Positions 1 to 64,000 of a stretch of 64,000 nucleotides of DNA are shown here, one piece after another. Positions within the stretch are counted from its first letter, which is position 1. Each line of letters starts with the position of its first letter. The position numbers were made by a program, and so were the translations under genes. Origin of the DNA: Myxococcota bacterium (lineage in GTDB: Bacteria > Myxococcota_A > Polyangia > Polyangiales > Houyiibacteriaceae). The stretch is from contig JBCCEK010000002.1 of assembly GCA_039030295.1 (NCBI GenBank), forward strand, positions 3,978 to 67,977, written 5' to 3'. Under the pieces are notes generated by a model. It made no database searches. It saw nothing but the letters and a program-made list of their open reading frames with translations, and was not told where the DNA came from.

Positions 1-1
1 C

Positions 2-55
2 CCCGCCGCCAAGAAGATCATTCGCAAGGGCCGACTGCGCGACGGCCCTACCTAG
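2..55 (+). CDS. 3' end of an unidentified upstream CDS (truncated by the window edge)
   Basis: The frame starting at nt 2 reads ...PAAKKIIRKGRLRDGPT, then TAG at 53-55. Third positions are mostly G/C. Too short to name. Confidence 0.3.
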   Translation, partial: PAAKKIIRKGRLRDGPT

Positions 56-84
56 CGCCCTACTGACAACCAGAAGGTGGTGAC

Positions 85-3000
85 ATGTCCCTGCTGAGTT
101 TCGGACGGAAGAAAAGAGAGCTCGACAAAGATCAGAAGGGCAACTTCAAGTACCCGGGGACGAGGGCGGCACTCGACGGGAACAGCGCCGTCATCATGTG
201 TGAGCGAGAGTCGAGCGACGCCGCGGGCGCGTACCCGATTACGCCCTCCACGCAGATGGGTGAGTATTGGGCCGAAGCGGCGGCCGCAGGCCACGTCAAC
301 GTGTCGGGGCGACCACTGATCTTCATCGAGCCTGAGGGCGAGCATGCCGCAGCGGCGGTAACCGCCGGTTTGTCGATGACCGGGCTTCGCTCCGCGAACT
401 TCTCATCCGGGCAAGGCATCGCGTACATGCACGAGTCCTTGTACGCAGCCGTCGGAAAGCGCCTGACGTACGTATTGAACATCGGCGCTCGCGCGATGAC
501 CAAAGCGACGCTCAACGTCCACGCCGGGCACGATGACTACCATTGCGTGGACGATTCAGGCTTCTTCCAGATGTTCGCGAAGAACGCGCAAGCCGCCGCC
601 GACCTGAACATCATCAGTCACCGGGTGGCGGAACTCGCGTTGACGCCAGGGATCATCGCGCAAGACGGCTTTTTGACGACTCATCTGATCGAATCGTTGA
701 TGGTTCCGGAGCGCGCGCTAATCGCCGAGTTCCTTGGAAGGCCCGACGACATCATCCCGACCCCGACTCCAGCGCAGCGAATCATCTACGGAGACAAGAG
801 ACGGCGCATTCCACTGCTGTGGGACGTGGACAATCCAATCATGGCGGGCCTGGTCCAGAACCAGGACGCTTACATGCAGAGTGTCGCCGCACAGCGGCCT
901 TTCTTCTTTGACCACGTCGAGGGTCTTGCCAACGATGCGTTCGATGAATTTCATGCGCTGACCGGACGACGCTACTCGCGGGTGATGACGTATCGGACCG
1001 AGGACGCGGAGTACTTGCTTCTCGGCCAGGGAAGCATGATTCCGTCCGCCGAAGCGGTGGCCGACTACCTTCGCGAGACCCGCGGTCTGAAGGTTGGCGT
1101 CGTGGACATGCTCATGTTTCGTCCCTTCCCGAGCGACCTGGTTGGGCGGCTTCTTCGCGGAAGGAAGGGAGTCGCGATACTCGAGCGCCTCGATCAACCG
1201 CTCGCTGCCGACTTGCCCCTCGTTCGAGAGGTCCGAGCCGTTCTCGGGAAGTGCGTCGAGAACGGAAAGAACCCAAAGCACCCCCCGTACCCGAGCCTCG
1301 AGACGTACACGTCGCTGAGCGACGTTCCACCGATCTACTCGGGGTCCTACGGGATGGGGAGCCGTGACCTCCAACCCGAAGGCCTCATCGGGGCGGTCGA
1401 GAACATGCTCGACGACGGGCCACAGAAGAAGCTGTTCTACCTCTCGATCGACTTTGTCGTCGACAAGGCCATCACGCCAAAGCAGGAGATGTACCTGCAG
1501 ACGATCGACGAGTCGTATCCGACCGTGAAGGAGCTCGCGATCAAGGGCTCCGAGAACCCAAACCTGATGCCCGCCGAGAGCATCACGGTGCGATTTCACT
1601 CGGTCGGGGGCTGGGGCGCTATCACGACAGGCAAGAACCTCGCGATGACGCTCTTCGAGCTTCTTGGGTACCACATCAAGGCGAACCCCAAGTACGGGTC
1701 GGAGAAGAAGGGACAGCCAACCACCTACTACCTGTCGGCCGCACCCGAGCCCATCAAGATCAACTGCGAGTACTTCTACGTCGATGTTGTGCTGTCGCCA
1801 GACCCGAACGTGTTCGGGCATACCAACCCGCTGGCGGGCCTCAAGGACGAGGGAGTCTTCATCATTCAGGGCGACCAGCCGTCACCCGAAGATGTTTGGA
1901 AGACGATCCCTCCCATGTATCAGAAGATCATCATCGACAAAAAGATCAAGGTCTTCTACATCGACGGCTTCGGGATCGCCCGCGACGAGGCCACCGATCC
2001 GGACCTCCAGCTCCGCATGCAAGGGATTGCTTTTCAGGGCGCGTTCTTCGCGGCATCCCCGGTCATGCGACAAGCAGGCTTGAGCGACGAGCAGTTGCTC
2101 GCCGCCATCCACGATCAGATCCGCGAGAAGTTCGGTTCGAAAGGCAAGCGGGTCGTCGACGACAACATTCGGGTCGTGAAGCGCGGCTTCGACGAGATCA
2201 GGGAGGTCGTTCCGGGCCCCATTACCGACAATGCGACGAAAACCTCGCACGCTGCCCCGAAGCTTCCCGTGATGGTCAAGTCGCTCCCTCAAAGCAAAGC
2301 CCCCATGACCGACATTCATCGGTTCTGGGAACAGACCGGGAGCTTCTACGCTCGCGGGATGGGCAGCGACAACCTCACCGACCCTTTCATCGGGCTCGGT
2401 GTGATGCCGCCCTCGTCCGCGCTCTTCCGGGACATGACGGGCATCCGTTTCGAGCACCCCGAATGGATTCCAGAGAACTGTACGGCTTGCGGCGATTGCT
2501 ACACGGTGTGTCCGGACACCGCCATCCCCGGGCTCGTCAACGAGGTGGGCCAGGTCTTCGACACCGTCGTCGACCGAGTCCGGAAGAACGGGCACGGAGC
2601 GGAGGTAGCCCACCTTCCCAAGGCGTCGCGCGTCGCCGAGCGCAACCTGCGCGCGCTCTTCAGTGAGACCGACGAGAGCGCGTCGGTCGATGCTCTCCTC
2701 GATCAGGCGATCGCCCAGACCGTTCGCGAGAGCGAGCTCCAAGGCGCCGACAAAGAACAGCTCGAGAAAGAGTTCGGCTACTTCAAAGAGGAGCTCAACG
2801 GTTTCAAGTTTGCCCTGACACGGCCGCACTACACCGTGCCCGAGAAGGACCAACCCGGCAGCGGCGGGTTGTTGTCGATCACGGTCAACCCCTACACCTG
2901 CAAGGGCTGCATGGAGTGCGTCCAGGTCTGCAGCGACGACGCCCTGCGACCCATCCGCCAAACTCCGGAGTCGGTCCAGCTCTTGCGAGACAACTGGGAC

Positions 3001-5046
3001 CTCTGGAGTGATCTTCCATCGAGCCCTTCGAAGTACATCCAGGTGGACGACCTGGATCAAGGGATTGGGACGCTCGAGTCGATCTTGCTCGACAAGTCGA
3101 ACTACCTCCAGTTCACAAGCGGCGATGGCGCATGCCTCGGTTGTTCAGAGAAGACGACGATGCACCTCTTCGTCGCCACGGTCGAGGCGCTGATTCGGCC
3201 GCGCATCACGAAACACCTCGTCCACCTCACCGAGGTCATCGCGCGGCTGCGGAAGCACATTCAGGTACAGCTCGCTGGCGATATCGACGTTGGGGACCCG
3301 GAAGCGATGGCCAAGATCGTAGACGACATCGGAGACCGGGACATCACGTTGGCGGCGATCGCCGAACGGATGGAAAGCGCGCATGGCGGCCAGCCGATCG
3401 ATCAAGACTGGTTGCGACGGATGACGCAGCTCGTCGCCCAACTCGAAGACCTGAAGTGGAAGTACACCGACGGAACCACAGGGCGCGGACGGACGTCACT
3501 CGGGATGATCAATGCTACCGGATGCACGTCGGTTTGGGGAAGCACCTACCCGTTCAACCCCTACCCGTTTCCCTGGGCAAACCACCTCTTTCAGGACACG
3601 CCGTCGATGGCCATGGGCGTGTTCGAAGGACACATGGCGAAGATGGCCGAAGGCTTCAAGGCCTTACGGATCGCCGAGCTCGAACTGAACGGCAAGTACG
3701 ACCCTGCCGAGCACGACGAGTTCTTCACCTACTTCGACTGGCGGCAGTTCACCGATGACGAGTGGGAGCTCTGCCCGCCGGTCGTGGCGGTCGGAGGGGA
3801 CGGAGCGATGTACGACATCGGCTTTCAGAACCTGTCGAGGCTCATGGCGTCCGGCAAACCGATCAAGTGCCTCGTCGTCGACACTCAGGTCTACTCCAAC
3901 ACGGGCGGGCAAGCGTGTACGTCCGGGTTCATCGGCCAGGTGTCCGACATGGCTCAGTTCGGCAAAGCCATCCAAGGCAAGCAGGAGCCGCGCAAGGAGA
4001 TCGGCCTGATCGGGATGGCGCACAGAAACACCTACGTGATGCAGAGCACCATCGCCCACTCGAGTCACATGATCGAAGGGTTCATCGAGGGGCTCAAGGC
4101 TCGCCGGCCGGCCCTCTTCAACATCTACAGCAACTGCCAGCCCGAGCATGGAATCGGTGACGACATGAGCGCCGCGCAATCGAAGCTCGCGGTCGAGTCT
4201 CGGGCCTATCCACTCTTTCGCTACAACCCAGACGCGGGCACGACGCCTCAGGAGTGTTTCGACCTCGAGGGCAACCCGGCGCCCGACGAGGACTGGCCTA
4301 CGTACACGATCAAGTACGAGGAAGGAGGCGCCGAGAAATCAATGGAGCTTCCCCTCACGTTCGCCGACTTTGCGGTCACGGAGATTCGCTTTCGAAAGCA
4401 GTTCCGAGTCGCGCCACCGGATACCTGGAACGAAAACATGGTCCCACTCGTCGACTTCCTCACGATGGACGAAGACGAACGCGAGGGGTCATTTCCTTAT
4501 GTTTGGATGGTGGACAACGACGGGCAGCTGACGCGACTGCTGGCCGCACAGCCCATCGTCGAGTCTTGCCAGGACCGCATCGACTTCTGGCGCATGCTGA
4601 AGGCGCTCGCCGGAGACGACCAACCGAGCGCCGAGTCGTTGGTCGAGCAGGCACGCCAAGATGTCGTCGGCAAGATCATGTCCGGGCTCATGCAAATGGC
4701 TGGTGGCCCAGGAGAAGGCCTGGCAGCGTTGGCGGGCTCGGGCGCCCTTGTCGATGGCGTTGGCGGGGAGCCGGCAGGGTCGTCGGCGAGCGGCGACTAC
4801 CTCGCCCCTTGGATCGACACGCCGGACTGCACGTCATGCGACGAGTGCGTGGAGATCAATCCCAAGATCTTCGAATACAACGCCGAAAAGAAGGCGGTCA
4901 TCAAGAACCCGGACGGGGGCCCCTACAAAGACATCGTCAAAGCGGCAGAGCGCTGTACCGCGAGGGTCATCCACCCGGGCTTGCCCAGGAACCAGAACGA
5001 GAAGGGCATCGACAAGTGGATCAAGCGGGCCGAAAAGTACAACTGA
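85..5046 (+). CDS. Pyruvate:ferredoxin (flavodoxin) oxidoreductase, single-polypeptide NifJ/PFOR type, unusually long (1653 aa), with an extra C-terminal ferredoxin-like module
   Basis: PFOR N-terminus GAYPITPSTQMGEYW. Internal 2x[4Fe-4S] domain motifs CTACGDCYTVCP and CKGCMECVQVCS. TPP-domain motifs GDGACLGCSEKT and GGDGAMYDIGFQNL. AVESRAYPLFRYNP near the canonical C-terminus. Additional CTSCDECVEINP...ERCTARVIHP module at the end. AAGGTGG lies upstream of the ATG. Confidence 0.9.
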   Translation: MSLLSFGRKKRELDKDQKGNFKYPGTRAALDGNSAVIMCERESSDAAGAYPITPSTQMGEYWAEAAAAGHVNVSGRPLIFIEPEGEHAAAAVTAGLSMTGLRSANFSSGQGIAYMHESLYAAVGKRLTYVLNIGARAMTKATLNVHAGHDDYHCVDDSGFFQMFAKNAQAAADLNIISHRVAELALTPGIIAQDGFLTTHLIESLMVPERALIAEFLGRPDDIIPTPTPAQRIIYGDKRRRIPLLWDVDNPIMAGLVQNQDAYMQSVAAQRPFFFDHVEGLANDAFDEFHALTGRRYSRVMTYRTEDAEYLLLGQGSMIPSAEAVADYLRETRGLKVGVVDMLMFRPFPSDLVGRLLRGRKGVAILERLDQPLAADLPLVREVRAVLGKCVENGKNPKHPPYPSLETYTSLSDVPPIYSGSYGMGSRDLQPEGLIGAVENMLDDGPQKKLFYLSIDFVVDKAITPKQEMYLQTIDESYPTVKELAIKGSENPNLMPAESITVRFHSVGGWGAITTGKNLAMTLFELLGYHIKANPKYGSEKKGQPTTYYLSAAPEPIKINCEYFYVDVVLSPDPNVFGHTNPLAGLKDEGVFIIQGDQPSPEDVWKTIPPMYQKIIIDKKIKVFYIDGFGIARDEATDPDLQLRMQGIAFQGAFFAASPVMRQAGLSDEQLLAAIHDQIREKFGSKGKRVVDDNIRVVKRGFDEIREVVPGPITDNATKTSHAAPKLPVMVKSLPQSKAPMTDIHRFWEQTGSFYARGMGSDNLTDPFIGLGVMPPSSALFRDMTGIRFEHPEWIPENCTACGDCYTVCPDTAIPGLVNEVGQVFDTVVDRVRKNGHGAEVAHLPKASRVAERNLRALFSETDESASVDALLDQAIAQTVRESELQGADKEQLEKEFGYFKEELNGFKFALTRPHYTVPEKDQPGSGGLLSITVNPYTCKGCMECVQVCSDDALRPIRQTPESVQLLRDNWDLWSDLPSSPSKYIQVDDLDQGIGTLESILLDKSNYLQFTSGDGACLGCSEKTTMHLFVATVEALIRPRITKHLVHLTEVIARLRKHIQVQLAGDIDVGDPEAMAKIVDDIGDRDITLAAIAERMESAHGGQPIDQDWLRRMTQLVAQLEDLKWKYTDGTTGRGRTSLGMINATGCTSVWGSTYPFNPYPFPWANHLFQDTPSMAMGVFEGHMAKMAEGFKALRIAELELNGKYDPAEHDEFFTYFDWRQFTDDEWELCPPVVAVGGDGAMYDIGFQNLSRLMASGKPIKCLVVDTQVYSNTGGQACTSGFIGQVSDMAQFGKAIQGKQEPRKEIGLIGMAHRNTYVMQSTIAHSSHMIEGFIEGLKARRPALFNIYSNCQPEHGIGDDMSAAQSKLAVESRAYPLFRYNPDAGTTPQECFDLEGNPAPDEDWPTYTIKYEEGGAEKSMELPLTFADFAVTEIRFRKQFRVAPPDTWNENMVPLVDFLTMDEDEREGSFPYVWMVDNDGQLTRLLAAQPIVESCQDRIDFWRMLKALAGDDQPSAESLVEQARQDVVGKIMSGLMQMAGGPGEGLAALAGSGALVDGVGGEPAGSSASGDYLAPWIDTPDCTSCDECVEINPKIFEYNAEKKAVIKNPDGGPYKDIVKAAERCTARVIHPGLPRNQNEKGIDKWIKRAEKYN

Positions 5047-5068
5047 GTCGCGACGCCACGGCGGACGG

Positions 5069-6406
5069 ATGAGACTGCTCGGCCTCAAGACGTTCCGGCA
5101 CGGGGTCCATCCGCCGGAGTCCAAGGACGAAACCAGCGGGTTGGCCATTCGGCAGTTTCCGTTCGCCCCGTTGCTCGTCGTCCCGCTGGTGCAGCACATG
5201 GGCGCCCCGTCAATCCCGGTCGTCGAAGAGGGGCAAGAGGTTGCCCGCGGCCAGCGGATCGCGCGGCCAGACGGCTTCATGTCGGTCGCCATGCACGCAC
5301 CTGCGTCTGGCACTGTGCGCCGGATCGCGCTCGCGCCAAGCATCACGGGTCGCATGGTCCCAGCGGTGTACCTCGAGCCGCTTCCAGGCTCGACCCAGGA
5401 GGTCGAAGATGGCACGCCTTGCGCGCTCGACACCGCGACACCGGAAGAGATCCTCGCTGCGATTCAGGAAGCCGGCATCGTAGGCCTCGGGGGCGCCGCG
5501 TTTCCCACTCACGCCAAACTGACGATCCCGGAAGGAAAGTTCGTCGACACTCTGATCATCAACGGGGTCGAATGCGAGCCATTCCTGACGACCGACCACC
5601 GGGTGATGCTCGAGCAGACCGAAGAGATCTTCATGGGGATCCGCTATCTCCTCAAGCTCACCAAGGCCGAGCGCGTGATCATTGGAGTCGAGGCCAACAA
5701 GCCCGATGCGGCGGCGCGACTCCAAAACGAGTTCCCGAGCGATATCGAAGGGTCGGTCGAGGTACTCCGCGTGAAGTACCCCCAAGGGGCGGAGAAAGTG
5801 CTCTTCTCCGCGCTCCTCGGTCGCGAAGTCCCTTCTGGCAAGCTCCCCCTCGACATCCACGCCCTGTGCTGCAACGTCGCCACGACCGCAGAGATCGGGC
5901 GACTTCTGCCACGCGGGCGGGGCATCCAAGAACGCGTCATCACGGTGACGGGGCCCGCCGTGAAGCGCAAGGGCAACTACCGGATCCCGATCGGCACCCC
6001 GCTGCGATTCGTTCTCGAGCACGTGGGCGTCGAGGACGACGTCAACCGGGTTTTCCTAGGCGGGCCGATGATGGGCGGCGCCGCGTCAAGCCTCGACATC
6101 TCGATCACCAAGGGGACGTCCGGCGTGACGGCCTTCACGCACGGCGCCGCCGCCCGTACCCATAGCCGGGTCTACCCCTGCATTCGCTGTGGCTACTGCG
6201 TCGACGCCTGCCCGATCTTCTTGAACCCCTCCGCACTTGGCAGGCTGGCTGCCAAGGACGAGCTGAACGCGATGGTCGAGGAGCAGAACCTCATGGACTG
6301 CTTCGAGTGCGGGTGCTGCTCGTTTGTATGCCCTTCGCACATCCCGCTCGTTCAGCAGTTCCGCGCAGCGAAAACCTCCGTCCGGAAAGCGCGGGCGGCC
6401 TCGTGA
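5069..6406 (+). CDS. rnfC: Rnf electron-transport complex subunit C
   Basis: 445 aa from the internal ATG (MRLLGLKTFRHGVHPPE) of ORF 4661..6406. GLGGAAFPTH motif. Two ferredoxin motifs, CIRCGYCVDACP and CFECGCCSFVCP. Lies 22 nt after the PFOR stop. Confidence 0.9.
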   Translation: MRLLGLKTFRHGVHPPESKDETSGLAIRQFPFAPLLVVPLVQHMGAPSIPVVEEGQEVARGQRIARPDGFMSVAMHAPASGTVRRIALAPSITGRMVPAVYLEPLPGSTQEVEDGTPCALDTATPEEILAAIQEAGIVGLGGAAFPTHAKLTIPEGKFVDTLIINGVECEPFLTTDHRVMLEQTEEIFMGIRYLLKLTKAERVIIGVEANKPDAAARLQNEFPSDIEGSVEVLRVKYPQGAEKVLFSALLGREVPSGKLPLDIHALCCNVATTAEIGRLLPRGRGIQERVITVTGPAVKRKGNYRIPIGTPLRFVLEHVGVEDDVNRVFLGGPMMGGAASSLDISITKGTSGVTAFTHGAAARTHSRVYPCIRCGYCVDACPIFLNPSALGRLAAKDELNAMVEEQNLMDCFECGCCSFVCPSHIPLVQQFRAAKTSVRKARAAS

Positions 6407-7431
6407 CGAACGCCGGGAAGACTCTCGAAATCCGGACGTCGCCACACATCTTGAGCGGCTACAGCGTCGACACGATCATGTTCAACGTTGTCCTCGCCCT
6501 GCTCCCGGTCGTCGCCTTCAGTGTCTTCGCGTTCGGGTTGCCGGCACTGCTCACCATCACGGTCGCGGTGGTTTCGTGCGTGCTCACCGAGGACCTTCTT
6601 TGCCGCCTGCGCGGCGAGCCCACCACAGTGGGCGACTGGTCGGTCACGATAACGGGCTTCCTTTATGGTCTCACCCTTCCCCCGGCGCTCCCTTTGTGGA
6701 TGGTGGCGATGGGCGGGGTGATCTGCGTCGCCATGGGGAAGGCCATGTTTGGCGGGCTCGGGTTCAACACCTTTAACCCGGCGCTCATCGGCCGGGCCGT
6801 TCTTCAAGCGGCCTTCCCTGTCTCCATGACGACTTGGATCCCGGGCTTCATGCCCGACCGTTTCACATCGTTGCCCGCATCGACACTCACGTTTCCGTTT
6901 GCGCAGCCCGCCGTCGACGCAGTCACCAGCGCAACGCCGCTCGCGCTTTGGAAGTTCAGCCACGAGAGCACGCCAACACTCGACCTGGCCCTCGGGACGA
7001 TCACGGGGTCGGCGGGAGAGACCTCGGGCTTGCTGATCGTCGTGGGAGGCCTCTACCTGATCGCCCGGAACATGATGAACTGGCGCATCCCGACGGCGAT
7101 CATCGGCGCAGTCGTGCTCCTCAGCGGCGCGCTCCACATGGTCGACCCGACCCAATATGCCTCGCCAGGTTTCATGGTGTTCTCGGGCGGGCTCCTCCTC
7201 GGCGCCATGTTCATGGCGACCGACCCGGTGGGATCACCCATGACCTCGCTCGGCTGCTACCTGTACGGCGCGCTCATCGGCGCCGTCACCGTGGTGATAC
7301 GTACCTGGGGAGGCCTCCCCGAGGGCGTCATGTACGCGATTCTGCTCGGCAACGCGCTCACCCCGCACATCGACCAGTGGACCCGACCGACCGTCTACGG
7401 CAGTCGGAAGGGCAAGGAGGTCGCGACGTGA
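6403..7431 (+). CDS. rnfD: Rnf complex subunit D (polytopic membrane, FMN-binding)
   Basis: GTG start overlaps the rnfC stop (GTGA). RTSPHILSG N-terminus, many TM segments, TSATPL flavinylation-type motif. Confidence 0.88.
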   Translation: MTNAGKTLEIRTSPHILSGYSVDTIMFNVVLALLPVVAFSVFAFGLPALLTITVAVVSCVLTEDLLCRLRGEPTTVGDWSVTITGFLYGLTLPPALPLWMVAMGGVICVAMGKAMFGGLGFNTFNPALIGRAVLQAAFPVSMTTWIPGFMPDRFTSLPASTLTFPFAQPAVDAVTSATPLALWKFSHESTPTLDLALGTITGSAGETSGLLIVVGGLYLIARNMMNWRIPTAIIGAVVLLSGALHMVDPTQYASPGFMVFSGGLLLGAMFMATDPVGSPMTSLGCYLYGALIGAVTVVIRTWGGLPEGVMYAILLGNALTPHIDQWTRPTVYGSRKGKEVAT

Positions 7432-8123
7432 GTGGGTCCGAGCTCGCACAACAACCGCCTTCGCCGAGTCCGTGGCCGATGTACCGCGCGATGGTCGGGG
7501 TCGGCGTCGCCTGCGGGCTCCTGATCGTGACCGTCTTCCAGGGGACGCTCCCGATCATCCAACGCAACAAAGCCGAAGCGCTTCAGAAAGCGATCTTTCG
7601 CGTGCTTCCAAAGGCGACGACGAGCGCGGCCTTCGGATTCGACCCCACGCGTGGATTCGTGTCCGACCCCGGTGACTCGCTGGGTATGCGTCGCGTGTAC
7701 GCGGGATACGACGACACAGGCGCCCTGGTGGGCGTGGCACTCGAGGCCCAAGGGATGGGCTATCAGGACGTGATCGGTATCATCTACGGGTACTCGTTTG
7801 AAGAGCACGCGATCATCGGGATGGAGGTGCTCGAGAGCAAAGAGACGCCGGGGCTCGGTGACAAGATCGAGACCGATCCCGACTTCGTCGCCAACTTCAA
7901 CCGGCTGGACGTCTCGTTGGCCGATGACGGCACCGGGCTTGCCCATCCCATCGTCGCGGTCGCGCGAGGGACCAAGACTGAGCCTTGGCAGGTCGACAGC
8001 ATCACCGGTGCGACGATCTCTTCGGAGGCAATTGCGGCGATCCTCAACGGGAGCGCACAAACCTGGGTACCTCGGATCGAGGGCCATCTGGACGACCTCA
8101 AACGAGGCAACGACAACCGATGA
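7428..8123 (+). CDS. rnfG: Rnf complex subunit G (FMN-binding, single TM)
   Basis: GTG start overlaps the rnfD stop (GTGA). One N-terminal TM helix. Covalent-FMN motif DSITGATISS. Confidence 0.85.
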   Translation: MSGSELAQQPPSPSPWPMYRAMVGVGVACGLLIVTVFQGTLPIIQRNKAEALQKAIFRVLPKATTSAAFGFDPTRGFVSDPGDSLGMRRVYAGYDDTGALVGVALEAQGMGYQDVIGIIYGYSFEEHAIIGMEVLESKETPGLGDKIETDPDFVANFNRLDVSLADDGTGLAHPIVAVARGTKTEPWQVDSITGATISSEAIAAILNGSAQTWVPRIEGHLDDLKRGNDNR

Positions 8124-8770
8124 CCACGAGGACCGCAAGCGATGAGTTCTTGAAGGGACTGTGGAAGGAAAACCCGGTCTTCGTCCAAGTCCTCGGCATG
8201 TGCCCCGTCCTTGCCGTGTCCAACACTGCGATGAACGCGCTTGCCATGGGGCTCGCGACCGCGTTCGTCCTCGTGATGTCCAACGCGGTGGTGTCCTCCC
8301 TTCGTCACTTCATCCCGAAACAGGTTCGGATCGCCACTTACATTTTGGTCATCGCGACCTTCGTCACGGTCGTCGACTATGCGATCCAGGCGATCAGCCT
8401 CGAACTCTACCGCGCACTCGGCGCGTTCATTTCGCTGATCGTCGTCAACTGCCTGATCCTCGGTCGCGCCGAGGCTTTCGCCTCCAAGAACACCGTCGGA
8501 CGTTCGGTGATGGACGGCCTTGGCATGGGGGTCGGGTTCGTGTTCGCGCTCCTCTTCCTCGGTGGCGTACGAGAGATCCTCGGTATGGGCTCCCTTTTTG
8601 GAGTGCGGCTGTTCCCGGACTCGTTCCAAGAATGGGTCGTGATGATCCTGCCGAGCGGCGGCTTCTTCAGCCTTGCCGGTTGGCTGGTGCTCTTCAACTG
8701 GCTCGAAAAGCGGAAGGCCGACAAGGCCGAGAGAGCCCGCGTCTCCGGGCTCCGCGGGGAGGTGGCGTGA
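8120..8770 (+). CDS. rnfE: Rnf complex subunit E
   Basis: ATGA overlap with rnfG. NPVFVQVLGMCPVLAV and VVNCLILGRAEAFASKN motifs of the RnfE/NqrD family. Confidence 0.88.
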   Translation: MTTRTASDEFLKGLWKENPVFVQVLGMCPVLAVSNTAMNALAMGLATAFVLVMSNAVVSSLRHFIPKQVRIATYILVIATFVTVVDYAIQAISLELYRALGAFISLIVVNCLILGRAEAFASKNTVGRSVMDGLGMGVGFVFALLFLGGVREILGMGSLFGVRLFPDSFQEWVVMILPSGGFFSLAGWLVLFNWLEKRKADKAERARVSGLRGEVA

Positions 8771-9351
8771 TGGCCGACGAGTCTCTTTGGACGATCTTCA
8801 TCAACGCGTCGCTCGTCAACAACTTCGTGTTGGCGTACTTCCTCGGCATCTGCCCGTTCCTCGGCGTCTCAGCGAAGCTCGCGACCGCGAGCCGAATGGG
8901 TGGCGCGGTCATGTTCGTGATGCTCGTCGCTTCGGTGTGCGCGTACGGGATCAACGCGTTGCTCGTGGCCATCGACGCCCCCTACTTGAGGCTCATCTCG
9001 TTCATCGCCGTCATCGCATCGACCGTCCAGCTCGTCGAGATGGTCATCAAGAGATTCAGCCCGGCACTCTTTCGAGCGCTCGGGATCTTCTTGCCGTTGA
9101 TCACGACCAACTGCGCGATCCTCGGGTTGGCGCTGTTTCAGACGAACAAGGGCTACGGCTTCGTGCAGTGCATCGTCTACGCGCTTGGCGCGGGCGTCGG
9201 GTTCACCTTGGCCCTTGTCTTGATGGCCGCCGCTCGGGAGAAGCTCGAGCTGGCGAACGTGCCGGACATCATGAAGGGGACCGCGCTCGCGTTGATGATA
9301 GCCGGATTCCTCTCGGTGACTTTCATGGGGTTCGGCGGACTTGGAGGATGA
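8770..9351 (+). CDS. rnfA: Rnf complex subunit A
   Basis: TGATG junction with rnfE. NNFVLAYFLGICPFLGVS and PLITTNCAILG motifs of the RnfA/NqrE family. Confidence 0.88.
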   Translation: MADESLWTIFINASLVNNFVLAYFLGICPFLGVSAKLATASRMGGAVMFVMLVASVCAYGINALLVAIDAPYLRLISFIAVIASTVQLVEMVIKRFSPALFRALGIFLPLITTNCAILGLALFQTNKGYGFVQCIVYALGAGVGFTLALVLMAAAREKLELANVPDIMKGTALALMIAGFLSVTFMGFGGLGG

Positions 9352-9355
9352 CGGG

Positions 9356-9571
9356 ATGCTCTATCACTACCTGATCGGAGTCGGTTCTGTGGTGTTGCTG
9401 TTCGCCTTGTGGATCCGCATCCAACGAGCGTGGAAGCGGTCGTTCTCGGAGGTCGGAAGCGACCCAGACGCGCTTGCGGGGCGCAGCGGCTGCCGCGGAT
9501 GCATCGACCCCTCAACCTGTAACCGGACGCCCAATAGCGGAGCCTGCATGGCTCGGGAGGAGAAGTCATGA
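9356..9571 (+). CDS. Small single-pass membrane protein with a four-Cys tail (C-x2-C-x5-C-x8-C); NqrM-like/unknown
   Basis: 71 aa, MLYHYLIGVGSVVLLFALWIRI (TM) ...SGCRGCIDPSTCNRTPNSGAC. GGAGGA sits 7 nt upstream of the ATG, 4 nt after the rnfA stop. Its stop overlaps the FNR start (ATGA). Confidence 0.6.
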   Translation: MLYHYLIGVGSVVLLFALWIRIQRAWKRSFSEVGSDPDALAGRSGCRGCIDPSTCNRTPNSGACMAREEKS

Positions 9572-10443
9572 CGTCTGCAGTGACCCATCTCGACGAGTAC
9601 GAGACCAAGCCGCGGTTCGAAGCGGTGGTCGTCTCGAGCCAACGAATCACGCCCGAAGCGTCCGACGCGGAGGTTCGAGAGCTCACTCTCGACATCCAGC
9701 AGCCCGATTTCGAGTTCGAGCTCGGGCAAAGCGTCGGCGTTCTTGCCCCGGGAGCGAAGGAGTTCGGCCAAGAGCATCACTTTCGCTTGTACAGCGTCGC
9801 CGACTTGCCCGAACGCGGGGAGCATGGGCTCCCCAGAATCCGAATCGCGGTACGACGTGCAAGCTACGTCGACAAGTACAGTGGCGAGGAGTACCCCGGC
9901 GTCGCGTCGAACTACCTGTGCGACCGGGTTCCTGGAGACCGAATCACCATGTCCGGCCCCTACGGGCTGGCTTTCGAGGTCCCCGAAGAGATGGACGCAA
10001 ACCTCATCCTGATCGGGACCGGCACCGGGATCGCCCCCTTTCGCGCTTTCGTGAAACACATCTACAAAGATGTCCCGAGCTGGAAAGGCACGGTCACCCT
10101 CCTCTACGGCGCGCGCAGCGGGCTCGAGCTTCTCTACATGAACGACGCCAAGGACGACTTTGCGCAGTACTACGACGAGGAAACGTTCCACGCGTTCAAG
10201 GCGTTGAGTCCCCGACCGGCCTGGGAGGCGCCGATCGATTGGGAGGGCGCCCTATCCGAACGCGGAGAGGAGCTCTGGAAGCTCCTCGGTCTCCCGAACA
10301 CCTACGTCTACGTGGCGGGGCTTGCCAAACTGCGCGGTGAGCTCGACGACGCGTTTGGTGAGGTCGCAGGATCAGAGCGCAAGTGGGCTCGCCGAAAAGC
10401 CGAACTCATCGCCGGTCAACGTTGGGTCGAGTTGCTCTACTGA
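9568..10443 (+). CDS. Ferredoxin-NADP(+) reductase, plant-type FNR family
   Basis: RLYSVAD (RxYS FAD motif), GTGTGIAPFR (NADP-binding motif), C-terminal ...VELLY with a terminal aromatic residue as in plant-type FNRs. Confidence 0.85.
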   Translation: MTSAVTHLDEYETKPRFEAVVVSSQRITPEASDAEVRELTLDIQQPDFEFELGQSVGVLAPGAKEFGQEHHFRLYSVADLPERGEHGLPRIRIAVRRASYVDKYSGEEYPGVASNYLCDRVPGDRITMSGPYGLAFEVPEEMDANLILIGTGTGIAPFRAFVKHIYKDVPSWKGTVTLLYGARSGLELLYMNDAKDDFAQYYDEETFHAFKALSPRPAWEAPIDWEGALSERGEELWKLLGLPNTYVYVAGLAKLRGELDDAFGEVAGSERKWARRKAELIAGQRWVELLY

Positions 10444-10573
10444 ACACCTAGAAGAGCGTCGCCCGCGGAGGCAGCGATGACCTACTGGCGCGCACAGAAT
10501 GCGCGAGTCCGGCGCGTGATATGCGCCACGTACACCGTTCCGTCGGGCCCCCTTCTGTCGTAGGCTGTCGACC

Positions 10574-12145
10574 ATGCAGACCGTTCCGAAGGCACTTCTC
10601 AAGACGCTCTACAACCATGCAAGCCTCCGCAACGACGAGGCCGGCGTTCAGTTCTCGGTCAAGAACAGGCTCGCTCCCGCAACGCTCAAGCGGGTCGACC
10701 GCGTCATTCTCGATGGGGAGGCGGTCGCGCCAGATCGAATTCGGGTGCGGATCGACGAAGGGGAGACCCTTCCGTTGACGAAGCTCGGCAATGGCCAAGA
10801 AGCGATCGACTTCCCGCTCGGCACGCTTCTCACGTTCAGCCTGAACGTGAGCAAGCTCGACCAGGGCGATCACACCCTCGAGCTTTCGTTCGAGACCGAC
10901 CCTTTTGGGGAGCTCGAGCTCGACGTCACCGACGCCGTCGACGCCCCGCGCGACCCCACAGCGATCCCGAGAGACGAAGCCAACGACTACGGCGAGGAGA
11001 TCATTCGCACGCGTCAGGAGTTCATCGAAGAGCGCACCGGAGTACGCCCGGAGCACATCGCGAAGTACGGTATCGACCCACACTCGACGGAGGGCAACAT
11101 CGAGCATTTCATCGGGACGGCGCAGCTCCCGGTTGGAATCGCGGGGCCGCTTCTCGTCCATGGAGAACACGCGGATGGCGAGTTCTACGTTCCGCTCGCC
11201 ACGTCCGAAGGCACGTTGGTCGCGTCCTACAACCGCGGCATGAAGGTCATCCACCGAAGTGGCGGCGTTCGCTGCTCAGTCGTCGGCGACAACATGCAGC
11301 GAGCGCCTGTGTTCGTATTCAGCAGCGCAACCGATGCTCGACACTTCGTCGACTGGATCGTCGAGAAGACTAGCGAACTCCAACGCGTGACGCACGAGTC
11401 CGACCCTTTCGTCGAACTCAAGCACGTCGACTACTACCTTTCAAACAGCTTCGCCTTCCTGCGGTTCAACTACACCACGGGAGACGCGGCCGGGATGAAC
11501 ATGGTCAGCAAAGCCACGTTCGCTGCCTGCAACTGGATCATGCAGAACTGCGACGCGATCGAGATCGTCCGGTTCTTCCTCGAGTCGAATTTCGCGACCG
11601 ACAAGAAGCACTCCACGATCAACACCATGCGCACTCGTGGGAAGCGCGTCACGGCGGAATGCGTGGTTGACCGCAACGCGCTCCGCGAGATCATGGGCGC
11701 CGACACAGAGATGCTGTACCAGCACTACAAGGTGGCGAATATCGGGTCGATGCTCTCGGGCACGAACAACAATGGACTGCACTCGGCCAACGCCATCACG
11801 GCAATGTTCATCGCGACAGGACAGGATGCCGCGAACGTCGCCGAGTCTTCGTCCGCGGTGCTGTACGCCGAACTGACCCCGGAGAAGAACCTATACATGT
11901 CGGTTACGCTGCCATCGCTGATCGTCGCGACGATGGGTGGCGGTACCGGGCTGCCAACGCAGCAAGAGAGTCTCGAGATCCTCGGTTGCGTGGGCAAGGG
12001 CAAGGTTCGAAAGCTCGCCGAGATCATCGCGGCCACCGTAATGGCCGGAGAGATCTCCCTGGCCGCAGCCATCTCCTCTCTCGACTGGGTCTCTTCGCAC
12101 GATCGCTACGGCCGGAACGACCCGACGAAAGCCGACAACTCGTAG
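10574..12145 (+). CDS. Hydroxymethylglutaryl-CoA reductase, class I catalytic domain, with an unknown ~135-aa N-terminal domain
   Basis: Class-I motifs TSEGTLVASYNRG, TGDAAGMNMVSKA, VATMGGGTGLPTQ, and a C-terminal SSHDRYGRN histidine region. The N-terminal 135 aa has no TM segment and no motif I recognise. Confidence 0.85.
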   Translation: MQTVPKALLKTLYNHASLRNDEAGVQFSVKNRLAPATLKRVDRVILDGEAVAPDRIRVRIDEGETLPLTKLGNGQEAIDFPLGTLLTFSLNVSKLDQGDHTLELSFETDPFGELELDVTDAVDAPRDPTAIPRDEANDYGEEIIRTRQEFIEERTGVRPEHIAKYGIDPHSTEGNIEHFIGTAQLPVGIAGPLLVHGEHADGEFYVPLATSEGTLVASYNRGMKVIHRSGGVRCSVVGDNMQRAPVFVFSSATDARHFVDWIVEKTSELQRVTHESDPFVELKHVDYYLSNSFAFLRFNYTTGDAAGMNMVSKATFAACNWIMQNCDAIEIVRFFLESNFATDKKHSTINTMRTRGKRVTAECVVDRNALREIMGADTEMLYQHYKVANIGSMLSGTNNNGLHSANAITAMFIATGQDAANVAESSSAVLYAELTPEKNLYMSVTLPSLIVATMGGGTGLPTQQESLEILGCVGKGKVRKLAEIIAATVMAGEISLAAAISSLDWVSSHDRYGRNDPTKADNS

Positions 12146-12160
12146 CCTCAGGCCGAGAGT

Positions 12161-13066
12161 TCAGAGACTCGCACGCGCCCGGCGGAGGGTTTCAGCCGAG
12201 CGGGCCAATGCCTCTCGTTCAGACTCGTCCACCTCGGGCTCGAGGACCTCAACGGCGCCGTCCTTGCCGACGATCGTAGGAAGCGAGATGGCGAGATCCC
12301 GAATACCCATCGCTCCCTCTTGAACGCGACAAACCGTGAGAACGCGGCGCGTCCCGCGAAGCGCCCACCTGAGCAACGTGGACGTCACGACCCCAATGGC
12401 ATGATTGGTGGCGCCCTTTCTTGCGATGATCTCGTAGGCCGCCGTGCGCACTTCACGGGCAATCGCTGACTCATCCTCGGCGGTCCATCCAGGCCAACTT
12501 CGGACCGGGTTTCCGCCCACCCGAGCAAGAGACCACAGGACGACCTCGGAGTCCCCGTGCTCTCCGACCACCTGGGCGTGAATCGATCTCGCATCGACGT
12601 CCAATCGTCGTCCGAGTGCCTGCCTCAAGCGCGCGGTGTCGAGCATCGTCCCAGTACCGATCACTCTCTCGAGGGGTAGGCCGGAGGCTTCGGCGGCCAC
12701 CTGGGTCATCAAGTCGACGGGATTGGTGACCACGACGAGCATCCCGCGCAAGGATGCGAGCTGGCTGGCAATCGCACCGATGATCGCCGCGTTCGTTCGA
12801 AGGAGATCGAGGCGGCTGTCCGATGGACCCCCGCCTTTTCCGGCGGCAATGACAACCGCATCTGCATCTTGCATCTCCTCGATCGATGTCGCCTGAACGG
12901 TCGCCGAGGGATGAAACGCAGCGCCGTGACGGAGGTCCATCGCCTCTCCCTCCGCGAGCGCAGACCTAACGTCATGGAGCAGGAGTTCGGTGGCCACGCC
13001 GGCGTGCAGGATCGACGAAGCCACGCTCGCGCCGACCCAACCCATGCCGATGATCCCGATCTTCAT
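12161..13066 (-). CDS. L-2-hydroxyacid dehydrogenase of the LDH/MDH family (substrate unclear)
   Basis: MKIGIIGMGWVGAS Rossmann motif, VVTNPVD, SRLDLL, catalytic GEHGDS. The specificity-loop position is neither the LDH Gln nor the MDH Arg. Confidence 0.8.
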   Translation of the reverse strand: MKIGIIGMGWVGASVASSILHAGVATELLLHDVRSALAEGEAMDLRHGAAFHPSATVQATSIEEMQDADAVVIAAGKGGGPSDSRLDLLRTNAAIIGAIASQLASLRGMLVVVTNPVDLMTQVAAEASGLPLERVIGTGTMLDTARLRQALGRRLDVDARSIHAQVVGEHGDSEVVLWSLARVGGNPVRSWPGWTAEDESAIAREVRTAAYEIIARKGATNHAIGVVTSTLLRWALRGTRRVLTVCRVQEGAMGIRDLAISLPTIVGKDGAVEVLEPEVDESEREALARSAETLRRARASL

Positions 13067-13079
13067 GCGCCGCCGTCGC

Positions 13080-14942
13080 CTAGTACCGTTCGGGTGCGAG
13101 CTCCCAGACAGTCGGAGACCGCCAAAGGGCCGAGAGGGTCAATTCTCGCATGTGGCTGAACTCTCGAGGAAGCTTGTCGTAGAGTCGGTCAAAGAGCGAC
13201 TCTTGGTCGTAGAGTTCCTTCTTCCACTCCTCGCGGCCAACGCTCATGACCTCTTTGAACTGGTCGCGGGTGAAATCGAGGCCTCTCCAGTCGAGCTGCT
13301 CGTATTGTGGCATCCACCCGAGGGGGCTCTCGGTAGACCCTGCGCGGCCGCGCACGCGATCGACGATCCATCGAAGGACGCGCATGTTCTCCCCGAAGCC
13401 GGGCCACACGAACTTTCCGTTGTCGTCTTTGCGGAACCAGTTGATCAGGAAGATGCGAGGCGGCTTGGGTGTGCTGCGCCCAATCTCGAGCCAGTGGTTG
13501 AAGTAGTCCGCCATGTGGTACCCGCAGAAAGGCAACATGGCGAAGGGGTCGCGTCGAATCTTCCCGACCTCTCCGCCAGCCGCCGCCGTCTGCTCGGAGC
13601 CGATGGTCGCCGCCATGAACACGCCGTAGGCCCAGTTGAACGACTGAACGACGAGCGGCATGGTGCTCGCCCGACGGCCACCGAAAACGAACGCATGGAC
13701 CGGAACCCCAGCGGGGTCCTCCCAATCCGGGTCGATGACGGGGCACTGCGACGCTGGGGCCGTGAACCGGGCGTTGGGATGAGCGGCGGTCCGCCCGCTG
13801 TCCGGAGTCCAGTCGTCTCCCCGCCAATCGGTGAGCTTGGGCGGAGGTTCGTCGGTGAGCCCTTCCCACCACACGTCGCCGTCGGGCGTCAGAGCGCAGT
13901 TCGTAAAAATGCTATTGGCTTTACAAGACTCGAGTGCGTTCTTGTTGGACTTCTCAGAGGTACCCGGTGCCACACCGAAGAACCCGGCCTCCGGGTTGAT
14001 CGCCCGAAGCCGACCCCTGGCGTCTGGCTTGATCCAAGCGATGTCATCCCCAATCGTCGTGACCTTCCAGCCGTCCTCGGCAAAGGCCGTAGGGGGCACG
14101 AGCATCGCGAGGTTGGTTTTCCCGCATGCGCTCGGCAGCGCGGCTGCGATGTAGGTCTTCTCACCCTCCGGGCTTTCCACGCCGAGGATCAACATGTGCT
14201 CGGCAAGCCAACCTTCGTCCCGAGCCATCACCGAGGCGATTCGCAACGCGAAGCACTTCTTGCCAAGTAGCGCGTTGCCTCCGTATCCACTTCCGAACGA
14301 CCAGATCGCTCTCTCCTCCGGATAGTGGACGATGTACTTGTTCTCGTTGTTGCATGGCCACGAAACATCCTGCTGGCCTTCGCCGAGCGGCGCGCCCACG
14401 GAGTGTACGCATCGCACGAAGTTTGGCCCTCGGAGGTGTTGGTACGCTGCCTCGCCCATGCGCGTCATGATCTTCATGTTCACCGCAACATAGGCCGAGT
14501 CCGAAAGCTCGATCCCGATCTGTGAGATCTCAGAGCCGAGGGGTCCCATGCAAAATGGAATGACGTACAGCGTGCGGCCCGCCATGCATCCCTTGAAGAG
14601 TCCGGCGAGCGTGCTCTTCATCTCTTGGGGATCCATCCAGTTGTTCGTCGGCCCTGCGTCGTCCTTTCGCACGCTGCAAATGAACGTTCGGTCTTCCACG
14701 CGGGCCACATCGGCGGGATCGGAAAACGCCGCATAGGAGTTCGGGCGTTTGTCTTCGTTGAGCTTGACGAAGGTGCCTGCCTCGACGAGGCGATTGCAGA
14801 GCATTCCGTATTCTTCGTCTGAGCCGTTGCAGAAGTAGATGTCTGTCGGTTCGCAGAGTGTGGCAACCTCTCGAATGAAGCTGCGTGCCTCTTCGCTCTC
14901 GAGGCCGGATGGAAAGTCGATTGCGGTCGGGTCTAGGGTCAT
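13080..14942 (-). CDS. pckG: Phosphoenolpyruvate carboxykinase (GTP)
   Basis: [22 protein letters not shown] and [12 protein letters not shown] motifs typical of GTP-PEPCK. Start chosen at [10 protein letters not shown] (620 aa). The ORF is open upstream to 15038. The stop lies 13 nt from the LDH/MDH-like start. Confidence 0.88.
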
Positions 14943-15140
14943 GTCTGCCTCTCTCGAAGTTGCGTCCTTTGTACCCGGGATCTGATGCATGTCCACGCTC
15001 GACTCAACGCGGTTTCGAAGCGTCTCGGGCGATGTCACACGCTCGAAAAAAGACCGCCGGATCCGGCGCAGGCGATGCGGTGAATCGCGACAAACCGGCG
15101 CAAAAGCTGCATCGTCTCGGCCTAGGCGAGCGGCAGATGG

Positions 15141-16094
15141 TTAGACCTCGTCGCTCCCCTCGTACCTCAGGTCCTCGAAAAGGGCGGTCGACAGATAACG
15201 CTCGCCAAAGCTCGGGAGGACGACGACGATCAGCTTGCCCTCGGCTTCCGGGCGCCGAGCGACCTGAAGCGCGGCCTCGACCGCGGCACCCGAGGAGATC
15301 CCGACAAGCAGGCCCTCCTCACGAGCGAGCCGGCGCGCCATCGAGAACGACTCCTCATTCGACACTTGAACGATCTCGTCGATGATCGCCGTATCGAGGA
15401 CCTCAGGAACGAACCCGGCTCCGATCCCCTGGATCTTGTGGGGGCCGGGGTCTCCGCCCGACAGAACCGGGCTCTCGACGGGCTCCACCGCGACGGCTCT
15501 GAAGCTCGGTCGCCTCGCCTTGAGTACCTGAGAGACCCCAGTGATCGTCCCTCCGGTGCCAACCCCGGCGACCAGGTAGTCGACGCGCCCGTCGGTGTCG
15601 TTCCAGATCTCCTGCGCGGTGGTGTACCGATGAACCTCGGGGTTGGCGGGGTTCTGAAACTGCTGCGGAATGAAGCTGTCTTGGATCCTGCCGGCGAGTT
15701 CCTCCGCCGCTTGGAGCGCACCAAGCATCCCCTTCGCTGCCGGCGTGAGAACCAGCTTGGCGCCGTAGGCCCGTAGGACCGTGCGGCGTTCGTGCGACAT
15801 CGAATCCGGCATCGTCAGAACGAGGTCATATCCACGCGCGGCAGCTACCATGGCAAGCGCGATCCCCGTGTTCCCCGAAGTCGGTTCGATGAGCACGGTC
15901 TTGCCAGGCGTGATCCGCCCCTCACGCTCCGCCGCGTCGATCATCGCAGCACCAATACGGTCCTTGACGCTATTGGCAGGGTTCTGGCCTTCGAGTTTGG
16001 CGAACACCTCCGCACCGAGACCTCGCCCGACCTGGTTCAGTCGAACGAGCGGGGTGCCCCCAATCAGCTTCGTGACGTCGCTCGCTACCTTCAT
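15141..16094 (-). CDS. cysK: Cysteine synthase A (O-acetylserine sulfhydrylase)
   Basis: Start at [22 protein letters not shown]-lysine region [21 protein letters not shown] and GTGGTITG motifs. The upstream 84 codons of the ORF are Arg/Pro-rich and look non-coding. Confidence 0.88.
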
Positions 16095-16252
16095 GATCGC
16101 ATTCTCAAGCCGTAACGCGTGAGTGCAAGTCTCCACCGCAGCCGGCTTCCCGCCGGTCGATGTGAACTCGGAGGCTACCACGGGCCATCCCACATCCGAA
16201 GGGCGCAGTCCGGTCGGGACCGCGGTGGGTCGGAGAGTCTCTGCCGCGCGGG

Positions 16253-17095
16253 CTAATCGGCGGAGGGCTTGCTCAGGCCTCGAAGGGCCGCGACCCACAC
16301 GCGATCGGCGACGCGGGTCGGCAGCCAATGAAGCACCACCCGCCAAGCCTCTGGCTTGACCGAGTAGGCGGGCTTCGGGCGCTTCGTGGTGAGCGCGTGT
16401 TCGACGACCCGGGCGAGCACATCTGGGTCATGCGCCTTGCCTGCAGCCTTGACCGCAGGCCGTTTGAGTCGACCGATGACGGACGCGAAGTACCTAGACT
16501 CGCGTTCGGCCTCTGAGAACTGCGCTTCGATGCGCGTGACCATGTCGGTTTTGAAGGGGCCCGGCTGAATCGTGATCACGGAGACGTCGAGCAAGCGAAG
16601 TTCTCGGCGTAGCGAGTCAGTATAGGCTTCTATGGCATGCTTGCTCAGCGCGTAGGCCCCGACGAATGGCGGGCTGCTCTGCCAACCGGTTTCCGAGCTC
16701 ACATTGACGATGCGACCCTTGCAGGCGAGCACGAGCGGAAAGAAGGCCTGATTGACCCGAAACGTGCCGAGCAGGTTCACATCGAGTACGCGATGGAGCT
16801 TCTCCTCGGGCATGTCGATCAGTGCACCAAACCCCGTCACGCCTGCGAAGTTGACGACGCCATCGAGGTGGTCGGTCTTCTGAGTGACATCGCCGACAGC
16901 CCGCTGGACCGCTTCCGCGTCCGTGACGTCGAGAACCAGAGGCTCCACGTTCGGCAGTTCGCCAACAGATGCAAGTGCATCGTCGTCATAGTCGGCCGCG
17001 AATACGGTCCACGAAGCCCCGGAAAGGCGCCTGACCAGGGCGCTCCCGAGCCCACCCCCGGCCCCCGTGACCAGTGCGGTTTTGGATTCGGGCAT
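16253..17095 (-). CDS. Short-chain dehydrogenase/reductase (SDR) family oxidoreductase
   Basis: [15 protein letters not shown] cofactor motif and YALSKHA catalytic YxxxK. Lies 5 nt downstream of the sulfotransferase gene. Confidence 0.8.
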
Positions 17096-17100
17096 GCCCC

Positions 17101-18303
17101 TCAGCCTCCCTCTGCGAGCACGGGAAAGCGCTCGTAGTAGAAGTCGAACCGCTTCCGAAGGTCGTTGGGGTCGACGCCGAAATCGCCGACGAGGTCGTAG
17201 ACGATCCGCCCGTGCTTCCCACGCGGGTTGTCCGCCATGTACGCAACGAGCGACGTGCGTGCCTCATCCGTCATCGGCAATCCGGCCACCGCGTAGATCT
17301 GTTCCACCATCGCAACGTCATCTGCCATGAACTCGTGAAAGAGCACGTCGATGCTCCGTTCAGTGGGCAGTAGCCCACGGTCACGCACACAGGCGCGCAG
17401 CAGGTGCTCCACCCTATCGGCCCAGTAAGCAGCGACAGCCGGCGGATCGACTTTGGATCGCCGCATTCGATCTCCATACGTGAGCATGGTGATCGCCGAG
17501 GCTACGACCGACACCGGATCCCGGTGCGTGATCGCGACCGTTGCGTCTGGAAAAGTCTCGATCAGAGGACCCAGTTGCTCCATGTGTTGCGGCGATTTCA
17601 GGATCCAGCGGTCGGGGCCGCGGAGCCACTGGAGCCCCTTGAGAACGTTCTTCATGTACTCGTAGTGCGGCCGCTGGTCGTGTGCGTAGTAGTAGTCGCG
17701 CCACCTGGGTACCGTGGCATTCCAGTCTGGGAGGTACGTCGAGAAGTCGAGCGCGCCAACCTCGATCTCTTCGTGCACGTGATCGGGCGCGAGGTCGTGC
17801 ATGTTTCGTAGAAGGGGAGCCACATGGCCCAGCATCGCATGCTCGGTGGCACACTTCTGGTACCGCGGGTCTTGCTCCTTGGGCACTTCGGGCAGCGCCG
17901 GGTCGGGGAACGGCACGAGACTCTCCCAGTACGGCAGAGAGCGCAGACGTTGATCTGCCGCGATGAGATTGACGAGGTGCGTGGTCCCAGAGCGAGGCAA
18001 TCCCGCGATGATGATCGGTTCTTCGATCTCGACGTCCAGGATCTCTGGATGACGCCGCAACAGGTCGTGGAAGCGGAGCCGGTTGGAAGCGTACCGAACC
18101 ATGTCGGCGAAGAAGCGGGCTCTCCCCATCGGCCCGAGCCCCTCGTCTTCGTCGGCGGCTTGACACCAGACCTCGAGGCGCTCGATGAAGTCTTCGGGAC
18201 CAAAATCGGTAAGTTCGGTCTGCGATTTGGCATCACCGAGGACGGCGTCTACCGAGAATGTGATCTCGACCCCAGCGAAGCCGTCGAGAGCCATCTTCTG
18301 CAT
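17101..18303 (-). CDS. Sulfotransferase-family protein (PAPS-dependent type)
   Basis: 5'-PSB motif GLPRSGTTHLVNL. Start chosen at MQKMALDG (400 aa). The alternative MATETV at 18432 would overlap the upstream gene by 73 nt. The rest of the 660-aa ORF is an Arg/Pro-rich artefact. Confidence 0.7.
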   Translation of the reverse strand: MQKMALDGFAGVEITFSVDAVLGDAKSQTELTDFGPEDFIERLEVWCQAADEDEGLGPMGRARFFADMVRYASNRLRFHDLLRRHPEILDVEIEEPIIIAGLPRSGTTHLVNLIAADQRLRSLPYWESLVPFPDPALPEVPKEQDPRYQKCATEHAMLGHVAPLLRNMHDLAPDHVHEEIEVGALDFSTYLPDWNATVPRWRDYYYAHDQRPHYEYMKNVLKGLQWLRGPDRWILKSPQHMEQLGPLIETFPDATVAITHRDPVSVVASAITMLTYGDRMRRSKVDPPAVAAYWADRVEHLLRACVRDRGLLPTERSIDVLFHEFMADDVAMVEQIYAVAGLPMTDEARTSLVAYMADNPRGKHGRIVYDLVGDFGVDPNDLRKRFDFYYERFPVLAEGG

Positions 18304-18359
18304 GGGGGTGAGGACTGGCGATGCGAGATCGTCGATGTGAATGTCACCGGGACTTGCGC

Positions 18360-19646
18360 TCAAGGTCGAGCCTTCTCTTTCTTCGCGGCTGCGAGCGTCG
18401 CCCTGTGATCGGACAACTGTTTCCGTAGCCATTGTGTGAGCCAGAAATTCTCGCTTCGCGACTCGAGCTTCTCGTGCGCCGCGATCATGACCTCCAATCC
18501 GCTGACGTGGTTCGGGGCCACCAAGAGCGCGACTTCGGCCAGGTGGATGGCTTCGACCGGTTCGCCCGCCTCGAGCCTTTCGCGGGCTCGCGCGACGACG
18601 GGATCCGGGCCTCCCGCAAGCTCGACGAGGTCCGCGCGCACTACAGATCCGGGAACGTCGTAGAGCTCGGTCGTCGAGCGGTGGTGAAACCATCCCGCGT
18701 AGTTCTCCCAGATGGCGCGAACACTCCACGACACCTTGCCGTACCCTTCCCCAACCTCGAGCTCCGACGGCAGCTTCACCTCCCGCATGAGGGTGTGGAC
18801 GTCCTGGCCGCGGTTCATCCCTTTCACGGTCTCGTCGTGGACGTATCGGACCGCATCGCGCAACCGAGTGAGCTCCTCTCGAATGACCTCTTTGCCGATG
18901 ATAGGGCCGCCGTGCCCCGGCAAGAGCACGGTTGGCTCGAGCGCGAGGACTCGTTCGAGCGATTCGATGAAGCTCAATGCCTCCCGATAGCGATCGCCTC
19001 GCACCGTCACCAGGTTCGGGAAGTGGCCAAAGAGGGCGCTGAAGAGATTGCCGGTCAAGCAAATCTCGTGATCGGGGAGCCATACGACCATCGAGTCAGT
19101 GGTCTCGCCGCCCGGCGTCCACAAGAGGTCGAGGCGCAACCCACCCAGACGAAGGGTGAGCTGATCGTCGAAGGTGATGTCGGGCGTCGGGGTGGACTGA
19201 GGCGAGAATCCCAAACCAGCGTTCTTTTGGATGTACTCAAGCGCCCGGGCGATCGCCTCCGCGAAGGCGAAGCCGCTTCGCATCGCTCGGAACGATGCGA
19301 TTCGGGCATCGTCCGTTTGGTGCGCTTGGTTGTTGGCGTGGGCGACGAGCTCGGTGCCGTCTTGTCGAAAAAGGTCGGCACCACCCACATGATCGACATG
19401 CCCTTGGGTGAAGAGAATGTAGCGAACGGGTCCATCATCGACCGCATCGAAGTTTCGCTTATGGATGGGCGCCTCGAAGCCCATTCCGGTGTTGACGACG
19501 ATCCGCCCTTCAGGGGTGATGATCAGAAAGGCGTTCGACAGCCCTTCGGACAGATAGATGAAATCGTTGATCCTCGTGGCTTCCGGCTGCGACGCCGGCT
19601 GGATTTCGTGTCCGTCGGGGCGTGTGCGATAGAGCGGTTCGGTCAT
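18360..19646 (-). CDS. MBL-fold hydrolase resembling alkyl/aryl-sulfatases (MBL plus dimerisation-like C-terminus, no SCP2 domain)
   Basis: Metallo-beta-lactamase motif region FTQGHVDHVGG (QxHxDH rather than HxHxDH). The C-terminal helical segment LVELAGGPD...AIHLAEVALLVAPNH...FWLTQWL resembles the alkyl-sulfatase dimerisation domain. Confidence 0.6.
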   Translation of the reverse strand: MTEPLYRTRPDGHEIQPASQPEATRINDFIYLSEGLSNAFLIITPEGRIVVNTGMGFEAPIHKRNFDAVDDGPVRYILFTQGHVDHVGGADLFRQDGTELVAHANNQAHQTDDARIASFRAMRSGFAFAEAIARALEYIQKNAGLGFSPQSTPTPDITFDDQLTLRLGGLRLDLLWTPGGETTDSMVVWLPDHEICLTGNLFSALFGHFPNLVTVRGDRYREALSFIESLERVLALEPTVLLPGHGGPIIGKEVIREELTRLRDAVRYVHDETVKGMNRGQDVHTLMREVKLPSELEVGEGYGKVSWSVRAIWENYAGWFHHRSTTELYDVPGSVVRADLVELAGGPDPVVARARERLEAGEPVEAIHLAEVALLVAPNHVSGLEVMIAAHEKLESRSENFWLTQWLRKQLSDHRATLAAAKKEKARP

Positions 19647-19691
19647 TTTGGTTTTTCGGGGCTACTATGCCGACTCGCAAAGGTCTTGACC

Positions 19692-20771
19692 ATGCCTAGA
19701 AACGAACACGAGGATGCACACACGGGGCCGGGACAGAGCGATCGCCGACGCCTCCGCCTTGGAGTCCTCGGCGCTGCGCGAATCGCTCCGTTTGCGGTAC
19801 TTCGTCATGCGGAGAAGCTCGACGACGTGGCGGTCGTCGCCGTCGCAGAGGAGTACCACAGCGAGAAGCACCTGCGAAGCTACGCCAGCAAACATCGAAT
19901 CGCGCAAACATATCGCTCTTTTGACGCGCTCCTCTCGAGGCCCGACATCGACGCCGTCTACATCCCGCTGCCGATCGGCATGCACGCGGACTGGTGCATC
20001 AAGGCGATCGAAGCTGGGAAACACGTCCTGTGCGAGAAGCCGTTCGCCGCCAACGCCGATGAGGTCGAACGCGTGCTCCAGGCGGCGCGGACGACCGACC
20101 TCGTGGTCGCGGAGGCGATGCACTTTCGTTACCACCCACTGGTCGATCGTGTTCGCGACATCATTCGGAGCGGCGAGATCGGCGCGGTCCAACACGTCGA
20201 AGCCACGTTCTGCGCGTGGTGGCCCTTTACTGACTTCCGATTCGACTATGAGACCGGCGGCGGCTGTACGATCGACATGGGTTGCTACCCCATTGGCTTC
20301 ATTCGCGCGGTCACCGAAGAGGAGCCCGCGGTCACGAGCGCAACCGCCGGGCTTCACGGGACCCTGATCGATCGTTGGATGAGGGCGAAGATGCAGCTCC
20401 CTTCAGGCGGTGACGTTCAGCTTCTGGTCAGCATGCGCAGCCGGCACGTGTTCTCGCTATCGATCGAGATCCGCGGGTCTCGCGGGAGCATTCGCGTGTT
20501 CAACTACGTGAAACCCGAGGTCGGGCATCGCCTGAAGGTTCGAACCGATGCCGGTGTACGCCGAGAGCGCGTGCCGGGCGGGTCTACTTACGGGTCACAA
20601 CTGGCGAGTTTCGCCGAAGCCGTCCGGACGGGCACACCGCCCCTGACCACCGTCGCCGACTCACTCAAGAACATGCGCGTCGTCGACGCCGTGTACCGTG
20701 CCGCCAAGCTTCCCGTCCGCGGAGACGAGGCGGTGCTTGCAAGGCTGCGCGCCCAAAAAGGAAACTCGTGA
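19692..20771 (+). CDS. Gfo/Idh/MocA family oxidoreductase
   Basis: Start at MPRNEHED. LRLGVLGAARIA Rossmann motif and HVLCEKPFA motif. The upstream part of the 779-aa ORF is antisense to the MBL gene. Confidence 0.8.
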   Translation: MPRNEHEDAHTGPGQSDRRRLRLGVLGAARIAPFAVLRHAEKLDDVAVVAVAEEYHSEKHLRSYASKHRIAQTYRSFDALLSRPDIDAVYIPLPIGMHADWCIKAIEAGKHVLCEKPFAANADEVERVLQAARTTDLVVAEAMHFRYHPLVDRVRDIIRSGEIGAVQHVEATFCAWWPFTDFRFDYETGGGCTIDMGCYPIGFIRAVTEEEPAVTSATAGLHGTLIDRWMRAKMQLPSGGDVQLLVSMRSRHVFSLSIEIRGSRGSIRVFNYVKPEVGHRLKVRTDAGVRRERVPGGSTYGSQLASFAEAVRTGTPPLTTVADSLKNMRVVDAVYRAAKLPVRGDEAVLARLRAQKGNS

Positions 20772-21631
20772 ACACACCCGAACTCGCAGGAAAGAACGTC
20801 GTCGTCACCGGACCCACGAGCGGCATCGGCCGAGGCACCGCCCTCGCCTTGGCCGCTCGCGGCGCGCGGTTGATCCTCGTCGCAAGAAACTCGGACAAGT
20901 GCGCCGCGGTCGGACACGAGATCGAGCGAGCCGGCGGCCTTGCCCCGACTCCGGTCCTCGCGGACCTATCTCTCGTTTCCGAGGCGAAGCGGGCAGCGGA
21001 CGACATCCTCGCACTCGATCAGCCGATTCATGTGCTCGTCAACAATGCAGGGATCGTGAACCAGAAGCGAACCCTGACCCAAGAGGGCCTTGAGCAGACG
21101 ATGGCGGTGAACTACTTCGCGCCATTCGCGATGACCCTCAAGCTGCTCCCCAGTCTTCGTCGCGCCAAACACGCACGAATCGTCAACGTCACATCGAACA
21201 GCTACGCGATCGGGCGTCTCGACTTCGACGATCTCACCTTCGAACGGTTCCACTGGATGCTCGGGCCCTACGCCGCAAGCAAGCTCGGCAACATCTACTT
21301 CACGCGCGAGCTCGCACGTCGGCTCGAAGGAACCGGGATCACGGTCAACGCGGTGCACCCAGGCCTGATCTTCACCAACTTGGGGCTCGACAACGGCACC
21401 GGTCTTGCCAAGAAGATCCTGCCGCCGCTCTGGCGTCTCGTGGCGAAAGACGAGTCGGTAGGACACGAGGGGCCGGTCTACGCCGCCAGCTCTCCAGAAC
21501 TGGAGGGCGTGACCGGCCAGTACATCGCGGACTGCAAGGTGACCAGGCTCAAGCGGATCGCGCTTCGCAACGAGCCGGCCCGGCGTCTTTGGGGCATCAG
21601 CGAAACCACGACGGGGGTGGTCTATGAGTAG
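20768..21631 (+). CDS. SDR family oxidoreductase (retinol-dehydrogenase-like)
   Basis: VVVTGPTSGIGRG cofactor motif, NNAG, YAASKLGN catalytic YxxxK. Start overlaps the preceding stop (GTGA). Confidence 0.8.
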   Translation: MNTPELAGKNVVVTGPTSGIGRGTALALAARGARLILVARNSDKCAAVGHEIERAGGLAPTPVLADLSLVSEAKRAADDILALDQPIHVLVNNAGIVNQKRTLTQEGLEQTMAVNYFAPFAMTLKLLPSLRRAKHARIVNVTSNSYAIGRLDFDDLTFERFHWMLGPYAASKLGNIYFTRELARRLEGTGITVNAVHPGLIFTNLGLDNGTGLAKKILPPLWRLVAKDESVGHEGPVYAASSPELEGVTGQYIADCKVTRLKRIALRNEPARRLWGISETTTGVVYE

Positions 21632-21691
21632 TCGCCCCGCTACCGCTGTAGCGACGCGATTGGCGCTTCGCCATGCGCTCCCGCGTCACGC

Positions 21692-22594
21692 TCAGATCCC
21701 ACCTCCGTCGGAGAAGAGCCGCGGAGCGAGGGGATCCTGGGCGGCCCGACGCGTACTCCGTCCAGCGGCGATCCCGACGAGGAGCATCACCACCGCGAAC
21801 GCGGTTTGAGGAATCGTGCCCGGCAATGCTTCCCGCGCTGTATCCAGCCAAACGTCGGCCTCGACGACGAGGATGAAGGTCGCCATGATCAACACCAACG
21901 CGGCGAAGCCGCGACGCAGGGAGGTTGGGTCGACTCGCTGGGAGATTCGCGATCCAATGACCGAGCCGACGATCGCGATCGAGCCCACGGCAGCGACTAG
22001 GGGGTAGTCGACCCGTACGTGACTCACGTATCCGAGGAATCCGGCTCCGGTGTTGAGTACGATGACGAGCAGGGACGTTCCGACGGCAGTCCTCATCGTC
22101 AGGCCCGCCCAGAGAGTGAGGGCCGGAACGATCAAGAAGCCGCCCCCGGCACCTACGAGCCCGGTGAAACTGCCGACGACCAATCCCTGCAGGAGGAGCC
22201 TGCGGAAGGCATATGGACCCTGGGCCCCCGCCGTCCCGCTCCTCCGCCCCTGCCACATCGCCACCGCGGTCAGCACCATCATCGAAGCAAAGAGAAGCAG
22301 TAGAAGCGTGCCATCGACGAAAGCCCCAGCGCGTCCACCGAAGTACGCGCCCGTCATCCCGGCCGCGCTGAAGAGGGCACCGGCGCGAAGCTCGACGTTG
22401 CCCGCACGCCAATGGTGGAGCATCCCCGAGACGCTCGCTGCCCCGACGATGAGCAAGGAGCTCGCGATGGCCGTCTTGGGATCCAGCCCGAAGACATAAA
22501 CCAAGAGTGGAACCGTGAGGATGGAGCCTCCGCCCCCGAAGAACCCGAGCGACACTCCGATCAAAAGGCTCAGCGCCAGACCCAACAACACCAT
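21692..22594 (-). CDS. TauE/SafE family sulfite/anion exporter membrane protein
   Basis: 300 aa, polytopic. Duplicated GxxGGGGS-type motifs (GFFGGGGSILTVP, GLVGAGGGFLIVP). Confidence 0.75.
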   Translation of the reverse strand: MVLLGLALSLLIGVSLGFFGGGGSILTVPLLVYVFGLDPKTAIASSLLIVGAASVSGMLHHWRAGNVELRAGALFSAAGMTGAYFGGRAGAFVDGTLLLLLFASMMVLTAVAMWQGRRSGTAGAQGPYAFRRLLLQGLVVGSFTGLVGAGGGFLIVPALTLWAGLTMRTAVGTSLLVIVLNTGAGFLGYVSHVRVDYPLVAAVGSIAIVGSVIGSRISQRVDPTSLRRGFAALVLIMATFILVVEADVWLDTAREALPGTIPQTAFAVVMLLVGIAAGRSTRRAAQDPLAPRLFSDGGGI

Positions 22595-22905
22595 GCCACC
22601 AGCTTTCGGGCCGCGCTTTCACACGGCGACGACGTATCGTAGCGGGACGAGGCGCTGGACGCTCCCCCACTCTTCAGCGCAGTTCAGGCGAGTTCGAGCG
22701 CCGCGGGACGGCCCTCGCATTGCGTCGAGCGCGATGAGTAATCCGAAGACCCCTTCACTTCTGTGGGCTGTCCCACAGCAACCCGCATTTCCAGGGCGAA
22801 GCGAGCAAGAACGTTTGGAGGACCGCAGTCCCGGGACGAGAATTGGCAGAGACGCGTCGGTCGAACCTCCCCGGTTTGCCTGGTCGCCGAGGGAGGGGTG
22901 CGGTG

Positions 22906-23478
22906 ATGAGAAAGCTCATTGGGATCTTGGTCGGTTTGATGGCGTTGACCATCGGGTGCGGAGACGACACCCAGTTTGGCAGTGACCGCATGGGCGGAGC
23001 CGGAGGCGTGGCTGGTGGTGGTGGCGCACAGTGTGGCGGGGTAAGCGCCGAGGCGGCCGCGCTGGATACCGAAGAACAACGGTTCCTCGACCTTCTCAAC
23101 CAACACCGAGCGGCCAACGGAGTCGCCCCGGTCACGGCCTGCACGTCGATGAATCGGTCAGCGCAAGCTCACAGCGAGGACATGCGCGATCAAGACTACT
23201 TCGATCACACGGGTCTGAACGGGTCTAGTCCTAGCTCTCGTGCGTGCGAAGCCTGCTTCGACAGCTGCCAGTCGACCGGCTTCGGTGAGAACATCGCGGC
23301 CGGCAACGCGGACGCCGACGCCACGTTCCAGCAGTGGGTGAACTCTCCGGGCCACAACTCAAACATGCTCGGAGAGAACTATGTCGTTGTCGGGCTAGGC
23401 CGAGCCAGTGGCGGTGGTACATACGGAGTCTACTGGACGAACGTCTTTGCGACGGGCACCGACGCAAGTTGTAACTGA
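22906..23478 (+). CDS. CAP/SCP (PR-1, YkwD-like) domain lipoprotein
   Basis: MRKLIGILVGLMALTIGC lipobox, with GGGAGGGG upstream. CAP motifs AQAHSEDM, YFDHTG, GENIAAG, SPGHNSNML. Confidence 0.7.
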   Translation: MRKLIGILVGLMALTIGCGDDTQFGSDRMGGAGGVAGGGGAQCGGVSAEAAALDTEEQRFLDLLNQHRAANGVAPVTACTSMNRSAQAHSEDMRDQDYFDHTGLNGSSPSSRACEACFDSCQSTGFGENIAAGNADADATFQQWVNSPGHNSNMLGENYVVVGLGRASGGGTYGVYWTNVFATGTDASCN

Positions 23479-23590
23479 CTAGAACTGTTTCGCTTTCTAC
23501 ACGCGCTCGGCTGTGCGTGCCCTCGGGTCCGTCCTGCCGAGAAATCGTCCATCGTCGACGGTCTCCGTTAGGGTCCCCCGAGGAAACTCG

Positions 23591-24553
23591 ATGAAAGGGA
23601 GCCTGTTCATGTCAGATCGCCAAGCCCTCGGTCGCGGCCTACGCGCCGCCATGTGGACGACGATGGCCGTCGCCCTGAGCCTGCCCGGAAGGGCGTCCGC
23701 CCAGGAGGAGGCCATCCCGGACAGTGTGGCCACAGACGTCGAGGGCTCGAAGACCGAGTCAGCCGGTGAGGCAACCTTCGCGGCGCCGCCCGAGGAACTA
23801 CCCGAGGACGAAGAAGCGCTGAAGAAGGAGAAAGCCGACATCCACTGGAGCCTCAGTGCGGGCGGCTCGGTCAACACAGGTAACACCCAGTCGTGGAACC
23901 TCAGTGCCGGTTCCGACTTCGAGATGACCAAACTCGCCCACAGGCTCACGATGGAGTTGTTGTTCAACTTCGGACGCGCGAACCCTGTGCCTTCCGATCC
24001 GGAGAGCATCTACTCCACCGTGTCGAAGCAGCTGTTCTTCAACTCCCGCTACGACTACTTCTTCACCGACAAAGACGCGGTTTGGGCCTCGCTAGGCTAT
24101 CGCTGGGATCCGCTCGCTGGCTTCACCGCGCAGTTGCTCGCCAACGCCGGTTATCTCCGCGCGTTCATCAAGGAGGAAAACCACTACTTCGCAGGCCGAG
24201 TCGGCTATAGCTACACCTTCGAGAACTACGAGACGCCGCCCTCGACCCTCACCGAGAACTCGAACATCCACGGCTTGCTTGCCGCACTCGACTACGAAAA
24301 CCGGCTTAATGAGCACGTATCGTTTCTATCGAGCATCGTCACGATCTACAACTTGAACGAAATCGACGCTCAGATGGCCAAGCCCTTCAAAGACATCCGT
24401 ATCTACATGACCGCCGCGCTGCTCTCGCAGCTGACCGACAAGTTGGCGTTCGAAGCGCGGTTCCTGCTTCTCTACGACCGACTTCCTGCTGGACCTGAAC
24501 TCGTGAAGACCGATACCACGACCCTCTTCAGCTTCGTCTACACCTTGCGCTGA
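23591..24553 (+). CDS. DUF481-like outer-membrane beta-barrel protein
   Basis: Signal peptide ...MAVALSLPGRASAQE. Alternating-hydrophobic strand pattern. Ends in FSFVYTLR. Overall resemblance to the YdiY/DUF481 family, from memory. Confidence 0.5.
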   Translation: MKGSLFMSDRQALGRGLRAAMWTTMAVALSLPGRASAQEEAIPDSVATDVEGSKTESAGEATFAAPPEELPEDEEALKKEKADIHWSLSAGGSVNTGNTQSWNLSAGSDFEMTKLAHRLTMELLFNFGRANPVPSDPESIYSTVSKQLFFNSRYDYFFTDKDAVWASLGYRWDPLAGFTAQLLANAGYLRAFIKEENHYFAGRVGYSYTFENYETPPSTLTENSNIHGLLAALDYENRLNEHVSFLSSIVTIYNLNEIDAQMAKPFKDIRIYMTAALLSQLTDKLAFEARFLLLYDRLPAGPELVKTDTTTLFSFVYTLR

Positions 24554-24683
24554 CGAAAACCCTGCGTCCTACGACCTTGACTGCCGCAGGAACTGCGGAG
24601 AGGACGGGGAATGAGGCCCATCGCGACCAAGCGGGGCCAGCCGACCTGTAGAACGGACGACGGTTGGGATATAAGAGGATCCA

Positions 24684-25106
24684 ATGAAGCCGCTGGTCGT
24701 GGTCTGCACTGATTTCTCCGAGTGCTCCGAGGAGGCGCTGGTCCAAGCGGCCGATGTCGCGAAACGCGATGGCGCCCGGCTCCTCCTCTTGCACGTCTCG
24801 AGCCCACCAGGGCGACGAGAGAGCCAGGCTCGGGCCTGGGACGAGGAAGCGATGCACACACTTCGGTCCCAGCGTCGGAGGCACTTCGCGGATCTCTCGG
24901 ACAACGACGTCCAGTACGAGGCAATTCCGAGCAACGACGTCGCACAGGGAATCTGCGACGCAGCGCATCGCAACCGCGCGTCTCTGATCATGGTTGGATC
25001 GCACGGCCGTACCGGAGTCGTCCGTCAGCTCCTCGGAAGCGTGGCAGAGAACGTGGTACGACACGCCCAATGCAGCGTATTGGTCGTCCGCAAGTCGGCG
25101 TGGTGA
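24684..25106 (+). CDS. Universal stress protein (UspA family)
   Basis: 140 aa. MKPLVVVCTDFSE...LLLLHV...LIMVGSHGRTGVVRQLLGSVAENVVRHAQCSVLVV (ATP-binding G-x2-G-x9-GS motif). Confidence 0.85.
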   Translation: MKPLVVVCTDFSECSEEALVQAADVAKRDGARLLLLHVSSPPGRRESQARAWDEEAMHTLRSQRRRHFADLSDNDVQYEAIPSNDVAQGICDAAHRNRASLIMVGSHGRTGVVRQLLGSVAENVVRHAQCSVLVVRKSAW

Positions 25107-25207
25107 GCCTGCATCGCAACTCCGGTTCGAGCTTGCCAACAGAGGCCTCTGCGTCCACGCTTGGAGCGCTTCGCCTGCTCTGCTGGGGCGGCACCAAGGA
25201 GACCTAG

Positions 25208-27043
25208 ATGCGGAAGCAGCTCGGCCAGTGGCGTGCTCGCCGACGACTCCGTGACGACGTGGGTCTTTGGTACCATCCAGACTACAACGTCGAGGCGTTG
25301 GCCGAGACGGCTAGAACGCTGGGTCTCGACCCCCGTCGTAGCGAGAAGATCGCGGGCTGCGTGACGGGGCGGCTACGACTCCCACCAAGGGTCATTCGTC
25401 TGCCGCACGTCGCCACGGTCGCAGAGCTCGCAAGCGTTCATCCGCACCGCTACCTCGATCAAACGAACGAAGCCGCCTATCTCGGACGCGTCTTCGGGCT
25501 GCCCGAGGAAGACATCGACTCCGAACCGCTGATCTCGTCCCAGCGCCGTCAAGTCGGCGCAACGATCGAAGCCGCCCGGTGGGCGGTCGAGCAACGTGGG
25601 CGGGTGGGCTTTCACGCTGGGGGAGGCTTTCACCACGCCGAGCCCGAGGCTGGGATGGGTTTCTGCGTCTACAACGACGTCGCGGTGGCCATCGCACAGC
25701 TGCGATCTGCGTCCTTCGAAGAGCCAATCGCCATTGTCGACCTCGACTTTCATCAGGGAAACGGGAACATCATCGCCTTCGAGAAGGATGAAACCGTCTT
25801 GACGTTCTCGATTCACGGCTCTCAGTGGACCCACACGGAGGCCGTCGCCGACATCCAACACTTGCTTCCGTCGGGAACGAAGGATCGAGAGTACCTGGAC
25901 ACGCTGCGTGAGTCCCTGCCGGAGGCCTTGAGGTCCCACCGGCCTGCGCTCGTGTTCTACATCGCGGGCAATGACGTCTTGCGTGATGACGTCCTTGGTG
26001 AGTTCGAGCTCTCCGGTGAAGGACTCTTCGAACGTGACCGATGCGTCACGGAGGCCACCCGTAAGTGCAGCGCATCGCTCGTCGTGACGCTTGGCGGAGG
26101 ATACAGTCGCGACGCTTGGCGACCGTCCGCCGACTACCTCCATTGGTTGCTGACCGATGAGATGATCGTCTCGACCCCCGAACCCGAGAACCTTACCGTG
26201 CATTGCGCGCGCATTGCCGAGGCGCTGAGCCCGCTCGATCTCCAACGCGAGAGCGGCGACTTCAACCTGACCGAGGAAGACCTCATGGGAGATCTCGCGG
26301 GGCCAACACGCCAATCGCGAAGACTCCTGGACTACTATACTTCTCACGGGGTCGAGTTCGTGCTCGAAGAGTACGGGCTCATGGACGAGCTCCGTCAGCT
26401 GGGCTTCGAGGACCTACGGCTGAGCATGGATCCGTCAGACCCTCAGCGGCAACGCGTGTCGATGCACGGTCGCAAGGACGGCGAAGAGCACCTTCTCGTC
26501 GAGCTTCTGGTCGGCCTGGCAAGCCGGAATGCGCCCGAAGGCCTCGAGCCGAACGAAGACCTCAGGTTTCTTTCGATCGAATGGATGATGCTCCAGAACC
26601 CAACCGAGTCGTTCTCGCTAAGACGCCCGCAGCTGCCGGGTCAAACGCATCCGGGGCTCGGGGTCGGCGAGCGTCTCATGAACATGCTGCTCCAGGCGGC
26701 GAGACGCCTGGGGCTCGACGGCATCTCGCACAACCCGTCGCGCTATCACATCGCATTCATCGGGGCGAGTCAGTTCATCTTCCTAGACCCCGTGCTTCAG
26801 GGTCGTTTCGAGGCGCTCCGCGCCGTGCTTGGCGACATGGACCTAGCGGAAGCTGCTTGGATGGTAGAGCGCGGTCAGGTCGTCGACGGAGACGGTCATG
26901 CCATCGAGTGGGACCCTGAGGTCTGTGTCGTCCCGGTCAGCGATCGCATGTTCCAGTACCTCACGAGCGCCGCGTACCAGGAATCGAGGGCAGCGGCGCG
27001 AAAGGCAGCAGAGGCGCAAGGAATCAAGACCGCGACCGTGTAG
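25208..27043 (+). CDS. Histone-deacetylase-family (arginase-fold) deacetylase fused to an uncharacterised ~280-aa C-terminal domain
   Basis: N-terminal half has GGGFHHAEP, Zn ligands in VDLDFHQGNG and IAGNDVLRDDVLG, and catalytic-Tyr motif LGGGYS. The C-terminal half (from about nt 26200) has no motif I can name with confidence. Confidence 0.8.
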   Translation: MRKQLGQWRARRRLRDDVGLWYHPDYNVEALAETARTLGLDPRRSEKIAGCVTGRLRLPPRVIRLPHVATVAELASVHPHRYLDQTNEAAYLGRVFGLPEEDIDSEPLISSQRRQVGATIEAARWAVEQRGRVGFHAGGGFHHAEPEAGMGFCVYNDVAVAIAQLRSASFEEPIAIVDLDFHQGNGNIIAFEKDETVLTFSIHGSQWTHTEAVADIQHLLPSGTKDREYLDTLRESLPEALRSHRPALVFYIAGNDVLRDDVLGEFELSGEGLFERDRCVTEATRKCSASLVVTLGGGYSRDAWRPSADYLHWLLTDEMIVSTPEPENLTVHCARIAEALSPLDLQRESGDFNLTEEDLMGDLAGPTRQSRRLLDYYTSHGVEFVLEEYGLMDELRQLGFEDLRLSMDPSDPQRQRVSMHGRKDGEEHLLVELLVGLASRNAPEGLEPNEDLRFLSIEWMMLQNPTESFSLRRPQLPGQTHPGLGVGERLMNMLLQAARRLGLDGISHNPSRYHIAFIGASQFIFLDPVLQGRFEALRAVLGDMDLAEAAWMVERGQVVDGDGHAIEWDPEVCVVPVSDRMFQYLTSAAYQESRAAARKAAEAQGIKTATV

Positions 27044-27080
27044 ACGCTCTCACGAATGGCTCGTCGTTCGCGCCACGCAG

Positions 27081-28292
27081 CTATCGGCGCGTGCGGACCG
27101 TGACGCCATCGCGGACACTGTCGCTCGGATAGGCGATCACCCGTTCGCCCTCCTCTAGCCCAGAGAGCACTTGGGTGTCGAGACCGTTCGTCTGCCCCAA
27201 CTCCACCTCGCGAAGGGAAGCCTCGCCGTCTTCGACCGCGAAGGTGCCCCAACCCTCGCCGACGCGAAAGACTGAGCTTGCCGGCACGTGAAGGACGTCC
27301 TCGCCCTCCCACACCGAGATCCGAGACTCGACACGATAGCCGTCGCCTAGGCTCGCCCAAACTTCACGTGGCTCATCGAGGTCGATGATCACGTTCACTC
27401 TTTGCTCCTCGACACCGAGTGCCGAGAGCTTGGTGAAAGCCGACGGTTCGATGTTGCGGACGTGGGCCCGAAGCGGCTTATTGCCACCCCAGCGAACGAT
27501 CTCGGCCGGCGCGCCGGGTCGAATTCGAGTCGCGTCCTGGCTTAGCACGTCGATGACGATCTCGAGCGCCGCCGGATCCCCAACCTCGATGATCGGGCTT
27601 CCAGCTTGGACGACCCCTTCGCTCTCCTGAAGCACCTTCAAGACCTGACCCTCTACCGGAGACAGAATCTCGAGCTGCTCGCTTGCATCGCCCGTCCCGC
27701 TGAGCCTGAGGAGCGCCGACTGCGCGAGCTTGAGCTCGTGCTCCGCGACTCGACCCCCGAAGTTGGCCGAGCGAAGATCTTCTTTAGCCCTTCGCTCCTC
27801 GGCCTCGGCACGCTCCGCATCGCTGATCGCCATCCCGCCCTGCCCGACGACGGCCCGGGCACGCGCCGCCTCTTTCTCCGCGAAATCGAACGCTGCCCGT
27901 GACCGGTTGATCGCTGCTTGCGCCTGACGTCTCGCCGCCAGCGCGGCGTCGACCCTTGCCTGGGACTCGGCCTTCGTTCGTTCATTCAGCAGAGGAGGCG
28001 GCAGAGGCACCAACCTGGCAAGGACTTCATCCGCTTCGATGTCGTCTCCAGCGTCGAGCTCGATTCGGCCGAGGTTGCCGGCGAGAGGCGCCGAAATCTG
28101 GTAGCGATCGATGACGCGGGTCCGGCCGTCTTCGTTCACCGTGACTACGAGGCGGCCTTTCGTCGCACCGACGATCTCCACGTCGACTGGTTTCGGTCGC
28201 CACGCAACCACCCCGGCGGTCAGGACGAGGCCTGCCGCTAAGCCAATGACGACCCAACGGATCCAGCGGCGTCGTTTCGAGGTATTGCTCAT
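27081..28292 (-). CDS. Efflux periplasmic adaptor (HlyD/MacA/RND-MFP family)
   Basis: N-terminal TM, lipoyl-like hairpin halves (ISAPLAGNLGRIELDAGD ... ILSPVEGQVLKV), long Ala/Arg coiled-coil. Last gene of the ABC operon. Confidence 0.8.
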   Translation of the reverse strand: MSNTSKRRRWIRWVVIGLAAGLVLTAGVVAWRPKPVDVEIVGATKGRLVVTVNEDGRTRVIDRYQISAPLAGNLGRIELDAGDDIEADEVLARLVPLPPPLLNERTKAESQARVDAALAARRQAQAAINRSRAAFDFAEKEAARARAVVGQGGMAISDAERAEAEERRAKEDLRSANFGGRVAEHELKLAQSALLRLSGTGDASEQLEILSPVEGQVLKVLQESEGVVQAGSPIIEVGDPAALEIVIDVLSQDATRIRPGAPAEIVRWGGNKPLRAHVRNIEPSAFTKLSALGVEEQRVNVIIDLDEPREVWASLGDGYRVESRISVWEGEDVLHVPASSVFRVGEGWGTFAVEDGEASLREVELGQTNGLDTQVLSGLEEGERVIAYPSDSVRDGVTVRTRR

Positions 28293-28306
28293 CTTCGCAC
28301 CACTCC

Positions 28307-30673
28307 TTACTCACGCGTCTTCAGCACGCCAACCAGGTCGAGTTCGTCGATTCGACGTCGGACGAGGAGCGAGCTCAGGATCGCGGAAACCACGATCACC
28401 AGAACGGCAACCGCGTAGGTTTGCTGAGAGATCATCAACGGAAGTCGAAACTGCTCCGGATCAGCCTGCTGATTGACCAGCGTCTCCGCCCCCCAAGCGC
28501 CGAACACCATCCCGATGGGAACGCCCACGAGGACCTGCAAGGCTTGCTCGCCCAAGAGGATCGACGACACTTCCGTTCGAGTAAAGCCGAGGACACGCAA
28601 CGTCGCCAGGTCCCGGCTGCGCATCGAAAGGCTCACCCGCGCGTTGTTGTAGACGACCGCGACCGCAATCGCGATGGCAAACAGGGTGAGGATCATCGTG
28701 ACGATCTCCCTAGTCCGCCGAGTTTGGCCTTCGAACTTATGGAGTACGTTCCGCTTGCGCGCGATCGATTGCACCCGTGGGATGTCGGTCAACCGGGACT
28801 GAAGCTCGGATTCGTACTTCGGGTCGACCCGAAGCATCGCGGTATCGAAGGTGGTTCCCTCCCGAAGGAACGTATGAAGCTCGTCCTTCTCCATGTAGCC
28901 TTGAAGACCGAACGACTCCTCGACAGTCCCCGTGAGCCGGAGATGCCGGGTGCTCCGGTCCCCCTCCTTGAGCTCGACCTCGATCAGATCGTTCGGCTCG
29001 GCCCCGAGCACTTCGGCGAGGATGCTGGTGACCAGCACTCCGGTGTGCGGAACCGTCACCTCCTCTTCGGAGACATCATAGAGTCGACGCAGGGTCGACC
29101 CCCTCGGGATCCCGATCAGGACCGTGTCCCGCCACCGAGGCCCGACCCTCATGCGTACGGGTGTCATTCGCAAGCCCTCCGCGTGAAGGACCCCCGGAAG
29201 GCTAGCCATATACCCGAGCGAACCTTCAGGAGCGTGTTCGGAAAGAACCACGGTGATGTCCTCTCGCTGCTTCTTGCCAAACTCCATGTCGAGGATGGGC
29301 TGCATCGCGTCCTCACCGAATCGACCCAGAATGACGATCGCGACCGCGAAAGCGATCCCCAACGACGAAACCAGCGTCCGCAACGGGCGCCTCCAGATCT
29401 CGCGCAACACCATCATCGTCGTGTTGGCGACGCGACGAAGGAGTGGGAAGCGCTCGATTGCGGACGCGCGGTATCGCGCCGGTGCCGGTGGGCGCATCGC
29501 CTCAGCGGGCGGCAGCGAGACGGCCCGACTGACGGAGATCGAGATGCCCGCCGCCCCAGCCGCGAAACTCGCGAGGATCGCATTGACACTGACGAATAGA
29601 TCCACGCGACCGCGGACCATCGGTAGCCGGAAGGACTGCGCAAAGAGATCGAGCAAACCGTTCCCCATCCACACGCCAAGCATCACTCCGAAGATCGATC
29701 CGAGGAGCACGATGACGCCAACCATCTTGAGGTAATGGGCCGCCACCGTCGCGTTTCCATAGCCAAGCGCCTTGACGATCGCGATCTGCGAGCGCTGCAA
29801 CGCAACGAGCCTCGAGAATACGACGTTGAGGAGGAAGGCGGCGACGGCAAGGAATACGACCGGTAGAAACAGGACGAGGCTTTCGATCTGCTGAAGCTCC
29901 CCTGTGAGGATCGAGTGAGACATCTGATGCTTGCGCGTCTGAGCCCCGAGGCCTCCGTAAGGCTTCAAGATTCGGTCGACGCCGACGAGCACCGATTCCC
30001 GACTCGCCCCGGGCTCGAGCCTCATCACAACGTTATTGAATGCGCCTTCCATCTGAAACGCTGCGGCAACGCTGTCTCGCGACATCCAAAGGGGGCCGTA
30101 CCGAGCGTCGTCGACGACGATGCTTCCCGGATCGACCGCAAACACGAACTCCGGGGACATGCCGACTCCGACGACGATCAAGTCGTGGAGCTTGCCGTTC
30201 AGGATCGCCGGTAGCGTCGAACCAGGAGTCAGGCCATGCGCGTCTGCGAAGGGCTCGTACACGACGACCTCCCCGCTTCGCCCTGGTTCCGGCATCCGAC
30301 CGGCCGTCAGAAGGACGTCGTTGAGGGGCGATCGCCCATGCGTCGGCACAGAGACCAAGGCACCGCGCGCGGGTGTGATCATCCCGTCGATGGGCAGCAA
30401 GACCTGCTCTACGATCCGCGGATATGCCTTCGACACCCCTGGAAGCTCCTCGAGGCGATCTGCGACGGCGTCAGGTGCACGCTTGAGCCCCGCGAACACG
30501 TCGGCAAACCGGTAGTTCTCGTAATAGGCCGCGCGAGCGTGGCCAAGGGCACGCCAGGTCGTCCGAAGGGTGATGTAACTACCGACACCGACCGCGACGA
30601 CGAGCGCGATCGTCAAGGTCTGGCCCTTCAAACGAAGTAGATCGCGCAGGAGTTTGCGGTCGAGGAGGTTCAC
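28307..30673 (-). CDS. ABC transporter permease with two FtsX domains (MacB/YbbP-like)
   Basis: 788 aa. [19 protein letters not shown]-terminus. Two blocks of four TM helices, each with a large periplasmic loop. ATGA-type 4-nt overlap with the ATPase gene. Confidence 0.8.
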
Positions 30674-31392
30674 CAGGAGAGTTCCTTGGGGGCGATCTTG
30701 TCGTCGTTCCGTCGATCTTCTTGGATTCGCCCATCCGACAACGAGACGACTCGGTCGGCCATCGATGCGAGCGGCGCATGGTGGGTGATGACCGCGGTGG
30801 TCGTTCCGAGGGAGCGATTGACCTCATCGATCACCTCGAGAACCTTGATTCCGGTTTTGAAGTCCAGGGCACCGGTCGGCTCGTCACACAAGAGAATGTC
30901 CGGCTGTTTGGCAACGGCGCGGGCAATCGCAACGCGCTGCTGTTCGCCTCCGGACAGCTGCGAGGGAAAATGGTCCACTCGTTCGGCGAGTCCGACCAGC
31001 GACAGAGCGTCGCTCGGATCGAGCGGTCGCTCCGATATCTCAGTGACCAACGCGACGTTCTCGCGGGCGGTCAGACTGGGAATCAAGTTGTAGAACTGGA
31101 AGACGAACCCGACATGCTGGCGGCGGAAACGAGTGAGCTCCCGGTCACCGGCCGTCGTGAGGTCTTGACCCAGGTAGGTGACGCGACCCTCCGTTGCGAC
31201 GTCCAGCCCCCCGAGTATGTTGAGCAGCGTCGATTTGCCGCTACCGGATGGCCCGAGCAACACCATGAGCTCGCCCTTGTGCAACCCGACGTTGACCCCG
31301 CGGAGGGCGTGGACGTCGACATCGCCCATCCGGTAGGTCTTGGTCACCCCATGGGCGGCCAACACGATCTCCCGATCTTGCGTCTCGGCCAC
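30670..31392 (-). CDS. ABC transporter ATP-binding protein (MacB/LolD-like)
   Basis: Walker [11 protein letters not shown]-loop, signature [14 protein letters not shown], Walker B ILLCDEPT. Confidence 0.9.
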
Positions 31393-31534
31393 GGTGATGC
31401 GTTCCTACCATGCCTCCGGCTCGTTGCGGCGTACTCGAACGCGCAGGAGCTGCGCCTGTGGTCGGCTACCCGCAAAAACTGCACGCCGCGATCACGAGTC
31501 GCGTCCCCGACCAAGGCGCATCCGGGAGGCAGTC

Positions 31535-31804
31535 TTAGTCGATCCCGAGCTTCTGCTTGAGGTTCTTCATCCGCAGTCGCACGTCGGATCCAAGGGCTTT
31601 GAGCTCTTCTCCCACGTCGTCGGCAACCGCGTCCAAGCGGCTTTCGAAGTCCGCGAGGCGCGGCTTGATGTCCTCCCAGGCGTCCTTGGCGTCCATCCCC
31701 GCGAGGTGCATTTTCACACGGATTTCGTCGGCCATACGCCTCAGGTCCTCGCGCGTATCGTCTAGATCCTGCCTGAAAGATCTGTTGGCTTCTTGAGCGC
31801 TCAT
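31535..31804 (-). CDS. Hypothetical small all-helical charged protein
   Basis: 89 aa, heptad-like Asp/Glu/Arg/Lys-rich sequence, no TM segment, no known motif. Divergent from nqrA. Confidence 0.45.
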
Positions 31805-31896
31805 GATCGCCTCCTCCTACGGGTGCTCCCTGCAGCCAGCGTGCCAACGGCGACGGGTACGCTTCTTGCTGCTGGCTGTTGAGGCAAAGCCGAACC

Positions 31897-33243
31897 ATGG
31901 CGATCAAGATTCGAAAAGGCCTCGATATCCCCTTGGCCGGAAGACCTGCGCAGCAAATCGAGCCGGCCAACCCGGTGGGTTGGGTTGGGGTCGTCGCCGC
32001 GGACTACCGGGGACTGCAAGCGAAGGTCGCGGTCGAGGTCGGCGAACATGTGCAACTGGGCCAGCCCTTGCTCTGCGACCGGTTCCGTCCCGAGATCGTG
32101 TTTACCGCCCCGGGTGCGGGCGAGGTGGTCGCCGTCCATCGCGGTTCACGCCGGTCGCTGCAGACGGTCGTCGTGCGTCTCGAAGGGAAGTCCGAGCGAA
32201 CTTTCGCCTCGTACGACCGTGGCGGGCTGATGCAGATCGATCGCGAAGCCGTTCGTCGACAAATGCTCGCGTCAGGACTGTGGCCGTCCCTTCGTACGCG
32301 ACCCTTCAGCACGATCCCCGACCCGATGAGTGTCCCGCATTCGATCTTCGTGACGGCGATCGATACCAACCCACTTGCCGCCGACCCCGAAGTGGTGATC
32401 CGAGAGCGTTCGGACGCGTTCTCGGACGGCGTATCCGTGATGACGCGGTTGACCGATGGACCGGTCTACGTGTGCCACCGAGATGGCGCCAACCTTGGCC
32501 TGCCGAAACACGACTCCGTCAAGGCCGTGGGTTTCGCTGGGCCGCACCCCGCCGGCTTGCCCGGCACGCACGTACACTACCTCGACCCTGTCGACGAGAC
32601 CAAGGTCGTCTGGCATCTCCAGTACCAGGACGTCATTGCGATCGGCGCCTTGTTCACCACAGGCCGCATCGACACCGAGCGTGTCGTGTCCCTCGGCGGG
32701 CCCGTCGTTCGAAACCCACGATTGGTACGAACGAGGTTGGGCGCGAGCACCGAGGATCTCTTGGCCGGAGAGCTCGAACCCGTCGAATGTCGCGTGATCT
32801 CCGGTTCGATCCTGGGGGGCAGGCGGGCGGCCGGGCATGCCAGGTACCTCGGTCCACGCGACCTCCAGGTCACCGTTCTGCACGAGGACCGTTCGCGTCA
32901 CTTTCTGGATTGGCTCGCCCCGGGTTTCGGCAAGTACTCCGCTATCCAAGCGTTTGCCTCGAGCGTGACAAGACGGCGGGAGTTCGCCCTCACGACATCG
33001 CAGCACGGAAGCCCGAGAGCGATGGTGCCGATCGGAAACTTCGAGAAGGTCATGCCCCTCGACATTCTTCCCGCGCCGCTGCTCAAAGCACTCATCGTTG
33101 GCGACACCGAGTCTGCGCGTGCACTCGGTTGCCTCGAGCTCGACGAAGAAGACCTGGCCCTGTGCTCGTTCGTCTGCTGCAGCAAGTACGAATACGGCCC
33201 CTATCTTCGACAGACCCTCAGCGCGATTGCGGAGGCTCGGTGA
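31897..33243 (+). CDS. nqrA: Na+-translocating NADH:quinone oxidoreductase subunit A
   Basis: Start at [17 protein letters not shown] (canonical NqrA N-terminus). First gene of the nqrABCDEF order. Confidence 0.88.
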
Positions 33244-34457
33244 TGCGGCCACTGAGGAAGTTGCTCGACAAGCTTGAACCGCACTTCGCAAAGGGCGGGA
33301 GGCTGCAAGGGTATCAGGCCATCTACGAGATGGTCGACAACCTCTTCTATTCGCCGCCAGACGTCGCGCGTCATGCCCCGCACGCCCGCGACGCGATCGA
33401 TCTCAAACGCGTCATGGGACTCGTGGTCGTGGCCGTCGTGCCGTGCGCGATCGTCGGTATGTGGGACACCGGGTATCAAGCGAATCTCGCCCTTGAGGAG
33501 CTTCAGCTGAGCGAGCCCGCAGGTTGGCGAGGACACCTCATGGCAACCTTGGGCATCGCCGGTGACCCGAGCAGCGTCGGCGCCAATCTCCTCCATGGTT
33601 CGCTGTATCTACTCCCCATCTACATCGTGACCCTGCTCGCTGGAGGCCTTTGGGAAGTCTTGTTCGCAGGTGTTCGCAACCACGAGATCAACGAAGGCTT
33701 CTTCGTTACGTCCATCCTCTACGTTCTCATTCTTCCCGCCACGACTCCGCTTTGGCAGGTGGCGCTCGGGATCTCCTTTGGCGTGGTCATCGCGAAGGAG
33801 GTGTTCGGCGGCACGGGAAAGAACTTCATGAACCCAGCCCTTGCCGGGCGAGCGTTCCTATACTTCGCGTATCCGGCAGATATGTCGGGCGACGCTGTTT
33901 GGGTCCCCCCGGTCGATGTCGTCACCGGCGCGACGCCCCTCGGGATAGCTGCGGAGAAGGGCGTCGAGGGCGTTCTTCAGAGTGGGGTGAGCTGGATGGA
34001 TGCGTTCCTTGGTCCGATCCAGGGGTCCCTCGGAGAGACGTCCGCATTGGCCTGTCTGCTCGGAGGCGCGTTCTTGGTGTACAGCGGAATCGCCTCGTGG
34101 CGGATCATCGTCGCCGTCTTCCTCGGGATGGTCGCCACGACCCTGGCGTTCAACGCGATTGGCTCCGACACCAATCCGATGTTCGCGATGCCCTGGTACT
34201 GGCATCTCGTCCTTGGCGGCTTCGCGTTCGGCATGGTGTTCATGGCGACGGACCCCGTTACCGCATGCGCAACGAACGCCGGGCGGTGGGTGTTTGGCTT
34301 CCTGATCGGGTTGATCACGGTCGTCATTCGCGTTGCGAACCCGGCCTTCCCCGAAGGGATCATGCTCGCGATCCTCTTCGCCAACATCTTCGCACCGACG
34401 ATCGACTACTTCGTCATGCAAGCCAACATCCGGCGGAGGGCGCGCCGACATGCCTGA
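33243..34457 (+). CDS. nqrB: Na+-NQR subunit B
   Basis: TGATG junction with nqrA. Polytopic membrane protein. FMN-attachment motif VVTGATPLG. The upstream part of the 884-aa ORF overlaps nqrA in another frame. Confidence 0.88.
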
Positions 34458-35241
34458 AACCGAAACGCCAACCGGGGAGCGTGCCACCACGACCCTGCTC
34501 GTCGCCTTGGGCGTGAGTCTGGTCTGCTCGTCCCTCGTCGCGTCCGCGGCGGTGGTCCTCAAGCCGCGACAGGAAGCGAACCGGCTCCGCGAGGTCCAGC
34601 GGAACATCCTCGAGGTTTCCGGTCTCGAAGGCACCGTACGCCTCGACGAGGAGGGTCTCGAGCGCGTCGAGGTGCGAGTTATCGACTTGCAAGAAGGCAC
34701 CTACGTCGAGGTCGACCCGACGGGTTTCGACCCCGCGGAAGCCGCCAAGGATCCCGAAACGAGCGTCGCGGTCCCACCCGAGATCGACCGAGCTCGTATC
34801 GGTCGGAGGGCCAAGTGGGGCGTTGTCTACCTGGTTCGCTCGGAGAGCGACGAGCTCGAGCGGATCATCCTACCCGTGTCGGGCCAGGGGCTCTGGTCGA
34901 CGATGTACGGTTTCATCGCCCTCGAGATGGACGGCAACACCATCGCTGCAGTCACATTCTACGAGCACGGAGAGACCCCGGGCCTCGGGGATCAGATCGC
35001 AGACCCTTCGTGGCGCTCTCAATGGGAGGGTAAGCAGGTCTTCGACCAAGAAGGCCGAGTCAGGTTCGAGGTCGCCAAGGGGGCCGTCTCCGATAGCGAC
35101 CCGCTGTCGACCCATCGCGTCGACGGGATCTCGGGGGCCACGCTCACCGGGAACGGCGTGACCCATCTGATTCGGTACTGGCTCGGTGACCACGGGTACG
35201 GGCCTTACCTCGATTCCTTTCAGGGAAAGGGCACCCCATGA
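34450..35241 (+). CDS. nqrC: Na+-NQR subunit C
   Basis: Single N-terminal TM. FMN-attachment motif [13 protein letters not shown]. 8-nt overlap with nqrB. Confidence 0.88.
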
Positions 35242-35903
35242 AATCGGAAGCCAGACGCGCCCTCGTCGAGCCGATCGTCGACAACAACCCAGTGACGCTC
35301 CATGTGCTCGGCGTCTGCTCGGCGCTCGCCGTCACCACTGCACTCCTGCCGTCGCTCTACATGGCGCTTGCGCTGACCTCGGTGGCCGCGCTCGCCAACG
35401 CGGCGGTGAGCGCAATTCGTCGACTCCTGCCCAACAGCATTCGGATCATCGTTCAAATGACGATCATCGCGTCACTCGTCATCGTGGTCGAGCAGCTCTT
35501 GAGAGCATTCGCGTACGACATCAGCCGCGAGCTCTCGGTGTTCGTCGGGCTGATCATCACGAACTGCATCGTTCTTGGAAGGACGGAGAGCTTCGCCTCG
35601 AAGAACCCAGTAGGTCTGAGCTTCCTCGACGGGATCGGCAACGGCCTCGGATACAGCGTGGTCTTGATCCTGGTTGCAGGGACGCGAGAACTCCTGGGGG
35701 CGGGAACGCTTCTCGGATTCACGATCCTGCCGACGGTCGCCGAGGGCGGCTGGTACGAGCCCAACGGCATGATGCTTCTGCCGCCGAGCGCGTTCTTCGT
35801 CATCGGATTGATGATCTGGGCGGTCCGGTCGTGGAAGGCCGAGCAGGTGGAGAAGCCCGAATTCAGGATCAGCGAGGTCCATCGGACGGAGGCGCTGCAA
35901 TGA
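35238..35903 (+). CDS. nqrD: Na+-NQR subunit D
   Basis: ATGA overlap with nqr[18 protein letters not shown] and [18 protein letters not shown] motifs. Confidence 0.88.
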
Positions 35904-36508
35904 GTGACTACGTCGAGCTCTTCATCCAGTCGGTGTTCGTCGAGAATCTCGCCCTCTCGTTCTTCCTCGGCATGTGCACCTTCTTGGCGGTTTCCAAGCG
36001 ACTCGAAACCGCTTTCGGCCTCGGTGCCGCGGTCGTCGTCGTCCAGTTGATCACGGTTCCTGCCAACACCTTTCTTTTTGACCGTGTCCTCGCCGAGGGC
36101 GCCCTCAGCTGGGCCGGCTTTCCCGAGGTTGACCTCAGCTTTCTCGGACTAGTCACCTACATCGGTGTGATCGCGGCGATGGTTCAGGTGCTCGAGATGG
36201 TGCTCGATCGGTACTTTCCACGGCTCTTCCACGCACTCGGAATCTACTTGCCTCTGATCACCGTGAACTGTGCGATCCTCGGGGGTACGCTTTTCTCGGT
36301 GGAGCGGGACTACACGATGCCCGAGAGCGTCGTGTACGGGGTGGGCAGCGGGGTCGGTTGGGCCCTGGCGTTGATCGGGCTCGCCGGGATTCGTGAGAAA
36401 CTCAAGTACAGCGATGTCCCCGAGGGCCTCCAGGGCCTCGGCATTGCTTTCATCATCGTCGGCCTGATGTCGCTCGGGTTCATGGCGTTCACCGGGATTC
36501 AACTGTAG
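35900..36508 (+). CDS. nqrE: Na+-NQR subunit E
   Basis: ATGA overlap with nqr[19 protein letters not shown] and [12 protein letters not shown] motifs. Confidence 0.88.
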
Positions 36509-36518
36509 GAGCCGCGCG

Positions 36519-37742
36519 ATGGTCGAGGTAGTTGCCGCTGTCGTCGTCTTCACCGTCATCGTGGTCACCCTGTCCGGCCTGATCCTTCTCGCACGATCGC
36601 GGTTGACCGAAAGCGGCACGGTTGTACTCGTCGTCAACGAGGACCGACGATACGAGGTCGCGACCGGTCGGAAGTTGCTTTCGACTCTCGCCGAGGTAGG
36701 GCTTTATCTACCGGCGGCCTGCGGCGGCAAGGGCACGTGCGGTCAGTGTCGGGTGGCGGTCCTCGAAGGCGGAGGGCCCTTGCTTCCGACGGAGGCGGGA
36801 CTGGTCAGTCCGCGCGAGGCCAACAACCACGTCCGCCTCGGGTGTCAGGTCAGCGTTCGCGAGGACCTGCGCGTGCGAGTCCCGGACGAACTCTTCGGAG
36901 TGCGTTCGTGGGAGTGCACGGTGCGCTCCACGCGTGGCGTCAGCACCTACATCAAGGAGCTCGTGTTCGAGCTACCGACCGGAGAGGAGATGCCATTTAA
37001 GGCAGGTGGATACGTGCAAGTCGAGTGCCCTCGGTACCGCGCGAGTTTCGCGGACTTCGACATCGAGCCGGAGTATCGGGTCGAATGGGACCGCCGAAAC
37101 CTGTGGCGCCTCGAGGCTGTGGCGACGGAGCCTACGACGCGCGCCTATTCGATGGCGAACTACCCGGGCGAAAAGGGAATCATCATGCTCGACGTGGGGA
37201 TCGCGACGCCGCCACCCGGAGCTGACGACCGAGTGCCGCCCGGCGTCGTGTCGTCGTACCTATTCAGCCTGCGCGATGGCGACCGAGTCGTCCTTACCGG
37301 TCCGTACGGTGAGTTCTTCGCCAAGGATACCGAGCGGGAGATGGTGTTCATTGGCGGAGGGACGGGGATGGCCCCGCTTCGTTCGCACATTCTGGATCAA
37401 CTCAAGCGCATCGGAACCAACCGTCGTATTTCGTTCTGGTTTGGTGTTCGGTCGGTCCGGGATCTCTTCTACGTTGACGAGTTCGAAGCGTTGGCCGCCG
37501 AGCACGACAACTTCTCGTATACCGTCTCGCTATCAGAACCAGACCCCAACGACGACTGGACGGGGGCGGTCGGCTTCATCCATCAAGTCGCATTCGATCG
37601 CTACCTTAGCGACCATCCGGCGCCTGAGGATTGTGAGTACTACTTGTGTGGGCCGCCGTTGATGATCGCGGCGGTCACCGAGATGCTTCGCGACCTCGGG
37701 GTCAGCGAAGACGACATCATGTTCGACGATTTCGGAGGTTGA
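36519..37742 (+). CDS. nqrF: Na+-NQR subunit F
   Basis: N-terminal TM. Plant-type 2Fe-2S motif CGGKGTCGQCRV...C. FAD motif RAYSMAN. NADH motif GGGTGMAPLRS. Confidence 0.9.
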   Translation: MVEVVAAVVVFTVIVVTLSGLILLARSRLTESGTVVLVVNEDRRYEVATGRKLLSTLAEVGLYLPAACGGKGTCGQCRVAVLEGGGPLLPTEAGLVSPREANNHVRLGCQVSVREDLRVRVPDELFGVRSWECTVRSTRGVSTYIKELVFELPTGEEMPFKAGGYVQVECPRYRASFADFDIEPEYRVEWDRRNLWRLEAVATEPTTRAYSMANYPGEKGIIMLDVGIATPPPGADDRVPPGVVSSYLFSLRDGDRVVLTGPYGEFFAKDTEREMVFIGGGTGMAPLRSHILDQLKRIGTNRRISFWFGVRSVRDLFYVDEFEALAAEHDNFSYTVSLSEPDPNDDWTGAVGFIHQVAFDRYLSDHPAPEDCEYYLCGPPLMIAAVTEMLRDLGVSEDDIMFDDFGG

Positions 37743-37743
37743 G

Positions 37744-37920
37744 ATGGCCGTCTACATCATGAGTTTCCTGCTCTTCTCGATCGCCGTCGCCGGGCTGTCC
37801 ATCGGCCTGCTGGCGGGTCGAGGAATCCGCGGTACTTGCGGCGGGCTCAACGGTCCGGACGGTTGCGGAGCGTGCGGCCGCGAACGTCGAGATAGCTGTC
37901 CGCGCCGGGGTAAACCATGA
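37744..37920 (+). CDS. nqrM: (Na+)-NQR maturation factor NqrM-like small protein (58 aa, absent from the supplied ORF track)
   Basis: Hand translation: MAVYIMSFLLFSIAVAGLSIGLLAGRGIRGTCGGLNGPDGCGACGRERRDSCPRRGKP. One TM helix plus four Cys including the G-[ST]-C-G-G motif. Starts 1 nt after the nqrF stop, and its stop overlaps the next ATG (ATGA). Confidence 0.7.
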   Translation: MAVYIMSFLLFSIAVAGLSIGLLAGRGIRGTCGGLNGPDGCGACGRERRDSCPRRGKP

Positions 37921-38321
37921 AAGCCGCGGACACGACCCGCGTCCGGGACTTCATGATACCGCGCCCCGTGATCCTCGGGGCCGACTCGGAGCTGCTCGAT
38001 GCCGCGAAGGTTCTGGTCGATCGCCAGATCTCGGGCGCCCCGGTCGTCGACGACAAGGGAACGCTCGTGGGCGTGTTGACGGAACGAGATCTCCTCGAAG
38101 CGGTCGTCGTCGCAGGATACCACGACGAAGGAGGCGGGCGCGTAGCCGACTACATGACCCGTGAGGTAGAGGTGGCACGCACCGAGGACACACTGTTCGA
38201 CGTCGCGAGGCGATTCATCGCTGGAACAGAGCGGCGGTTTCCCGTCATCGAAGACAACCGTATCGTTGGTCTCGTGACCCGACGCGATGTACTCCGCGTC
38301 GTCCTCGGCTCTCGAGGTTAG
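37917..38321 (+). CDS. CBS-pair domain protein
   Basis: 134 aa with two CBS repeats (VRDFMIPRPVIL...SGAPVVDDKGTLVGVLTERDLL; VADYMTREVEV...RFPVIEDNRIVGLVTRRDVL). Confidence 0.85.
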   Translation: MKAADTTRVRDFMIPRPVILGADSELLDAAKVLVDRQISGAPVVDDKGTLVGVLTERDLLEAVVVAGYHDEGGGRVADYMTREVEVARTEDTLFDVARRFIAGTERRFPVIEDNRIVGLVTRRDVLRVVLGSRG

Positions 38322-38325
38322 CGCG

Positions 38326-39939
38326 ATGGCCGCAGAGTACATTCTCGCCATCGACCTCGGGACGAGCGGGCCCAAAGTTGCCCTGGTCAGCACCCAAGGC
38401 GAGGTGGTCGCTTCCGAGGTCGAGTCCACGGAGCTCTTCCTGAGTGATGGCGGAGGCGCCGAGCAGGATCCGGACGACTGGTGGCGCGCGATCACGACCG
38501 CCACACGGCGGATCACCGACCGCTACCTCGTGCCGACGGAGCAAATCCTCGCGGTGGCTGTTACGTCGCAGTGGGCCGGCACCGTCCCGGTCGATGCTCA
38601 AGGCAACGCGCTCGGTCGCGCGATCATTTGGCTCGACTCGCGGGGCGCCAAGTACGTCCCGGAAGTCACAGGCGGGTGGGTTCGCATCCAAGGATACGGC
38701 GCTCGCAAACTGGAGAGCTGGCTTCGGAAAACCGGGGGAGTTCCGAGCCTTGCTGGCAAGGAGCCTGTCGCGCACATCCTTTTTCTTCGACACGAGCGAC
38801 CGGAGGTCTACGCGGGTGCGTACAAGTTCATGGAGCCCAAGGACTATCTGAACCTCCGGCTCACGGGCGAATTTGTCGCCACCGTCGATTCGATCGCCCT
38901 GCACTGGGTCACCAACAACCGCGATATCGACGACGTCCGATACGACGACCAACTACTGACGCAGAGCACGCTGCCTCGGGACAAGCTGCCCAACTTGGTT
39001 CGCGCTGTCGACGTCGTCGGGCACCTCACGGACAAGGCCGCCATCGAACTGGGACTCGACGCCGGCACCAAGGTGGTGGGGGGGACGCCTGACGTTCCGG
39101 CCGCTGCAGTAGGCTCCGGTGCCGTCCGCGACTTTGAAGGTCACATCTACATCGGAACGTCGTCGTGGCTCACCTGCCACGTCCCATTCAAGAAGACCGA
39201 CCTCGCGAACAACATGGCGTCCCTTCCGTCGGCTCTGCCCGGTCGGTACTTCATCGGAAACGAACAAGAGACGGCGGGGGCCTGCATGACCTGGCTCCGG
39301 GACAACGTGTTTTGCCGGGACGACGCCCTCGACCCGGGAGCTCCGCCAGACGACGTGTTCGAGCGCTTCGGTAAACTGGCCGCCGAAGCCCCAGCAGGAA
39401 GCGACAAGGTCCTCTTCACGCCTTGGCTCTACGGTGAGCATACTCCGGTGGCCAACCCGCATCTGCGGGCCGCCTTCGCGAACGTGTCCCTGCGCACGAC
39501 TCGAGCCCACTTGATTCGGGCGGTGATGGAGGGCGTCGCGTACAACACGCGCTGGCTCATGCGAGGCGTCGAGTCCTTCAACGGGCAACCGTTCGAGAGC
39601 CTCCGTTTCATCGGTGGCGGGGCGAAATCTGAGCTCTGGTGTCAGATTCTCGCCGACGTGCTGAACCGGCCGATCGACCAAGTCGCGGACCCGCTATCCG
39701 CAAACGTCCGAGGAGCGGCGTTCGTTGCCGCGGTCGGTCTCGGTCGCCTCCGAGTCGATGATATCCCGGCGCTCGTGCCAATCGAACGGCGATACTCGCC
39801 AAACCCGGCGCACCGGGCGATCTACGAAGAGCTGTTTTCCGCCTTCCTGACGTTCCAGAAGAACAACGAAGCGATGTACAATCGCTTGAACGCCAGCGCG
39901 CCGCGCGCCGCGCCGGCCGACGAAGGAAAGGCCCCATAG
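38326..39939 (+). CDS. FGGY-family carbohydrate kinase (xylulokinase-like)
   Basis: Start at MAAEYILAIDLGTSGPKVAL (FGGY N-terminal phosphate-1 motif). C-terminal FIGGGAKSELWCQILADV motif. Confidence 0.8.
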   Translation: MAAEYILAIDLGTSGPKVALVSTQGEVVASEVESTELFLSDGGGAEQDPDDWWRAITTATRRITDRYLVPTEQILAVAVTSQWAGTVPVDAQGNALGRAIIWLDSRGAKYVPEVTGGWVRIQGYGARKLESWLRKTGGVPSLAGKEPVAHILFLRHERPEVYAGAYKFMEPKDYLNLRLTGEFVATVDSIALHWVTNNRDIDDVRYDDQLLTQSTLPRDKLPNLVRAVDVVGHLTDKAAIELGLDAGTKVVGGTPDVPAAAVGSGAVRDFEGHIYIGTSSWLTCHVPFKKTDLANNMASLPSALPGRYFIGNEQETAGACMTWLRDNVFCRDDALDPGAPPDDVFERFGKLAAEAPAGSDKVLFTPWLYGEHTPVANPHLRAAFANVSLRTTRAHLIRAVMEGVAYNTRWLMRGVESFNGQPFESLRFIGGGAKSELWCQILADVLNRPIDQVADPLSANVRGAAFVAAVGLGRLRVDDIPALVPIERRYSPNPAHRAIYEELFSAFLTFQKNNEAMYNRLNASAPRAAPADEGKAP

Positions 39940-39948
39940 GTCGAACCG

Positions 39949-41463
39949 ATGGACATCAAAGACCTCGCCAGCGTACGCCTCGGCCCGCTCGAACCTCTCG
40001 TTGCTCGCATCTATCGCCACGCGAAGCGCCTGCCAATGGTTCGGGAGAGGCTGGAGGCAGAGTACGCGCCGATCATGGATGCGCTCCGCAAGTCTGCGAA
40101 ACCTTACAGCGACGATGTCGAGAATCACGCCCGTCTGCCCGAGCAGGGCCGAAGCCGCGACGAGATTCTTGCCGGCATCCGAGATCTCCAACAACGGGAA
40201 GCTGGCCGGTGGGAGGATGGCTACGTGTCGGGCACCGTGTACCACGGAGATCCCGAGCACATCGCCTTTCTCAACGAGGCGTACGCGATCACCTCGCAGA
40301 CCAACCCGCTTCACTCGGACTTGTGGCCCAGCATTGCCAAGTACGAAGCGGAGATCGTCTCCATGACGGCCAACATGCTGGGTGCGGGCGAAGTGCGAGG
40401 CGAACCAGTGTGCGGCACGGTCTCTAGCGGGGGCACCGAGAGCATCATGCTTGCCATGCGGTCTTACCGGGATTGGGCGCGCGAGACGAAAGGCATCTCG
40501 TCACCGGAGTTGGTCGTCCCAACCACAGCGCACGCTGCCTTCGACAAGTCGGCGCAGTACTTTGGGATCAAACTGGTCAAGGTACCCGTTGGCCCAGACT
40601 ACCGCGCAGACGTGGATGCGACCCGTCGAGCCATCACGCGTCGCACCATCTGCGTCGTTGGTTCCGCGGTCTCGTTTCCACACGGTGTCATCGATCCGAT
40701 CGAGGAACTGTCCGAGCTCGCTCGAAAGCGGGGGATTGGCTTTCACACAGACGCGTGTCTCGGAGGGTTCGTGCTGCCCTGGGCGCGCAAGCTAGGCCAC
40801 CCAGTTCCGCCGTTCGACTTTCGGGTTCCTGGCGTCACTTCCATGTCGGCGGACACTCACAAGTACGGGTACGCTTCCAAGGGGACGAGCGTCGTGCTGT
40901 ACAGAAACCCCGAGCTTCGCCACTACCAGTACTACAAGGTCGCCGATTGGCCCGGAGGCCTCTACTTCTCGCCTACGTTCGCCGGGAGCCGCCCGGGCGC
41001 GCTGAGCGCGGCTTGCTGGGCCGCGATGATCTCGATGGGCGAAGACGGGTACCTCGACGCCACCCGTCGCATTCTTGCGACCGGCGCGAAGATCCGCGAG
41101 GGGATTCGCCAAATCGATGGGCTCTACGTGTTGGGCGATCCGCTCTGGGTGATCGCATTTGGCTCCGACGAGCTCGACATCTATCGCGTCCTCGAGCTGA
41201 TGACGAAACGCCGTTGGAACCTCAACGGCCTGCACAAACCACCGAGCGTCCATCTCGCGGTCACCCTGCGGCACACCGGTCCAGGGATCGCCGAGCGGTT
41301 CCTCGAGGACCTACGCGCGGCCGTCGACGAGGCACGAACCTCCCCGTCGGAGGAAGGCGGGATGGCCCCCGTGTACGGGATGGCCAACACGGTTCCCATT
41401 CAAGGCGTCGTGACCGACCTTCTCGATCGGTACCTTGACGTCCTCTACGAGGTGCCGGATTGA
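39949..41463 (+). CDS. PLP-dependent group-II decarboxylase-fold enzyme, sphingosine-1-phosphate-lyase-like
   Basis: [23 protein letters not shown], and PLP-lysine motif [27 protein letters not shown] segment. Overall resembles eukaryotic and bacterial S1P lyases, from memory. Confidence 0.7.
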
Positions 41464-42074
41464 CGCCCACCGCTGAGCACCGCTGCCGAATCGTGCTGAC
41501 CGGAGGACCCGGGGGAGGCAAGACCACTGCCGCGGATCTGTTCCGACGCGAAATCGGCGATCGTGTCGTCGTCGTACCTGAGACGGCGACGATGCTGTTT
41601 GCCGGAGGTTTCCCTCGCACCGCAACGCCGACTGCGTTGGCGGCCACTCAGCGCGCCATCTTCCACACACAGCGGGCCCTCGAAGATGTGCAGAGTTCAC
41701 TCTACCCGGGCCGGGTGCTCCTCTGCGATCGGGGCACCATCGATGGGGCCGCGTATTGGCCAGAGGACGAACCGTTGGGTTTCTTCGAAACGCTCGGGAC
41801 CAGCCTCGAGACCCAGCTCGCGCGTTACGATGCGGTCCTTTTCTTCGAGTCCGCCGCGGTTGGCGACATCGAGATTGAGGGGGGAAACCCCACACGCACC
41901 GAGGACAACACCGAGGCGCGACGTCTCGACGTTCGACTTCGTGGACTGTGGTCGAAGCACCCCAGATTCCGTTTCATCCCCCACTCTCAGTCTTTCTTCG
42001 ACAAGCTTCAGCAGGGTCTCCTCGAGCTCAAGGGTATCGTGGCGGCGCAAAGATCCGAACGCACCCCTCCTTGA
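41460..42074 (+). CDS. AAA_28-type P-loop NTPase of unknown function
   Basis: TTG start overlaps the preceding stop. P-loop [12 protein letters not shown] close to the N-terminus. LCDRG Walker-B-like segment. Confidence 0.6.
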
Positions 42075-42095
42075 AACGCTAGCTATCGCCCCGCC

Positions 42096-43115
42096 TCAAC
42101 GGGGCGGCGGAACCTCAGCGACCTCGAGTACGGCCGCCCCCTTCACGCGGTCCTCTTTCAAATCGAGAAGCGCCTGATTGGCTTCCTCGAGCGGGTAACT
42201 CTGGGTATGGGTCCGGATCGGAATCTCGGAGGCGAGCGCGAGAAGCGCCCGCCCGTCCTCCCGGGTGTTCGCGGTAACGCTTCGGACCACGCGTTCCTGG
42301 AACAGGTGCTCCTGGTAGTTCAATGCGGGCACGTCCGACAGGTGAATGCCTGCAATGGCGAGCGTGGCGCCACGGTCGAGGGCCGCAAGCGCAGGCGGCA
42401 CCAACTCGCCAGCCGGAGCGAACAAGATCGCACCGTCGAGGCCGTGCGGAGGTCGATCGAAAGTGCTTCCGACCCAAGCCGCGCCGAGCTCCTCGGCGAG
42501 CTCGCGATGACCGCCGCCACGACTGAACACGTACACTTCGCACCCCAGGTGGCGCGCCACCTGAATCGTCACGTGGGCCGACCCACCGAAGCCGAACAAG
42601 CCAAGCCTTCCACCGCGCTCGACGCCAGACATACGGAACGCGCGGTAGCCGATGATGCCGGCACAAAGAAGGGGCGCCAACTCGTGCGCGGAGAGTTCTT
42701 CCGGAAGCGGATAGACGAATGCCTCGGGAACCACGGCGAGATCTCCATAGCCTCCGTCATAGTCCCAGCCCGTGAACTGGGGTGCAAGACATAGGTTCTC
42801 GTCGCCGCGGTTGCAGAAACGGCACGCGCGGCATGTCGAACGGAGCCACGCGATTCCAACGCGAGCGCCTTCAGAAAAGCGCGTACAGCCGGGTCCGCGG
42901 CGCGCGATACGACCGACGACCTCATGACCGGGAACGATGCCGCGCCGGCGAGCCGGTAGGTCGCCTTCGACCACGTGGAGATCTGTACGACACACCCCGC
43001 ACACTTCCACTTGCACGAGGACCTGACCTTCACCGAGCCAAGGCTCGGCGCGCTCTTCGAGCACGAGCGGGCGACGCTCGATGGGCGCAGGACCGGCGAG
43101 TGCCATGACACGCAT
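42096..43115 (-). CDS. Zinc-dependent alcohol dehydrogenase family protein
   Basis: Start at MRVMALAG. CGVCRTDLH, GHEVVGRI, structural-Zn CRACRFCNRGDENLC, and GFGGSAH Rossmann motif. Confidence 0.85.
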   Translation of the reverse strand: MRVMALAGPAPIERRPLVLEERAEPWLGEGQVLVQVEVCGVCRTDLHVVEGDLPARRRGIVPGHEVVGRIARRGPGCTRFSEGARVGIAWLRSTCRACRFCNRGDENLCLAPQFTGWDYDGGYGDLAVVPEAFVYPLPEELSAHELAPLLCAGIIGYRAFRMSGVERGGRLGLFGFGGSAHVTIQVARHLGCEVYVFSRGGGHRELAEELGAAWVGSTFDRPPHGLDGAILFAPAGELVPPALAALDRGATLAIAGIHLSDVPALNYQEHLFQERVVRSVTANTREDGRALLALASEIPIRTHTQSYPLEEANQALLDLKEDRVKGAAVLEVAEVPPPR

Positions 43116-43366
43116 GGCTGGAGCATGGCCCGCCGAATCGCGGCAAACAACAGCCGAGCGAACCCCGACCCCGCAAGAGTTGCAGTGGCGTGGCTCATGC
43201 CGAAAGGTTTTCGCGACGCCGAAGCCCGCCGCGCACGCCGGCGAGCAGGATGCTCCTTGCGCCAAGGGGCTGCCAAGCTTACGTAGGTGAGGGTGTCTCC
43301 CTGCTGGCCGTCGCGGGTTCCGCGGACGTCATCGAGGAGGCCGTCGACAGGTCGCAAGTCCGGCAG

Positions 43367-46084
43367 ATGCGAGCGAGTATGGCGAACGCAGAACCAGGCA
43401 ACGAGCCTTGGGCCGTGGAAGCCGAGGCTGTGTTGCGGTCGCTTGGCGTCGATCCGAAAGAGGGTCTCAGCTCCGATGAGGCACACGCTCGGGTGGCACG
43501 GTTCGGTGTCAACGCACTCGAGGAGTTCCGTCCGACCTCCTGGTGGGCCATCGTCTGGCGCCAGCTTCGCACTTTTCTCGTGTTGCTTCTGTTGGCGGCA
43601 GCGGTCCTTTCGTTTGCCCTCGGTGACCAACTCGAAGGCGTTGCGATCCTCGCGGTCATCGTGATCAATACCATGATCGGATTCGTGACCGAGCTTCGCG
43701 CCGTTCGATCGACTGAAGCACTGCGCTCCCTCGGCAGCACCGAGACGACGGTCAGACGTGATGGATCCGTGACGCGGTTGTCCGCCGAAAACTTGGTACC
43801 CGGCGACATCCTACTTCTCGAGGGAGGAGACATCGTCACGGCTGACGCGCGCATCCTGAGTGCCTCCCGGCTCTCTCTCGACGAATCGACGCTTACTGGC
43901 GAGTCGATCCCAGTCGAGAAGGGCCCGAGCGCGCTACCCCCTCAAACGATACTCGCCGACCGAGCCAACATGCTGTTCAAGGGGACCTCCGCCACGAAGG
44001 GAACCGCGGAGGCTGTTGTTGTTTCGACGGGCATGAACACCGAGCTAGGGCGAATCACCGCTCTTGTTCAAACCGCTCCAGATCGAAGGACACCCCTTGA
44101 GGAGCGAATCGATTCCTTGGGCGTCACCATGGGTTGGCTTTGCATCGCACTGGTTGTCGCCGTCGCGATTCTAGGCGCGATCGGCGGAAAGGACACGACC
44201 GAGCTCGTCAAGACGGGTATCGCCCTGGCAGTCGCCACTGTCCCCGAAGGGCTTCCAATCGTCGCCACCCTAGCGTTGGCACGCGGCGTTCTCAGGATGG
44301 CCCGAAGAAACGCGCTGCTCGAGCAGCTTTCGGCGGTGGAGACGCTTGGCTCGACCAGTGTGATCCTCACGGACAAGACCGGAACACTCACCGAGAACCG
44401 CATGACCGTCACGGAGGTGGTGGTCGCAGACGCTTCGTCGCACCCGGCTCCCGCGCCGCTCGCGCGAAGCGCCGTAGACGTCGCTCTCAAGAGCGAGACA
44501 AGCCGACTGCTGACCGCGGCGGCACTATGTAGCGACGCCTCGATCGACGAAATCGACGGTCAGGAAGTGCAGGTGGGGGACCCAATGGAGGTGGCGCTGC
44601 TCCGGGCACTCGATCAAGCCGGGCTTGATCGAGCCGGGGCGCTGCGCGACAACCCTCGACTGGCCGAGGAAGCCTTCGACCCAGAGATCAAGATGATGGC
44701 GACACTTCACCGGTGTGATGCGATAGGTCGAGTGATCGTCAAGGGAGCGCCCGAGGCGGTGATGACCGCCTCGAGTCATGTCTCTACGGGGAACGGCGCG
44801 GTCGAGCTCGATCGTGGACTGACGCAGCTTTGGCGCACGGAGAACCAACGGCTGGCGTCCGCAGGTCTACGAACGCTGGCGGTTGCTGAGAAAACGACCG
44901 ACTCGTTGACCGACCCATATCGGGATCTTGTGTTGCTCGGACTGGTTGGGCTCTCCGACCCGCCTCGATCGGAAGTCGCGGAGGCGATTCGGCACTGTCG
45001 CTCCGCCGGGATCGAGGTCGTGATGGTCACCGGTGACCAAGGGCCCACGGCGGACCACGTGGCCGCTGCAGTAGGGCTCATCGAAGAAGACGAAAAGGGG
45101 CGAGCGCTGACGGGGACCGAACTTGAAGAGTTGCTCGAAGAGGGCGAGCCTGCCGTTCGGACACTCCGGTCGACCCGAGTATTCGCGAGGTCGGACCCTC
45201 GGCAGAAACTCGGTCTGTTGTCCTTCTTGCAGGGTGAAGGGGAAGTCGTGGCCATGATCGGAGATGGCGTCAATGACGCCCCTGCGCTGCAGAAGTCCGA
45301 CATCGGAATCGCGATGGGCAAACGTGGTACGCAAGTCGCCCAAGAGGCCGCCGACATGATTCTCCGAGATGATCGGTTTGCCACGATCGTCGTCGCGGTT
45401 CGTCAGGGAAGGATCATCTTCCGCAACATACGGAGTTTCGTTTTCTACCTATTGTCTTGCAATCTAAGCGAGATCATGACCGTCGGGCTGGCGGCAGCGC
45501 TCAACACGCCGTTGCCGATCTTGCCGATGCAGATCTTGTTTCTGAATCTGGTCACCGACGTATTTCCCGCGTTGGCCCTTGGCGTCGGAGAGGCGGGCCC
45601 GGAAATCATGGAGACCCCTCCCCGTCCGAGAAGTGAGGCGCTACTGACGTCCCGCCACTGGGCGCGCCTTCTAGGGTACGGCGTTCTGATGAGCGTCTCC
45701 GTGTTGAGTGGGCTTGCGATCGCGCTGATCGTGTTCGACATGGAAGCGAAACGGGCGGTGACGGTGTCGTTCCTCATCCTCGCTGGGGCGCAGCTCGGTC
45801 ACGTGTTCAACATGGTCTCCCCAAGGTCGGGTTTCGTAGCCAACGAAGTCACCCGAAATCCGTGGGTATGGGCCGCCCTCGTTCTTTGTGTCGGCTTGTT
45901 GTTTGCGTCGGTGTACGCGCCCGTGCTCTCGGAGGTCCTGGGGACTGAGCCCCCCGGAAGGGATGGGTGGATGCTCGTGCTCTCATTCAGTCTCGTACCC
46001 GTGCTCGTCGGGCAAGGCCTGCGAGCTGTCAGTCGCATGAGGGCGATGATCGGGGCGGGCGCGCGACGACGTGCGATCGCTTGA
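43367..46084 (+). CDS. Cation-transporting P-type ATPase (type II, Ca2+/Mg2+-like)
   Basis: DKTGTLTEN phosphorylation motif, TGES, MVTGDQ, GDGVNDAPALQ. N-terminal GLSSDEAHARVARFGVNAL. The start is at 43367 or 43379. Confidence 0.88.
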   Translation: MRASMANAEPGNEPWAVEAEAVLRSLGVDPKEGLSSDEAHARVARFGVNALEEFRPTSWWAIVWRQLRTFLVLLLLAAAVLSFALGDQLEGVAILAVIVINTMIGFVTELRAVRSTEALRSLGSTETTVRRDGSVTRLSAENLVPGDILLLEGGDIVTADARILSASRLSLDESTLTGESIPVEKGPSALPPQTILADRANMLFKGTSATKGTAEAVVVSTGMNTELGRITALVQTAPDRRTPLEERIDSLGVTMGWLCIALVVAVAILGAIGGKDTTELVKTGIALAVATVPEGLPIVATLALARGVLRMARRNALLEQLSAVETLGSTSVILTDKTGTLTENRMTVTEVVVADASSHPAPAPLARSAVDVALKSETSRLLTAAALCSDASIDEIDGQEVQVGDPMEVALLRALDQAGLDRAGALRDNPRLAEEAFDPEIKMMATLHRCDAIGRVIVKGAPEAVMTASSHVSTGNGAVELDRGLTQLWRTENQRLASAGLRTLAVAEKTTDSLTDPYRDLVLLGLVGLSDPPRSEVAEAIRHCRSAGIEVVMVTGDQGPTADHVAAAVGLIEEDEKGRALTGTELEELLEEGEPAVRTLRSTRVFARSDPRQKLGLLSFLQGEGEVVAMIGDGVNDAPALQKSDIGIAMGKRGTQVAQEAADMILRDDRFATIVVAVRQGRIIFRNIRSFVFYLLSCNLSEIMTVGLAAALNTPLPILPMQILFLNLVTDVFPALALGVGEAGPEIMETPPRPRSEALLTSRHWARLLGYGVLMSVSVLSGLAIALIVFDMEAKRAVTVSFLILAGAQLGHVFNMVSPRSGFVANEVTRNPWVWAALVLCVGLLFASVYAPVLSEVLGTEPPGRDGWMLVLSFSLVPVLVGQGLRAVSRMRAMIGAGARRRAIA

Positions 46085-46155
46085 CTCCCTCGGTGGCGCG
46101 GCGCCGTCGGATCGAGAACGGATGAAGACGCACATTTTGCATGCGTTTCGCCGGG

Positions 46156-46449
46156 TCAGCGATCGGGTGGGTGGACCGCGTCGGCCGCTCGCCGATTCGG
46201 ACCCTCCGGGGGGACCGAAGGACGAAAAGTTGCCCTCCGAAGGTCCACAACCACTACCAACAGGAACAACGCGAATGATAGCGTACCGATGACTTGTCCG
46301 ATCGACATCGCCATCATTACGGGCACCCACCCTTGGTCGAACAGCGACCAACTCATCAACGCGAGCGCGACGAGCCCGAGAGCGCAGGCCGCCGACAGCA
46401 GTCGACGACGCGACGCCTCGTTCAGAAACCTCTTGAGCTTCGGGTTCAA
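46156..46449 (-). CDS. Hypothetical small membrane protein (about 97 aa, two predicted TM helices)
   Basis: A TTG start overlapping the tetrahaem stop (TTGA) would give LNPKLKRFLNEASRRRLLSAACALGLVALALMSW...VPVMMAMSIGQVIGTLSFALFLLVVVVDL. Start and existence are uncertain. Confidence 0.35.
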   Translation of the reverse strand: MNPKLKRFLNEASRRRLLSAACALGLVALALMSWSLFDQGWVPVMMAMSIGQVIGTLSFALFLLVVVVDLRRATFRPSVPPEGPNRRAADAVHPPDR

Positions 46450-47114
46450 TGGTCCTCCCACAAGGGCGCGATGGGCTTGAGCGTCGCCTCCGCGGCTTCT
46501 TGCGCGGGCTTGCTGAAGGGATGTGCGTACCCATGACACCCGACGCTTGCACAGCTGGTCCTGCCGGTGCGCACATCGTCCAGCACCCCCTGGTGATCCG
46601 GGACCTCGCTCCAGATTCGGCCGCTGGTGCTGTGGCACTGCATGCAGTTGTCGTTTCGAAACGGGCGGGCGATGTGGACCCGTGGGAGCGACTCGTGGGC
46701 GTCTTCCCACATGAAGTCAGTCAGAAAGTAGTATACGTGCCCCATGCCACCAAGCTTGGTGAGTGCGTAGCCGTACATCCCGTAGTCTTTGTGGCAAACG
46801 TAGCAACTCCTGTCCCCAAACATCTTGGTCCGCGAGTGGATCGCCGCGAGCCCGAGGCTGTCGGGATCGTTAGCGTCCTCGATGTGGAGATCCATCGTGT
46901 GGCAGCTTCCACAGAACTCCTGTCGTTCGGTGGCACGGAGTCCTTCGACGTTGCCGATGAGCGCGGTCAGAATCGGCAAGACGCCCAGGCCCAGCCCGAG
47001 GATGACCTTGACCTTGGCATCCGGCGGAGGGCGGTACACCAGGTAGAGCACCATGATCAGCGCCGCAAGAACAGCGCAGGTCAGTGCAAGCCAGGAGAGC
47101 GGCGATACGTGCAT
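46446..47114 (-). CDS. Membrane-anchored tetrahaem c-type cytochrome, NapC/NirT/CymA-like (putative quinol dehydrogenase)
   Basis: Two N-terminal hydrophobic segments. FCGSCHTM, CYVCHKD, CMQCH, and a fourth expanded site CASVGCHGYAH (CX4CH) where NapC has CxxCHxGxxH. Confidence 0.75.
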   Translation of the reverse strand: MHVSPLSWLALTCAVLAALIMVLYLVYRPPPDAKVKVILGLGLGVLPILTALIGNVEGLRATERQEFCGSCHTMDLHIEDANDPDSLGLAAIHSRTKMFGDRSCYVCHKDYGMYGYALTKLGGMGHVYYFLTDFMWEDAHESLPRVHIARPFRNDNCMQCHSTSGRIWSEVPDHQGVLDDVRTGRTSCASVGCHGYAHPFSKPAQEAAEATLKPIAPLWEDH

Positions 47115-48434
47115 GGGGGATCGTGCTCGCCACGACTAAAGTCGAGCCAGCAGCGAAACCATGCTCCAACTCCGGGGAACCGCGCAAGCACGAAGATCGC
47201 CCGAACTGCCAAACGGGCGGCCCCGGTTCTTGCCGCACTTCTTGCGCTAGCAGCGGCCGGCATGGCGAGTTCCGCTGGGGCCCAACCACATCGCCTCGGC
47301 GCCGAGCTGTGGGGCCAGGCCAACCCGAACTACGGACTGATCGTGCTGCAAGGGTCGACCCGCAAGTACCCGTACATCGACGCCGAGGCGCTCGTTTGGG
47401 GAGGTGTGGGCGCTTCGCAAACGGGGTTTGACGACGACGCCACATTCGAAGCCCTGGTAGTCACCGTCCGAGTGCGCGACCCGCGCGGCGTGAGCGATAC
47501 GAGGTTGGGACGCTTCATCTTGTCGACGGGAGCGGTGCGCGCCGTGCAGATCGACGGAGGCCATCTCGTTCTCCGGGCGCCGTCGAAAACACACGTCGAG
47601 GTTTTCGGGGGTGTCCCCGTCGAGGGCGATGCCGAGGGACGTGGTTCCGACTGGATGGTTGGGGGTCGCGTGTCACAGGGACTTGGAAAACGAGGCGTGA
47701 TCGGCGGTTCGTACTACAACCGATTCAACGCCGGTCAGCGCTCGGACGAGGAAGTCGGGGCTGACTTCGCACTTCGCGTCGCGCATTGGCTCGACATGGC
47801 GGCGAAGTTCTCTTGGGAGATCATCAACCCCGGCATCGCCGAGGTGCTGGCAACGGTCTCGGCCCAGACCAAGAACAAGGCGATTCGCGGAGAGGTCTAC
47901 GCGACGAAACGTTCGCCGACACGCATGCTTCAGCAGACTTCCCTGTTCACCGTTTTGGGCGACCCCGAGACTCTTGCGGTTGGCGCGAATCTTCGTTGGC
48001 GTGCGGCCCCTCGACTGGACCTTTGGCTCGACGCCGCTCTTCGGGACGCCCAGGAAGAGCTTGGCTGGAGTGGATACCTCCGCGGCGTTCTCCGAACCGA
48101 CGATGAAGGAAAGGGAAGCATCCTCGGCGAGCTTCGTCGCCAGTCGGTGACGATCGCGAGATGGACGGGAATCCGTTTGGCGGCAGTGATCCCACTGTAC
48201 GAGGATCGCGACACGACCGTTGGGTTGATGCCTGAGTTCGAAGTGATCATTCCGGACGACCCGCAGGAGGGTCAGGGCAAAGTATGGCCTTGGGGGCGGC
48301 TTGCCGTTCGTTGGCGGCCGAGCCCGAGCTGGGCGATCGCCGCGGCTTGCGAAGCAAGTGCCAACCAGGTCGAGCGGTACGAGGTGCGCGCCTTGGCGCG
48401 TGTGGCCTATCAGGGAAAGTGGCCGAAGCAGTGA
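47109..48434 (+). CDS. Predicted outer-membrane beta-barrel (porin-like partner of the multihaem cytochromes); start codon unresolved
   Basis: Signal-like KRAAPVLAALLALAAAGMASSAGAQP. Repeated amphipathic strand-like segments (ALVVTVRV, ADFALRVAH, LAVGANLRWRA, WSGYLRGVLR, GRLAVRWRP, YEVRALARVAYQGKW). The stop overlaps the next gene (GTGA). The only in-frame canonical start upstream of the signal peptide is GTG 47109, which abuts the divergent gene's ATG. Confidence 0.55.
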   Translation: MHGGSCSPRLKSSQQRNHAPTPGNRASTKIARTAKRAAPVLAALLALAAAGMASSAGAQPHRLGAELWGQANPNYGLIVLQGSTRKYPYIDAEALVWGGVGASQTGFDDDATFEALVVTVRVRDPRGVSDTRLGRFILSTGAVRAVQIDGGHLVLRAPSKTHVEVFGGVPVEGDAEGRGSDWMVGGRVSQGLGKRGVIGGSYYNRFNAGQRSDEEVGADFALRVAHWLDMAAKFSWEIINPGIAEVLATVSAQTKNKAIRGEVYATKRSPTRMLQQTSLFTVLGDPETLAVGANLRWRAAPRLDLWLDAALRDAQEELGWSGYLRGVLRTDDEGKGSILGELRRQSVTIARWTGIRLAAVIPLYEDRDTTVGLMPEFEVIIPDDPQEGQGKVWPWGRLAVRWRPSPSWAIAAACEASANQVERYEVRALARVAYQGKWPKQ

Positions 48435-49489
48435 ACCGGGTTCTGGTAGCGCTGGTGACCCCGGGCCTGGTGCTCCTTGCCGTCGGGTGCGCGAAGATCC
48501 TCGGCCTGGAGCAGGAGCCAAACGACGGCCCCTTCGAGCACCGGGCGCATGTGCTCGAGGGCATCAACTGCCTCGAATGCCACGCCGGCATTGAAGACGC
48601 CGGACAGGACGGCCCCCTTCATTTACCGAGCACTGCCGACTGCGTCACATGCCACCGAGATCCCCACGATCCCAACCCGTGCTCGAACTGCCATGGGCGC
48701 GCACGAACTCGAAGCGCAGCCCTCACCGCCAAGGAACACATGCGCTTCTCGCATGCTCAGCACGCCGAAGAGGGGGCGGGCGACTGCATTCGATGCCACG
48801 TCAACGTCACCATCGACGACGACTACGTGCGGACCAAGCATCCGACCTGCTTCGGCTGTCATGCACACAAGGGCCAATGGGACACGCGCGACTGCGACGG
48901 TTGCCATGTCGAGGTTCAGGCGGAACTGGGAATGCCGGAAAGCCACGTCATCCACGACGGCGACTTTCTGCGGGAACATGGTCTGCAAGCCGCCGCTCAA
49001 GCCGACCTGTGCACCAGTTGCCATACCCAACGGGAATGCGCCGAGTGTCACGGTGTGACCGTCGCCGCGATTCCGTCGCGGCTCGCGTTCGACGAGCCCC
49101 TTCGGCCTTCGATGCATCGCGCCAACTTCATAGCGGTTCACGACATGCAGGCGGCGGCCGATCCGGGCGCATGCGTGGTGTGCCATAGCCCATTGTTCTG
49201 CGTCGACTGCCACGAGCGCGTAGGCATCGCCGGGTTCGACGCCCCTAGTGGGAACCCCCATCCGCCGGGTTGGTCCGGTCCTCCTGGAACCTCGAATACC
49301 CACGGGCCGGCGGCGCGCCTCGACCCACTGAACTGCGCAACCTGCCATGGAGGTGCCGGAGAAATGCTCTGCGTCGGGTGCCACCGGGTCGGTGGCCCGG
49401 GAGGCAACCCACACCCTCCGAACTTCGAGAGCCGCCTCGATATCGTCAACGATCTGCCGTGCCGCCTCTGTCACCTGGGTGGTCTATGA
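48431..49489 (+). CDS. 13-haem c-type cytochrome lipoprotein
   Basis: GTG start gives MNRVLVALVTPGLVLLAVGC (lipobox). 13 CxxCH motifs counted in 352 aa. Confidence 0.85.
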   Translation: MNRVLVALVTPGLVLLAVGCAKILGLEQEPNDGPFEHRAHVLEGINCLECHAGIEDAGQDGPLHLPSTADCVTCHRDPHDPNPCSNCHGRARTRSAALTAKEHMRFSHAQHAEEGAGDCIRCHVNVTIDDDYVRTKHPTCFGCHAHKGQWDTRDCDGCHVEVQAELGMPESHVIHDGDFLREHGLQAAAQADLCTSCHTQRECAECHGVTVAAIPSRLAFDEPLRPSMHRANFIAVHDMQAAADPGACVVCHSPLFCVDCHERVGIAGFDAPSGNPHPPGWSGPPGTSNTHGPAARLDPLNCATCHGGAGEMLCVGCHRVGGPGGNPHPPNFESRLDIVNDLPCRLCHLGGL

Positions 49490-51012
49490 GCCGCGCCCTG
49501 ATCGGTGTGGTCGTGTTGATCGCGCTGGGGGTCGCGGGCTGGCTTCTGTTCCAACGTCTGACCACGAACATCGCCACAGTCGTGGAGGAGCGGGCCGCAC
49601 CGCCTCCTCGCGAGGTCACAGCCAGCTGGCCTTCGGATCGCTTCTCGCCGGGGCATTCGGAGCACGTGCTCAACCAGCGACTCGAGTGCAACAACTGCCA
49701 CGACCCAAACAAGGATGGGTTCGAGGGCGTGGATATGGGGGTCTGTACCTCTTGCCACGAATCGCAAGCCGCCATCTCACACATGGGAAGCGACCACACA
49801 CCGACCTCCTGCTTCTCGTGTCATTCGTTCAAGTTCGACAGCCCCATCGAAGGCCCTTGGGATTGCGTCCGGTGCCACGGCCCCTTCGATGCCGCGACCC
49901 ACGAAGGGCTCGCGATGCACAACAGCGTCCCTTGCGCGAACTGTCACCACCCGCATGAACCCATCGAGGAAACCCTGAGCGACTGCACCGGTTGCCACGA
50001 AGGAATCGACCTTCACCACGGGCGTCCGGAGTTGAGTGGGACATGCGCCGACTGCCACGCCGGACATGCGATTGCATCCGAAACGACCGCCTGTATCGAG
50101 TGCCACGCGGACGGGGAGCCGAGAGTCGCGTTGACGGCGACGTTCGACAGCGGCCACGAGTCCTGCGCGAACTGCCACCAGGCTCATCAGTTCTCGAAAG
50201 CAGGCGCCCTGCCCTGCGCCACGTGCCATGCCGACACGGTCGTCCTCGCGGCCAATGAAGCGAAGGCCCACGACGATTGTATGAACTGCCACAACCCGCA
50301 TGCGGTTCGCGGCGCGGGGGATCGGGCGTGCACGCGGTGTCACGCGGCGGTCGCGTCGACGCACCCACCCACCGAGGGAAAGACCTGTATCTCTTGCCAC
50401 CAGCCGCACCCGAAGCGGGCGGCGCAACTGTCGCTCCGCTGCACCGACTGCCACGAAGAAGCGGACTCGGAGCACTCGTTTCACGCATCTAGGACGGCCT
50501 GCATCGACTGCCACCAACCTCACGCGTTCGCGCTGGGAAGCCTCGCCGAGCGCGACCTGTGTGTCCGATGCCACGTCGAGCAGATTCGGTTGACCCGGCT
50601 GAATCAGGGGCATGCGAGCTGCGAATCGTGCCACTCAGGAACGGCACACGAGCCGGGTCCCGTCGCAGCGTGCGCGACCTGTCACGAAGAGGTGCTCGAA
50701 GCGAGCCCGGAAGGCCACCGGGAGTGCGCGTCATGCCACGAGCCGCACGGCGGGAACGTCGTCGCTCAAGAACGTTGCGCCAGCTGTCATGCTCTTGCCG
50801 ACCTGCCCGGCCTCCACCGAATTCCGGGCGAACCCGACGGCCCAGGTCACACGGATTGCAACGCATGTCACGACGTGCACGCCACACGGGCCCGAGCGGA
50901 CCGCGCCAGCTGCATGACCTGCCACGACGACATCGCCGACCATGAACCCGAGGCCAAGCGGTGCACCGGATGCCATACGTTCATCCACGGAAGAGGACGG
51001 CAGGCCCTGTGA
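49486..51012 (+). CDS. 23-haem c-type cytochrome with an N-terminal membrane anchor
   Basis: ATGA overlap with the 13-haem gene. MSRALIGVVVLIALGVAGWLLF anchor. 23 CxxCH motifs counted in 508 aa, many as CxxCHxPH repeats. Confidence 0.85.
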   Translation: MSRALIGVVVLIALGVAGWLLFQRLTTNIATVVEERAAPPPREVTASWPSDRFSPGHSEHVLNQRLECNNCHDPNKDGFEGVDMGVCTSCHESQAAISHMGSDHTPTSCFSCHSFKFDSPIEGPWDCVRCHGPFDAATHEGLAMHNSVPCANCHHPHEPIEETLSDCTGCHEGIDLHHGRPELSGTCADCHAGHAIASETTACIECHADGEPRVALTATFDSGHESCANCHQAHQFSKAGALPCATCHADTVVLAANEAKAHDDCMNCHNPHAVRGAGDRACTRCHAAVASTHPPTEGKTCISCHQPHPKRAAQLSLRCTDCHEEADSEHSFHASRTACIDCHQPHAFALGSLAERDLCVRCHVEQIRLTRLNQGHASCESCHSGTAHEPGPVAACATCHEEVLEASPEGHRECASCHEPHGGNVVAQERCASCHALADLPGLHRIPGEPDGPGHTDCNACHDVHATRARADRASCMTCHDDIADHEPEAKRCTGCHTFIHGRGRQAL

Positions 51013-51031
51013 GTCCGCGCGCATCTCGAAC

Positions 51032-52093
51032 CTAGAACGCGTCGACTCGTCCGTTGATGTGCGGCGCGTCGGCCGTGAGCCGAGTCCCCTCCGGGTTGAT
51101 CCCGCGGTGGCAGCCATTGCACGCGACGATCGCGTGGCCCGCGGGCGGGTTCATATGGCATGCGTTGCAATCGAGCTCTAGATCGGCCTCGTCCCAGGCG
51201 ACCTCCGGGGTCGTCCCGCCGCGAACGTGGCAGGTCGTCGCACAGGCCTGCGTGTCGAAGTCGTACGTCGCATCAGGTCCCCACGCCGGCTGAAAAACGA
51301 CGTCGACCGTCCCGTCTCCATGACTGCCCTCGAGCGACGAGAAGTCTTCGCCGAAATGACAGGAGGCGCACCCGAGCGGGTTGGGCAAGTTCGCCGATGG
51401 CTGCACATGCGAAGGATGTGCACCGGCGAAAGGCGCACCAGGGAAGTAGCACTGGTCGCGCGGCGGATAGGGGCGGAGCCCGTCCCCATGACACGTGCCG
51501 CAGGCCAGCACACCTCCAGGAAGATCATGGCAGGCGGTGCAATCCGTCGCACCAGGCGCAAAGGTCGTGACGTCAGCCACAGGCGCCGGGGAACCGGCGT
51601 GACACAGGCCGCACGCGTCGCCGCGACTTGGGTCGACGATCGGGAGCCAGTCGGTGTCGCGCAAGTAGGTGCCGTGCCATGTGTCAGTCCGCGGGTCCAT
51701 CCATTGCCCCGGATGCGATCCGCGGCGCGCCGGCCAGGCTCCGTCCAGGATCCACTCGGTGAGCTCGTCGGTTTGTTCGTCGTCGAGCAGGTCGGCGTGG
51801 TCGGCCAGGTCGAGCACGGCGAGGATCGGCGCCGTCGTGTCGGCCGGGAGCGTCGCCGGTTGGCCGTCGGGGTCTGGAATGCACCGGATCGTCGCGAGAT
51901 AGTCCTCGACCGAGTAGCCGGCCGATGGGTCTTCTCCACCGTGACACTCGAGACACGCCTCCTCGAGAATCGGATCGATCGCGGCAAAGGCGAGCGGAGG
52001 ATCGGAGCCTTGTCGGGCTTCGTCGCAGGCCACGACCACCAGAACCGACATCGACAGCGCTGCCACCGAGCGCAGAGGCCGCGTCAACGTCAT
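51032..52093 (-). CDS. Multihaem c-type cytochrome lipoprotein (7 CxxCH plus 1 CX3CH)
   Basis: Start MTLTRPLRSVAALSMSVLVVVAC (lipobox) overlaps the upstream stop (ATGA). CLECH, CGLCH, CTACH, CGTCH, CASCH, CATTCH, CNACH, CNGCH. Confidence 0.8.
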   Translation of the reverse strand: MTLTRPLRSVAALSMSVLVVVACDEARQGSDPPLAFAAIDPILEEACLECHGGEDPSAGYSVEDYLATIRCIPDPDGQPATLPADTTAPILAVLDLADHADLLDDEQTDELTEWILDGAWPARRGSHPGQWMDPRTDTWHGTYLRDTDWLPIVDPSRGDACGLCHAGSPAPVADVTTFAPGATDCTACHDLPGGVLACGTCHGDGLRPYPPRDQCYFPGAPFAGAHPSHVQPSANLPNPLGCASCHFGEDFSSLEGSHGDGTVDVVFQPAWGPDATYDFDTQACATTCHVRGGTTPEVAWDEADLELDCNACHMNPPAGHAIVACNGCHRGINPEGTRLTADAPHINGRVDAF

Positions 52094-54159
52094 GGCGCCG
52101 GCGTGTTTGGAAGGAACTCGCCGTGGCACTCGCCGCATACGTTGGTGAACGCGAGAGGTTGGTCAGGCCGACCACCTTCCCACAAGGTCACTGTCATGCG
52201 ATGGCTTGCGATATCGTTCCAGTAGTATTGCACCGTCGGGGGGCCGCCGATGACGTCCCGCAGCGCGGGAACCGCCGCACCTGACCTGGCCGTGGGAACG
52301 AGGTGACACTCCGAACAAACGTACGGCCCGAAGATCTCGACGAGGCTTTCGTGTCCCGCAAAACCGGTTACCTCGGCGACGTGGCCCCCGAGTGGGTAGA
52401 GCTCAGGATTCATCGTAGGACTGTGGCAGGTGGTGCAAACGGTGTTGGGGTCGTCGGTGTCGTCGCTTGCGGCGAGGTCTTCGGCGTTCACGTGAGGGTT
52501 GTGGCACCCAGCGCAGGTCATCAGTCGTTCCGGGTTTCGGTAGTGCCGAGACCGCAGATGATCCGAGTACTGCTGGTAGTCGGCCTTGGGATCGCCCGAC
52601 TCAAAGAACGCATCCGGAGGACCGCTGACGCGCGACGTGTACCCGAGGGCAAAGTCGGCTCGCCGGATCCCCGGAGGAGGCATCGCGTTGTCCGCTGACA
52701 GCGGGAGTCCCGTTTCGCCCGCACCGATCCCGAGGGGTCGGGAGTGACAGCTTCCGCACACCATCGCCTGGCGACCCGGAGTCAGCGAGCCGAGCGCCAC
52801 GATGGAGCCACCGCGGGGTGTCAGCTCCAGGTGGTCTGACCCCGGACCGTGGCAAGCCTCGCAACCTGTATTGATCAACTCGGGCCGCCCATCCCCGTCG
52901 TAGTCGAACGCGCCTTCGGGATCGACGACAGCGCTCGCCGACCAACCCTCGCCGTCACTGCCTTCGAGCCGATAGCCGGTGAAGTGACAGCCGGCGCAGT
53001 TGTTGTCGAACGATTCGGCGTCGTCCGGTTGCTGCAACGTCCCGCCCTCGAAGTCGTACCAGAGGTCGGATCGGTAGTCCCGCCAGGGCCAATCGTCTGG
53101 ATCGGGGTTCGAGAAATCCCCTGCGTAGTTGTACTGCAGCGGCAGCACGTAGTAGCTGAGACTCCCGTTCGCGTTCGTACGACGCGTCAGATACTGCTGC
53201 CGTCCGAGGGCGCCCCCATAGGTAAGAACCACGTCGTAGCGGACGGTCGTGTCACCGTCCATCTCCACGTAATACGCTCCGATCGCACCAAGGGGCTTGT
53301 CCTCGTCGCGCCGCAGGTTGATCGTGAAGGCGACGTCGCCTGCCGGCGGCGCATCGTCTACGCGGCAGTTGGAGGAGTCGGAAGAGGCTTCGTCACAATC
53401 GTAGTAGTAGAGCGTCGTCGCGTTGGTATCGAAGACCGCGAGGGCATCGTCGAATTCGGGCCACCACACGATGTCCTGCAAGATCGAACGAACGCCAGGC
53501 ACCTGAAGCCCGACGTTGTGCGCCGTGCGGGTCGTGCTGTGCAAGCCATGACACCCCATGCAGGTGCTAGAGCCCACGTACGTGGCGGCTGCGCTCGGGC
53601 GAGGGCTCACCCGGATGTCCATCTCCATCCCGATCAGGGACTCGGTCGAAAAAGCGGCCCTACTCCCGTCGCCCCCGATGAAGTGGCCGTCGTCGTCACT
53701 CGCGGGTACCCATACGACGAAGTGATTCCCCTCCGGAAGAGTCTCGAAACGGTAGACACCTTCGGTGTCGACCATCGCCTGATCGTAACCCGCTCCTTGG
53801 GTGTCGATCAGATCCTCAATCGGCTCATCGACTTCGGACATCGCCGTCTCTTCGGGCGAGAGAAACAGATCGATCGGCGTCTGCGAGAGCGTCTCGACGT
53901 CGGCTGCGGGCACCAGGTACACCGTGCCGCTCGGAACCACGACACCGTTCGGCTCGAGGATCCGCCCGACCAGCCCGAATGGCTCCGGCGTGATGCCACC
54001 ATCGGCGGGCGGGCCCGGGGGACCAGGCTCGCCGGGCGGTCCTTGGGGCCCTTGGGGTCCAACATCCCCTTTGCAAGCGCCCACTGCCAAAACGCAAAGC
54101 GCAAGCAGGTGAAGCCAGGGCTGGTCGCGCAGGCACACCATCGCGCTGATGATAGGCAT
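52090..54159 (-). CDS. Octahaem c-type cytochrome lipoprotein with a collagen-like tract and an N-terminal beta-sandwich-like domain
   Basis: ATG at 54159 preceded by GGAAGGAG. Lipobox LAVGAC. GPQGPQGPPGEPGPPGPP tract. GRILEPNGVVVPSGTVYLVP (carboxypeptidase-regulatory-like). 8 CxxCH including CEACHGPGSDH. Confidence 0.8.
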   Translation of the reverse strand: MPIISAMVCLRDQPWLHLLALCVLAVGACKGDVGPQGPQGPPGEPGPPGPPADGGITPEPFGLVGRILEPNGVVVPSGTVYLVPAADVETLSQTPIDLFLSPEETAMSEVDEPIEDLIDTQGAGYDQAMVDTEGVYRFETLPEGNHFVVWVPASDDDGHFIGGDGSRAAFSTESLIGMEMDIRVSPRPSAAATYVGSSTCMGCHGLHSTTRTAHNVGLQVPGVRSILQDIVWWPEFDDALAVFDTNATTLYYYDCDEASSDSSNCRVDDAPPAGDVAFTINLRRDEDKPLGAIGAYYVEMDGDTTVRYDVVLTYGGALGRQQYLTRRTNANGSLSYYVLPLQYNYAGDFSNPDPDDWPWRDYRSDLWYDFEGGTLQQPDDAESFDNNCAGCHFTGYRLEGSDGEGWSASAVVDPEGAFDYDGDGRPELINTGCEACHGPGSDHLELTPRGGSIVALGSLTPGRQAMVCGSCHSRPLGIGAGETGLPLSADNAMPPPGIRRADFALGYTSRVSGPPDAFFESGDPKADYQQYSDHLRSRHYRNPERLMTCAGCHNPHVNAEDLAASDDTDDPNTVCTTCHSPTMNPELYPLGGHVAEVTGFAGHESLVEIFGPYVCSECHLVPTARSGAAVPALRDVIGGPPTVQYYWNDIASHRMTVTLWEGGRPDQPLAFTNVCGECHGEFLPNTPAP
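54007..54060 (-). repeat. Collagen-like (G-X-Y)x6 coding tract
   Basis: GPQ GPQ GPP GEP GPP GPP directly after the lipobox of the octahaem protein. Confidence 0.85.
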
Positions 54160-54236
54160 CCTCGACGCTCCTTCCAACGAAGAAGTGTCGAGGATGCTGT
54201 TTCGACGGTGCTGCAGCGTGACTCTCTGTGTTCAGG

Positions 54237-56834
54237 CTACGGACATGTCGCGGGTCGTTGGGGTACCGTGACTACCCTGGGGGTGCCCCCGAGCAGACAG
54301 GTCGAGTCGAAGAGCAGCTGCTCGATGTACCCACCGTTGTGGATGTATCCAGCCGGGTCTTTGTCGGCTACGACGAAGTTGTAGGCCGCGGTGAGCATGT
54401 CGAAGTCGAAGTCACGGTATCGGTTGGGGTAGTTCGCGCCCTGCCCGTTGTCGTAGAACCAGTACGGATAGCTGTCGCCGTTGTAGAAGACGGGGGAATC
54501 GTTGGGCAGCCCCCCTCCGTCGGCGTAGGCGACGATCGCCGCCAGCAGGTCTTCCTTGAGGACGTTGATCTCCCGGAAGTTGTCGCCGGGCGACCCGCTG
54601 AGGTCCTCGAAGTTCTGGCCGCTGTGGCAAAGGTTGCAGTCTTGGACCTTCGGAAGGAAGGTGTGGATCCCCTTGTCGGCGACATCGTCCGAAGAGTTCA
54701 GGTGGCATCCGATACAGTCGACGAGCGTGCGTCCGTCCTGAGTGTGCAACCCGACGAACGTGTTCTGACCTCGGTACACATTGCCGCCGTACTCGTATCC
54801 GCCTTGAACGTCGGTGCCGAACAGAGTCGCGGCGGCGGCGTAGTAGTGAATGTTGATGAAGTCGTAGGACGGATAGTTATTGGGCATCTGCACGACGCCG
54901 TTGTCGACGGCGCTGTCGACTTGTACCGTTGAGCTCCGACCTTGGTGACAGCCCATGCAAAGGTTGCTCGCATTGTCGAAGCTCGCGGTGTCTCCCGATG
55001 GAAACACAATGCTCGCGAGCGCCGGGTTCGCGCCCAGGTCGTCGTACCGGGTCTCCGAGTTGGAGAACAAGTCGAAGTTGTTGTGGCACGCCCAGCAGTC
55101 CACCGTCGTCGTCGGGACATGCCCGGTCGTCGGGTCGCCCATCGCGTACTCCGCGAAACCTGGCGTACTGTGGCACCTCGAGCAGAAGCTGGGAATGCCG
55201 CTGGGCGTGTACCCGTCGGGCTCGTAATCCTCGTCCCAATGGCGGAATGGATCGGTTGCCGCGGCAGCATGGGCGCTGAGCTGCCACTGCTGCGTCTTCG
55301 AAGCTCCTCCGATGTCGTCCCCGTCGATGGTGAGGTCGCCCCGACCGAGCACGGCCACGGAGGTGGAACCGCCCAGGTCTTGAATCGAATCGTAGACGAT
55401 CTGCTGGAGATAGGTCCCGTTGTGGATGTACCCAGCGGGATCTCTCTGGACGACCTGGTAGTTGTAGGCCGCAGGCAACAGCGTCGCATCGAAGTCTTCG
55501 TACCGGTCATTGGTGCCCTCGACGAAGTAGTACGGAAAGCTGTTCTTGTACTCAATCGGTACACCGATGATGTCGGCGGCATACGTTTGGATCGACGAGT
55601 AGAGCTCGGGCAGCATCTCTTCCAGATTGTCGAAGCTCTGCATCGGCGTGCCGCCAAGAGTCTCGAAGCTGGTGCCGCCGTGACAATTGATGCAGCTTTC
55701 CACGCTCGGAATCCAGGTGTGCATCTCCGGAGGCGAGCCCTGGGCGTTGGTCATGTGACACCCTACGCACGTCGAGAACGACTCGGGATGCGAACCAAAC
55801 GTATCGCGAGGCCTGTACTCCTCGTTCGGGTACTCGAACCCGCCGTAGGTCTCGCTTCCGAAGAAGGTCGCGGCAGCCGCATAGTAGTGAATGTTGATGA
55901 ACCTGTAGGGGCCTTCTCCGTCGTCGGAATCGATCTCGTCCTGCACGTCCTTGCCGGACTCGCGACCCTGGTGGCACACCATGCAGATGTTGCTTGGACT
56001 GTAGAGCGACACCTGATCCGTAGACGGGAAGGTCACGGGTTCGAGCGCGCCGTTGGGAAGCCCAAACTTCGCCAGGTTCGAATAGATCGTAGGGAAGTTC
56101 TGGTGACAGTTGACGCAGTCGAGGCCAAGAGGCAACGGAGCCGAGTTGACGTTGTCGCTCGTCGTTACGTACTCGAGGAAGCCCACCTCGCCACCGACGA
56201 AGTCATTGCCCTGCGGCCCGTGACACTTCGCGCATCGACTCGGGACTTCGCCATCTTCGTCCCAGTGGCGCCAAGCCTCGGCGGTGAGGTCGCCATGACC
56301 GCTACCGGCCCACTCCGTTCGGATGGGGGTTTCGGTGAAGGTATAGCCTTCGGCCTGTTCGGCGGAGTAGGTTTCGGTGCCACCATCGTCCACCGCCGCG
56401 AGGAACTTGAGCACGGTAGTCGAGTCTATCGTGATCGGTCCCGTGTACTCCATGCCCTGCACCGCAATGACGTTGCCCTCGTCGTCTCGCTCGAGAACTG
56501 GAGTCAGGTCATCGGTGTAGTAGATCGTGGCACTCTCGTCGTCCGCCGTGAGCGTCACTTCGACCGTTGGTGCAAACGTCGATCCGGGAGGCGCCGCCGT
56601 AACAGCCGCTGGCGCACCGCCGGTACCACCATCTCCACCGCTGCCCCCCGTACCGCCTCCGCCCATGCCGCCGTCACCGCCGGATCCGCCGCCGCCAGTT
56701 GCGCCGTCACCGCCGCTTCCGCCACCACCGGTACCACCGGTCCCGTCACCATCATCGCAGCCAATCGACGCAACACTCGCCCCTAGGATAGTGATCAGAC
56801 CCAGACGCCACCACAAAGACCAGATCGCTCTCAT
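54237..56834 (-). CDS. Decahaem c-type cytochrome lipoprotein built from two tandem pentahaem modules, with a Gly-rich linker and an Ig-like N-terminal domain
   Basis: Lipobox ASIGC followed by about 48 aa of GGxGG repeats. ATIYYTDD...YTGPITIDSTTVLKF (chitobiase-C-terminal-like). 10 CxxCH. Both halves share FRHWDED...C..CH, FINIHYYAAAAT, DPAGYIHNG. Confidence 0.85.
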   Translation of the reverse strand: MRAIWSLWWRLGLITILGASVASIGCDDGDGTGGTGGGGSGGDGATGGGGSGGDGGMGGGGTGGSGGDGGTGGAPAAVTAAPPGSTFAPTVEVTLTADDESATIYYTDDLTPVLERDDEGNVIAVQGMEYTGPITIDSTTVLKFLAAVDDGGTETYSAEQAEGYTFTETPIRTEWAGSGHGDLTAEAWRHWDEDGEVPSRCAKCHGPQGNDFVGGEVGFLEYVTTSDNVNSAPLPLGLDCVNCHQNFPTIYSNLAKFGLPNGALEPVTFPSTDQVSLYSPSNICMVCHQGRESGKDVQDEIDSDDGEGPYRFINIHYYAAAATFFGSETYGGFEYPNEEYRPRDTFGSHPESFSTCVGCHMTNAQGSPPEMHTWIPSVESCINCHGGTSFETLGGTPMQSFDNLEEMLPELYSSIQTYAADIIGVPIEYKNSFPYYFVEGTNDRYEDFDATLLPAAYNYQVVQRDPAGYIHNGTYLQQIVYDSIQDLGGSTSVAVLGRGDLTIDGDDIGGASKTQQWQLSAHAAAATDPFRHWDEDYEPDGYTPSGIPSFCSRCHSTPGFAEYAMGDPTTGHVPTTTVDCWACHNNFDLFSNSETRYDDLGANPALASIVFPSGDTASFDNASNLCMGCHQGRSSTVQVDSAVDNGVVQMPNNYPSYDFINIHYYAAAATLFGTDVQGGYEYGGNVYRGQNTFVGLHTQDGRTLVDCIGCHLNSSDDVADKGIHTFLPKVQDCNLCHSGQNFEDLSGSPGDNFREINVLKEDLLAAIVAYADGGGLPNDSPVFYNGDSYPYWFYDNGQGANYPNRYRDFDFDMLTAAYNFVVADKDPAGYIHNGGYIEQLLFDSTCLLGGTPRVVTVPQRPATCP
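54285..56312 (-). repeat. Intragenic tandem duplication: two ~315-335-aa pentahaem modules (residues ~175-489 and ~517-850)
   Basis: Collinear shared motifs in both halves: (W/F)RHWDED, five CxxCH each, (F)INIHYYAAAAT(F/L)FG, LLPAAYNY/LTAAYNF, DPAGYIHNG(T/G)Y. Confidence 0.8.
56613..56756 (-). repeat. Low-complexity Gly-rich coding repeat (GGTGG/GGSGGDG units)
   Basis: Residues 27-74 of the decahaem protein: DGDGTGGTGGGGSGGDGATGGGGSGGDGGMGGGGTGGSGGDGGTGG. Confidence 0.9.
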
Positions 56835-57094
56835 ACTTCCCTCACCCTCTTCTCGGCCGACTGCGTCTAGTGTCTACATCTAGTCCGCGATTACAAACGT
56901 TCGTGATCAAAAAAACTAACTGCTGAGTGGCTTCTGCAACTTCTGCATCGATCACCGATGCGATCGAAAATTATGCGCCTGGGTTTGTGTTCGTTCGCGC
57001 GCGCACGCTCGGAAGTTGAGTCCACGGAACAACGCCATCGCATCGGTGCGCGGGTCCGCAGACGTCGGAGGGGAGCGCATTCCGAACGCCCACT
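56835..57094 (-). promoter_or_regulatory. AT-rich intergenic region upstream of the decahaem/octahaem/heptahaem operon (putative promoter and operator region)
   Basis: The only conspicuously AT-rich stretch in the window (e.g. gattacaaacgttcgtgatcaaaaaaactaac). Contains direct repeat cttctgca-a-cttctgca (56931-56947) and inverted repeat gcatcg-atcac-cgatgc (56945-56961). No consensus -35/-10 or sigma-54 element identified. Confidence 0.4.
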
Positions 57095-57538
57095 CTAGTC
57101 TGCGTCCAACGTTTCGCGGAACAGCGTGAGAAGGTCGACGTAACTCACGATGCCCAGCAAGGCACCAGTGTCCATGTCCGTCACCGGGATTGCTCCGATG
57201 CGGTGGAACAGCATCGCATCGACGAGTTCGAGCGCTGAGGTCTCGGGATGCACCCTGACAGGGCTCGCATTCATCACGGCTCCGATGGTCGACGTTCGCG
57301 CCTTCTCGATCGAGTCGAGCGCGTCTTCATCAGAGGGCGCCATGTACCCGCGAAGGTCGCGGTCACTGACGATTCCGACCAACTCTTCACCGCGAACGAC
57401 GGGTAGATGACGTACGTCGAGCTCGTAGAGAAGGGCCAGGGCTTCGGCCACGGAGGTCTGCTCGGTCGCGGTGGCGGGTGCTTCGGTCATGAGGTCGTTT
57501 GCGCGCACGGATTTCTCCTTTGGTGAGGGTTTGCCCAT
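57095..57538 (-). CDS. CBS-pair domain protein
   Basis: 147 aa with two CBS repeats (ANDLMTEAPATA...HLPVVRGEELVGIVSDRDL; IGAVMNASPVRV...IGAIPVTDMDTGALLGIVSYVDLL). Confidence 0.85.
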   Translation of the reverse strand: MGKPSPKEKSVRANDLMTEAPATATEQTSVAEALALLYELDVRHLPVVRGEELVGIVSDRDLRGYMAPSDEDALDSIEKARTSTIGAVMNASPVRVHPETSALELVDAMLFHRIGAIPVTDMDTGALLGIVSYVDLLTLFRETLDAD

Positions 57539-58419
57539 TAGAACATCGGAAACGGAAGCGTGGACTTCACTGCCTGAATGTCAGCGACGATACGAAGAGC
57601 GAAGACGACGATGGCCAAGGTGCAGAGGTTCGCCGACACAAGTCCCCAACCCACGAGACGAAGGCTCGACGCAGATGGCTTCGCGATAGAGAAGGCGAGC
57701 GTGGCGAGCGCAACGGGGAGGATCGCCGCAAGGATCCAAAGTGGTCCCTTCGGAGTCATCGGGGCAAGAACGCCAAGCCCGCACAGCACTACACAGATCA
57801 GGAACAGCGCGGCCCACTTGTGACGTACCCGAAACACGTCAGCCTCGGTCTTCGCCCGTGAGCCTGCAATCGTGAGTCGTGCCGCGGACGTCCCGAGCAG
57901 GGAGGCGGCGAACCAAATAGCGGCCACGTAGACCGACGGAGTGAGACCCAACCCCGTCATGAGCCCAAGCGGGATCGCGACGGACGAGAGCGCCAAGGCG
58001 GCCAACGTCTCACCAAGCAGTCGACGCTCGAGGCCCCGAGACGCCATCGTCGCAAGCAAGGCTCCGAGCAACATCGGGATCAGACTCGCGGTTCGGGCCA
58101 TCGTCGAGGCATACCAAAGCGCCAGCCCGCCCGTCACAACGGCGACGAACAGCGTCAAGCCCAACACTCGTCGTGCTTGGCGACCCGAATCCCGGCTAGC
58201 TCTGGTCCCCCGATGGCCACTGATCACGAGCAGCGGCTCGTTGGCGACGAAGCAGGCGATCACCGCGACCGTGAACAGCCACGCCGATCGCGTCGGCACT
58301 CCACCCAGCAATACGGCGACAATCGGAAACAACAACTCCGCGTATGCACCATGCTCGCGGGGTATCATCAGACGTGGCCGCCTCCGCACCGGGACGGCGG
58401 GTCGCAACGTCTTCGGCAT
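57538..58419 (-). CDS. YwiC-like polytopic membrane protein
   Basis: REHGAYAELLFP motif near the N-terminus and about 8 hydrophobic helices. Family call is from memory. Start could be 58368, 58419 or 58446. The stop overlaps the CBS start (TAATG). Confidence 0.45.
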   Translation of the reverse strand: MPKTLRPAVPVRRRPRLMIPREHGAYAELLFPIVAVLLGGVPTRSAWLFTVAVIACFVANEPLLVISGHRGTRASRDSGRQARRVLGLTLFVAVVTGGLALWYASTMARTASLIPMLLGALLATMASRGLERRLLGETLAALALSSVAIPLGLMTGLGLTPSVYVAAIWFAASLLGTSAARLTIAGSRAKTEADVFRVRHKWAALFLICVVLCGLGVLAPMTPKGPLWILAAILPVALATLAFSIAKPSASSLRLVGWGLVSANLCTLAIVVFALRIVADIQAVKSTLPFPMF

Positions 58420-58604
58420 CCATCGGTCCGACTGCGCAGAGGTCATGACGGAGGGATGCAGCAAGGAGCGTACCAGCGGCAACGGCCCCTCCCGGGGCAA
58501 CCACGCGGCGAATCGGCGCATTCGATGCGTAAGGATCACGCGTGACGCAATGGTTTCGTCACGACGGGACTCGGGTGCGGTCGCCTATTGCGTTCAAAAG
58601 AGCG

Positions 58605-59054
58605 CTACACGGCAAGTACTTGGCCAACCTGCTTCACCAGCTCGGCCTCATCGCTTGCCGCGAGATCTTTGTCGAGCGACCCCACCACGCAGCGCGCCGT
58701 CGGCTCATCGAGCGCTCCGCGCAGTCTCCCGAGAAACTTCGGTGGCGCCACGAGAACCAGTCGCTCGAAGAGGTCAGCCACGCGCCCATCCTCCAGCTTG
58801 GACGCCAGCCGCCTCGCATGGTCCGCCACCGCGCGATCGCGGGGCCCCTCCGAGCGACTCATGGCGCTCCGCCGTGCGTCCCCAGCGTTGCGACGAAAAC
58901 TCCGGCCAGGTCGATCGGCATCAAACTCTTGGTCTGACTGTCGGCCATCGGCATGCTCGATGCGCTCCAGAAGAACGAGACCTTTGCCAGGTCCACGGTT
59001 CTCGAACAACCTGGCGCCCGCGTCGTGTGCGACCAGCACCCAGGTCGTAGTCAT
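58605..59054 (-). CDS. Host-attachment-family (Host_attach) protein
   Basis: 149 aa. WVLVAHDAGARLFEN...LVLVAPPKFLGRLR...DLAASDEAEL resembles the 'protein required for attachment to host cells' family, from memory. Confidence 0.5.
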   Translation of the reverse strand: MTTTWVLVAHDAGARLFENRGPGKGLVLLERIEHADGRQSDQEFDADRPGRSFRRNAGDARRSAMSRSEGPRDRAVADHARRLASKLEDGRVADLFERLVLVAPPKFLGRLRGALDEPTARCVVGSLDKDLAASDEAELVKQVGQVLAV

Positions 59055-59398
59055 GATGCACCCAGATCTGCGTCAACAGCCGACCGAACGTCGACGCCAA
59101 ACTGGGCCCCGTTCGGGGAACGTGGTGCTGCGTCCGCGACTCGCGGAACTGTAGGGCGTCGTCCGAAATCACGGGTCGATGGTGAGGGATCTGGGCTTGG
59201 TCGAGGCATGTCGATCTCCTGAACTGACAAGACGATTACGCAAGCGCCGTGCCGACTCTGCTCGCCTCAGAATCGTGTTCCACGTCTGGCTGGGCCACTG
59301 AGCTGCGCGCAACGACTGCGTAGCGCGGACTTGGACGCCGCACCAGGCCAAGGACCGCGCGTCCGATCTGCTAGAGTTTGCACTCCACGCCGAGAACC

Positions 59399-60964
59399 AT
59401 GGCTACACTCAAAGACGATCTGTGCACGCAAGGTTTCGAGCTGATCGAAACCCATATTTCTTGGGTGTTCGTGGGCAAGACCGAAGTGTTCAAGGTCAAA
59501 CGCCCGGTCAACTTAGGGTTCCTCGACTTCTCGACGGTGGAGAAGCGGCACTCGGCCTGCCTGGCCGAGGTTCAGCTCAACTCGCGCCTTGCACCCGACG
59601 TGTATCGATCGGTTGTCCCGGTCACGCGCGACGCCCATGGAGCGCATTCCTTGTCGGGCGAGGGCTCGACCGTCGACTGGGCCGTCCGAATGCGCCGCCT
59701 CCGTGAAGAGGATCGAGCCGACGTACGACTCGAAGAGGGCAAACTGGGGATCGAGGACGTTCGCCGGCTCGCACGGCACGTCGCCGACTTCCATGCGCAC
59801 GCTAGCAGCGATGCCGAGACTCGAAGGCATGGCGAAGTCGACGCGATTCGGAGGAACGTCGTCGAGAACTTCGAGCAAACGCTCGATTCGATTCATCATT
59901 ACCTTTCTCCCGCACAAGCGGAGGAGGTCAAGGCTTGGCAGCTCGCGGAGTTGGACGACGTCACCCGATTCTCCGCACGCACACGGGCCGACCGAATTCG
60001 AGACGGGCACGGTGACCTGCGACTCGAGCACGTGTACTTCGGACGAACCGGGGACATCTCAATCATCGACTGCATCGAGTTCAACGAGCGCTTCCGCTAC
60101 GCGGATGTGTGCGCCGACGTGGCGTTCCTCTCCATGGACTTCGCCTGGCACGGCCACGTCGACCTGGCAGAGCATCTGCTCGCCCACTACGCGTGGGAAT
60201 CCGATGACTACGACCTCTACTCGGTGGTGAACTTCTACGAGAGCTATCGCGCGTTCGTCCGCGGAAAGATCTCCGCACTGCTCGCGGATGACGCCGAAGT
60301 ATCCGCCGATGCTCGCCAACGAGCCCGCCGAGATGCAAGGCGCTACTTCGTGCTCTCCTTGGCGTTCGAAAGGCCACCGTTGGAGACTCCACGCGTAGTC
60401 GCCGTCGGCGGTTCGATCGCGAGCGGAAAGAGCACCGTGGCTCGGTACACGGGTGAGCTCTTGGCGGCGCCTGTCATCAGTACAGACCGAACGAGAAAGC
60501 GATTGGCGGGACGGGTTCCGTCCGACTCGATGCGGAGTAGACCTTGGTCCGGCGAGTACTCAGAGGGCGCAACCCGGCGCGTCTACGAAGAAGTACTCCG
60601 GCGAGCCGACGTCGTGGTCCGCTCGGGCCGTCCCGTGGTCCTCGATGCATCGTTCCGTTCCTCGGAGTCGCGTTGCGCAGCCCATGGCGTGGCCGAACGA
60701 CTTGGCGTCCCGTTCACGTTCGTCGAATGCAAAGCTCCCCGTGAGCTGTGTCTCGAACGCCTCGAACGACGCGAGCGAAGTGGTACCCATGACAGCGATG
60801 CACGTTCCGACCTACTCGACTCGTTCGAGGCTCGCTACGAGCCGATCGCGGAGCCTCCTCCTTGGGACTGTTTGCGTGTGGACACCTCTCTTCCGGTGGA
60901 CCGGAATCGACGACTGGTCGCCGAAGCGCTGGCACGCGAACCGTCTTGGCAGTCACCAACCTAG
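59399..60964 (+). CDS. Bifunctional aminoglycoside-phosphotransferase-like / AAA_33 P-loop kinase protein (Rv2004c-like architecture)
   Basis: N-terminal LIETHISWVFVGKTEVFKVKRPV and GHGDLRLEHVY (APH/kinase catalytic region). C-terminal P-loop GGSIASGKST. Start at MATLKDD. Confidence 0.7.
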   Translation: MATLKDDLCTQGFELIETHISWVFVGKTEVFKVKRPVNLGFLDFSTVEKRHSACLAEVQLNSRLAPDVYRSVVPVTRDAHGAHSLSGEGSTVDWAVRMRRLREEDRADVRLEEGKLGIEDVRRLARHVADFHAHASSDAETRRHGEVDAIRRNVVENFEQTLDSIHHYLSPAQAEEVKAWQLAELDDVTRFSARTRADRIRDGHGDLRLEHVYFGRTGDISIIDCIEFNERFRYADVCADVAFLSMDFAWHGHVDLAEHLLAHYAWESDDYDLYSVVNFYESYRAFVRGKISALLADDAEVSADARQRARRDARRYFVLSLAFERPPLETPRVVAVGGSIASGKSTVARYTGELLAAPVISTDRTRKRLAGRVPSDSMRSRPWSGEYSEGATRRVYEEVLRRADVVVRSGRPVVLDASFRSSESRCAAHGVAERLGVPFTFVECKAPRELCLERLERRERSGTHDSDARSDLLDSFEARYEPIAEPPPWDCLRVDTSLPVDRNRRLVAEALAREPSWQSPT

Positions 60965-61591
60965 GATCGCAACCAGCGCTCCGGTCGCAACGATGAGGCC
61001 GCCAACCGCGCCGTCGCCGTACCGATCGAACCAACGGCCCCGAACGAGTCGCCCGCCTGCGTGCGCGACCGTCACGAGTGCGACCATCGTTCCGACGGTG
61101 GCCACCTCATAGGTGACGACGAGCGCAACGACTTCGCCGGGGGTCAACGCTGCGGCGGCGAACAAAATCGGAATCACGGCGACGCACGGGTCGACGCAGT
61201 AGATGAGGAAGAGCGTCCAAGTGGAGAGGCGCGACGGCTCATGCACGTGATCATAGTGATGGTGCCGGTGTCCATGAATGTGGTGTGCGAAGGCGTGGCG
61301 GACCCCCCACACGGCATACGCGACGCCGAAGCCGATCAACAGGAGGCCCGAGACCGACCCCATTCGTGTGCCCACCGACTCGAGCAGCTTGGCGCCGAAG
61401 ACCAAGGCCAGTAGCCCCAGCACCACCGATACCGTCACGTGCCCCAACCCGCAGAGAAGCGCGACACGCATCGTCCTGCCTTTGGACCATCGCCGGGCTC
61501 GCGCGACTGCCGCGATCGGGACCCAGTGGTCCGGCGCCAACGAATGGAGAACGCCAACCGTCACCGCAGCGAACGCCAAGGTCGCGAACAC
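60953..61591 (-). CDS. Nickel/cobalt transporter-like membrane protein (NicO/UreH-like)
   Basis: GTG start with GGAGGA upstream, 1 nt after the hypB stop. LHSLAPDHW motif. Cytoplasmic His-rich loop HAFAHHIHGHRHHHYDHVHE. Six hydrophobic helices. Confidence 0.65.
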   Translation of the reverse strand: MFATLAFAAVTVGVLHSLAPDHWVPIAAVARARRWSKGRTMRVALLCGLGHVTVSVVLGLLALVFGAKLLESVGTRMGSVSGLLLIGFGVAYAVWGVRHAFAHHIHGHRHHHYDHVHEPSRLSTWTLFLIYCVDPCVAVIPILFAAAALTPGEVVALVVTYEVATVGTMVALVTVAHAGGRLVRGRWFDRYGDGAVGGLIVATGALVAILGW

Positions 61592-61592
61592 G

Positions 61593-62345
61593 CTACTGTC
61601 CTCCGTGGGTGTGCTGCTTCCGCGGACCGGAAACAGCGGGTCGAACTTCCGCTCCTGCAGGAAGCGACGGTCGGCGGGCACGCAGCCACGCAACCCACTC
61701 GTCGATGCCCTCCCCTGTCTTCGCCGACACGCGGATCATCGAGGCGTTCGGCATCACCCGTGCCAGCGCCCGATCAACCGCGGCTAAATCGAAATCCAGG
61801 TGCGGGATCAAGTCGACCTTCGTCAGGAGGACCAGGTCTGCTTTTTGGAACATGACCGGATACTTCAAGGGCTTGTCTTCTCCTTCGGTCACAGACAGGG
61901 CTACGACGTTGGCTGCCTGCCCCAGATCGTAGATCGCTGGGCAGACGAGATTGCCAACGTTCTCGATGAAGAACACGTCGCAATCGGTCATCGGCAGATG
62001 GTGCAGAGCGTGATGCACCAAGCGCGCGTCGAGATGGCAAGCGGACCCCGTCGTGATCGTCGTCGACCGGATTCCCGCAGCGTTCAGCCGACCTGCGTCT
62101 CTGTCAGTGGCCAGGTCGCCGCTGACCGCGCGAAGCCGAAGACTCGTTCCAGCGGCTGACGCGGTCGCCTCGAGGACCGCGGTCTTACCCGCTCCAGGTG
62201 AGCCCATCAAATTGATGGCTAGAACACCGGCGCCCTGGAAATGAGATCGATTGTGTTCGGCCCTCGCGTCGTTGTCGGAGAGAATCCGCGACTGCACCTC
62301 GATCGGAACGACTTCGGGGTCGCCGCATCCGCACGTCTCACACAT
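61593..62345 (-). CDS. hypB: Hydrogenase nickel-incorporation GTPase HypB
   Basis: N-terminal MCETCGCG metal site, P-loop GSPGAGKT, ENVGNLVCP, and LTKVDL (NKxD-like). Confidence 0.9.
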   Translation of the reverse strand: MCETCGCGDPEVVPIEVQSRILSDNDARAEHNRSHFQGAGVLAINLMGSPGAGKTAVLEATASAAGTSLRLRAVSGDLATDRDAGRLNAAGIRSTTITTGSACHLDARLVHHALHHLPMTDCDVFFIENVGNLVCPAIYDLGQAANVVALSVTEGEDKPLKYPVMFQKADLVLLTKVDLIPHLDFDLAAVDRALARVMPNASMIRVSAKTGEGIDEWVAWLRARRPSLPAGAEVRPAVSGPRKQHTHGGQ

Positions 62346-62685
62346 CTGCTACCTCCATTTCGATCCTCTCGAGGACGATCTCGTCACCGCGGACGAGAGT
62401 CGCGGGCCGCGAGCAGTCGTGGCACCTGAGCACGGCGCCTCTCGGAATACGTCGATCGCAACGAGTGCAAGCCCACACGGCATCGATCGCGTCGATCTCC
62501 AGTTGCGCCCCTTCGCAGATCGTTCTTTCGCGAAACGTCTCAAACGCTGTTCGAAGCAAGTCCACTTCGACACCCGACAGCTCGCCGATCTTGACGCGTA
62601 GCTTCTGGACTTTCGAGCCACAGTGGGCCTGCACTTCGTGCTCGACCCGGTCGATGAGTGACGCGACGATTGAGTATTCGTGCAC
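62338..62685 (-). CDS. hypA: Hydrogenase maturation nickel metallochaperone HypA
   Basis: GTG start (VHEYSIVASL = canonical MHEYSI) with GGAGGG upstream. Zn site CTRCDRR...CHDCS. 8-nt overlap with hypB. Confidence 0.85.
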   Translation of the reverse strand: MHEYSIVASLIDRVEHEVQAHCGSKVQKLRVKIGELSGVEVDLLRTAFETFRERTICEGAQLEIDAIDAVWACTRCDRRIPRGAVLRCHDCSRPATLVRGDEIVLERIEMEVADV

Positions 62686-62689
62686 GGGT

Positions 62690-63526
62690 TCATCCCTCCT
62701 CGAACTTGGGCGCCCTCTTGTCGAAGAACGCTTCGATGCCCTCGGCGAAGTCGGCCCCGTTTGCGACCCGAGCGAGCTCGGAGAGCTCAGCGTCGAGATG
62801 TACATCCAGCCTATCCATGCCGGACGCTTGATTGAGCAACCCCTTGGCGGTCGCCACCGCAGAGCGAGGAGACGCCGCCAAGCGATGCGCGACTTCGCGT
62901 ACTTGGGGCTCGAAAGACACGTCTGTGAACACACGGTTGACCAGTCCCCACTCGAGTGCTTCTTGGGCACTCAGTCGTGGGTTGAGCAGGATGAACTCGA
63001 GGGACCTGCGGAGCCCCACCAGTCTCGGAAGCAAGAATGTCGAGCTCTCGGCGCCGCTCAGCCCGGTCTTGAAGTAGGCCCACTCGAACCACGCCCGCTC
63101 GGATGCGAGAACCAAGTCGCAACTCATCGCGATCCCGAATCCCCCTGCCGCCGCGGCGCCGTCAACAGCAGCAACAAATGGTTTTGACGCACGACGGATC
63201 TCCGAGATCGCACTGTGGATGTACTCGAGGATCTGCTTGAACACCCGACCGTAGCCTGGGTCAGAGGATTCGGGACGCAGGTATTGGAGGTCGCTCCCTT
63301 CGCCGCCGTCTCGAATGTACTTGAGGTCGGCCCCACTGCAGAACACCCCTCCTTCGCCACGAATCAGCACGACCCGCACTTCGTTGTCGCGCGCGAGCTG
63401 CAATCCAGCCTTTCTGAAATCCTGGGCCGTGCGCACATCGAGGGAGTTGAGTCTCTCGCGGCGATCGATCGTGAGGACCCCGACGGGGCCATCTCGCTCG
63501 ACCCGGATGTTGCTTTCGCTGGCCAT
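62690..63526 (-). CDS. Crotonase-fold (enoyl-CoA hydratase/isomerase superfamily) protein lacking both hydratase catalytic glutamates, embedded in the hyp operon
   Basis: VVLIRGEGGVFCSGADL oxyanion-hole motif. Gapless alignment to rat ECHS1 AAVNGYALGGGCELAMMCD...FGQPEILLG (reference sequence recalled from memory) gives AAVDGAAAAGGFGIAMSCD...FEWAYFKTG, i.e. Glu to Gly and Glu to Tyr. Lies 1 nt after the hypE stop and 4 nt before the hypA start. Confidence 0.8.
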   Translation of the reverse strand: MASESNIRVERDGPVGVLTIDRRERLNSLDVRTAQDFRKAGLQLARDNEVRVVLIRGEGGVFCSGADLKYIRDGGEGSDLQYLRPESSDPGYGRVFKQILEYIHSAISEIRRASKPFVAAVDGAAAAGGFGIAMSCDLVLASERAWFEWAYFKTGLSGAESSTFLLPRLVGLRRSLEFILLNPRLSAQEALEWGLVNRVFTDVSFEPQVREVAHRLAASPRSAVATAKGLLNQASGMDRLDVHLDAELSELARVANGADFAEGIEAFFDKRAPKFEEG

Positions 63527-63527
63527 G

Positions 63528-64000
63528 TCAGCAGATCCTCGGCAAGAGCTCGCCCTCGGCCTCGGGTAGGAGCCGTCGGCCAAAACCGGTGTCGAGTACG
63601 ACGAACCCCGGGCGATCGGCGACGCACTCGGCAACGATCGCCGCGTGTTTACCAAGCGGATGCGACCGTACCGCGTCGAGCACCGCGTCGGCGCAATGGG
63701 CCTTCAACCCGATGACCGCCTTGCCTTCGTTGGCCACGAGGAGAGGATCGATCCCGAGGAGCTCGCCGACGGCGACAACCTCATCTCGCAGCGGAACGTC
63801 CAGACCGTGTAGGACGATACCGACGCCGCTCTTTTGCGCCATCTCGTGAAGGGCGCTCGAGAGCCCACCGCGAGTGGGGTCCTTCATCGCCACGACCCCT
63901 TCCCCGCCGACCTCGAGCGCGAGGCGTACCAGGGTGTTGATCGGCGCGACGTCTGAGACGAGCTCCGTCTCGAGCGCTAGCTCGTTACGGGTGGCCATGA
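63528..64000 (-). CDS. hypE: Hydrogenase maturation protein HypE, C-terminal part (5' end outside the window)
   Basis: AIR-synthase-like C-terminal domain (AMKDPTRGGLSSALHEMA, LLVANEGK), ending in the HypE-specific PRIC terminal cysteine. Confidence 0.85.
   Translation of the reverse strand, partial: MATRNELALETELVSDVAPINTLVRLALEVGGEGVVAMKDPTRGGLSSALHEMAQKSGVGIVLHGLDVPLRDEVVAVGELLGIDPLLVANEGKAVIGLKAHCADAVLDAVRSHPLGKHAAIVAECVADRPGFVVLDTGFGRRLLPEAEGELLPRIC

Follow-up and report, generated by a model that had tools for sequence, protein, structure and literature searches.

A nine-gene cluster encoding Rnf subunits, a long PFOR-family enzyme, a small membrane protein and a plastidic-type FNR in a Myxococcota bacterium

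Gene content and layout of the cluster

The analyzed stretch of Myxococcota DNA (64 kb in total, hereafter the window) begins with a compact set of same-strand genes in the order rnfB, por (coding for a long PFOR), rnfC, rnfD, rnfG, rnfE, rnfA, orf71 and fnr. The last eight of these nine genes are complete in the window, and the first is represented by its 3' end. The features are as follows.

2..55, + strand: 3' end of rnfB, the last 17 codons and the stop codon (match to contig L001)
85..5046, + strand: long-form homodimer-type PFOR-family 2-oxoacid:ferredoxin oxidoreductase, 1653 aa (Pfam domains and structure matches)
4813..4974, + strand: C-terminal single-cluster ferredoxin module of PFOR, aa 1577-1630 (PF13370, Fer4_13)
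5069..6406, + strand: rnfC, NADH/FMN module and two 4Fe-4S motifs (TIGR01945, 481 bits, cut-off 246)
6403..7431, + strand: rnfD (TIGR01946, 309.7 bits, cut-off 207)
7428..8123, + strand: rnfG (Pfam FMN_bind, 49.2 bits, cut-off 22)
8120..8770, + strand: rnfE (TIGR01948, 247.4 bits, cut-off 213.4)
8770..9351, + strand: rnfA, starting with ATG at 8770 or possibly with an in-frame GTG at 8767 (TIGR01943, 236.3 bits, cut-off 229.3)
9356..9571, + strand: orf71, 71 aa, one membrane helix and a Cys-rich cytoplasmic tail (GCRGCx5C); ribosome-binding site GGAGGA 7 nt upstream
9568..10443, + strand: plastidic-type ferredoxin-NAD(P)+ reductase (FNR), 291 aa, soluble (full-length match to plant and cyanobacterial FNR structures)

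All nine genes are joined by overlaps or by gaps of at most 29 nt, the latter being the distance between rnfB and the downstream PFOR gene. From PFOR to FNR the junctions measure 22, -4 (GTGA), -4 (GTGA), -4 (ATGA), -1 (TGATG), +4 and -4 (ATGA) nt. The first-pass annotation had reported this gene order and these junctions, together with the C-terminal ferredoxin module of PFOR and the lack of an RnfB motif within positions 85-10443, and our analysis reproduced all of these observations. Promoter and terminator scans of the cluster gave results no better than chance; spacing and synteny suggest that the operon is co-transcribed. Since the downstream neighbor differs between relatives, the unit ends at FNR.

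Rnf subunits and the gene at the left edge of the window

The assignment of the Rnf subunits is supported by sequence motifs in addition to the model scores listed above. RnfC contains the Pfam domains RnfC_N, Complex1_51K, SLBB and Fer4, and its NADH/FMN domain and two 4Fe-4S motifs, CIRCGYCVDACP and CFECGCCSFVCP, set it apart from NqrA. The flavinylation-type motif of RnfD is VDAVTSATPL. RnfG stays under the cut-off of its Rnf-specific model (TIGR01947, 84.6 bits, cut-off 102), but displays the motif VDSITGATISS (SITGAT), and its place between rnfD and rnfE is kept in all loci. Cysteine residues occur within GMCPVLAV and VNCLILG in RnfE and within GICPFLGV and TTNCAILG in RnfA. The possibility that the cluster (positions 85-10443) represents Na+-NQR was considered and ruled out, as Rnf models give its subunits higher scores than Nqr models do and RnfB is present.

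The presence of RnfB runs counter to the first-pass annotation, which had described an Rnf without this subunit. RnfB seemed to be missing because the left edge of the window truncates its gene. Contig L001 extends upstream of the window, and its positions 1441-8054 match window positions 1-6614 with three mismatches over 6614 nt (99.95% identity). On this contig the truncated gene ending at nt 55, the identity of which had been left to be checked, codes for a complete RnfB of 288 aa (L001 629-1495). The protein scores 88.1 bits on the TIGR01944 rnfB model (cut-off 68.7), and its precomputed Pfam domains are FeS (PF04060) and Fer4. A membrane helix is located at its N-terminus, and its sequence includes CGACGFPGCRPF...C as well as Cys motifs of the ferredoxin type. 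Thus, it is the position of the window edge that makes RnfB look absent. Whenever a subunit appears to be absent beside such an edge, the flanking sequence has to be checked.

It had also been proposed that the ferredoxin-facing entry site of an RnfB-less Rnf is provided either by the fused ferredoxin domain of PFOR or by the 71-aa Cys-rich protein. In line with this idea, RnfB-type motifs are found in no ORF of positions 85-10443, and a six-frame scan of all 64 kb of the window revealed no CxxCxxCxxxC[P] motifs outside PFOR and RnfC. Nevertheless, with rnfB located directly upstream, the substitution fails by the criterion that the first-pass annotation itself had set, and we give it practically no chance of being correct. 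The related loci lead to the same conclusion, as rnfB adjoins 63 of the 65 complete ones and the remaining two are truncated at contig ends. Moreover, the orf71 tail contains only 3-4 cysteines within about 25 residues and lacks a ferredoxin fold. Judged by sequence, the cluster encodes a complete six-subunit Rnf ferredoxin:NAD+ oxidoreductase, a predicted ion pump.

PFOR, the small membrane protein and FNR

The long PFOR has the Pfam domains POR_N, PFOR_II, POR, Fer4, TPP_enzyme_C and Fer4_13, which include the complete domain set of the homodimeric NifJ/PFOR type (I, II, III, ferredoxin V and TPP VI). GDG...NTGGQ and Cys motifs are evident in the translation, and among solved structures, the PFORs of Moorella (6cin) and Desulfovibrio (1b0p) match best. 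Some 480 extra residues are located in insertions and in a C-terminal extension. The substrate is not certain to be pyruvate, because the score on the curated pyruvate:ferredoxin oxidoreductase equivalog model (TIGR02176) is 397.5 bits, far below the cut-off of 911. In databases, relatives of this protein are named '2-oxoacid:acceptor oxidoreductase family protein'. We therefore consider the protein a PFOR-family enzyme, for which family membership suggests pyruvate as the substrate. Its C-terminal [4Fe-4S] ferredoxin domain, tethered by a flexible Gly/Ala-rich linker, was detected by Fer4_13 with 29.4 bits (cut-off 24.5) and matches the Desulfovibrio ferredoxins 1dax and 1f2g. The four cysteines of this module (CTxCDEC...RCTARVIHPG) are invariant in all 118 long-form homologues.

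The protein encoded by orf71 has no match in Pfam or NCBIfam. It has 12 close homologues, and a profile search widens the family to 344 clusters. Three residues (W19, Q23, D38) are invariant and three cysteines (C46, C49, C55) almost invariant. AlphaFold2 produced a confident helix for residues 2-30 and left the tail unmodelled. In 59 of 71 loci, the gene between rnfA and FNR belongs to this family. A different short peptide with a membrane helix and cysteines occupies this position in most of the others, while in two Calditrichota loci there is no room for a small ORF.

The closest known counterpart of orf71 may be NqrM (DUF539, PF04400), the Fe-S maturation factor of Na+-NQR. In outline, both are small (60-80 aa) with a single N-terminal membrane helix and a cytoplasmic tail bearing a C-x-C-x3-C type motif, and both are encoded at the end of a pump operon. 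Profile-profile comparison (hhalign) of orf71 with NqrM gave a probability of 89.7% and a score of 33.9, about two thirds of which come from the membrane helix. When full columns were shuffled, the mean score was 10.8 and none of 100 controls reached the real score; with only the tail shuffled, the mean rose to 22.4 and one of 100 reached it. In contrast to this resemblance, PF04400 matches neither orf71 nor 51 family members even at E <= 1, and the GSCGG part of the NqrM motif (GSCGG...CxCPEPC) is absent from the orf71 family. The first cysteine is spaced differently, and about 20 additional conserved residues (QxAWRRxFP...DxDxLAGR) separate the helix from the Cys motif. The two also differ in their partners, as orf71 goes with Rnf and NqrM with Nqr. 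The window itself contains a complete nqrABCDEF operon followed by a 58-aa NqrM-like ORF, which has a probability of 96.3% to NqrM and 78.1% to the orf71 family. Overall, orf71 weakly resembles NqrM and is a candidate Fe-S maturation factor for Rnf. It would be the first candidate for such a role at the intramembrane Fe-S centre of Rnf, as only NqrM, the Nqr counterpart, has been described so far.

FNR, which is always the next gene after the small ORF, matches solved FNR structures over residues ~10-287 (8hfq, E 5.9e-40; 1fnb, E 2.6e-32). It ends in a W-x-E-L-L-Y motif with a terminal Tyr (here ...WVELLY) that is conserved across loci. Comparison with plastidic FNR yields 140.7 bits, and that with NqrF only 69.6 bits. 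Orthology with PetH was not supported, the score on NF045929 being 148.7 bits against a cut-off of 600.

It might be argued that orf71 and FNR belong to the structure of the pump, with the orf71 helix anchoring FNR via a small metal centre beside RnfA/RnfE, so that the two make up a split, NqrF-like entry module for NAD(P)H. The arrangement of rnfCDGEA, a membrane-helix/Cys ORF and an FNR-fold gene does mirror nqrABCDE followed by nqrF (membrane helix, FeS, FAD, NADH), the genes for orf71 and FNR invariably lie side by side, frequently with translational coupling, and there is a parallel with the evolutionary scenario in PMC4014512. However, FNR is far closer to the plastidic proteins than to NqrF, and the tail of orf71 is much too short for a plant-type 2Fe-2S domain. 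The two genes are fused in none of the 71 loci, and FNR occurs without the small ORF in two loci. Furthermore, RnfC retains its NADH/FMN module and RnfB is present, so that no new entry site is needed. We consider a split module of this kind unlikely. An NqrM-like protein that would help to build the [2Fe-2S] centre of RnfA/RnfE, and would not be an electron-entry subunit, is the most likely reading of orf71.

Conservation, known relatives and proposed electron flow

The long PFOR is encoded in at least 585 species genomes. Of the best 80 loci, which come from species genomes, 65 contain the PFOR-rnfCDGEA-FNR core in full and colinear. Where rnfB adjoins a complete core, it does so upstream in 33 loci and downstream in 30; the upstream position is found in Myxococcota, Gammaproteobacteria, Planctomycetota, Acidobacteriota and Calditrichota, and the downstream position in Bacteroidota. 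Despite changes in the flanking genes, at least six phyla share the colinear gene order. This lends strong support to the first-pass proposal of a single pyruvate / ferredoxin / NAD(P)H / ion-gradient module made up of PFOR, Rnf and FNR. It could be objected that the genes are mere neighbours, with PFOR and FNR drawing on free ferredoxin without involvement of Rnf and the clustering being devoid of functional meaning, and one locus (L049) indeed has the long PFOR without rnf genes. Yet the order persists in spite of changing flanks, rnfB switches the end of the cluster but stays attached to it, and the junctions are overlapping or very short. Such a chance association is therefore highly improbable.

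The location of PFOR between rnfB and rnfC is already known from one genome paper, that on the Solemya velum symbiont, in which PFOR lies between rnfB2 and rnfC2 and was read as pyruvate feeding Rnf (PMC4287430). The present operon is a variant of that arrangement. It also shares the six subunits and the rnfCDGEA order with operons of the rnfBCDGEA type, to which S. velum rnf2 belongs and which were described for Chlorobi/Bacteroidetes (PMC4014512). In contrast to these operons, rnfA is followed here by the small membrane-helix/Cys ORF and a plastidic-type FNR, PFOR is of the ~1650-aa form with a fused ferredoxin, and Bacteroidota carriers have rnfB at the far end. None of these features (the small ORF and FNR after rnfA, the ~1650-aa ferredoxin-fused PFOR and the relocated rnfB of Bacteroidota) is included in the 2025 RNF/NQR review. 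The gene set is conserved in many bacterial phyla and is not known to have been studied biochemically.

Rnf is mostly discussed in the context of anaerobes and nitrogen fixers, and PFOR is generally regarded as sensitive to oxygen and typical of anaerobes. The present, tightly conserved operon combines the two with FNR in at least 585 species genomes, and many of the carriers belong to lineages described as aerobic or facultative (Bacteroidota, Woeseiaceae, methanotrophs, Myxococcota and Planctomycetota). Cultured carriers include Cecembia rubra, Algoriphagus kandeliae, Flagellimonas lutimaris and Methylotuvimicrobium sp. KM1.

We propose, with a probability of roughly 0.7, that the nine-gene operon acts as a ferredoxin hub leading from pyruvate/acetyl-CoA to NAD(H) and an ion gradient on the one hand and to NADP(H) on the other. 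The surroundings of the cluster fit this role: its neighbours include genes of the PEP/pyruvate node, and a gene coding for ApbE adjoins it in three loci. PFOR, as expected from its family, would interconvert pyruvate + CoA and acetyl-CoA + CO2. Low-potential electrons would reach RnfB via the fused ferredoxin domain of PFOR or via free ferredoxin. Rnf would then pass them to NAD+ at RnfC while Na+ or H+ crosses the membrane; alternatively, FNR would deliver them to NADP+. In this way, the module would connect the pyruvate/acetyl-CoA couple with the ion gradient as well as with the NAD(H) and NADP(H) pools. If it works as proposed, it constitutes a dedicated low-potential route from pyruvate/acetyl-CoA to NADH, NADPH and an ion gradient, which bears on oxygen limitation or anaplerotic CO2 uptake in sediment and marine heterotrophs.

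As stated in the first-pass annotation, the sequence does not tell in which direction electrons flow. We favor pyruvate oxidation, which would provide extra energy conservation at low oxygen: PFOR would reduce ferredoxin, Rnf would make NADH, and the Nqr encoded in the window would pass the electrons on. The same enzymes and logic underlie the PFOR-ferredoxin-Rnf-NADH-Nqr chain of anaerobic Bacteroidota (Prevotella, Bacteroides); in Prevotella, Rnf is documented to oxidise ferredoxin and reduce NAD during fermentation (PMC10542786). Unlike here, no PFOR inside an rnf operon is described for these bacteria in the literature that we found, and the carriers of the present operon are mostly from lineages described as aerobic or facultative.

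Electrons might also run the opposite way. A Na+/H+ gradient (e.g. from Nqr) would drive Rnf from NADH to ferredoxin, FNR would add electrons from NADPH, and PFOR would be a pyruvate synthase feeding PPDK/PEPCK, serving gluconeogenesis or anaplerotic CO2 uptake in aerobes. Several observations fit such a reversal. The carriers include organisms described as aerobes (among them a methanotroph, Woeseiaceae and Flavobacteriia), a complete Nqr is present in the same window, and genes of the PEP/pyruvate node are close by, with PPDK divergently adjacent upstream and PEPCK and an LDH/MDH-family gene downstream. In addition, a KorA-like 2-oxoacid:ferredoxin oxidoreductase is encoded near the cluster in 12 loci, and reverse-running Rnf is established in Azotobacter (PMC12174285). 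However, PPDK and PEPCK are themselves reversible, and the direction from PFOR through ferredoxin and Rnf to NADH is the one demonstrated in Bacteroidota (PMC10542786) and also the one proposed for the S. velum symbiont (PMC4287430). We consider reverse flow less likely than pyruvate oxidation, but a realistic alternative.

The pyruvate:NADP+ oxidoreductase (PNO) of Euglena and Cryptosporidium couples PFOR chemistry to NADP+ via an attached redox partner, as a single chain fused to a cytochrome-P450-reductase-type flavoprotein. PFOR-ferredoxin together with FNR could give the same net reaction, but in the present case PFOR is fused to a small ferredoxin, with the plastidic-type FNR encoded separately.

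More speculatively, all nine products might constitute one membrane-bound assembly, in which the tethered ferredoxin of PFOR swings between PFOR, RnfB and FNR without free ferredoxin, and the NqrM-like peptide anchors FNR, or helps to build it, beside RnfA/RnfE. We regard this as quite improbable. If true, mostly aerobic lineages would possess an ion pump that doubles as a channelled pyruvate:NAD(P)+ oxidoreductase. The intermediate that has been proposed between Rnf and Na+-NQR would then have a present-day analogue, with the rnfCDGEA core and a membrane-tethered FNR-fold reductase at the nqrF position.

Operon boundaries and the identity of the upstream gene

We first consider the gene content of the cluster. 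The genes and junctions that the first-pass annotation described between positions 85 and 10443 were all found as described.

Genes of the cluster within the window
85-5046, +, PFOR-family gene (por), 1653 aa
5069-6406, +, rnfC
6403-7431, +, rnfD
7428-8123, +, rnfG
8120-8770, +, rnfE
8770-9351, +, rnfA
9356-9571, +, orf71, a 71-aa ORF
9568-10443, +, FNR gene

The intergenic distances from PFOR to FNR are 22, -4, -4, -4, -1, +4 and -4 nt. The following gene, 130 nt 3' of FNR (10574-12145, +), encodes an HMG-CoA reductase that carries PF25653, a recently defined N-terminal domain. Since the gene at this position varies among close relatives, the unit ends at FNR, and the HMG-CoA reductase gene, replaced by others in relatives, lies outside the cluster. 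Promoter and terminator scans (window 1-12300 and 1-1700 of L001, the contig introduced below) yielded no more sites than shuffled sequence and were therefore uninformative on transcript boundaries.

RnfC, RnfD, RnfE and RnfA scored above their respective NCBIfam cut-offs. RnfG fell below its own (84.6 versus 102 bits); it passed Pfam FMN_bind and occupies the conserved position. The translations of RnfD and RnfG contain threonine-containing flavin-attachment motifs (VDAVTSATPL and VDSITGATISS, respectively), and paired cysteines in RnfE and RnfA match the place where the RNF/NQR core holds its intramembrane [2Fe-2S] cluster (cofactor set described in PMC12174285).

The cluster had been proposed to represent an Rnf system without RnfB. 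It is literally true that the window has no RnfB-like ORF: in a six-frame scan of its whole length, CxxCxxCxxxC[P] motifs occurred only in PFOR and RnfC. However, the gene truncated at the left edge of the window, ending at nt 55, tells otherwise. An exact search with the PFOR protein sequence retrieved L001, an 8-kb contig of another assembly, positions 1441-8054 of which match window positions 1-6614 with three mismatches (99.95% identity). We took the sequence upstream of the window from this second assembly. On L001 the product of the truncated gene is 288 aa long and has a membrane helix; besides the motif CGACGFPGCRPF...C it contains several cysteine motifs of the ferredoxin type. Its domains are PF04060 and Fer4, and it scores 88.1 bits against the rnfB model TIGR01944 (cut-off 68.7). 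The stop codon of this rnfB lies 29 nt ahead of the PFOR start. An rnfB immediately upstream is what the first-pass annotation had itself named as refuting its proposal; the model of Rnf without RnfB is thus refuted, and the feature that gave the finding its striking look is not real. The operon is rnfB, por, rnfCDGEA, orf71, fnr.

The operon has neighbours from the PEP/pyruvate/oxaloacetate node. Pyruvate,phosphate dikinase (PPDK) is encoded divergently 5' of rnfB (L001 3-353, -), and an LDH/MDH-family dehydrogenase (12161-13066, -) and GTP-PEPCK (13080-15038, -) are encoded just 3' on the opposite strand.

The long PFOR and its conservation

Compared with its Moorella and Desulfovibrio counterparts, with which it aligns, PFOR has about 480 additional residues, mostly in a C-terminal extension and, within the ferredoxin domain, between its two cluster motifs. 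Against the pyruvate:ferredoxin oxidoreductase equivalog it scores only 397 bits where 911 are required; for this reason we regard pyruvate as its likely, not proven, substrate. The C-terminal single-cluster ferredoxin module reported earlier is borne out by a match of residues 1577-1630 to the Fer4_13 family, and its four cysteines are invariant in all 118 long-form homologues. Database relatives of the long PFOR number in the thousands. Nearly all of the best 120 are about 1620-1680 aa long, with 71-81% identity, and the highest-ranking of those with a name are mainly Polyangiales or other Myxococcota, the probable source lineage of the window.

When one genome per species was scanned, at least 585 were found to carry the long PFOR. 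Among the best 80 loci from these, 65 have the complete colinear PFOR-rnfC-D-G-E-A-FNR core. The position of rnfB divides the complete loci: it is directly 5' of PFOR in 33 (Myxococcota, Woeseiaceae and other Gammaproteobacteria, Planctomycetota, Acidobacteriota, Calditrichota) and directly 3' of FNR in 30, mostly Bacteroidota, including cultured Algoriphagus, Cecembia, Flagellimonas and Hyunsoonleella, and also Methylotuvimicrobium. The remaining two are cut by contig ends. Contig ends or N gaps likewise account for the 15 incomplete loci, except L049 (7977-12890), a Gammaproteobacteria MAG locus where no rnf genes adjoin the long PFOR, the only such case among loci long enough to judge. Another apparent exception, L011, was rejected, as it contains scaffold gaps of N.

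Two additional ORFs, both without a Pfam match, were observed at these loci. One, of about 121 aa (L063 7577-7942 and 25 other Bacteroidota-type loci), is located about 100 nt directly 5' of PFOR on the same strand in loci with rnfB at the far end of the cluster, and may be a further lineage-specific operon member. The other, of 525 aa, lies directly 5' of rnfB in L010 (7539-9116) and four further loci, of which at least L010 is from Myxococcota. Over residues 155-467 it shares 30% identity with the C-terminal half of the window PFOR (window 3616-4626), and it resembles a stand-alone copy of the PFOR-specific extension.

A small membrane protein resembling NqrM

The orf71 gene has a strong ribosome-binding site and 12 close homologues. 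In a profile search of 1.84 billion representatives its family comprised 344 clusters, all of short proteins, with a consensus of a membrane helix followed by W..VQ.AWRR.FP....D.D.LAGR.GC.GC.C...C. AlphaFold2, run with an alignment, gave a confident helix for residues 2-30 and left the cysteine tail unmodelled. A family member is present between rnfA and FNR at 59 of 71 loci. Most of the others have another short peptide in its place, again combining a membrane helix with a cysteine-rich tail; in two Calditrichota loci the gap is too small for any short ORF. The replacement peptides in Woeseiaceae and Thermoanaerobaculia (L016, L072, L076, L077, L078, L081, L083, L086) look unrelated, are 45-78 aa long and have a single membrane helix (cysteine-rich tails such as ...RRRLSCDAADNDCGETQCPDGC and ...GGCCGGGECAGSC). 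At this site, position and architecture are conserved and sequence is not. Neither orf71 nor 51 relatives nor eight alternative small peptides had a credible Pfam or NCBIfam match; hits to RseC_MucC (E 0.12) and FeoB_associated (E 0.2-0.9) were dismissed as noise.

In both architecture and gene position orf71 resembles NqrM, a small membrane protein seemingly required for inserting the intramembrane [2Fe-2S] cluster into Na+-NQR (RNF/NQR review, PMC12174285). Prompted by this likeness, we compared the orf71 family with an NqrM profile built only from real retrieved proteins, all carrying PF04400. The hhalign probability was 89.7% (score 33.9). With all columns shuffled, the mean score was 10.8 and the real score was reached in 0 of 100 trials; with the tail alone shuffled, the mean was 22.4 and the real score was reached in 1 of 100. 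Thus, the helix supplies most of the score and the cysteine tail adds a modest real signal. We regard orf71 as NqrM-like in design and possibly also by descent. Our best guess for its role is maturation of the RnfA/RnfE centre.

A full nqrABCDEF operon is located elsewhere in the window (31879-37742, +); all six of its genes score above NCBIfam cut-offs.

Na+-NQR genes within the window
31879-33243, +, nqrA
about 33240-34457, +, nqrB
about 34454-35241, +, nqrC
35238-35903, +, nqrD
about 35903-36508, +, nqrE
36519-37742, +, nqrF
37744-37920, +, 58-aa ORF with a membrane helix and Cys motif, one nucleotide after nqrF

The 58-aa ORF matched no NCBIfam model; its profile probability was 96.3% against NqrM versus 78.1% against the orf71 family. 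Genes for both Rnf and Nqr thus lie within 30 kb in this genome. The two pumps are related, and the genes of each are followed by one for a small protein that combines a membrane helix with a Cys motif.

Proposed electron flow through the cluster

Cyanobacterial and plant FNR structures align with this FNR over its whole length (E 5.9e-40), and its match to NqrF is far poorer (69.6 bits). As is typical of plastidic FNR, the last residue is aromatic. That orf71 and FNR together have a structural, NqrF-like role seems unlikely; an orf71-FNR fusion, sought as a sign of a physical link, was found at none of 71 loci.

The best-supported reading of the PFOR/Rnf/FNR cluster is a ferredoxin hub, in which PFOR with its tethered ferredoxin would exchange low-potential electrons with RnfB, and through it with NAD+, coupled to ion transport, and also with FNR and hence NADP+. 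We lean towards the oxidative direction on three grounds: flow from PFOR through ferredoxin and Rnf to NADH is documented in Prevotella (PMC10542786); the PFOR-containing rnf2 of the S. velum symbiont has been read in the same direction (PMC4287430); and Nqr is present and could accept the NADH. Flow in the opposite direction, with Rnf driving pyruvate synthesis to supply PPDK and PEPCK, fits the aerobic carriers and the neighbouring genes but appears to us less likely.

The location of PFOR between rnfB and rnfC has been mentioned once, in passing, for the S. velum symbiont (PMC4287430), and beyond that remark we found no described PFOR-Rnf-FNR operon in the literature. Nor did the literature, including the 2025 RNF/NQR review, yield an account of a long PFOR with fused ferredoxin, an obligatory FNR, a small NqrM-like family or conservation across phyla.

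Two kinds of neighbours recur at related loci. In three of them the gene directly next to the cluster encodes ApbE, the flavin transferase on which RnfD and RnfG depend (e.g. L031 5811-7043). A KorA-like 2-oxoacid:ferredoxin oxidoreductase alpha subunit is encoded near the cluster in 12 (e.g. L066 19208-20890), a hint that a second ferredoxin-dependent 2-oxoacid enzyme shares the hub.

Follow-up and report, generated by a model that had tools for sequence, protein, structure and literature searches.

A small Cys-rich membrane protein encoded between rnfA and an FNR gene is probably an Fe-S accessory subunit or assembly factor of a PFOR-Rnf-FNR complex

We analysed a 64,000-nucleotide stretch of Myxococcota DNA (hereafter the window) and followed up a small ORF, X, that is wedged between rnfA and the gene for a plant-type FNR-like flavoprotein. 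X encodes a single-pass membrane protein with a Cys-rich tail and is probably an Fe-S accessory subunit or assembly factor of a PFOR-Rnf-FNR complex. We tentatively read X as an obligate accessory subunit that binds Fe-S or metal and couples FNR to this Rnf variant. The PFOR-Rnf-FNR gene module is apparently undescribed so far. Literature searches for the module, or for a small Cys-rich protein of rnf operons, gave nothing specific except RseC, and a 2025 RNF/NQR review describes neither the module nor an X protein.

Reading of the sequence confirmed the position of X, its Shine-Dalgarno-like GGAGGA and both of its tight junctions, all of which had been given in a preliminary description of this DNA (Table 1). 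The rnfA stop codon (TGA, 9349-9351) is followed by a 4-nt gap (CGGG) before the ATG of X, and the ATG of the FNR-like ORF at 9568 forms an ATGA overlap with the X stop. X has 12 close homologues and belongs to a family that forms 344 clusters at 50% identity, with lengths of 55-100 aa in nearly all of them. Across 20 Myxococcota-type genes, 19 of the 21 invariant amino-acid columns were encoded by more than one codon. X is a genuine gene, beyond chance, because it has homologues, forms clusters at 50% identity, keeps its synteny and shows synonymous variation. Its conservation and synonymous variation rule out a spurious ORF in a GC-rich genome. We observed no significant Pfam or NCBIfam match to the family, and a PDB sequence search with the family profile returned nothing at E ≤ 10. 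Judged from these sequence comparisons, X founds an uncurated small-protein family, and it is a gene that annotation pipelines call hypothetical or may overlook.

Table 1. Features of the PFOR-Rnf-FNR module and the small ORF of the nqr operon in the window
Feature	Coordinates	Strand	Description and basis
PFOR	85..5046	+	1653 aa; fused C-terminal single-cluster ferredoxin domain; first module gene; Pfam
rnfC	5069..6406	+	tblastn synteny, 60-86% identity; homologues match RnfC_N, Complex1_51K, Fer4 (Pfam)
rnfD	6403..7431	+	GTG start; GTGA overlap with rnfC stop; homologues match NQR2_RnfD_RnfE, 338-341 aa
rnfG	7428..8123	+	Probable GTG start; GTGA overlap with rnfD stop; homologues match FMN_bind
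rnfE	8120..8770	+	ATGA overlap with rnfG stop; GMCPV and VNCLILG
rnfA	8770..9351	+	TGATG overlap with rnfE stop; GICPF and TNCAILG
Shine-Dalgarno-like GGAGGA	9343..9348	+	7 nt 5' of X ATG, within the end of rnfA
X	9356..9571	+	71-aa single-pass membrane protein; ATG at 9356, stop TGA 9569-9571
Plant-type FNR-like flavoprotein	9568..10443	+	291 aa, ends ...ELLY; Pfam NAD_binding_1, 9.9e-10
nqr-terminal small ORF	37744-37920		58 aa; one TM helix; four Cys; ends nqr operon

We assigned the surrounding genes by profile matches and synteny. PFOR matched the Pfam families POR_N, PFOR_II, POR and TPP_enzyme_C, with Fer4_13 at residues 1577-1630. RnfA matched Pfam Rnf-Nqr (3.2e-55) and, above its cut-off, the NCBIfam model TIGR01943 for rnfA (3.6e-70). 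For rnfG, an AGGAGG lies at 7415-7420, and translation could alternatively begin at an ATG at 7479. Each junction from rnfC through FNR is overlapping or no longer than 4 nt. The best NCBIfam matches of the FNR-like protein were PetH-type FNR (2e-43) and BoxA (7e-40), which both fall short of the equivalog cut-offs, and its match to NqrF was weaker (1e-18). Its sequence contains a single Cys and lacks an Fe-S domain. In NqrF and BoxA, an Fe-S domain is fused to the reductase. ApbE was not found among the 20 larger window ORFs scanned against Pfam. The window also carries nqrA-F, at 31.9-37.7 kb.

To place X among its neighbours elsewhere, we used a synteny sample of 155 loci (GC 0.36-0.70), part of which came from a degenerate DNA pattern scan of metagenomes that required C-x-C and so biases the sample toward four-Cys members. 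rnfA lies directly upstream of X in 136/139 loci. FNR, which the preliminary description took as mere context, is the invariant downstream neighbour of X (135/135 loci with downstream sequence). All long loci show the full order PFOR(+fused ferredoxin)-rnfCDGEA-X-FNR, and PFOR is upstream of rnfC in every locus long enough to show that position. Because the whole module is conserved together, linkage cannot separate an association of X with FNR from one with the module as a whole. Between rnfA and X there are mostly 3-5 nt. At the other end of X, 53 loci have a 4-nt overlap (ATGA) of the X stop with the FNR start, and in most of the rest the gap is below 30 nt. This spacing indicates that translation of X is tightly coupled with that of its neighbours.

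A true RnfB, full-length and with its own TM helix, is encoded just after FNR in at least 44 loci; in loci L043-L045 it is a 288-aa protein with PF04060. Neither the 64-kb window nor 41 Myxococcota-type loci yielded an RnfB. The preliminary description had suggested testing whether X goes with RnfB-less operons, a link contradicted by the X loci (at least 44) that carry a true RnfB. Its co-occurrence with full-length RnfB rules out X as a truncated RnfB or as a marker of RnfB-less operons. X is flanked by structural genes, with RnfB, where present, after FNR; its place is not at the operon end near maturation genes.

AlphaFold2 prediction of X (147 sequences) gave a single helix at residues 2-29 (pLDDT > 90), in agreement with the one TM helix described earlier. 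For the Cys tail, no autonomous fold was predicted (pLDDT 55-64), which fits metal- or partner-dependent folding. In family members the K/R residues come after the TM helix, which indicates a predicted N-out/C-in topology with the Cys tail, ~45 residues, in the cytoplasm. The near-invariant helix residues W19, V22, Q23, W26 and F30 share a ~100-degree arc of the helix (pLDDT > 90), and in the model this arc has the pattern of a fixed helix-helix interface. A second conserved motif, D38-x-L40-A41-x-R43, precedes the Cys residues.

The Cys residues of the window protein are C46, C49, C55 and C64. Their spacing, C-x2-C-x5-C-x8-C, is as first described, but C64 is absent from 3/13 close homologues and hence lies outside the conserved core, which is C46-x2-C49-x5-C55. 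Four Cys are present in 210/262 family members and the C-x2-C-x5-C core in 182/262. The commonest motif in the family is C-x2-C-x-C-x3-C; in the Myxococcota clade, including the window, the third Cys of this motif is lost, and some members have only three Cys.

Our proposal is that X serves this Rnf variant as an accessory subunit and is not a general factor for Rnf maturation. The helix face formed by W19, V22, Q23, W26 and F30, at the cytoplasmic end, would pack against the Rnf membrane core, and its likeliest contact would be the RnfA/RnfE pair, whose genes stand just before X. Ligands for a metal centre would come from the cytoplasmic D-x-LA-x-R-x2-C-x2-C-x(1)C-x3-C knuckle; the likeliest centre is an Fe-S cluster, formed either between two X chains or by X and a partner. 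X would hold the soluble FNR at the Rnf complex and may also pass electrons between the flavin (FAD) of FNR and the [2Fe-2S] cluster that RnfA/E hold within the membrane. X and FNR could thereby act as a split NqrF, with X supplying the anchor helix and Fe-S centre and FNR the FAD/NAD(P)H module. Metal binding, contact of X with FNR and RnfA/E, and any part in electron transfer are inferred.

The subunit reading is supported because each sampled X stands in an FNR-bearing module, whereas a general RnfA/E factor would be expected in operons without FNR too; the absence of X from canonical Rnf is judged here from the contexts of X-containing loci only. Support also comes from the position of X between structural genes, with tight linkage and coupling to rnfA and FNR. 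A partnership of X and FNR is further suggested by the FNR having no Fe-S domain of its own, while NqrF and BoxA have one fused. An Fe-S role is consistent with RseC, which has the same Cys spacing and binds Fe-S (PMC11729352). Several observations weaken the subunit reading. No X-FNR or X-Rnf gene fusion was seen among the 150 best family members or in the loci. Four Cys packed into 10 residues would be unusual as the ligands of a stable cluster within a single chain, and this crowding, with the loss of the third Cys in the Myxococcota clade, counts against an Fe-S subunit. To our knowledge, the small Cys-rich single-pass proteins of the Rnf/Nqr superfamily have so far been maturation or accessory factors (NqrM) and not subunits resolved in structures, which weakens the subunit reading as well.

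A possible but less likely explanation is that X is a maturation or assembly factor like NqrM, or possibly RseC, that stays outside the finished complex. Fe or an Fe-S cluster would then be held transiently on the cytoplasmic Cys motif of X before its transfer to the Cys4 site that RnfA/RnfE form within the membrane. NqrM is reported to be necessary for insertion of the intramembrane cluster of NQR (PMC12174285, PMC6209661), and the build of X matches that of NqrM (~60-70 aa, with a TM helix at the N-terminus and, in the cytoplasm, a tail that usually has four Cys). The X gene comes right after those for both intramembrane Fe-S subunits, and RnfA/E retain the paired Cys motifs; these had been quoted in the preliminary description for RnfA/RnfE and NqrD/NqrE alike, and all are present. 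The window's nqr operon ends with a separate Cys-rich ORF, which suggests one factor per complex. In the family of this ORF, 1/32 members matched NqrM, at a sub-threshold 14.8 bits against a cut-off of 22. An hhalign comparison of the X and nqr-terminal families gave a probability of 50.8% over 45 columns.

Other points count against a maturation factor. The hhalign match is ambiguous and does not establish homology: it has 18% identity and is limited to the TM helix and CxxC, and a match of this kind can arise from composition alone. The nqr-terminal family has an invariant GTCGGLN that is missing from X, and it has neither the W..VQ..W...F nor the D.LA.R motif of X. Its ORF and X had been called identical in architecture; this holds for the broad build (one TM helix, four Cys), while the Cys spacing of the nqr-terminal ORF, C-x8-C-x2-C-x7-C, is unlike that of X. 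Pfam NqrM (PF04400, DUF539) matched 0/147 X family members even at E ≤ 1, and likewise did not match the window X. FNR adjoins X in all 135 loci, and X is between structural genes rather than at the operon end. In addition, well-studied Rnf complexes assemble the RnfA/E cluster without a reported dedicated small factor: a review names only ApbE for Rnf (PMC12174285), and Rnf assembly in V. cholerae and A. woodii proceeds without RseC (PMC11729352). The original proposal of X as the Rnf counterpart of NqrM fared unevenly. X and its Cys core are kept downstream of rnfA in every related locus, and we saw no clear match to an unrelated family; the NqrM profile search and the association with RnfB-less operons, however, turned out negative.

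A bolder version of the subunit reading is that X and FNR form a two-gene NAD(P)H/ferredoxin-facing entry module on the Rnf core, in which an Fe-S centre of X carries electrons between the flavin (FAD) of FNR and the RnfA/E cluster, and that the module is a hitherto unrecognised third type of Rnf/Nqr-family ion pump. We regard this version as unlikely. If true, a single module would have an NAD(H) site in RnfC and an NADP(H) site in FNR, and it would offer a living analogue of the recruitment of an FNR-type reductase to an Rnf ancestor that gave Na+-NQR.

Descent of X from the RnfB N-terminus is still harder to sustain. On this account X would retain the anchor helix and first Cys motif as a minimal Fe-S entry or anchor protein, and would replace RnfB where there is no adjacent rnfB. 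In clostridial-type rnfCDGEAB operons rnfB follows rnfA, and X sits in this slot; no RnfB was found in the window or the 41 Myxococcota-type loci, where RnfB may nevertheless be encoded elsewhere in the genome. RnfB of related loci has the layout of X in register, namely a TM helix, ~22 residues (F/Y-x-E/D-D-P...D-x-L) and C-G-x-C-G. The hhalign comparison of the X family with 27 RnfB sequences, however, gave a probability of only 11% (28% identity over 46 columns). The Cys spacing differs as well, with C-x2-C-x5-C in X and C-x2-C-x4-C in RnfB of these loci, and the PF04060 FeS profile matched none of 147 family members. Full-length RnfB stands beside X in at least 44 loci, hence there is no replacement there.

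The least likely of these explanations is that the Cys motif is a structural Zn knuckle or a thiol/disulfide switch, with X acting purely as a structural tether or else regulating the module as a sensor of redox state or oxygen. C-x2-C-x-C-x3-C does resemble short Zn/Cd-binding and disulfide-forming motifs as much as Fe-S ligands, and the Myxococcota clade retains the gene with one Cys shifted or lost. PFOR is oxygen-sensitive, and some carriers come from lineages that are generally regarded as aerobic (Myxococcota MAGs), which makes a protective switch plausible. However, the nearest motif precedent, CX2CX5C of RseC, binds Fe-S (PMC11729352). The predicted cytoplasmic location also disfavours stable disulfides.

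Rnf and Nqr are central ion-pumping redox enzymes. X bears on how their intramembrane Fe-S centre is assembled and on how Nqr gained an FNR-type entry subunit. The family, with its 344 clusters, is tied to a conserved module of eight genes, or nine with RnfB, in lineages of 36%-70% GC. As a subunit, X would point to an Rnf variant with a connection to NADP(H). As a maturation factor, X would represent an Fe-S insertion factor dedicated to an Rnf-type complex, unreported in the 2025 review.

Compared with known systems, X is not assigned to NqrM, FeoB_associated, RseC or RnfB, since none gave a significant profile match. The FeoB-associated Cys-rich membrane proteins are, like X, small and single-pass with a Cys-rich tail, but the search suggested earlier for this family (FeoB_associated, PF12669) reached only 2/147 X members (E ≥ 0.2), and feoB was absent from all X gene contexts examined. 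RnfB resembles X in its N-terminal region, where an anchor helix and a similar linker lead to a CxxC motif, but X is without the ferredoxin-like 4Fe-4S domains of RnfB; Fer4-type profiles matched at most 3/147 family members (E ≥ 0.0017).

RseC/MucC (PF04246), which includes the RseC-like part of R. capsulatus RnfF, is an Rsx/Rnf accessory membrane protein. RseC interacts with Rsx/Rnf, and its conserved cytoplasmic CX2CX5C holds an Fe-S cluster that is sensitive to oxygen (PMC11729352), so the view that no dedicated equivalent of NqrM had been described for Rnf overlooked RseC/RnfF. RseC and X are both membrane-anchored with a cytoplasmic C-x2-C-x5-C, and hhalign sets C46, C49 and C55 of X on C26, C29 and C35 of E. 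coli RseC, at a probability of only 2%. PF04246 gave weak matches in 5/147 family members (best E 0.12), where E. coli RseC as a control matched at 1.5e-32; homology is undetectable at this level. RseC is also larger (~159 aa, against ~70 aa for X), carries its Cys domain N-terminal to two TM helices, where X has one TM helix before the Cys, and has no FNR linkage.

NqrM, like X, is a small single-pass membrane protein whose gene lies in an Rnf/Nqr-superfamily operon, 3' of the genes for both intramembrane Fe-S subunits. Unlike NqrM, X has a ~22-residue linker with its own conserved motifs between helix and Cys, and a different Cys spacing; its gene lies between rnfA and FNR, whereas that of NqrM follows nqrF/apbE. 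Our working analogy for the preferred subunit reading is NqrF, which consists of a TM helix, a [2Fe-2S] ferredoxin domain and an FNR-like FAD/NADH domain. X and FNR together would likewise place an anchor helix, a Cys-ligated centre and an FNR-type flavoprotein beside an Rnf/Nqr core. In contrast to NqrF, the ~45-aa tail of X is too short for a plant-type ferredoxin fold, with no Fer2 match in the window X or the 147 family members, and X and FNR are separate genes in all 135 loci.

Inspection of the window sequence placed X, the 71-aa ORF between rnfA and the gene for a plant-type ferredoxin-NADP(H) reductase (FNR)-like protein, at 9356-9571, with the GGAGGA, 4-nt gap and ATGA overlap exactly as in the preliminary description. 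The whole rnf-X-FNR operon is translationally packed. The X protein is MLYHYLIGVGSVVLLFALWIRIQRAWKRSFSEVGSDPDALAGRSGCRGCIDPSTCNRTPNSGACMAREEKS, with Cys at residues 46, 49, 55 and 64. A word-indexed search recovered 12 homologues (54-74% identity, all 69-72 aa), and an exhaustive profile search covering 1.84 billion cluster representatives yielded 344 clusters at E ≤ 0.001 (94 with E ≤ 1e-10), nearly all of 55-100 aa and matching end to end. Among 20 Myxococcota-type X genes, more than one codon was used at 19 of 21 invariant amino-acid columns; conservation therefore acts on the protein sequence. X is a real gene. Its homologues are all named "hypothetical protein" at source. We observed no match for the window protein in Pfam or NCBIfam (E ≤ 1) or for the family profile among PDB sequences, and the family is absent from Pfam-A (2025 copy) and NCBIfam release 20.

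Coordinates of X, its operon and compared genes in the window
Feature	Position (nt)	Strand	Details
PFOR	85-5046	+	1653 aa; POR_N, PFOR_II, POR and TPP domains
rnfC/rnfD junction	6403	+	GTGA overlap
rnfD/rnfG junction	7428	+	GTGA overlap
rnfG/rnfE junction	8120	+	ATGA overlap
rnfE/rnfA junction	8770	+	TGATG overlap
GGAGGA	9343-9348	+	upstream of X ATG
rnfA stop	9349-9351	+	4-nt gap before X
X ORF	9356-9571	+	ATG 9356; TGA 9569-9571
X/FNR junction	FNR ATG at 9568	+	ATGA; X stop inside overlap; FNR-like ORF 291 aa
HMG-CoA reductase	10574-12145	+	HMG-CoA_red_N domain; immediately downstream of module
Ldh-family lactate/malate dehydrogenase	12161-13066	-	
GTP-dependent PEP carboxykinase	13080-15038	-	
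nqrA-F, complete operon	~31.9-37.7 kb		
58-aa nqr-terminal ORF	37744-37920	+	one hydrophobic helix, four Cys; directly after nqrA-F
Tandem-CBS-domain protein	37917-38321	+	4-nt overlap with 58-aa ORF

Close-relative peptide patterns, scanned against one genome per GTDB species, located X in 33 loci, nearly all from Myxococcota/Polyangiales MAGs, with one Polarisedimenticolaceae and one bin labelled Enterobacteriaceae. Looking up exact proteins and scanning metagenomes with a degenerate pattern added about 125 further loci; the metagenome loci are a biased sample because the pattern demanded the C-x-C variant and fixed spacing. In a tblastn census over 155 X-containing loci, rnfA was directly upstream of X in 136 of the 139 loci with enough sequence and slightly further upstream in the other three (seen for L071 and L074), and an FNR-like gene was directly downstream in 135/135. 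The order PFOR (about 1640-1650 aa)-rnfC-D-G-E-A-X-FNR was kept in every locus long enough, and X was confined to this PFOR-Rnf-FNR module in every sampled case. The rnfA-to-X gap was mostly 3-5 nt, X stop and FNR start shared 4 nt in 53 loci, and most of the remaining gaps were <30 nt; X is tightly co-translated with both genes. Both rnfA and the FNR gene are invariant partners of X. The loci vary in GC content between 0.36 and 0.70, and the module is therefore spread over very different lineages.

Spacers of 100-480 nt between rnfA and X or X and FNR occurred in a minority of loci (L071, L074, L144 and a few others). The MAG labelled "uncultured Enterobacteriaceae" (L041, CAZZLC010000043.1) carried the whole module with an X that, at 34% identity, diverged furthest among those from the genome scan; the taxonomic label seems questionable, or the contig could belong to another bin. 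In locus L038 (8001-8208) X matched in two frames (residues 1-36 and 30-69), and in L022 (3713-9086) rnfC, rnfD and FNR were each broken into several frames. Assembly indels are more likely here than pseudogenes because both are MFD-series MAGs.

PFOR was the module's first gene in all long loci. The window PFOR exceeds common PFORs by roughly 480 aa. Its C-terminal domain is a single-cluster ferredoxin of the Fer4_13 type (residues 1577-1630), and the protein therefore appears to be a PFOR-ferredoxin fusion. The FNR-like protein best matched cyanobacterial PetH-type FNR (2e-43) and the BoxA reductase domain (7e-40) and far more poorly NqrF (1e-18), all below equivalog cut-offs. It has a single Cys, lacks an Fe-S domain and ends in ELLY; plant-type FNRs have a terminal aromatic residue. 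The genes for HMG-CoA reductase, the Ldh-family enzyme and PEP carboxykinase all act around the pyruvate/acetyl-CoA node, and were not conserved beside the module in other loci.

Neither the 64-kb window nor any of the 41 Myxococcota-type loci (L001-L041, flank up to 8 kb) yielded an RnfB. Low-GC lineages had rnfB right after the FNR gene, and an RnfB-like match was present in 20 of the 69 loci whose downstream sequence reached 2.6 kb or more. With RnfB-like matches in 44 metagenome loci, the suggested link of X to RnfB-less rnf operons did not hold. The X of RnfB-bearing distant members was 34-45% identical to that of the window. In loci L043-L045, a 288-aa RnfB (PF04060 FeS and Fer4 domains, own TM helix) followed the FNR gene, and we rejected X as a truncated RnfB on this co-occurrence.

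Alignment of 147 diverse members (A2) showed that W19 and D38 were invariant and that V22, Q23, W26, F30, L40, A41, R43, C46, C49 and C55 were kept at ≥90%, giving the consensus TM...W..VQ.AWRR.FP....D.D.LAGR.GC.GC.C...C. One helix carries residues 19, 22, 23, 26 and 30 within an arc of ~100 degrees. AlphaFold2 modelled this helix (residues 2-29) with pLDDT >90 and the Cys tail with pLDDT 55-64; the tail is therefore not predicted to fold autonomously. An average of 2.2 Lys/Arg follows the helix and no net positive charge precedes it, a distribution that indicates an N-out, C-in topology with a cytoplasmic Cys tail. Four Cys occurred in 210/262 family members and a C-x2-C-x5-C core in 182/262. 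The commonest motif among the 262, C-x2-C-x-C-x3-C, was invariant in a low-GC subgroup (alignment A4). In the window's clade the third Cys of this motif is lost, and a variable extra Cys, absent from 3 of 13 close homologues, stands ~8 residues later; the four Cys noted earlier are true of the window sequence, but only three form the conserved unit. The single-pass X protein is conserved, and it has a conserved face on its helix, a juxtamembrane motif and, in the cytoplasm, a motif of three or four Cys. Many high-GC members have an acidic C-terminus (..EEExx, e.g. AQEEMP, EEEER; window 9535-9568), and low-GC members a Lys-rich one. Ferredoxin docks on FNR through an acidic surface, which the acidic tail could mimic.

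Two observations, that X lies among structural genes and that every sampled X accompanies FNR, lead us to favour, tentatively, X as an accessory subunit docking the soluble FNR onto the Rnf complex and perhaps also wiring it in electrically. Through its conserved helix face, X would stay permanently in contact with a helix of the Rnf membrane core. The Cys motif would most likely bind Fe-S, needing a dimer or partner, by analogy with RseC; a non-redox Zn site or thiol switch seems very improbable. X and FNR would then work like a split NqrF.

A serious rival, if on balance rather unlikely, is the earlier proposal that X is an Rnf counterpart of the maturation factor NqrM. It explains the position of X after rnfE-rnfA and its NqrM-like build, and the cited Cys motifs of RnfA, RnfE, NqrD and NqrE were present. 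It accounts less readily for the finding of X only alongside FNR and for the extensive conserved non-Cys motifs of X. None of the 147 individually scanned members matched NqrM, and two matched FeoB_associated (E ≥ 0.2), so X was assigned to neither profile. The 58-aa nqr-terminal ORF (C-x8-C-x2-C-x7-C), with no apbE between it and nqrF, groups with 31 homologues in which GTCGGLN, CGACG and a final Cys are invariant (alignment A3), and it has no precomputed Pfam domain. One of 32 members reached Pfam NqrM (14.8 bits versus a cut-off of 22; residues 22-54 on model positions 1-29 of 43); by position and motif, this ORF is plausibly a divergent NqrM. Comparison of the X and nqr-terminal families by hhalign was ambiguous (probability 50.8%, 45 columns, 18% identity, TM helix plus CxxC).

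Derivation of X from the RnfB N-terminus is improbable. TM helix, acidic linker and CxxC aligned in register with 27 RnfB sequences from the loci (hhalign probability 11%, 46 columns, 28% identity), and Fer4-type matches occurred in at most 3/147 members.

RseC_MucC was the most frequent weak match (5/147, best E 0.12). RseC, part of the SoxR-reducing system with RsxABCDGE, has two TM helices and a conserved cytoplasmic CX2CX5C that forms an oxygen-sensitive Fe-S cluster, and its N-terminal domain is required for Rsx complex interaction (PMC11729352). R. capsulatus RnfF carries the same motif, and C. ljungdahlii rseC was linked to rnf in a study cited there (PMC11729352). C46/C49/C55 of X fell exactly on E. 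coli RseC C26/C29/C35, over 20 columns only (hhalign probability 2%). The likeness of X to the nqr-terminal ORF, RnfB and RseC is one of motif or architecture, with homology demonstrable to none. A 2025 RNF/NQR review lists ApbE as the only maturation factor for Rnf and RnfH as its only additional subunit (PMC12174285); we found no description of X or the PFOR-Rnf-FNR module in the literature, including this review. The module may be an undescribed Rnf subtype, and we class X with the small Cys-rich membrane accessory proteins of Rnf/Nqr-type complexes.

Follow-up and report, generated by a model that had tools for sequence, protein, structure and literature searches.

The stretch of DNA analysed here (the window, 64,000 nucleotides) carries a 10.7-kb cluster at 46156–56834 with eight protein genes, six of whose products are packed with haem motifs. 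Judged from its gene content, this cluster is likely to encode a porin-cytochrome conduit that connects the quinone pool of the inner membrane with the cell surface. An envelope-spanning conduit of this kind had been proposed in the initial annotation, and the proposal survived the checks of co-conservation and of reductase-family membership given below; that annotation was also right about the inventory of components and about the lineage being myxobacterial.

Organization of the cluster

The cluster holds 66 haem motifs, 64 of them CxxCH and two of them variants. In a six-frame translation, CxxCH occurs 64 times within the cluster against once in the other 53 kb, which is far beyond chance. 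The open reading frames and haem counts per gene claimed earlier were all borne out on recount (Table 1), and the start/stop overlaps of the plus-strand unit (GTGA between the barrel gene and c13, ATGA between c13 and c23) and the 19 nt separating the convergent stops of c23 and c8b are likewise real. The barrel start (GTG 47109) abuts that of the NapC-like gene (ATG 47114) head-to-head (GTGCAT), and the sole alternative in-frame barrel start, ATG 47262, would cost the product its signal peptide. The small 2-TM gene most likely begins at TTG 46449, which is preceded by GGGAGGA and overlaps the stop of the NapC-like gene, while the coordinates place the probable start of c8b at Met16 (52093), where it overlaps the stop of c8 in ATGA. 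Lipoboxes are present on four cytochromes (c13, c8b, c8 and c10), and it is from lipobox and hydrophobic-segment patterns that we infer where the proteins are located. The same window also codes for PFOR-like, Rnf and Nqr-type complexes, genes that are consistent with a facultatively anaerobic energy metabolism.

Table 1. Genes of the cluster, with positions numbered from the first nucleotide of the window
Product	Length	Position	Strand	Features
Small 2-TM membrane protein	~98 aa	46156..46449	-	Two hydrophobic helices; conserved partner of the NapC-like gene
NapC/NirT-family membrane tetrahaem (NapC-like)	222 aa	46446..47114	-	3 CxxCH + 1 Cx4CH; PF03264
Outer-membrane beta-barrel	441 aa incl. 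signal peptide	47109..48434	+	22 predicted strands; 0 haem motifs
c13, 13-haem lipoprotein cytochrome	352 aa	48431..49489	+	13 CxxCH; lipobox LAVGC
c23, 23-haem cytochrome	508 aa	49486..51012	+	23 CxxCH; N-terminal hydrophobic helix
c8b, lipoprotein cytochrome		51032..52138	-	7 CxxCH + 1 Cx3CH; lipobox VVAC
c8, 8-haem lipoprotein cytochrome	695 aa	52090..54177	-	8 CxxCH; GPQGPQGPPGEPGPPGPP tract; lipobox VGAC
c10, 10-haem lipoprotein cytochrome	865 aa	54237..56834	-	10 CxxCH; Gly-rich linker; lipobox SIGC

The outer-membrane barrel and its 13-haem partner

The barrel gene product is confidently predicted to be a 22-strand outer-membrane barrel. Its AF2 model (pLDDT 79.4, pTM 0.67) has a signal helix at residues 27–50 followed by 22 strands across 61–438, and a Foldseek search of the PDB returned outer-membrane barrels only, headed by ushers, AlgE and OprD, with TM-scores of 0.3–0.5 that are at the generic level among large barrels. 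At the sequence level no match was found in Pfam, NCBIfam or the PDB, profile search included, and no MtrB/PioB signal was seen in these databases. The barrel family comprises 609 cluster representatives at E<=1e-3 and, with c13, is distributed across the Myxococcota.

For comparison, 174 related loci were assembled, 69 of which are flanked by 4 kb or more at either end (hereafter roomy loci). A c13 gene lies directly downstream of the barrel gene in 171 of the 174, and the adjacency persists where barrel identity has fallen to ~20–25% (L017, L099, L102 and L103), so that the barrel is indeed co-conserved with the cytochromes. On this count a generic porin was ruled out as a reading of the barrel.

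Among 88 orthologues of c13, 84 have 13 CxxCH motifs and at least 81 a lipobox; the lipidated cysteine, all 13 motifs and 14 extra histidines are invariant. These motifs and histidines fit bis-His ligation, and c13 would thus be an electron-transfer wire and not a catalytic site. Its universal pairing with the barrel and its haem density (~27 residues per haem) suggest that c13 lies inside the barrel lumen. Structure prediction yielded no usable model of c13 (pLDDT 57.6), and c13 gave no match to the DmsE/MtrA model. As a predicted lipoprotein it differs from the inner cytochrome of Pcc systems, which is soluble and periplasmic; MtrA and OmaB are both proteins of that soluble kind.

Predicted inner-membrane and periplasmic components

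The NapC-like protein matches Pfam PF03264 with 34.1 bits (cut-off 24.1) over profile positions 5–169 of 174, scores below the NCBIfam equivalog cut-offs for both NrfH and TorC, and is predicted to be a quinol dehydrogenase or quinone reductase. As in the NapC/NirT quinol dehydrogenases CymA and NrfH, a tetrahaem domain follows an N-terminal membrane anchor. It departs from that family in having two N-terminal hydrophobic helices, one more than usual, in a fourth haem site of Cx4CH type (the pattern of three CxxCH and one Cx4CH is kept in 73 of 74 orthologues) and in always coming with the small 2-TM protein. ImcH, too, has structural features in common with the NapC/NirT family. The 2-TM protein, which reads as two hydrophobic helices joined by a short loop, with basic termini, has no match in Pfam or NCBIfam, and its gene adjoins the NapC-like gene in all three gene orders.

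The 23 motifs of c23 are spaced by 16–27 residues in a highly regular di-haem repeat, with 22 residues per haem and 29 non-motif histidines, and Pfam matches are to Cytochrome_C7, Cytochrom_c3_2 and Paired_CXXCH. Orthologues carry 23–27 haems, and 60 of 68 have an N-terminal hydrophobic segment. Whether this segment is an inner-membrane anchor is uncertain, since it may be a cleaved signal peptide and the N-terminus is lipobox-like in some lineages, e.g., Minicystis. Poly-c7 ‘nanowire’ cytochromes of the GSU1996 type likewise consist of short tandem haem repeats with bis-His ligation and a very low protein-to-haem ratio; c23 has about double their haem number, and differs in its putative membrane anchor and its fixed genetic coupling to the barrel-cytochrome pair. 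Across 215 loci, c23 and the periplasmic-type monohaem c of other cluster types never occur together (124, 18 and 0 loci for c23, monohaem c and both, respectively), and this mutual exclusion suggests that they are interchangeable periplasmic carriers.

Lipoprotein cytochromes proposed for the outer face

A TIGR01904 CxxxxCH/CxxCH domain was identified in c8b (33.6 bits, cut-off 27), and c8b shares 29% identity (E 3e-21) with the product of the third gene in the barrel-c13-X triad of L103. We propose c8b as the outer-face partner of the core. By contrast with c8b-like genes, c8 and c10 were found in only six and four of the 69 roomy loci and are, as judged from sequence, clade-specific accessories of the window's own clade. 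In c8 the collagen-like tract, a putative tether, immediately follows the lipobox, and every full-length orthologue has eight haems; its best PDB sequence matches are weak (OcwA 6qvm, E 3.5e-3; 6r2q_A, E 7.7e-3). The carboxypeptidase-regulatory-like domain attributed to c8 in the initial annotation went undetected by Pfam at E<0.01, while the Ig-like domain attributed to c10 was recovered (CHB_HEX_C_1, 34 bits; Fn3_assoc, 28.6 bits). c10 is composed of two tandem pentahaem modules, an internal duplication of 38% identity (E 2e-69). Its link to MtrC/OmcA is weak: PF22113 reaches 34.2 bits but none of its domains passes individually, the TIGR03507 score is 40.6 bits where 209 would be required, and an hhalign comparison with an OmcA-like set gives 45% probability. 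Membership of the MtrC/OmcA group is not demonstrable by NCBIfam or hhalign for the window's own outer cytochromes.

Gene content of related loci

The majority of roomy loci hold, in several gene orders, a c8b-like gene with atypical haem motifs on either side of the core (67 of 69), a 23–27-haem anchored cytochrome (59), a NapC/NirT-type tetrahaem (58) and its 2-TM partner (47). The position and strand of the NapC-type/2-TM pair and of c8b vary between loci, and conservation of the window's flanking genes was not found in the loci compared, which points to functional linkage and not inherited synteny. In Myxococcia-type relatives (L103) the cluster includes a clear decahaem lipoprotein of the MtrC/OmcA type (PF22113, 116 bits; OmcA-like_N, 29 bits), and in another relative a quinol module of the NrfC/NrfD type lies upstream of the barrel. 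In Anaeromyxobacteraceae MAGs, the barrel and a 12-haem c13 homologue form a two-gene unit with nothing else.

Proposed route and relation to known conduits

We infer a route in which the NapC/NirT-type tetrahaem and its 2-TM partner would exchange electrons with quinol at the inner membrane, and the anchored c23, with all or nearly all of its haems bis-His ligated and closely packed, would serve as a fixed wire across the periplasm rather than as a diffusing shuttle. [quoted passage not shown] In this clade the tethered c8 and c10 may relay the electrons to an acceptor outside the cell, for which Fe(III) or Mn(IV) minerals or humic material are the likeliest candidates; reverse flow is also possible.

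By its architecture, the triad of barrel, c13 and c8b-like cytochrome probably belongs to the Pcc (OmbB-OmaB-OmcB-type) conduits as their Myxococcota branch. Members of that family have 18–22 trans-membrane motifs, 5–14 haems and atypical motifs in their outer cytochromes (Shi et al., 2014, PMC4245776), and the small porin-like barrel of 22 strands, the adjoining haem-dense cytochrome of 13 haems and the lipoprotein cytochrome with atypical CX3-4CH motifs all fall inside these ranges. Myxococcia-type relatives also share the order barrel, inner cytochrome, outer cytochrome. The core of barrel and c13 is itself probably a divergent Pcc conduit, because the two-gene, 12-haem form of Anaeromyxobacteraceae matches the published Anaeromyxobacter Pcc ‘Group IV’ (PMC4245776); the earlier suggestion of an undescribed conduit type is therefore not upheld for this part. 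Another report of relevance is that Adeh_3392, an Anaeromyxobacter Pcc cytochrome, is increased under Mn(IV) reduction (PMC4245776). Polyangia clusters differ from Pcc in their 23–27-haem anchored wire and in a NapC-type quinol module with 2-TM partner, and the window's clade differs further in its tethered 8- and 10-haem lipoproteins; no description of these additions was found in the literature searched.

With MtrCAB of Shewanella (PDB 6R2Q) the cluster would share a barrel-sheathed haem wire, a surface multihaem lipoprotein and a NapC/NirT-type dehydrogenase (CymA), and a true MtrC/OmcA-type decahaem is held by the relative L103. However, the cluster's barrel has 22 predicted strands instead of 26 and lacks the MtrB/PioB signal, c13 has 13 haems instead of 10, and where MtrCAB relies on small soluble carriers, an anchored protein with 23 haems would bridge the periplasmic gap. 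By description, the cluster also resembles PCC3, in which a porin, an outer multihaem, a long haem-dense periplasm-spanning multihaem and an inner-membrane redox protein are clustered, and which is, like the cluster, a prediction only (PMC5566968). PCC3 differs in its inner-membrane part, a 5-TM putative di-haem b protein and not a NapC/NirT tetrahaem, in extracellular cytochromes with a median of 34 haems, and in its hosts, which are Alpha-, Beta- and Gammaproteobacteria.

Direction of flow and alternative functions

The same hardware could also run inward, drawing electrons from a source outside the cell (Fe(II) or Mn(II), reduced humics, another cell or a cathode) and feeding them into the quinone pool via the NapC-type protein, as proposed for the MtoAB/CymA-type and PCC3 systems of iron oxidisers; we regard this as a less likely alternative. 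NapC/NirT-type proteins are companions of Mto clusters and could work in either direction, and many cultured carriers are aerobic, with O2 as a possible terminal acceptor. Inward flow is further favoured by a multicopper oxidase near the cluster in one relative (L103) and by the PCC3 clusters, which have long multihaem wires in the periplasm (a median of 21 haems) and were put forward for Fe(II) oxidisers (He et al., 2017, PMC5566968). Against it, the PFOR-like and Rnf-type complexes weakly suggest fermentative or anaerobic heterotrophy, no genes for carbon fixation or for a high-potential carrier such as cupredoxin or Cyc2 were found next to the cluster within the window, and the probable Anaeromyxobacter relative is linked with Mn(IV) reduction. 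This evidence is not decisive.

It is very unlikely that the barrel is instead an export or assembly channel which secretes or displays cytochromes (c23, or c8 and c10, as filaments or surface arrays) while electrons cross the outer membrane otherwise. In structure the barrel model comes closest to ushers, 24-strand barrels through which folded subunits are passed, c23 is a highly regular di-haem repeat, and a role of Pcc in cytochrome secretion is still speculative according to a review (PMC12307469). However, the usher TM-scores are no higher than is generic for large barrels, no genes for an usher plug, a chaperone or a secretion ATPase are co-conserved in the compared loci, and a sheath and wire would predict just such a strict one-to-one pairing of barrel and c13, with translational coupling and an invariant 13 haems in ~330 residues. 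Equally slight is the chance of a periplasmic respiratory or detoxifying reductase (for nitrite, sulfur compounds, hydroxylamine or metalloids) with an incidentally linked substrate porin: c10 and c8 are faintly NrfA/OcwA-like (Cytochrom_C552, 20.9 bits; NrfA chains, E 0.02–0.07; OcwA as above) and the NapC-like protein weakly resembles NrfH, but none of the cytochromes reaches a curated cut-off for nitrite, sulfite or hydroxylamine enzyme families, no cluster protein has CxxCK or another catalytic haem motif, no catalytic subunit, be it of molybdopterin, sirohaem or another type, is co-conserved, barrel-c13 is universal while c8 and c10 are missing from most clusters, and related clusters hold a true surface cytochrome of the MtrC/OmcA type.

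Significance for the Myxococcota

Cultured members of the class are mostly aerobes, and we know of no mineral respiration among them; one cultured species, Minicystis rosea, carries a six-gene version of the cluster. As a porin-cytochrome conduit, the cluster would be the form that an already known type of system takes in myxobacteria, with conservation throughout the phylum, and the part that looks undescribed would be the Polyangia elaboration, namely the c23 wire, the NapC-like protein with its 2-TM partner and the c8 and c10 decorations.

Organization of the multihaem gene cluster

By ORF and motif reading, the eight ORFs that the initial annotation had placed at 46156-56834 were borne out gene for gene (see the table below). 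The plus-strand unit encodes a haem-free predicted outer-membrane protein (the barrel), a 13-haem lipoprotein (c13) and a 23-haem N-anchored cytochrome (c23), with the three genes coupled by GTGA and ATGA overlaps. The convergent minus-strand genes for three further multihaem lipoproteins (c10, c8 and c8b, together 56834-51032) lie 19 nt from this unit, and on its other side are the genes for a membrane tetrahaem protein (NapC-like) and a small two-helix protein (2-TM). Six-frame translation gave 64 CxxCH motifs within the region vs. one in the remaining 53 kb, an enrichment that is not due to chance.

Features of the cytochrome cluster and of other genes in the window
Feature	Position	Strand	Description
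PFOR/Rnf-type genes	85-9351		1653-aa PFOR-like fusion (POR_N, POR, PFOR_II, Fer4, TPP_enzyme_C), then RnfC-like, RnfD and Rnf-Nqr subunit genes
HMG-CoA reductase	10574-12145		With N-terminal domain; unrelated to cytochrome cluster
DUF481 protein	23513-24553		Unrelated to cytochrome cluster
Second Rnf/Nqr-type cluster	31803-37742		Last gene NqrF-like (Fer2 + FAD_binding_6 + NAD_binding_1)
2-TM	46156-46449	-	98 aa; best start TTG at 46449, preceded by GGGAGGA; overlaps NapC-like stop
NapC-like	46446-47114	-	222 aa; 3 CxxCH + 1 Cx4CH
Barrel	47109-48434	+	441 aa; haem-free
c13	48431-49489	+	352 aa; 13 CxxCH; lipobox LAVGC
c23	49486-51012	+	508 aa; 23 CxxCH; N-terminal hydrophobic helix
c8b	51032-52138	-	7 CxxCH + 1 Cx3CH; lipobox VVAC
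c8	52090-54177	-	8 motifs; lipobox
c10	54237-56834	-	10 motifs; lipobox

At 47109-47114, the GTG start of the barrel gene and the ATG start of the NapC-like gene meet head-to-head as GTGCAT with zero intergenic bases, so that the promoter and 5' leader of each must sit within the coding sequence of the other. This arrangement was also found in the close relatives L001, L002, L004, and L006. Promoter and terminator scans of the window gave signals at or below shuffle expectation, and neither a composition break nor a tRNA gene was found in it. The genes flanking the cluster are unrelated to it (a P-type ATPase, a CBS protein, a YwiC-like protein and an AAA_33 protein) and lack conservation among the loci compared; apart from these flanks, there is no sign of recent mobility of the cluster.

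Conservation across the Myxococcota

To examine gene content, 232 related loci were collected from genome and metagenome assemblies, among which some contigs recur, making the counts slightly redundant. The initial annotation had allowed that the barrel might prove to be a generic porin lacking co-conservation with the cytochromes. This is not so, as a c13 gene occurs immediately downstream of the barrel gene and on the same strand in 171 of the 174 loci with room for it, and the generic-porin reading was therefore rejected. Even barrels of only ~20–25% identity are still partnered by a cytochrome with exactly 13 CxxCH motifs and a lipobox. Of the loci, 69 have 4 kb or more of sequence on each side, and all 69 contain c13; a c8b-like gene occurs in 67 of them, c23 in 59, a NapC-type gene in 58, and the 2-TM gene in 47, with c8 and c10 found in six and four, respectively. 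The position of the NapC/2-TM genes relative to the core varies (divergent upstream, co-directional upstream or downstream), and c8b occurs on either side of the core depending on the locus. Recurrent gene content with shifting order and non-conserved flanks is the pattern that selection for a functional module produces.

Across all loci, 124 have c23 only, 18 have a monohaem cytochrome c only, and none has both. As the two never occur together, we infer that they are alternative periplasmic carriers; a fixed wire may have taken the place of a diffusible one, or vice versa.

The barrel family is found across the Myxococcota (Polyangiaceae, Kofleriaceae, Sandaracinaceae, Nannocystineae, Archangiaceae, Myxococcaceae, and Anaeromyxobacteraceae) and also in MAGs labeled Haliangium and Labilithrix, with a few matches bearing other labels. 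The nearest relatives of the window, with barrel identities of 63–84%, are MAGs labeled Polyangiales, Sandaracinaceae or Myxococcales. Some Polyangia genomes carry two to three paralogous copies of the whole cluster (L040 and L041, ~180 kb apart on the same contig; L023, L026, and L055 in the same MAG).

A compact six-gene version on one strand is present in Minicystis rosea DSM 24000, a cultured myxobacterium whose genome is fully sequenced (L059; CP016211.1, ~827.9–833.8 kb), in the order c8b-like, barrel, c13 (13 haems), a 26-haem c23-like protein, NapC, and 2-TM. Upstream of it are long ORFs with 8 and 10 CxxCH motifs, overlapping on opposite strands and perhaps not both real genes. In the distant cluster of locus L103 (metagenome contig JADMIO010848953.1, 6628-15237), the order is a 10-haem lipoprotein, a monohaem c, barrel, c13, a c8b-like lipoprotein (11+2 haems, 29% identity to c8b of the window), and a NapC-like protein of 463 aa. 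The 10-haem lipoprotein of this locus is a clear MtrC/OmcA member (PF22113, 116 bits; OmcA-like_N, 29 bits). Genes for a multicopper oxidase, NnrS, hemerythrin, and rubrerythrin lie downstream of the L103 cluster. In L018 (626-4629), another distant relative, the place of a NapC-type gene is taken by genes upstream of the barrel for an NrfC-type 4Fe-4S protein, a membrane protein of NrfD type, and a monohaem c. A barrel/c13 pair combined with quinol modules and surface cytochromes that differ by lineage is as would be expected of an outer-membrane conduit.

The predicted outer-membrane barrel

An AF2 model of the barrel, predicted from a 46-sequence alignment (pLDDT 79.4), comprises a signal helix and, after it, 22 beta strands. 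Foldseek searches with this model returned outer-membrane barrels only (ushers, AlgE, and OprD; TM 0.3–0.5), with MtrB absent from the top 50 matches. The window barrel had no match in Pfam or NCBIfam, and no MtrB/PioB-type or other porin model of Pfam matched any of 41 members of the barrel family, one of which matches LptD weakly (E 0.0021). The accessions PF11854 and TIGR03509, for the MtrB/PioB models, appeared among none of the matches. A profile of the family searched against PDB sequences found no outer-membrane protein, its sole match being an unrelated enzyme (E 0.05). Hence, no sequence relationship of the barrel to MtrB or to other characterized outer-membrane proteins was detected in the PDB profile search and the 41-member Pfam scans. 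A profile built from the distant barrels matched only seven proteins in a word-indexed search.

The cytochromes and the NapC-like protein

The localization of the cluster proteins was assigned from sequence patterns alone. The NapC-like protein has the features of the NapC/NirT family, with a match to PF03264 (34.1 bits, gathering score 24.1), an N-terminal membrane helix and four haem sites, and it scores below the NrfH and TorC equivalog cut-offs of NCBIfam. Its pattern of 3 CxxCH + Cx4CH is kept in 73 of 74 orthologs.

Both c13 and c23 match only generic c7/c3/paired-CXXCH models of Pfam and NCBIfam. The 13 CxxCH motifs of c13 are found in 84 of 88 orthologs, and the ortholog alignment shows no variation in the lipidated Cys, the 13 motifs, or 14 additional His residues, which we read as bis-His ligation. 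Against PDB sequences, c13 matched only ActA-type pentahaem/c7-like chains (6lod, E 5e-8), which we take as common c7-like modules. An AF2 model of c13 from a 42-sequence alignment was too poor for a fold search (pLDDT 57.6, pTM 0.37). In c23, the motifs form a regular array, 16–27 residues apart, at 22 aa per haem and with 29 His residues outside the motifs. The anchor of c23 resembles a lipobox in a few lineages.

Of the lipoproteins on the minus strand, c8b carries a TIGR01904 CxxxxCH/CxxCH domain above the cut-off. A short collagen-like tract immediately follows the lipobox of c8, in which the "carboxypeptidase-regulatory-like" domain suggested by the initial annotation was not detected with Pfam. 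The c10 protein contains two tandem copies of a pentahaem module of ~340 aa (38% identity, E 2e-69), preceded by a Gly-rich linker and a CHB_HEX_C/Fn3_assoc domain (Pfam). Both halves of c10 end in a conserved helical segment, AAYN..V..DPAGYIHNG.Y. Searches of c8b, c8, c10, c23, and the NapC-like protein against PDB sequences gave marginal matches only (c7/c3 domains, STC, OcwA, NrfA, and NrfH).

The cytochromes might alternatively be catalytic, and membership of known periplasmic reductase families had been considered at the outset. The similarity of c10 to NrfA-type pentahaem enzymes is faint and sub-threshold (PF02335, 20.9 bits, cut-off 24.1). No curated reductase cut-off was reached and the CxxCK motif of the catalytic haem of NrfA/octahaem reductases occurs in no protein of the cluster. 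With all relevant scores below threshold and the catalytic motif absent, this reading was rejected.

Relationship to known porin–cytochrome systems

The cluster proteins were compared with the MtrCAB, MtoAB, and PioAB systems, and none reaches the curated NCBIfam cut-off of the MtrA/DmsE or OmcA/MtrC families. There was no match of c13 to the DmsE/MtrA model TIGR03508, while c23, c8, and c10 score 30–46 bits (cut-off 192). For c10, scores were 34.2 bits against PF22113 (whole-protein, with no single domain passing) and 40.6 bits against TIGR03507 (cut-off 209), and hhalign to OmcA-like/MtrC-like relatives gave 45% probability across 52 columns. Judged by sequence, the barrel/c13 core is not a member of MtrB/PioB or MtrA/DmsE.

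The porin-cytochrome complex (Pcc) family was defined by porins with 18–22 trans-membrane motifs, adjacent periplasmic cytochromes with 5–14 haems that co-evolve with the porin, and outer-membrane lipoprotein cytochromes often having atypical CX3-15CH motifs (Shi et al., 2014, PMC4245776). The window barrel falls within this range with the 22 strands of its model and a cytochrome gene adjacent in 171/174 loci, as does c13 by its haem number and its occurrence after the barrel throughout the family, but c13 carries a lipobox. Likewise, c8b, with its lipobox, its Cx3CH motif, its TIGR01904 domain and its counterparts in 67 of the 69 roomy loci, resembles the outer cytochromes. Pcc clusters of Anaeromyxobacter consist of two genes, for a porin and a 12-haem cytochrome, and one of these cytochromes, Adeh_3392, increased during Mn(IV) reduction (PMC4245776). 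This exact two-gene form is shared by two loci from Anaeromyxobacteraceae MAGs (L126 and L168), which have a member of the barrel family and a c13 homolog with 12 CxxCH; within 8 kb, no further ORF of 80 aa or more carries a CxxCH motif. In 15 loci, L103 included, the c8b-like gene is directly downstream of c13, and the resulting order of barrel, c13, and c8b-like mirrors ombB-omaB-omcB. Given the fit to the Pcc ranges, the two-gene form in the Anaeromyxobacteraceae, and the ombB-omaB-omcB-like order, it is a well-founded inference from architecture, haem counts, and gene order that the barrel/c13 core represents a Myxococcota branch of Pcc.

The PCC3 clusters of iron oxidizers, which have a ~21-haem periplasmic wire and a dedicated inner-membrane protein, are architectural analogs in which the latter protein is different. 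The inner-membrane component conserved in PCC3 is a 5-TM protein bearing two WX3HX13H motifs (He et al., 2017, PMC5566968), whereas the only membrane proteins of the window cluster are the NapC-like tetrahaem and the 2-TM protein, which is without His motifs.

The porin–cytochrome principle is already known, and comparable predicted clusters have been reported in other phyla, namely PCC3 (PMC5566968), PCC4, and similar clusters of peat Acidobacteriota and Verrucomicrobiota (2026 peat preprint). Searches of a literature library found no description of the cluster in Polyangia, only incidental FeGenie matches in a Polyangiaceae MAG. Its distinguishing features are its conservation across the phylum, in a group that is not considered electroactive, an anchored 23–27-haem wire, and a dedicated NapC/2-TM module.

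Proposed electron path and implications

In the proposed path, the NapC-like protein and its 2-TM partner would exchange electrons with quinol at the inner membrane. A 12-haem protein, GSU1996, measures roughly 12 nm, and by analogy the 23 haems of c23 would reach ~20 nm, so that c23, held by its N-terminal helix, may span the periplasm. The c13 protein, which is the sole universal partner of the barrel and whose haems, at ~27 aa each, are more densely packed than those of MtrA, would thread the barrel. Electrons would then be taken by c8b-like proteins at the outer face, and in the clade of the window c8 and c10 may widen the contact surface on flexible or collagen-like tethers.

Outward flow, that is, reduction of extracellular acceptors, is favored here, given the precedent of Anaeromyxobacter and the presence in the window of genes of PFOR-like, Rnf, and Nqr type; electron uptake by inward flow is a possible alternative. 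The PFOR-like and Rnf-type genes suggest a ferredoxin-linked, possibly anaerobic, energy metabolism of the host. The second Rnf/Nqr-type cluster is probably a Na+-NQR, as it ends with an NqrF-like protein.

It is a tentative and rather doubtful proposal that Polyangia carry a hard-wired circuit across the whole envelope, in which an anchored 23–27-haem protein forms the physical link between a NapC-type quinol dehydrogenase and the 13-haem plug of a Pcc-like barrel, supplanting the diffusible periplasmic cytochrome of the related Myxococcia clusters and feeding clade-specific tethered surface cytochromes. If true, it would represent a distinct solution to periplasmic electron transfer, and it would point to an unrecognized extracellular redox physiology of myxobacteria, be it respiration of minerals or humics, oxidation of metals, or a redox attack on prey or substrates.

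The c23 protein is itself a concrete candidate for a static haem wire across the periplasm, and the apparent interchange of c23 and a monohaem shuttle in sister clusters is a natural experiment on fixed vs. diffusive transfer. As the cultured M. rosea has the compact six-gene version, experiments are feasible and the conduit hypothesis is directly testable.

Polyangia are chiefly known for an aerobic life of predation and polymer degradation. If the conduit reading is right, they and other Myxococcota living in soils, sludge, peat, and marine sediments would possess machinery for extracellular electron transfer, which is outside their accepted physiology. A group that is both large and abundant in the environment would then have to be taken into account in the cycling of iron, manganese, and humics.

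Follow-up and report, generated by a model that had tools for sequence, protein, structure and literature searches.

What does a crotonase do in an operon for the maturation of [NiFe]-hydrogenases? The question is raised by a gene lying between hypE and hypA near the end of a 64-kb stretch of Myxococcota DNA (the window, meaning the whole stretch analysed). One accessory protein with a crotonase domain is established in this pathway: HypX (HoxX), the aerobic CO-ligand synthase, in which a formyltransferase N-domain dependent on N10-formyl-tetrahydrofolate (N10-formyl-THF) is fused to a crotonase domain, and in which formyl-CoA is decarbonylated to CO, a step that hydrogenases need for their maturation in air. 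Where the CO ligand comes from is settled just for organisms with this fused protein; a 2025 review names the source of the ligand and the enzymes responsible outside HypX organisms as the most pressing open questions (PMC12134894). A preliminary description of the window had proposed a stand-alone decarbonylase half of HypX. Here we report that the gene belongs to a family tied to hyp operons, and that its product is probably an accessory enzyme for maturation of membrane-bound uptake [NiFe]-hydrogenases, acting as a formyl-CoA decarbonylase that makes the CO ligand.

A crotonase family dedicated to hyp operons

The genes concerned lie on one strand, hypE being cut by the window end:

63528..64000, minus strand: 3' part of hypE (last 156 codons; the gene runs past the window end); TIGR02124, 9.4e-45, plus Pfam AIRS_C
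62690..63526, minus strand: hyp-linked crotonase, 278 aa, ATG start; Pfam ECH_1, 1e-45; proposed formyl-CoA decarbonylase
62338..62685, minus strand: hypA, nickel metallochaperone, GTG start; Pfam HypA PF01155, 3e-27, profile positions 1-112
61593..62345, minus strand: hypB, nickel-insertion GTPase; NCBIfam TIGR00073, 7e-80, above cutoff; 8-nt overlap with the end of hypA
60953..61591, minus strand: putative Ni/Co permease, 212 aa as called on contig L001; NicO, 1.1e-4, below cutoff; last gene of the operon

The close packing first described is borne out by the coordinates: the hypE stop codon (TGA, 63530-63528) is separated by the single base 63527 from the crotonase ATG (63526-63524), and the crotonase stop codon (TGA, 62692-62690) is followed by ACCC and then by the hypA GTG at 62685. 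A longer, TTG-started crotonase ORF (to 63655) that would overlap hypE is unsupported; orthologues start at the ATG. The HypE fragment matches positions 177-332 of the 332-position TIGR02124 profile and ends in PRIC before its stop codon, while HypA begins VHEYSI. The hypCDF genes to be looked for upstream of position 64000 are present on the longer contig L001, where hypD, hypC and the end of hypF precede hypE. The permease gene is conserved 3' of hypB in most related loci; with a weak, below-cutoff NicO match and a His-rich loop, HHIHGHRHHHYDH, its earlier label of Ni transporter is plausible but not proven. The small subunit of the associated hydrogenase does not carry the six-cysteine signature of classic O2-tolerant enzymes, and it is therefore not evident that an aerobic route to CO is specially needed.

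A motif scan found relatives of the crotonase in 447 species-level genomes. The best 80 of the 447 belong to Myxococcota, Acidobacteriota, Gemmatimonadota and Methylomirabilota; the loci thus span at least four phyla, and they lie beside different group-1 hydrogenase types. Within the family, identity is 64-100%, after which scores fall sharply to those of generic crotonases, and a long stem divides the two; conservation between phyla is strong (64-81% identity) and concentrated around the active-site loops. Among the best 80 loci, the crotonase lies downstream of hypE in all 72 whose upstream DNA exceeds 1.2 kb, with hypE directly upstream in 60, a formyltransferase gene between the two in 11 and an IS insertion between them in one; such an arrangement is far beyond chance. 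On the 3' side, hypA follows in 57 of 77 loci. There were no paa or beta-oxidation genes nearby in the window or in the 80 related loci, no canonical hypX N-domain in the 80 loci, and on PLSDB plasmids only generic crotonases of less than 40% identity, with no family members.

The linkage of a stand-alone crotonase to hyp genes recurs. Rather than a stray hydratase, the gene is one member of a crotonase family, unnamed until now, that is dedicated to hyp operons and occupies the hypX position. Automatic database annotation calls its members enoyl-CoA hydratase or PaaG, so that an accessory gene tied to hypCDE in hundreds of species of four phyla has so far not been annotated as such. The sole distant-branch candidate, P0137 (39% identical, with a family-like FEWAY..AE motif), was set aside; the metagenome scan gave no usable relatives of it.

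Active-site residues and relation to known crotonases

Membership of the crotonase superfamily is clear, with PF00378 matching residues 13-277 (1e-45) and both oxyanion-hole loops present. An AF2 model (pLDDT 80.6) compared with solved crotonases gave TM values of 0.7-0.8; this second AlphaFold run used a mixed alignment of family and HypX sequences, so the fold is not independent of HypX information, and a first run on 21 close orthologues (pLDDT 55.6) was discarded. Three segments form the expected active site:

63326..63343, minus strand: first oxyanion-hole and CoA-binding motif, F62-D67 (FCSGAD); conserved crotonase motif, family-invariant
63134..63154, minus strand: second oxyanion-hole loop, A125-G131 (AAAGGFG); Gly131 in place of hydratase Glu144
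63035..63091, minus strand: catalytic loop, W146-F164 (WFEWAYFKTGLSGAESSTF); family-invariant, with Tyr151 at 63074-63076 and Glu160 at 63047-63049

As the preliminary description had it from a hand alignment, the oxyanion-hole elements FCSGADL and AAAGG are kept and both hydratase glutamates are replaced: Gly131 and Tyr151 occupy the positions of Glu144 and Glu164 in rat numbering, and this is not a canonical enoyl-CoA hydratase. Alignments to the solved crotonases 2ej5 and 4fzw_C gave the same columns. Asp137, Tyr151, Glu160 and the two oxyanion-hole loops do not vary within the family; Gly65 is constant there and also in HypX and in generic crotonases, and a family-specific insertion of ~17-19 residues (about 73-96) follows the first oxyanion loop.

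The catalytic loop aligns with NPHYKNMGNLYGSEYWTY of HypX, pairing Tyr151 with Tyr439 and Glu160 with Glu449 of the C. necator protein (Tyr416 and Glu426 in A. aeolicus). BLASTP, MAFFT and profile-profile hhalign (with high column confidence) all gave this correspondence, and neither the Tyr nor the Glu varies among the family members examined or among 91 HypX C-domains. Mutations at Tyr439 and Glu449 produce a HypX-minus phenotype (PMC6802093). The Tyr and Glu noticed nine residues apart are thus confirmed, against a spacing of ten in HypX; as a mark of HypX, however, only part of the pair holds. Glu160 discriminates, together with Gly158 and Ala127: among generic neighbour crotonases Glu160 occurs in 1% and Gly158 in 5%, and Ala127 is found in 100% of the family and 100% of HypX C-domains but in 2% of generic neighbours. 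The Tyr is not diagnostic, being present also in 73-76% of the nearest ordinary crotonases. Generic neighbours usually have an Asp one position earlier than Glu160, in a PDGG loop, and Glu160 could be a shifted version of this ordinary isomerase base. In all, six conserved residues (G16, I71, I99, A127, G158 and E160) are the same in HypX C-domains as in the family and rare in the nearest generic enzymes, and of these A127, G158 and E160 lie in active-site loops; permutation gave an expectation of 0.66, and none of 20,000 permutations reached six.

Does this make the protein a detached half of HypX? The operon slot is shared, hypX following directly after hypE on C. necator pHG1, and in 12 related loci a folate-type formyltransferase precedes the crotonase, repeating the domain order of HypX; together with the Tyr/Glu match, these parts of the original proposal stand and are strengthened. 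Detachment by gene fission is probably not what happened. By hhalign, neighbour-joining (NJ) trees and Foldseek the family is not closer to HypX C-domains than to other crotonases: hhalign gave 132 against the HypX C-domain and 570 against generic crotonases, only 25% of NJ bootstraps paired HypX with the family as sister groups, and A. aeolicus HypX (6J0P) was not among Foldseek's 50 best solved structures. Identity to HypX C-domains is 26-29%, compared with ~40% for generic crotonases; among the crotonases compared, the family has the highest mean identity to HypX C-domains, by a weak excess, and this and the six shared derived residues are all that speaks for a link. HypX is a fusion of ~560-600 aa, whereas the protein encoded here stands alone at 278 aa and has one ECH domain. 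In HypX the crotonase domain is followed by a tail (A. aeolicus residues 543-562; PMC6802093) with the motif NFYGFD..SYH.ARY.FV, which is absent here, the protein ending in an ordinary crotonase helix, FAEGIEAFFDKRAPKFEEG; conversely, HypX does not have the insertion after the first oxyanion loop.

The highest overall similarity in sequence and fold is instead to the branch of PaaG-like, PRK05981 and 'oxepin-CoA hydrolase, alternative type' crotonases, whose solved members include 2ej5, 4fzw_C, 3hrx and 4lk5. Like the family, these enzymes have neither hydratase glutamate and carry a Tyr at the rat Glu164 position; they are of the same length class and share the C-terminal helix, with KR.P.F at its end. 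They differ in having a P-D-G-G loop where the family has G-A-E-S and an A-G-G-G oxyanion loop where it has A-A-G-G, they do not have the family's insertion of ~17-19 residues, and their genomic context is not shared, the family being set among hyp genes and never among paa or beta-oxidation genes. The protein is not a PaaG: every NCBIfam crotonase model scores far below cutoff (TIGR02280 for PaaG, 155.6 bits against 345), and the paa neighbourhood is missing. With PaaG-like crotonases closer than HypX in both sequence and fold, and with a partner formyltransferase that is not of the HypX type, the relation to HypX looks like parallel recruitment rather than gene fission.

A formyltransferase partner in related loci

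The separate formyltransferase gene sought as the missing half exists in relatives: in 12 of the best 80 loci hypE and the crotonase are separated by a PurN-like formyltransferase gene, and the same order is seen in the independent contigs L086-L089; in several loci the stop and start codons of the two genes overlap or abut. The product is a Formyl_trans_N protein (Pfam 1e-14 to 1e-19) with an intact N-x-H...D catalytic motif. Its best solved-structure matches are PurN enzymes (1e-15 to 1e-16), with which it shares the fold and the N-x-H and D residues (IVNIHDADL ... LDAGPV). It departs from them in scoring 70-76 bits against a PurN cutoff of 150, in an 8-residue insertion after the His motif, in a distinct C-terminal part (AYAYAQREWMM) and in its setting, with hypE and the crotonase as neighbours in place of purine genes; the HypX N-domain, by comparison, is Fmt/FDH-like. 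Judged by its predicted domains, the gene pair is the HypX domain composition rebuilt as separate genes.

No such partner is linked to the crotonase in the window lineage, which differs from HypX in this respect. In 68 of the 80 loci, among them every one of the window's Myxococcota clade, no formyltransferase lies within 10 kb, and tblastn of the 64-kb window with the HypX N-domain and PurN-like formyltransferases returned, the crotonase itself apart, nothing better than E ~0.4. A Pfam scan of 30 further window ORFs revealed no C1 or formyl-CoA gene. Those ORFs encode Nqr subunits, HMG-CoA reductase, PEPCK, multihaem cytochromes and others.

Proposed role in CO-ligand synthesis

In the reaction that we propose, the crotonase would bind formyl-CoA with its thioester carbonyl in the oxyanion hole formed by backbone NH groups of FCSGAD and AAGG, and Tyr151 and Glu160 would act as the base that removes the formyl proton, directly or via water, so that CoA-SH and CO leave the enzyme. 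The CO would then be captured by iron on the HypC-HypD scaffold, to which HypE and HypF, encoded just upstream, add the cyanides. In relatives with the partner gene, the PurN-like enzyme presumably turns N10-formyl-tetrahydrofolate into formyl-CoA, and the pair would be a two-gene functional analogue of HypX. In the Myxococcota lineage, where no formyltransferase is linked, formyl-CoA would have to be supplied by an unlinked formyltransferase or drawn from general metabolism.

The most durable alternative is that the protein is a true maturation factor catalysing another CoA-thioester reaction, such as hydrolysis or other processing of formyl-CoA or another small acyl-CoA, supply of a different C1 intermediate or removal of a side product of the HypE/HypF/HypCD chemistry, with no release of CO. 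Linkage to hyp genes would suit any maturation role, overall the protein most resembles crotonases of the isomerase and hydrolase types (PaaG, 'oxepin-CoA hydrolase alternative type', PRK05981), and most loci are without a formyltransferase; we nevertheless consider this reading unlikely, as the insertion of a folate-type formyltransferase at the very junction of hypE and the crotonase in 12 loci points to formyl chemistry, as do A127, G158 and E160, active-site residues common specifically to the family and HypX, and as the assembly of the [NiFe] cofactor is not known to involve any further CoA-dependent step (PMC12134894). Much less probable still is an inert structural or scaffolding subunit whose crotonase fold merely binds CoA or docks on HypC, HypD or HypE: the loss of both classical hydratase glutamates would agree with it, and the insertion at about 73-96 could be a docking surface, but the invariance of the oxyanion loops, Asp137, Tyr151 and Glu160 is typical of an active enzyme, and it is at the active-site loops that the cross-phylum identity of 64-81% is concentrated. 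An ordinary metabolic crotonase, a PaaG-like isomerase of fatty-acid or aromatic degradation present in the hyp operon by accident, is what the automatic annotation and the best solved-structure and NCBIfam matches would suggest, but it is effectively refuted by the position after hypE in 72 of 72 loci from several phyla, and also opposed by the far sub-cutoff scores (PaaG, 156 against 345), the missing paa and beta-oxidation neighbours and the sharp score gap to generic crotonases.

If formyl-CoA decarbonylation by this family does yield CO, HypX-type chemistry is far wider than searches for hypX suggest, arose on at least two occasions from different parent enzymes, and can run with its halves uncoupled or with the first half missing; the family would also offer a direct experimental handle on the question of whether hydrogenase maturation can be fed by free formyl-CoA, and a means of better annotating H2-oxidising potential in metagenomes. 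A bolder version, which we regard as doubtful but worth stating, is that the enzyme is an independently evolved, self-sufficient decarbonylase, most carriers, the window's Myxococcota lineage included, drawing on free formyl-CoA of general metabolism with no dedicated N10-formyl-THF transferase, and that it represents a second widespread route to the CO ligand. The decarbonylase step alone would then be the essential invention, and its carriers would be abundant soil and sediment phyla.

Full-text literature searches turned up no account of HypX in stand-alone or two-gene form, in agreement with the earlier impression that the arrangement had not been described. Truly split forms of canonical HypX were rejected: a profile search with the HypX C-domain recovered short proteins consisting of that domain only on long contigs, and these stem from frameshifts in long-read assemblies, the ORFs for the N- and C-parts of HypX overlapping by ~50 nt in L090 and L091 and hypF being broken as well in L090. 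Longer 'fusion' proteins among the cluster representatives of the crotonase family arise by reading through into hypE, hypA or the formyltransferase; one of them, P0205, which joins a formyltransferase to the crotonase, may be a real fusion.

A crotonase gene within hyp operons

The hyp-linked crotonase is encoded at the end of the window, where five tightly packed minus-strand genes run from the 3' part of hypE to a His-rich membrane protein:

63528-64000, minus strand: hypE, 3' part (confirmed by Pfam and NCBIfam)
62690-63526, minus strand: crotonase ORF, 278 aa (ECH_1, 1e-45)
62338-62685, minus strand: hypA, GTG start (confirmed by Pfam and NCBIfam)
61593-62345, minus strand: hypB (confirmed by Pfam and NCBIfam)
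60953-61591, minus strand: His-rich membrane protein (weak NicO match only)

The preliminary description had the ORF and its spacing right: one base parts the hypE stop from the crotonase ATG, and four bases the crotonase TGA from the hypA GTG. The hypC, hypD and hypF genes that it had suggested looking for upstream are present on a longer contig encoding an identical protein, as hypF(end)-hypC-hypD-hypE; on long contigs the complete operon reads small subunit, large subunit, cytochrome b, endopeptidase, cytochrome c, hypF, hypC, hypD, hypE, crotonase, hypA, hypB and permease.

Myxococcales and Polyangiales MAGs encode many close homologues (73-81% identity), which carry the annotation enoyl-CoA hydratase or PaaG. 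When 1.84 billion cluster representatives were searched exhaustively with HMMER, the family showed a sharp edge: scores fell from 380 bits at 66% identity to ~170 bits at ~40% for generic crotonases, and whatever scored in between was either fragmentary or read through into hypE, hypA or a formyltransferase. Scanning one genome per GTDB species with two motifs, FEWAY[FG][KR]T and [FL]K[QE]I[LV]EY[IL]H, we found relatives in 447 genomes and inspected the best 80 loci, all from MAGs and at 64-81% identity; conservation of the motifs within these 80 is partly circular, while E160, G158 and A127 lie outside both patterns. By their depositors' own labels, these best 80 of 447 belong to Myxococcota, Acidobacteriota (Vicinamibacteria, Thermoanaerobaculia), Gemmatimonadota and Rokubacteria/Methylomirabilia, with one labelled Betaproteobacteria. 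One MAG (L050, DATIWG010000055.1) bears the name of an archaeon, Nitrosotalea, although its hyp/crotonase operon is bacterial and the crotonase in it has its closest counterpart in a Myxococcaceae bin (L052); the label probably reflects binning contamination.

The hyp linkage on which the preliminary description had built its proposal recurs in other genomes: hypE lies upstream in all 72 of the 80 loci that have over 1.2 kb of sequence before the crotonase, directly in 60, with one extra gene between in 11 and with an IS element between in one. This last, the sole break in adjacency among the 72, is a ~2-kb insertion in a Thermoanaerobaculia locus (L079:7998-9998) with a 423-aa ORF that appears, on reading its sequence, transposase-like. 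Downstream, hypA follows in 57 of 77 loci. Hydrogenase types vary, one locus (L088) having a HybA/HybB-type electron-transfer module in place of cytochrome b; because the associated types differ, the crotonase travels with hypCDE and not with one hydrogenase.

The structural genes lie past the window end. In the orthologous operon of L002 the small subunit (L002:740-1870) reads QDCAGNTES at the first proximal-cluster motif, where C. necator HoxK has ECTCCSES and standard small subunits have C-T-G-C; Asn stands at the expected cluster-cysteine position, and the second motif, GTCASFGG, is without the extra Cys of O2-tolerant enzymes.

A formyltransferase gene beside the crotonase

The preliminary description had raised the possibility of a separate formyltransferase-like gene. 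An ORF of 190-280 aa lies between hypE and crotonase in 12 listed loci (L046, L049, L054, L065, L067, L068, L071, L074, L077, L081, L084 and L085); the 64-kb window itself yielded neither a formyltransferase nor a HypX N-domain, and no gene evidently for a formyl-CoA enzyme. The extra ORF matches Pfam Formyl_trans_N (1e-14 to 1e-19), is closest to PurN yet well under the PurN cutoff, and retains the Asn-x-His and Asp catalytic residues; on its sequence, the extra gene is a predicted formyltransferase. Its family has 474 matches, of which those listed are all stand-alone and auto-named PurN. Independent contigs repeat the order hypF-C-D-E-formyltransferase-crotonase-hypA-hypB, and in several loci the two genes overlap or adjoin at the formyltransferase stop and crotonase start; these loci would therefore hold the two HypX activities as two genes, in HypX domain order. 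In C. necator hypX directly follows hypE, the slot of the family crotonase.

The HypX N-domain is Fmt/FDH-like, whereas the hyp-linked formyltransferase matches PurN structures, does not retrieve the Aquifex aeolicus HypX structure 6J0P and scores only 23 bits against the HypX N-domain (BLASTP); by these comparisons it is not of the HypX type, and none of the 80 loci contained a canonical HypX N-domain. In a tree rooted with generic crotonases, formyltransferase-linked loci are scattered in deep Acidobacteriota and Gemmatimonadota clades, while the window's Myxococcota clade is nested and contains none, a pattern suggesting an old two-gene state from which the formyltransferase was lost or relocated on several occasions.

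One cluster representative (P0205, 466 aa) joins a PurN-like formyltransferase (residues 3-232) and a family crotonase (residues 244-416) in a single ORF, either a natural fusion, and then a HypX-like architecture of a second kind, or an artefact of read-through.

The active site and its likeness to HypX

Every curated NCBIfam crotonase model scores the window ORF far under its cutoff (top models: PRK05981, 'oxepin-CoA hydrolase alternative type', EchA19 and PaaG); neither NCBIfam nor Pfam has a curated model that sets the family apart, and its name in the sources is that of a generic crotonase. In alignments to the closest solved structures, 2ej5 and E. coli PaaG (4fzw_C), Gly131 and Tyr151 occupy the two hydratase glutamate positions (as in the rat numbering), so that both glutamates are replaced, as first described. 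An AlphaFold model (pLDDT 80.6, mixed alignment) had ordinary crotonases as its best Foldseek matches, with 6J0P outside the top 50.

In HypX, Tyr416 and Glu426 (C. necator Tyr439 and Glu449) lie beside the CoA thiol, and mutants at these positions are HypX-minus (Muraki et al., PMC6802093). The preliminary description had pointed to such a Tyr/Glu pair, and Tyr151 and Glu160 line up with it in all four comparisons made: in pairwise BLASTP (29% identity, E 3e-10), when 123 neighbours are included in a MAFFT alignment, when profile is aligned to profile (column confidence maximal), and when 20 family members are aligned jointly with 30 HypX proteins. Neither residue varies in the family or in HypX; the Tyr, present in 73-76% of the nearest generic crotonases, is not discriminating, whereas the Glu, present in 1%, is. 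The active-site loop reads G-A-E-S in the family, G-S-E-Y in HypX and usually P-D-G-G in generic neighbours, where P-D presumably carries the isomerase base. At six positions (G16, I71, I99, A127, G158 and E160), three of them in the two active-site loops, the family and HypX C-domains share one conserved residue that fewer than 15% of generic neighbours carry; a permutation test expected 0.66 and reached six in 0 of 20,000, a suggestive rather than exact result, as the control ignores alignment bias.

Global comparisons place the family nearer generic crotonases (hhalign: 570, versus 132 for family and HypX and 145 for generic and HypX). Of the NJ bootstrap replicates, 25% joined HypX and the family as sisters, although mean identity to HypX was highest for family members in the set (24-27.5% versus at most 24.8%). 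The HypX C-terminal tail is absent. The earlier idea of a HypX-like decarbonylase half is partly supported; the protein is unlikely to have arisen simply by hypX gene fission. HypX's best NCBIfam crotonase models (oxepin_alt, PaaG, PRK05981) are also the window protein's, and therefore both may derive from the same Tyr-bearing branch, whether by distant common origin or convergence.

Canonical hypX occurs as separate N- and C-part ORFs, overlapping by ~50 nt, in two MAGs (L090:5149-6891 and L091:5160-6879), with hypF fragmented too in L090; we rejected these, and 'C-domain only' database proteins, as naturally split hypX because they are frameshift artefacts.

Predicted role and neighbouring genes

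We consider it reasonably probable that the hyp-linked crotonase is a formyl-CoA decarbonylase feeding CO to HypCD. The enzyme would bind formyl-CoA and decarbonylate it to CO and CoA, with Tyr151 and Glu160 as base (directly or via water), following the proposal for HypX, and Fe on HypCD would take up the CO. Formyl-CoA would come from the PurN-like enzyme where present, and in the window's lineage from an unlinked enzyme or general metabolism; several possible cellular sources are given in a 2025 review (PMC12134894).

The hyp linkage would also fit a maturation enzyme carrying out some other CoA reaction, which we consider unlikely. An inert scaffold is distinctly less probable still; both oxyanion-hole loops are intact and the Tyr/Glu pair is invariant. 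A hitch-hiking metabolic enzyme is highly improbable, linkage across loci and hydrogenase types excluding a chance or metabolic reading.

HypX-type CO-ligand synthesis by a fused protein is already known. A full-text literature search found only fused HypX, as in the structure paper (PMC6802093) and the 2025 review (PMC12134894), and no stand-alone or two-gene form; new here, as predictions, are stand-alone or two-gene HypX-like CO-ligand syntheses from different parent enzymes.

Between permease and cytochromes, the window encodes a 149-aa Host_attach/baeRF-family12 protein (58605-59054, minus strand) and a 528-aa protein with an AAA_33 kinase-like domain (59378-60964, plus strand), neither a known hyp-associated gene. 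Downstream of hyp, a few genes away, is a block of six or more genes for multihaem c-type cytochromes (46446-56834, both strands), among them 865-, 695- and 580-aa proteins, the largest with a Gly-rich GGSGGDG-type repeat close to its N-terminus; this block may be a hydrogenase electron outlet or an extracellular electron-transfer system. The window also holds two separate Na+-NQR-like gene sets (6307-10443 and 31879-37742), one NqrB/D/F-like and the other NqrA/C/D/F-like.
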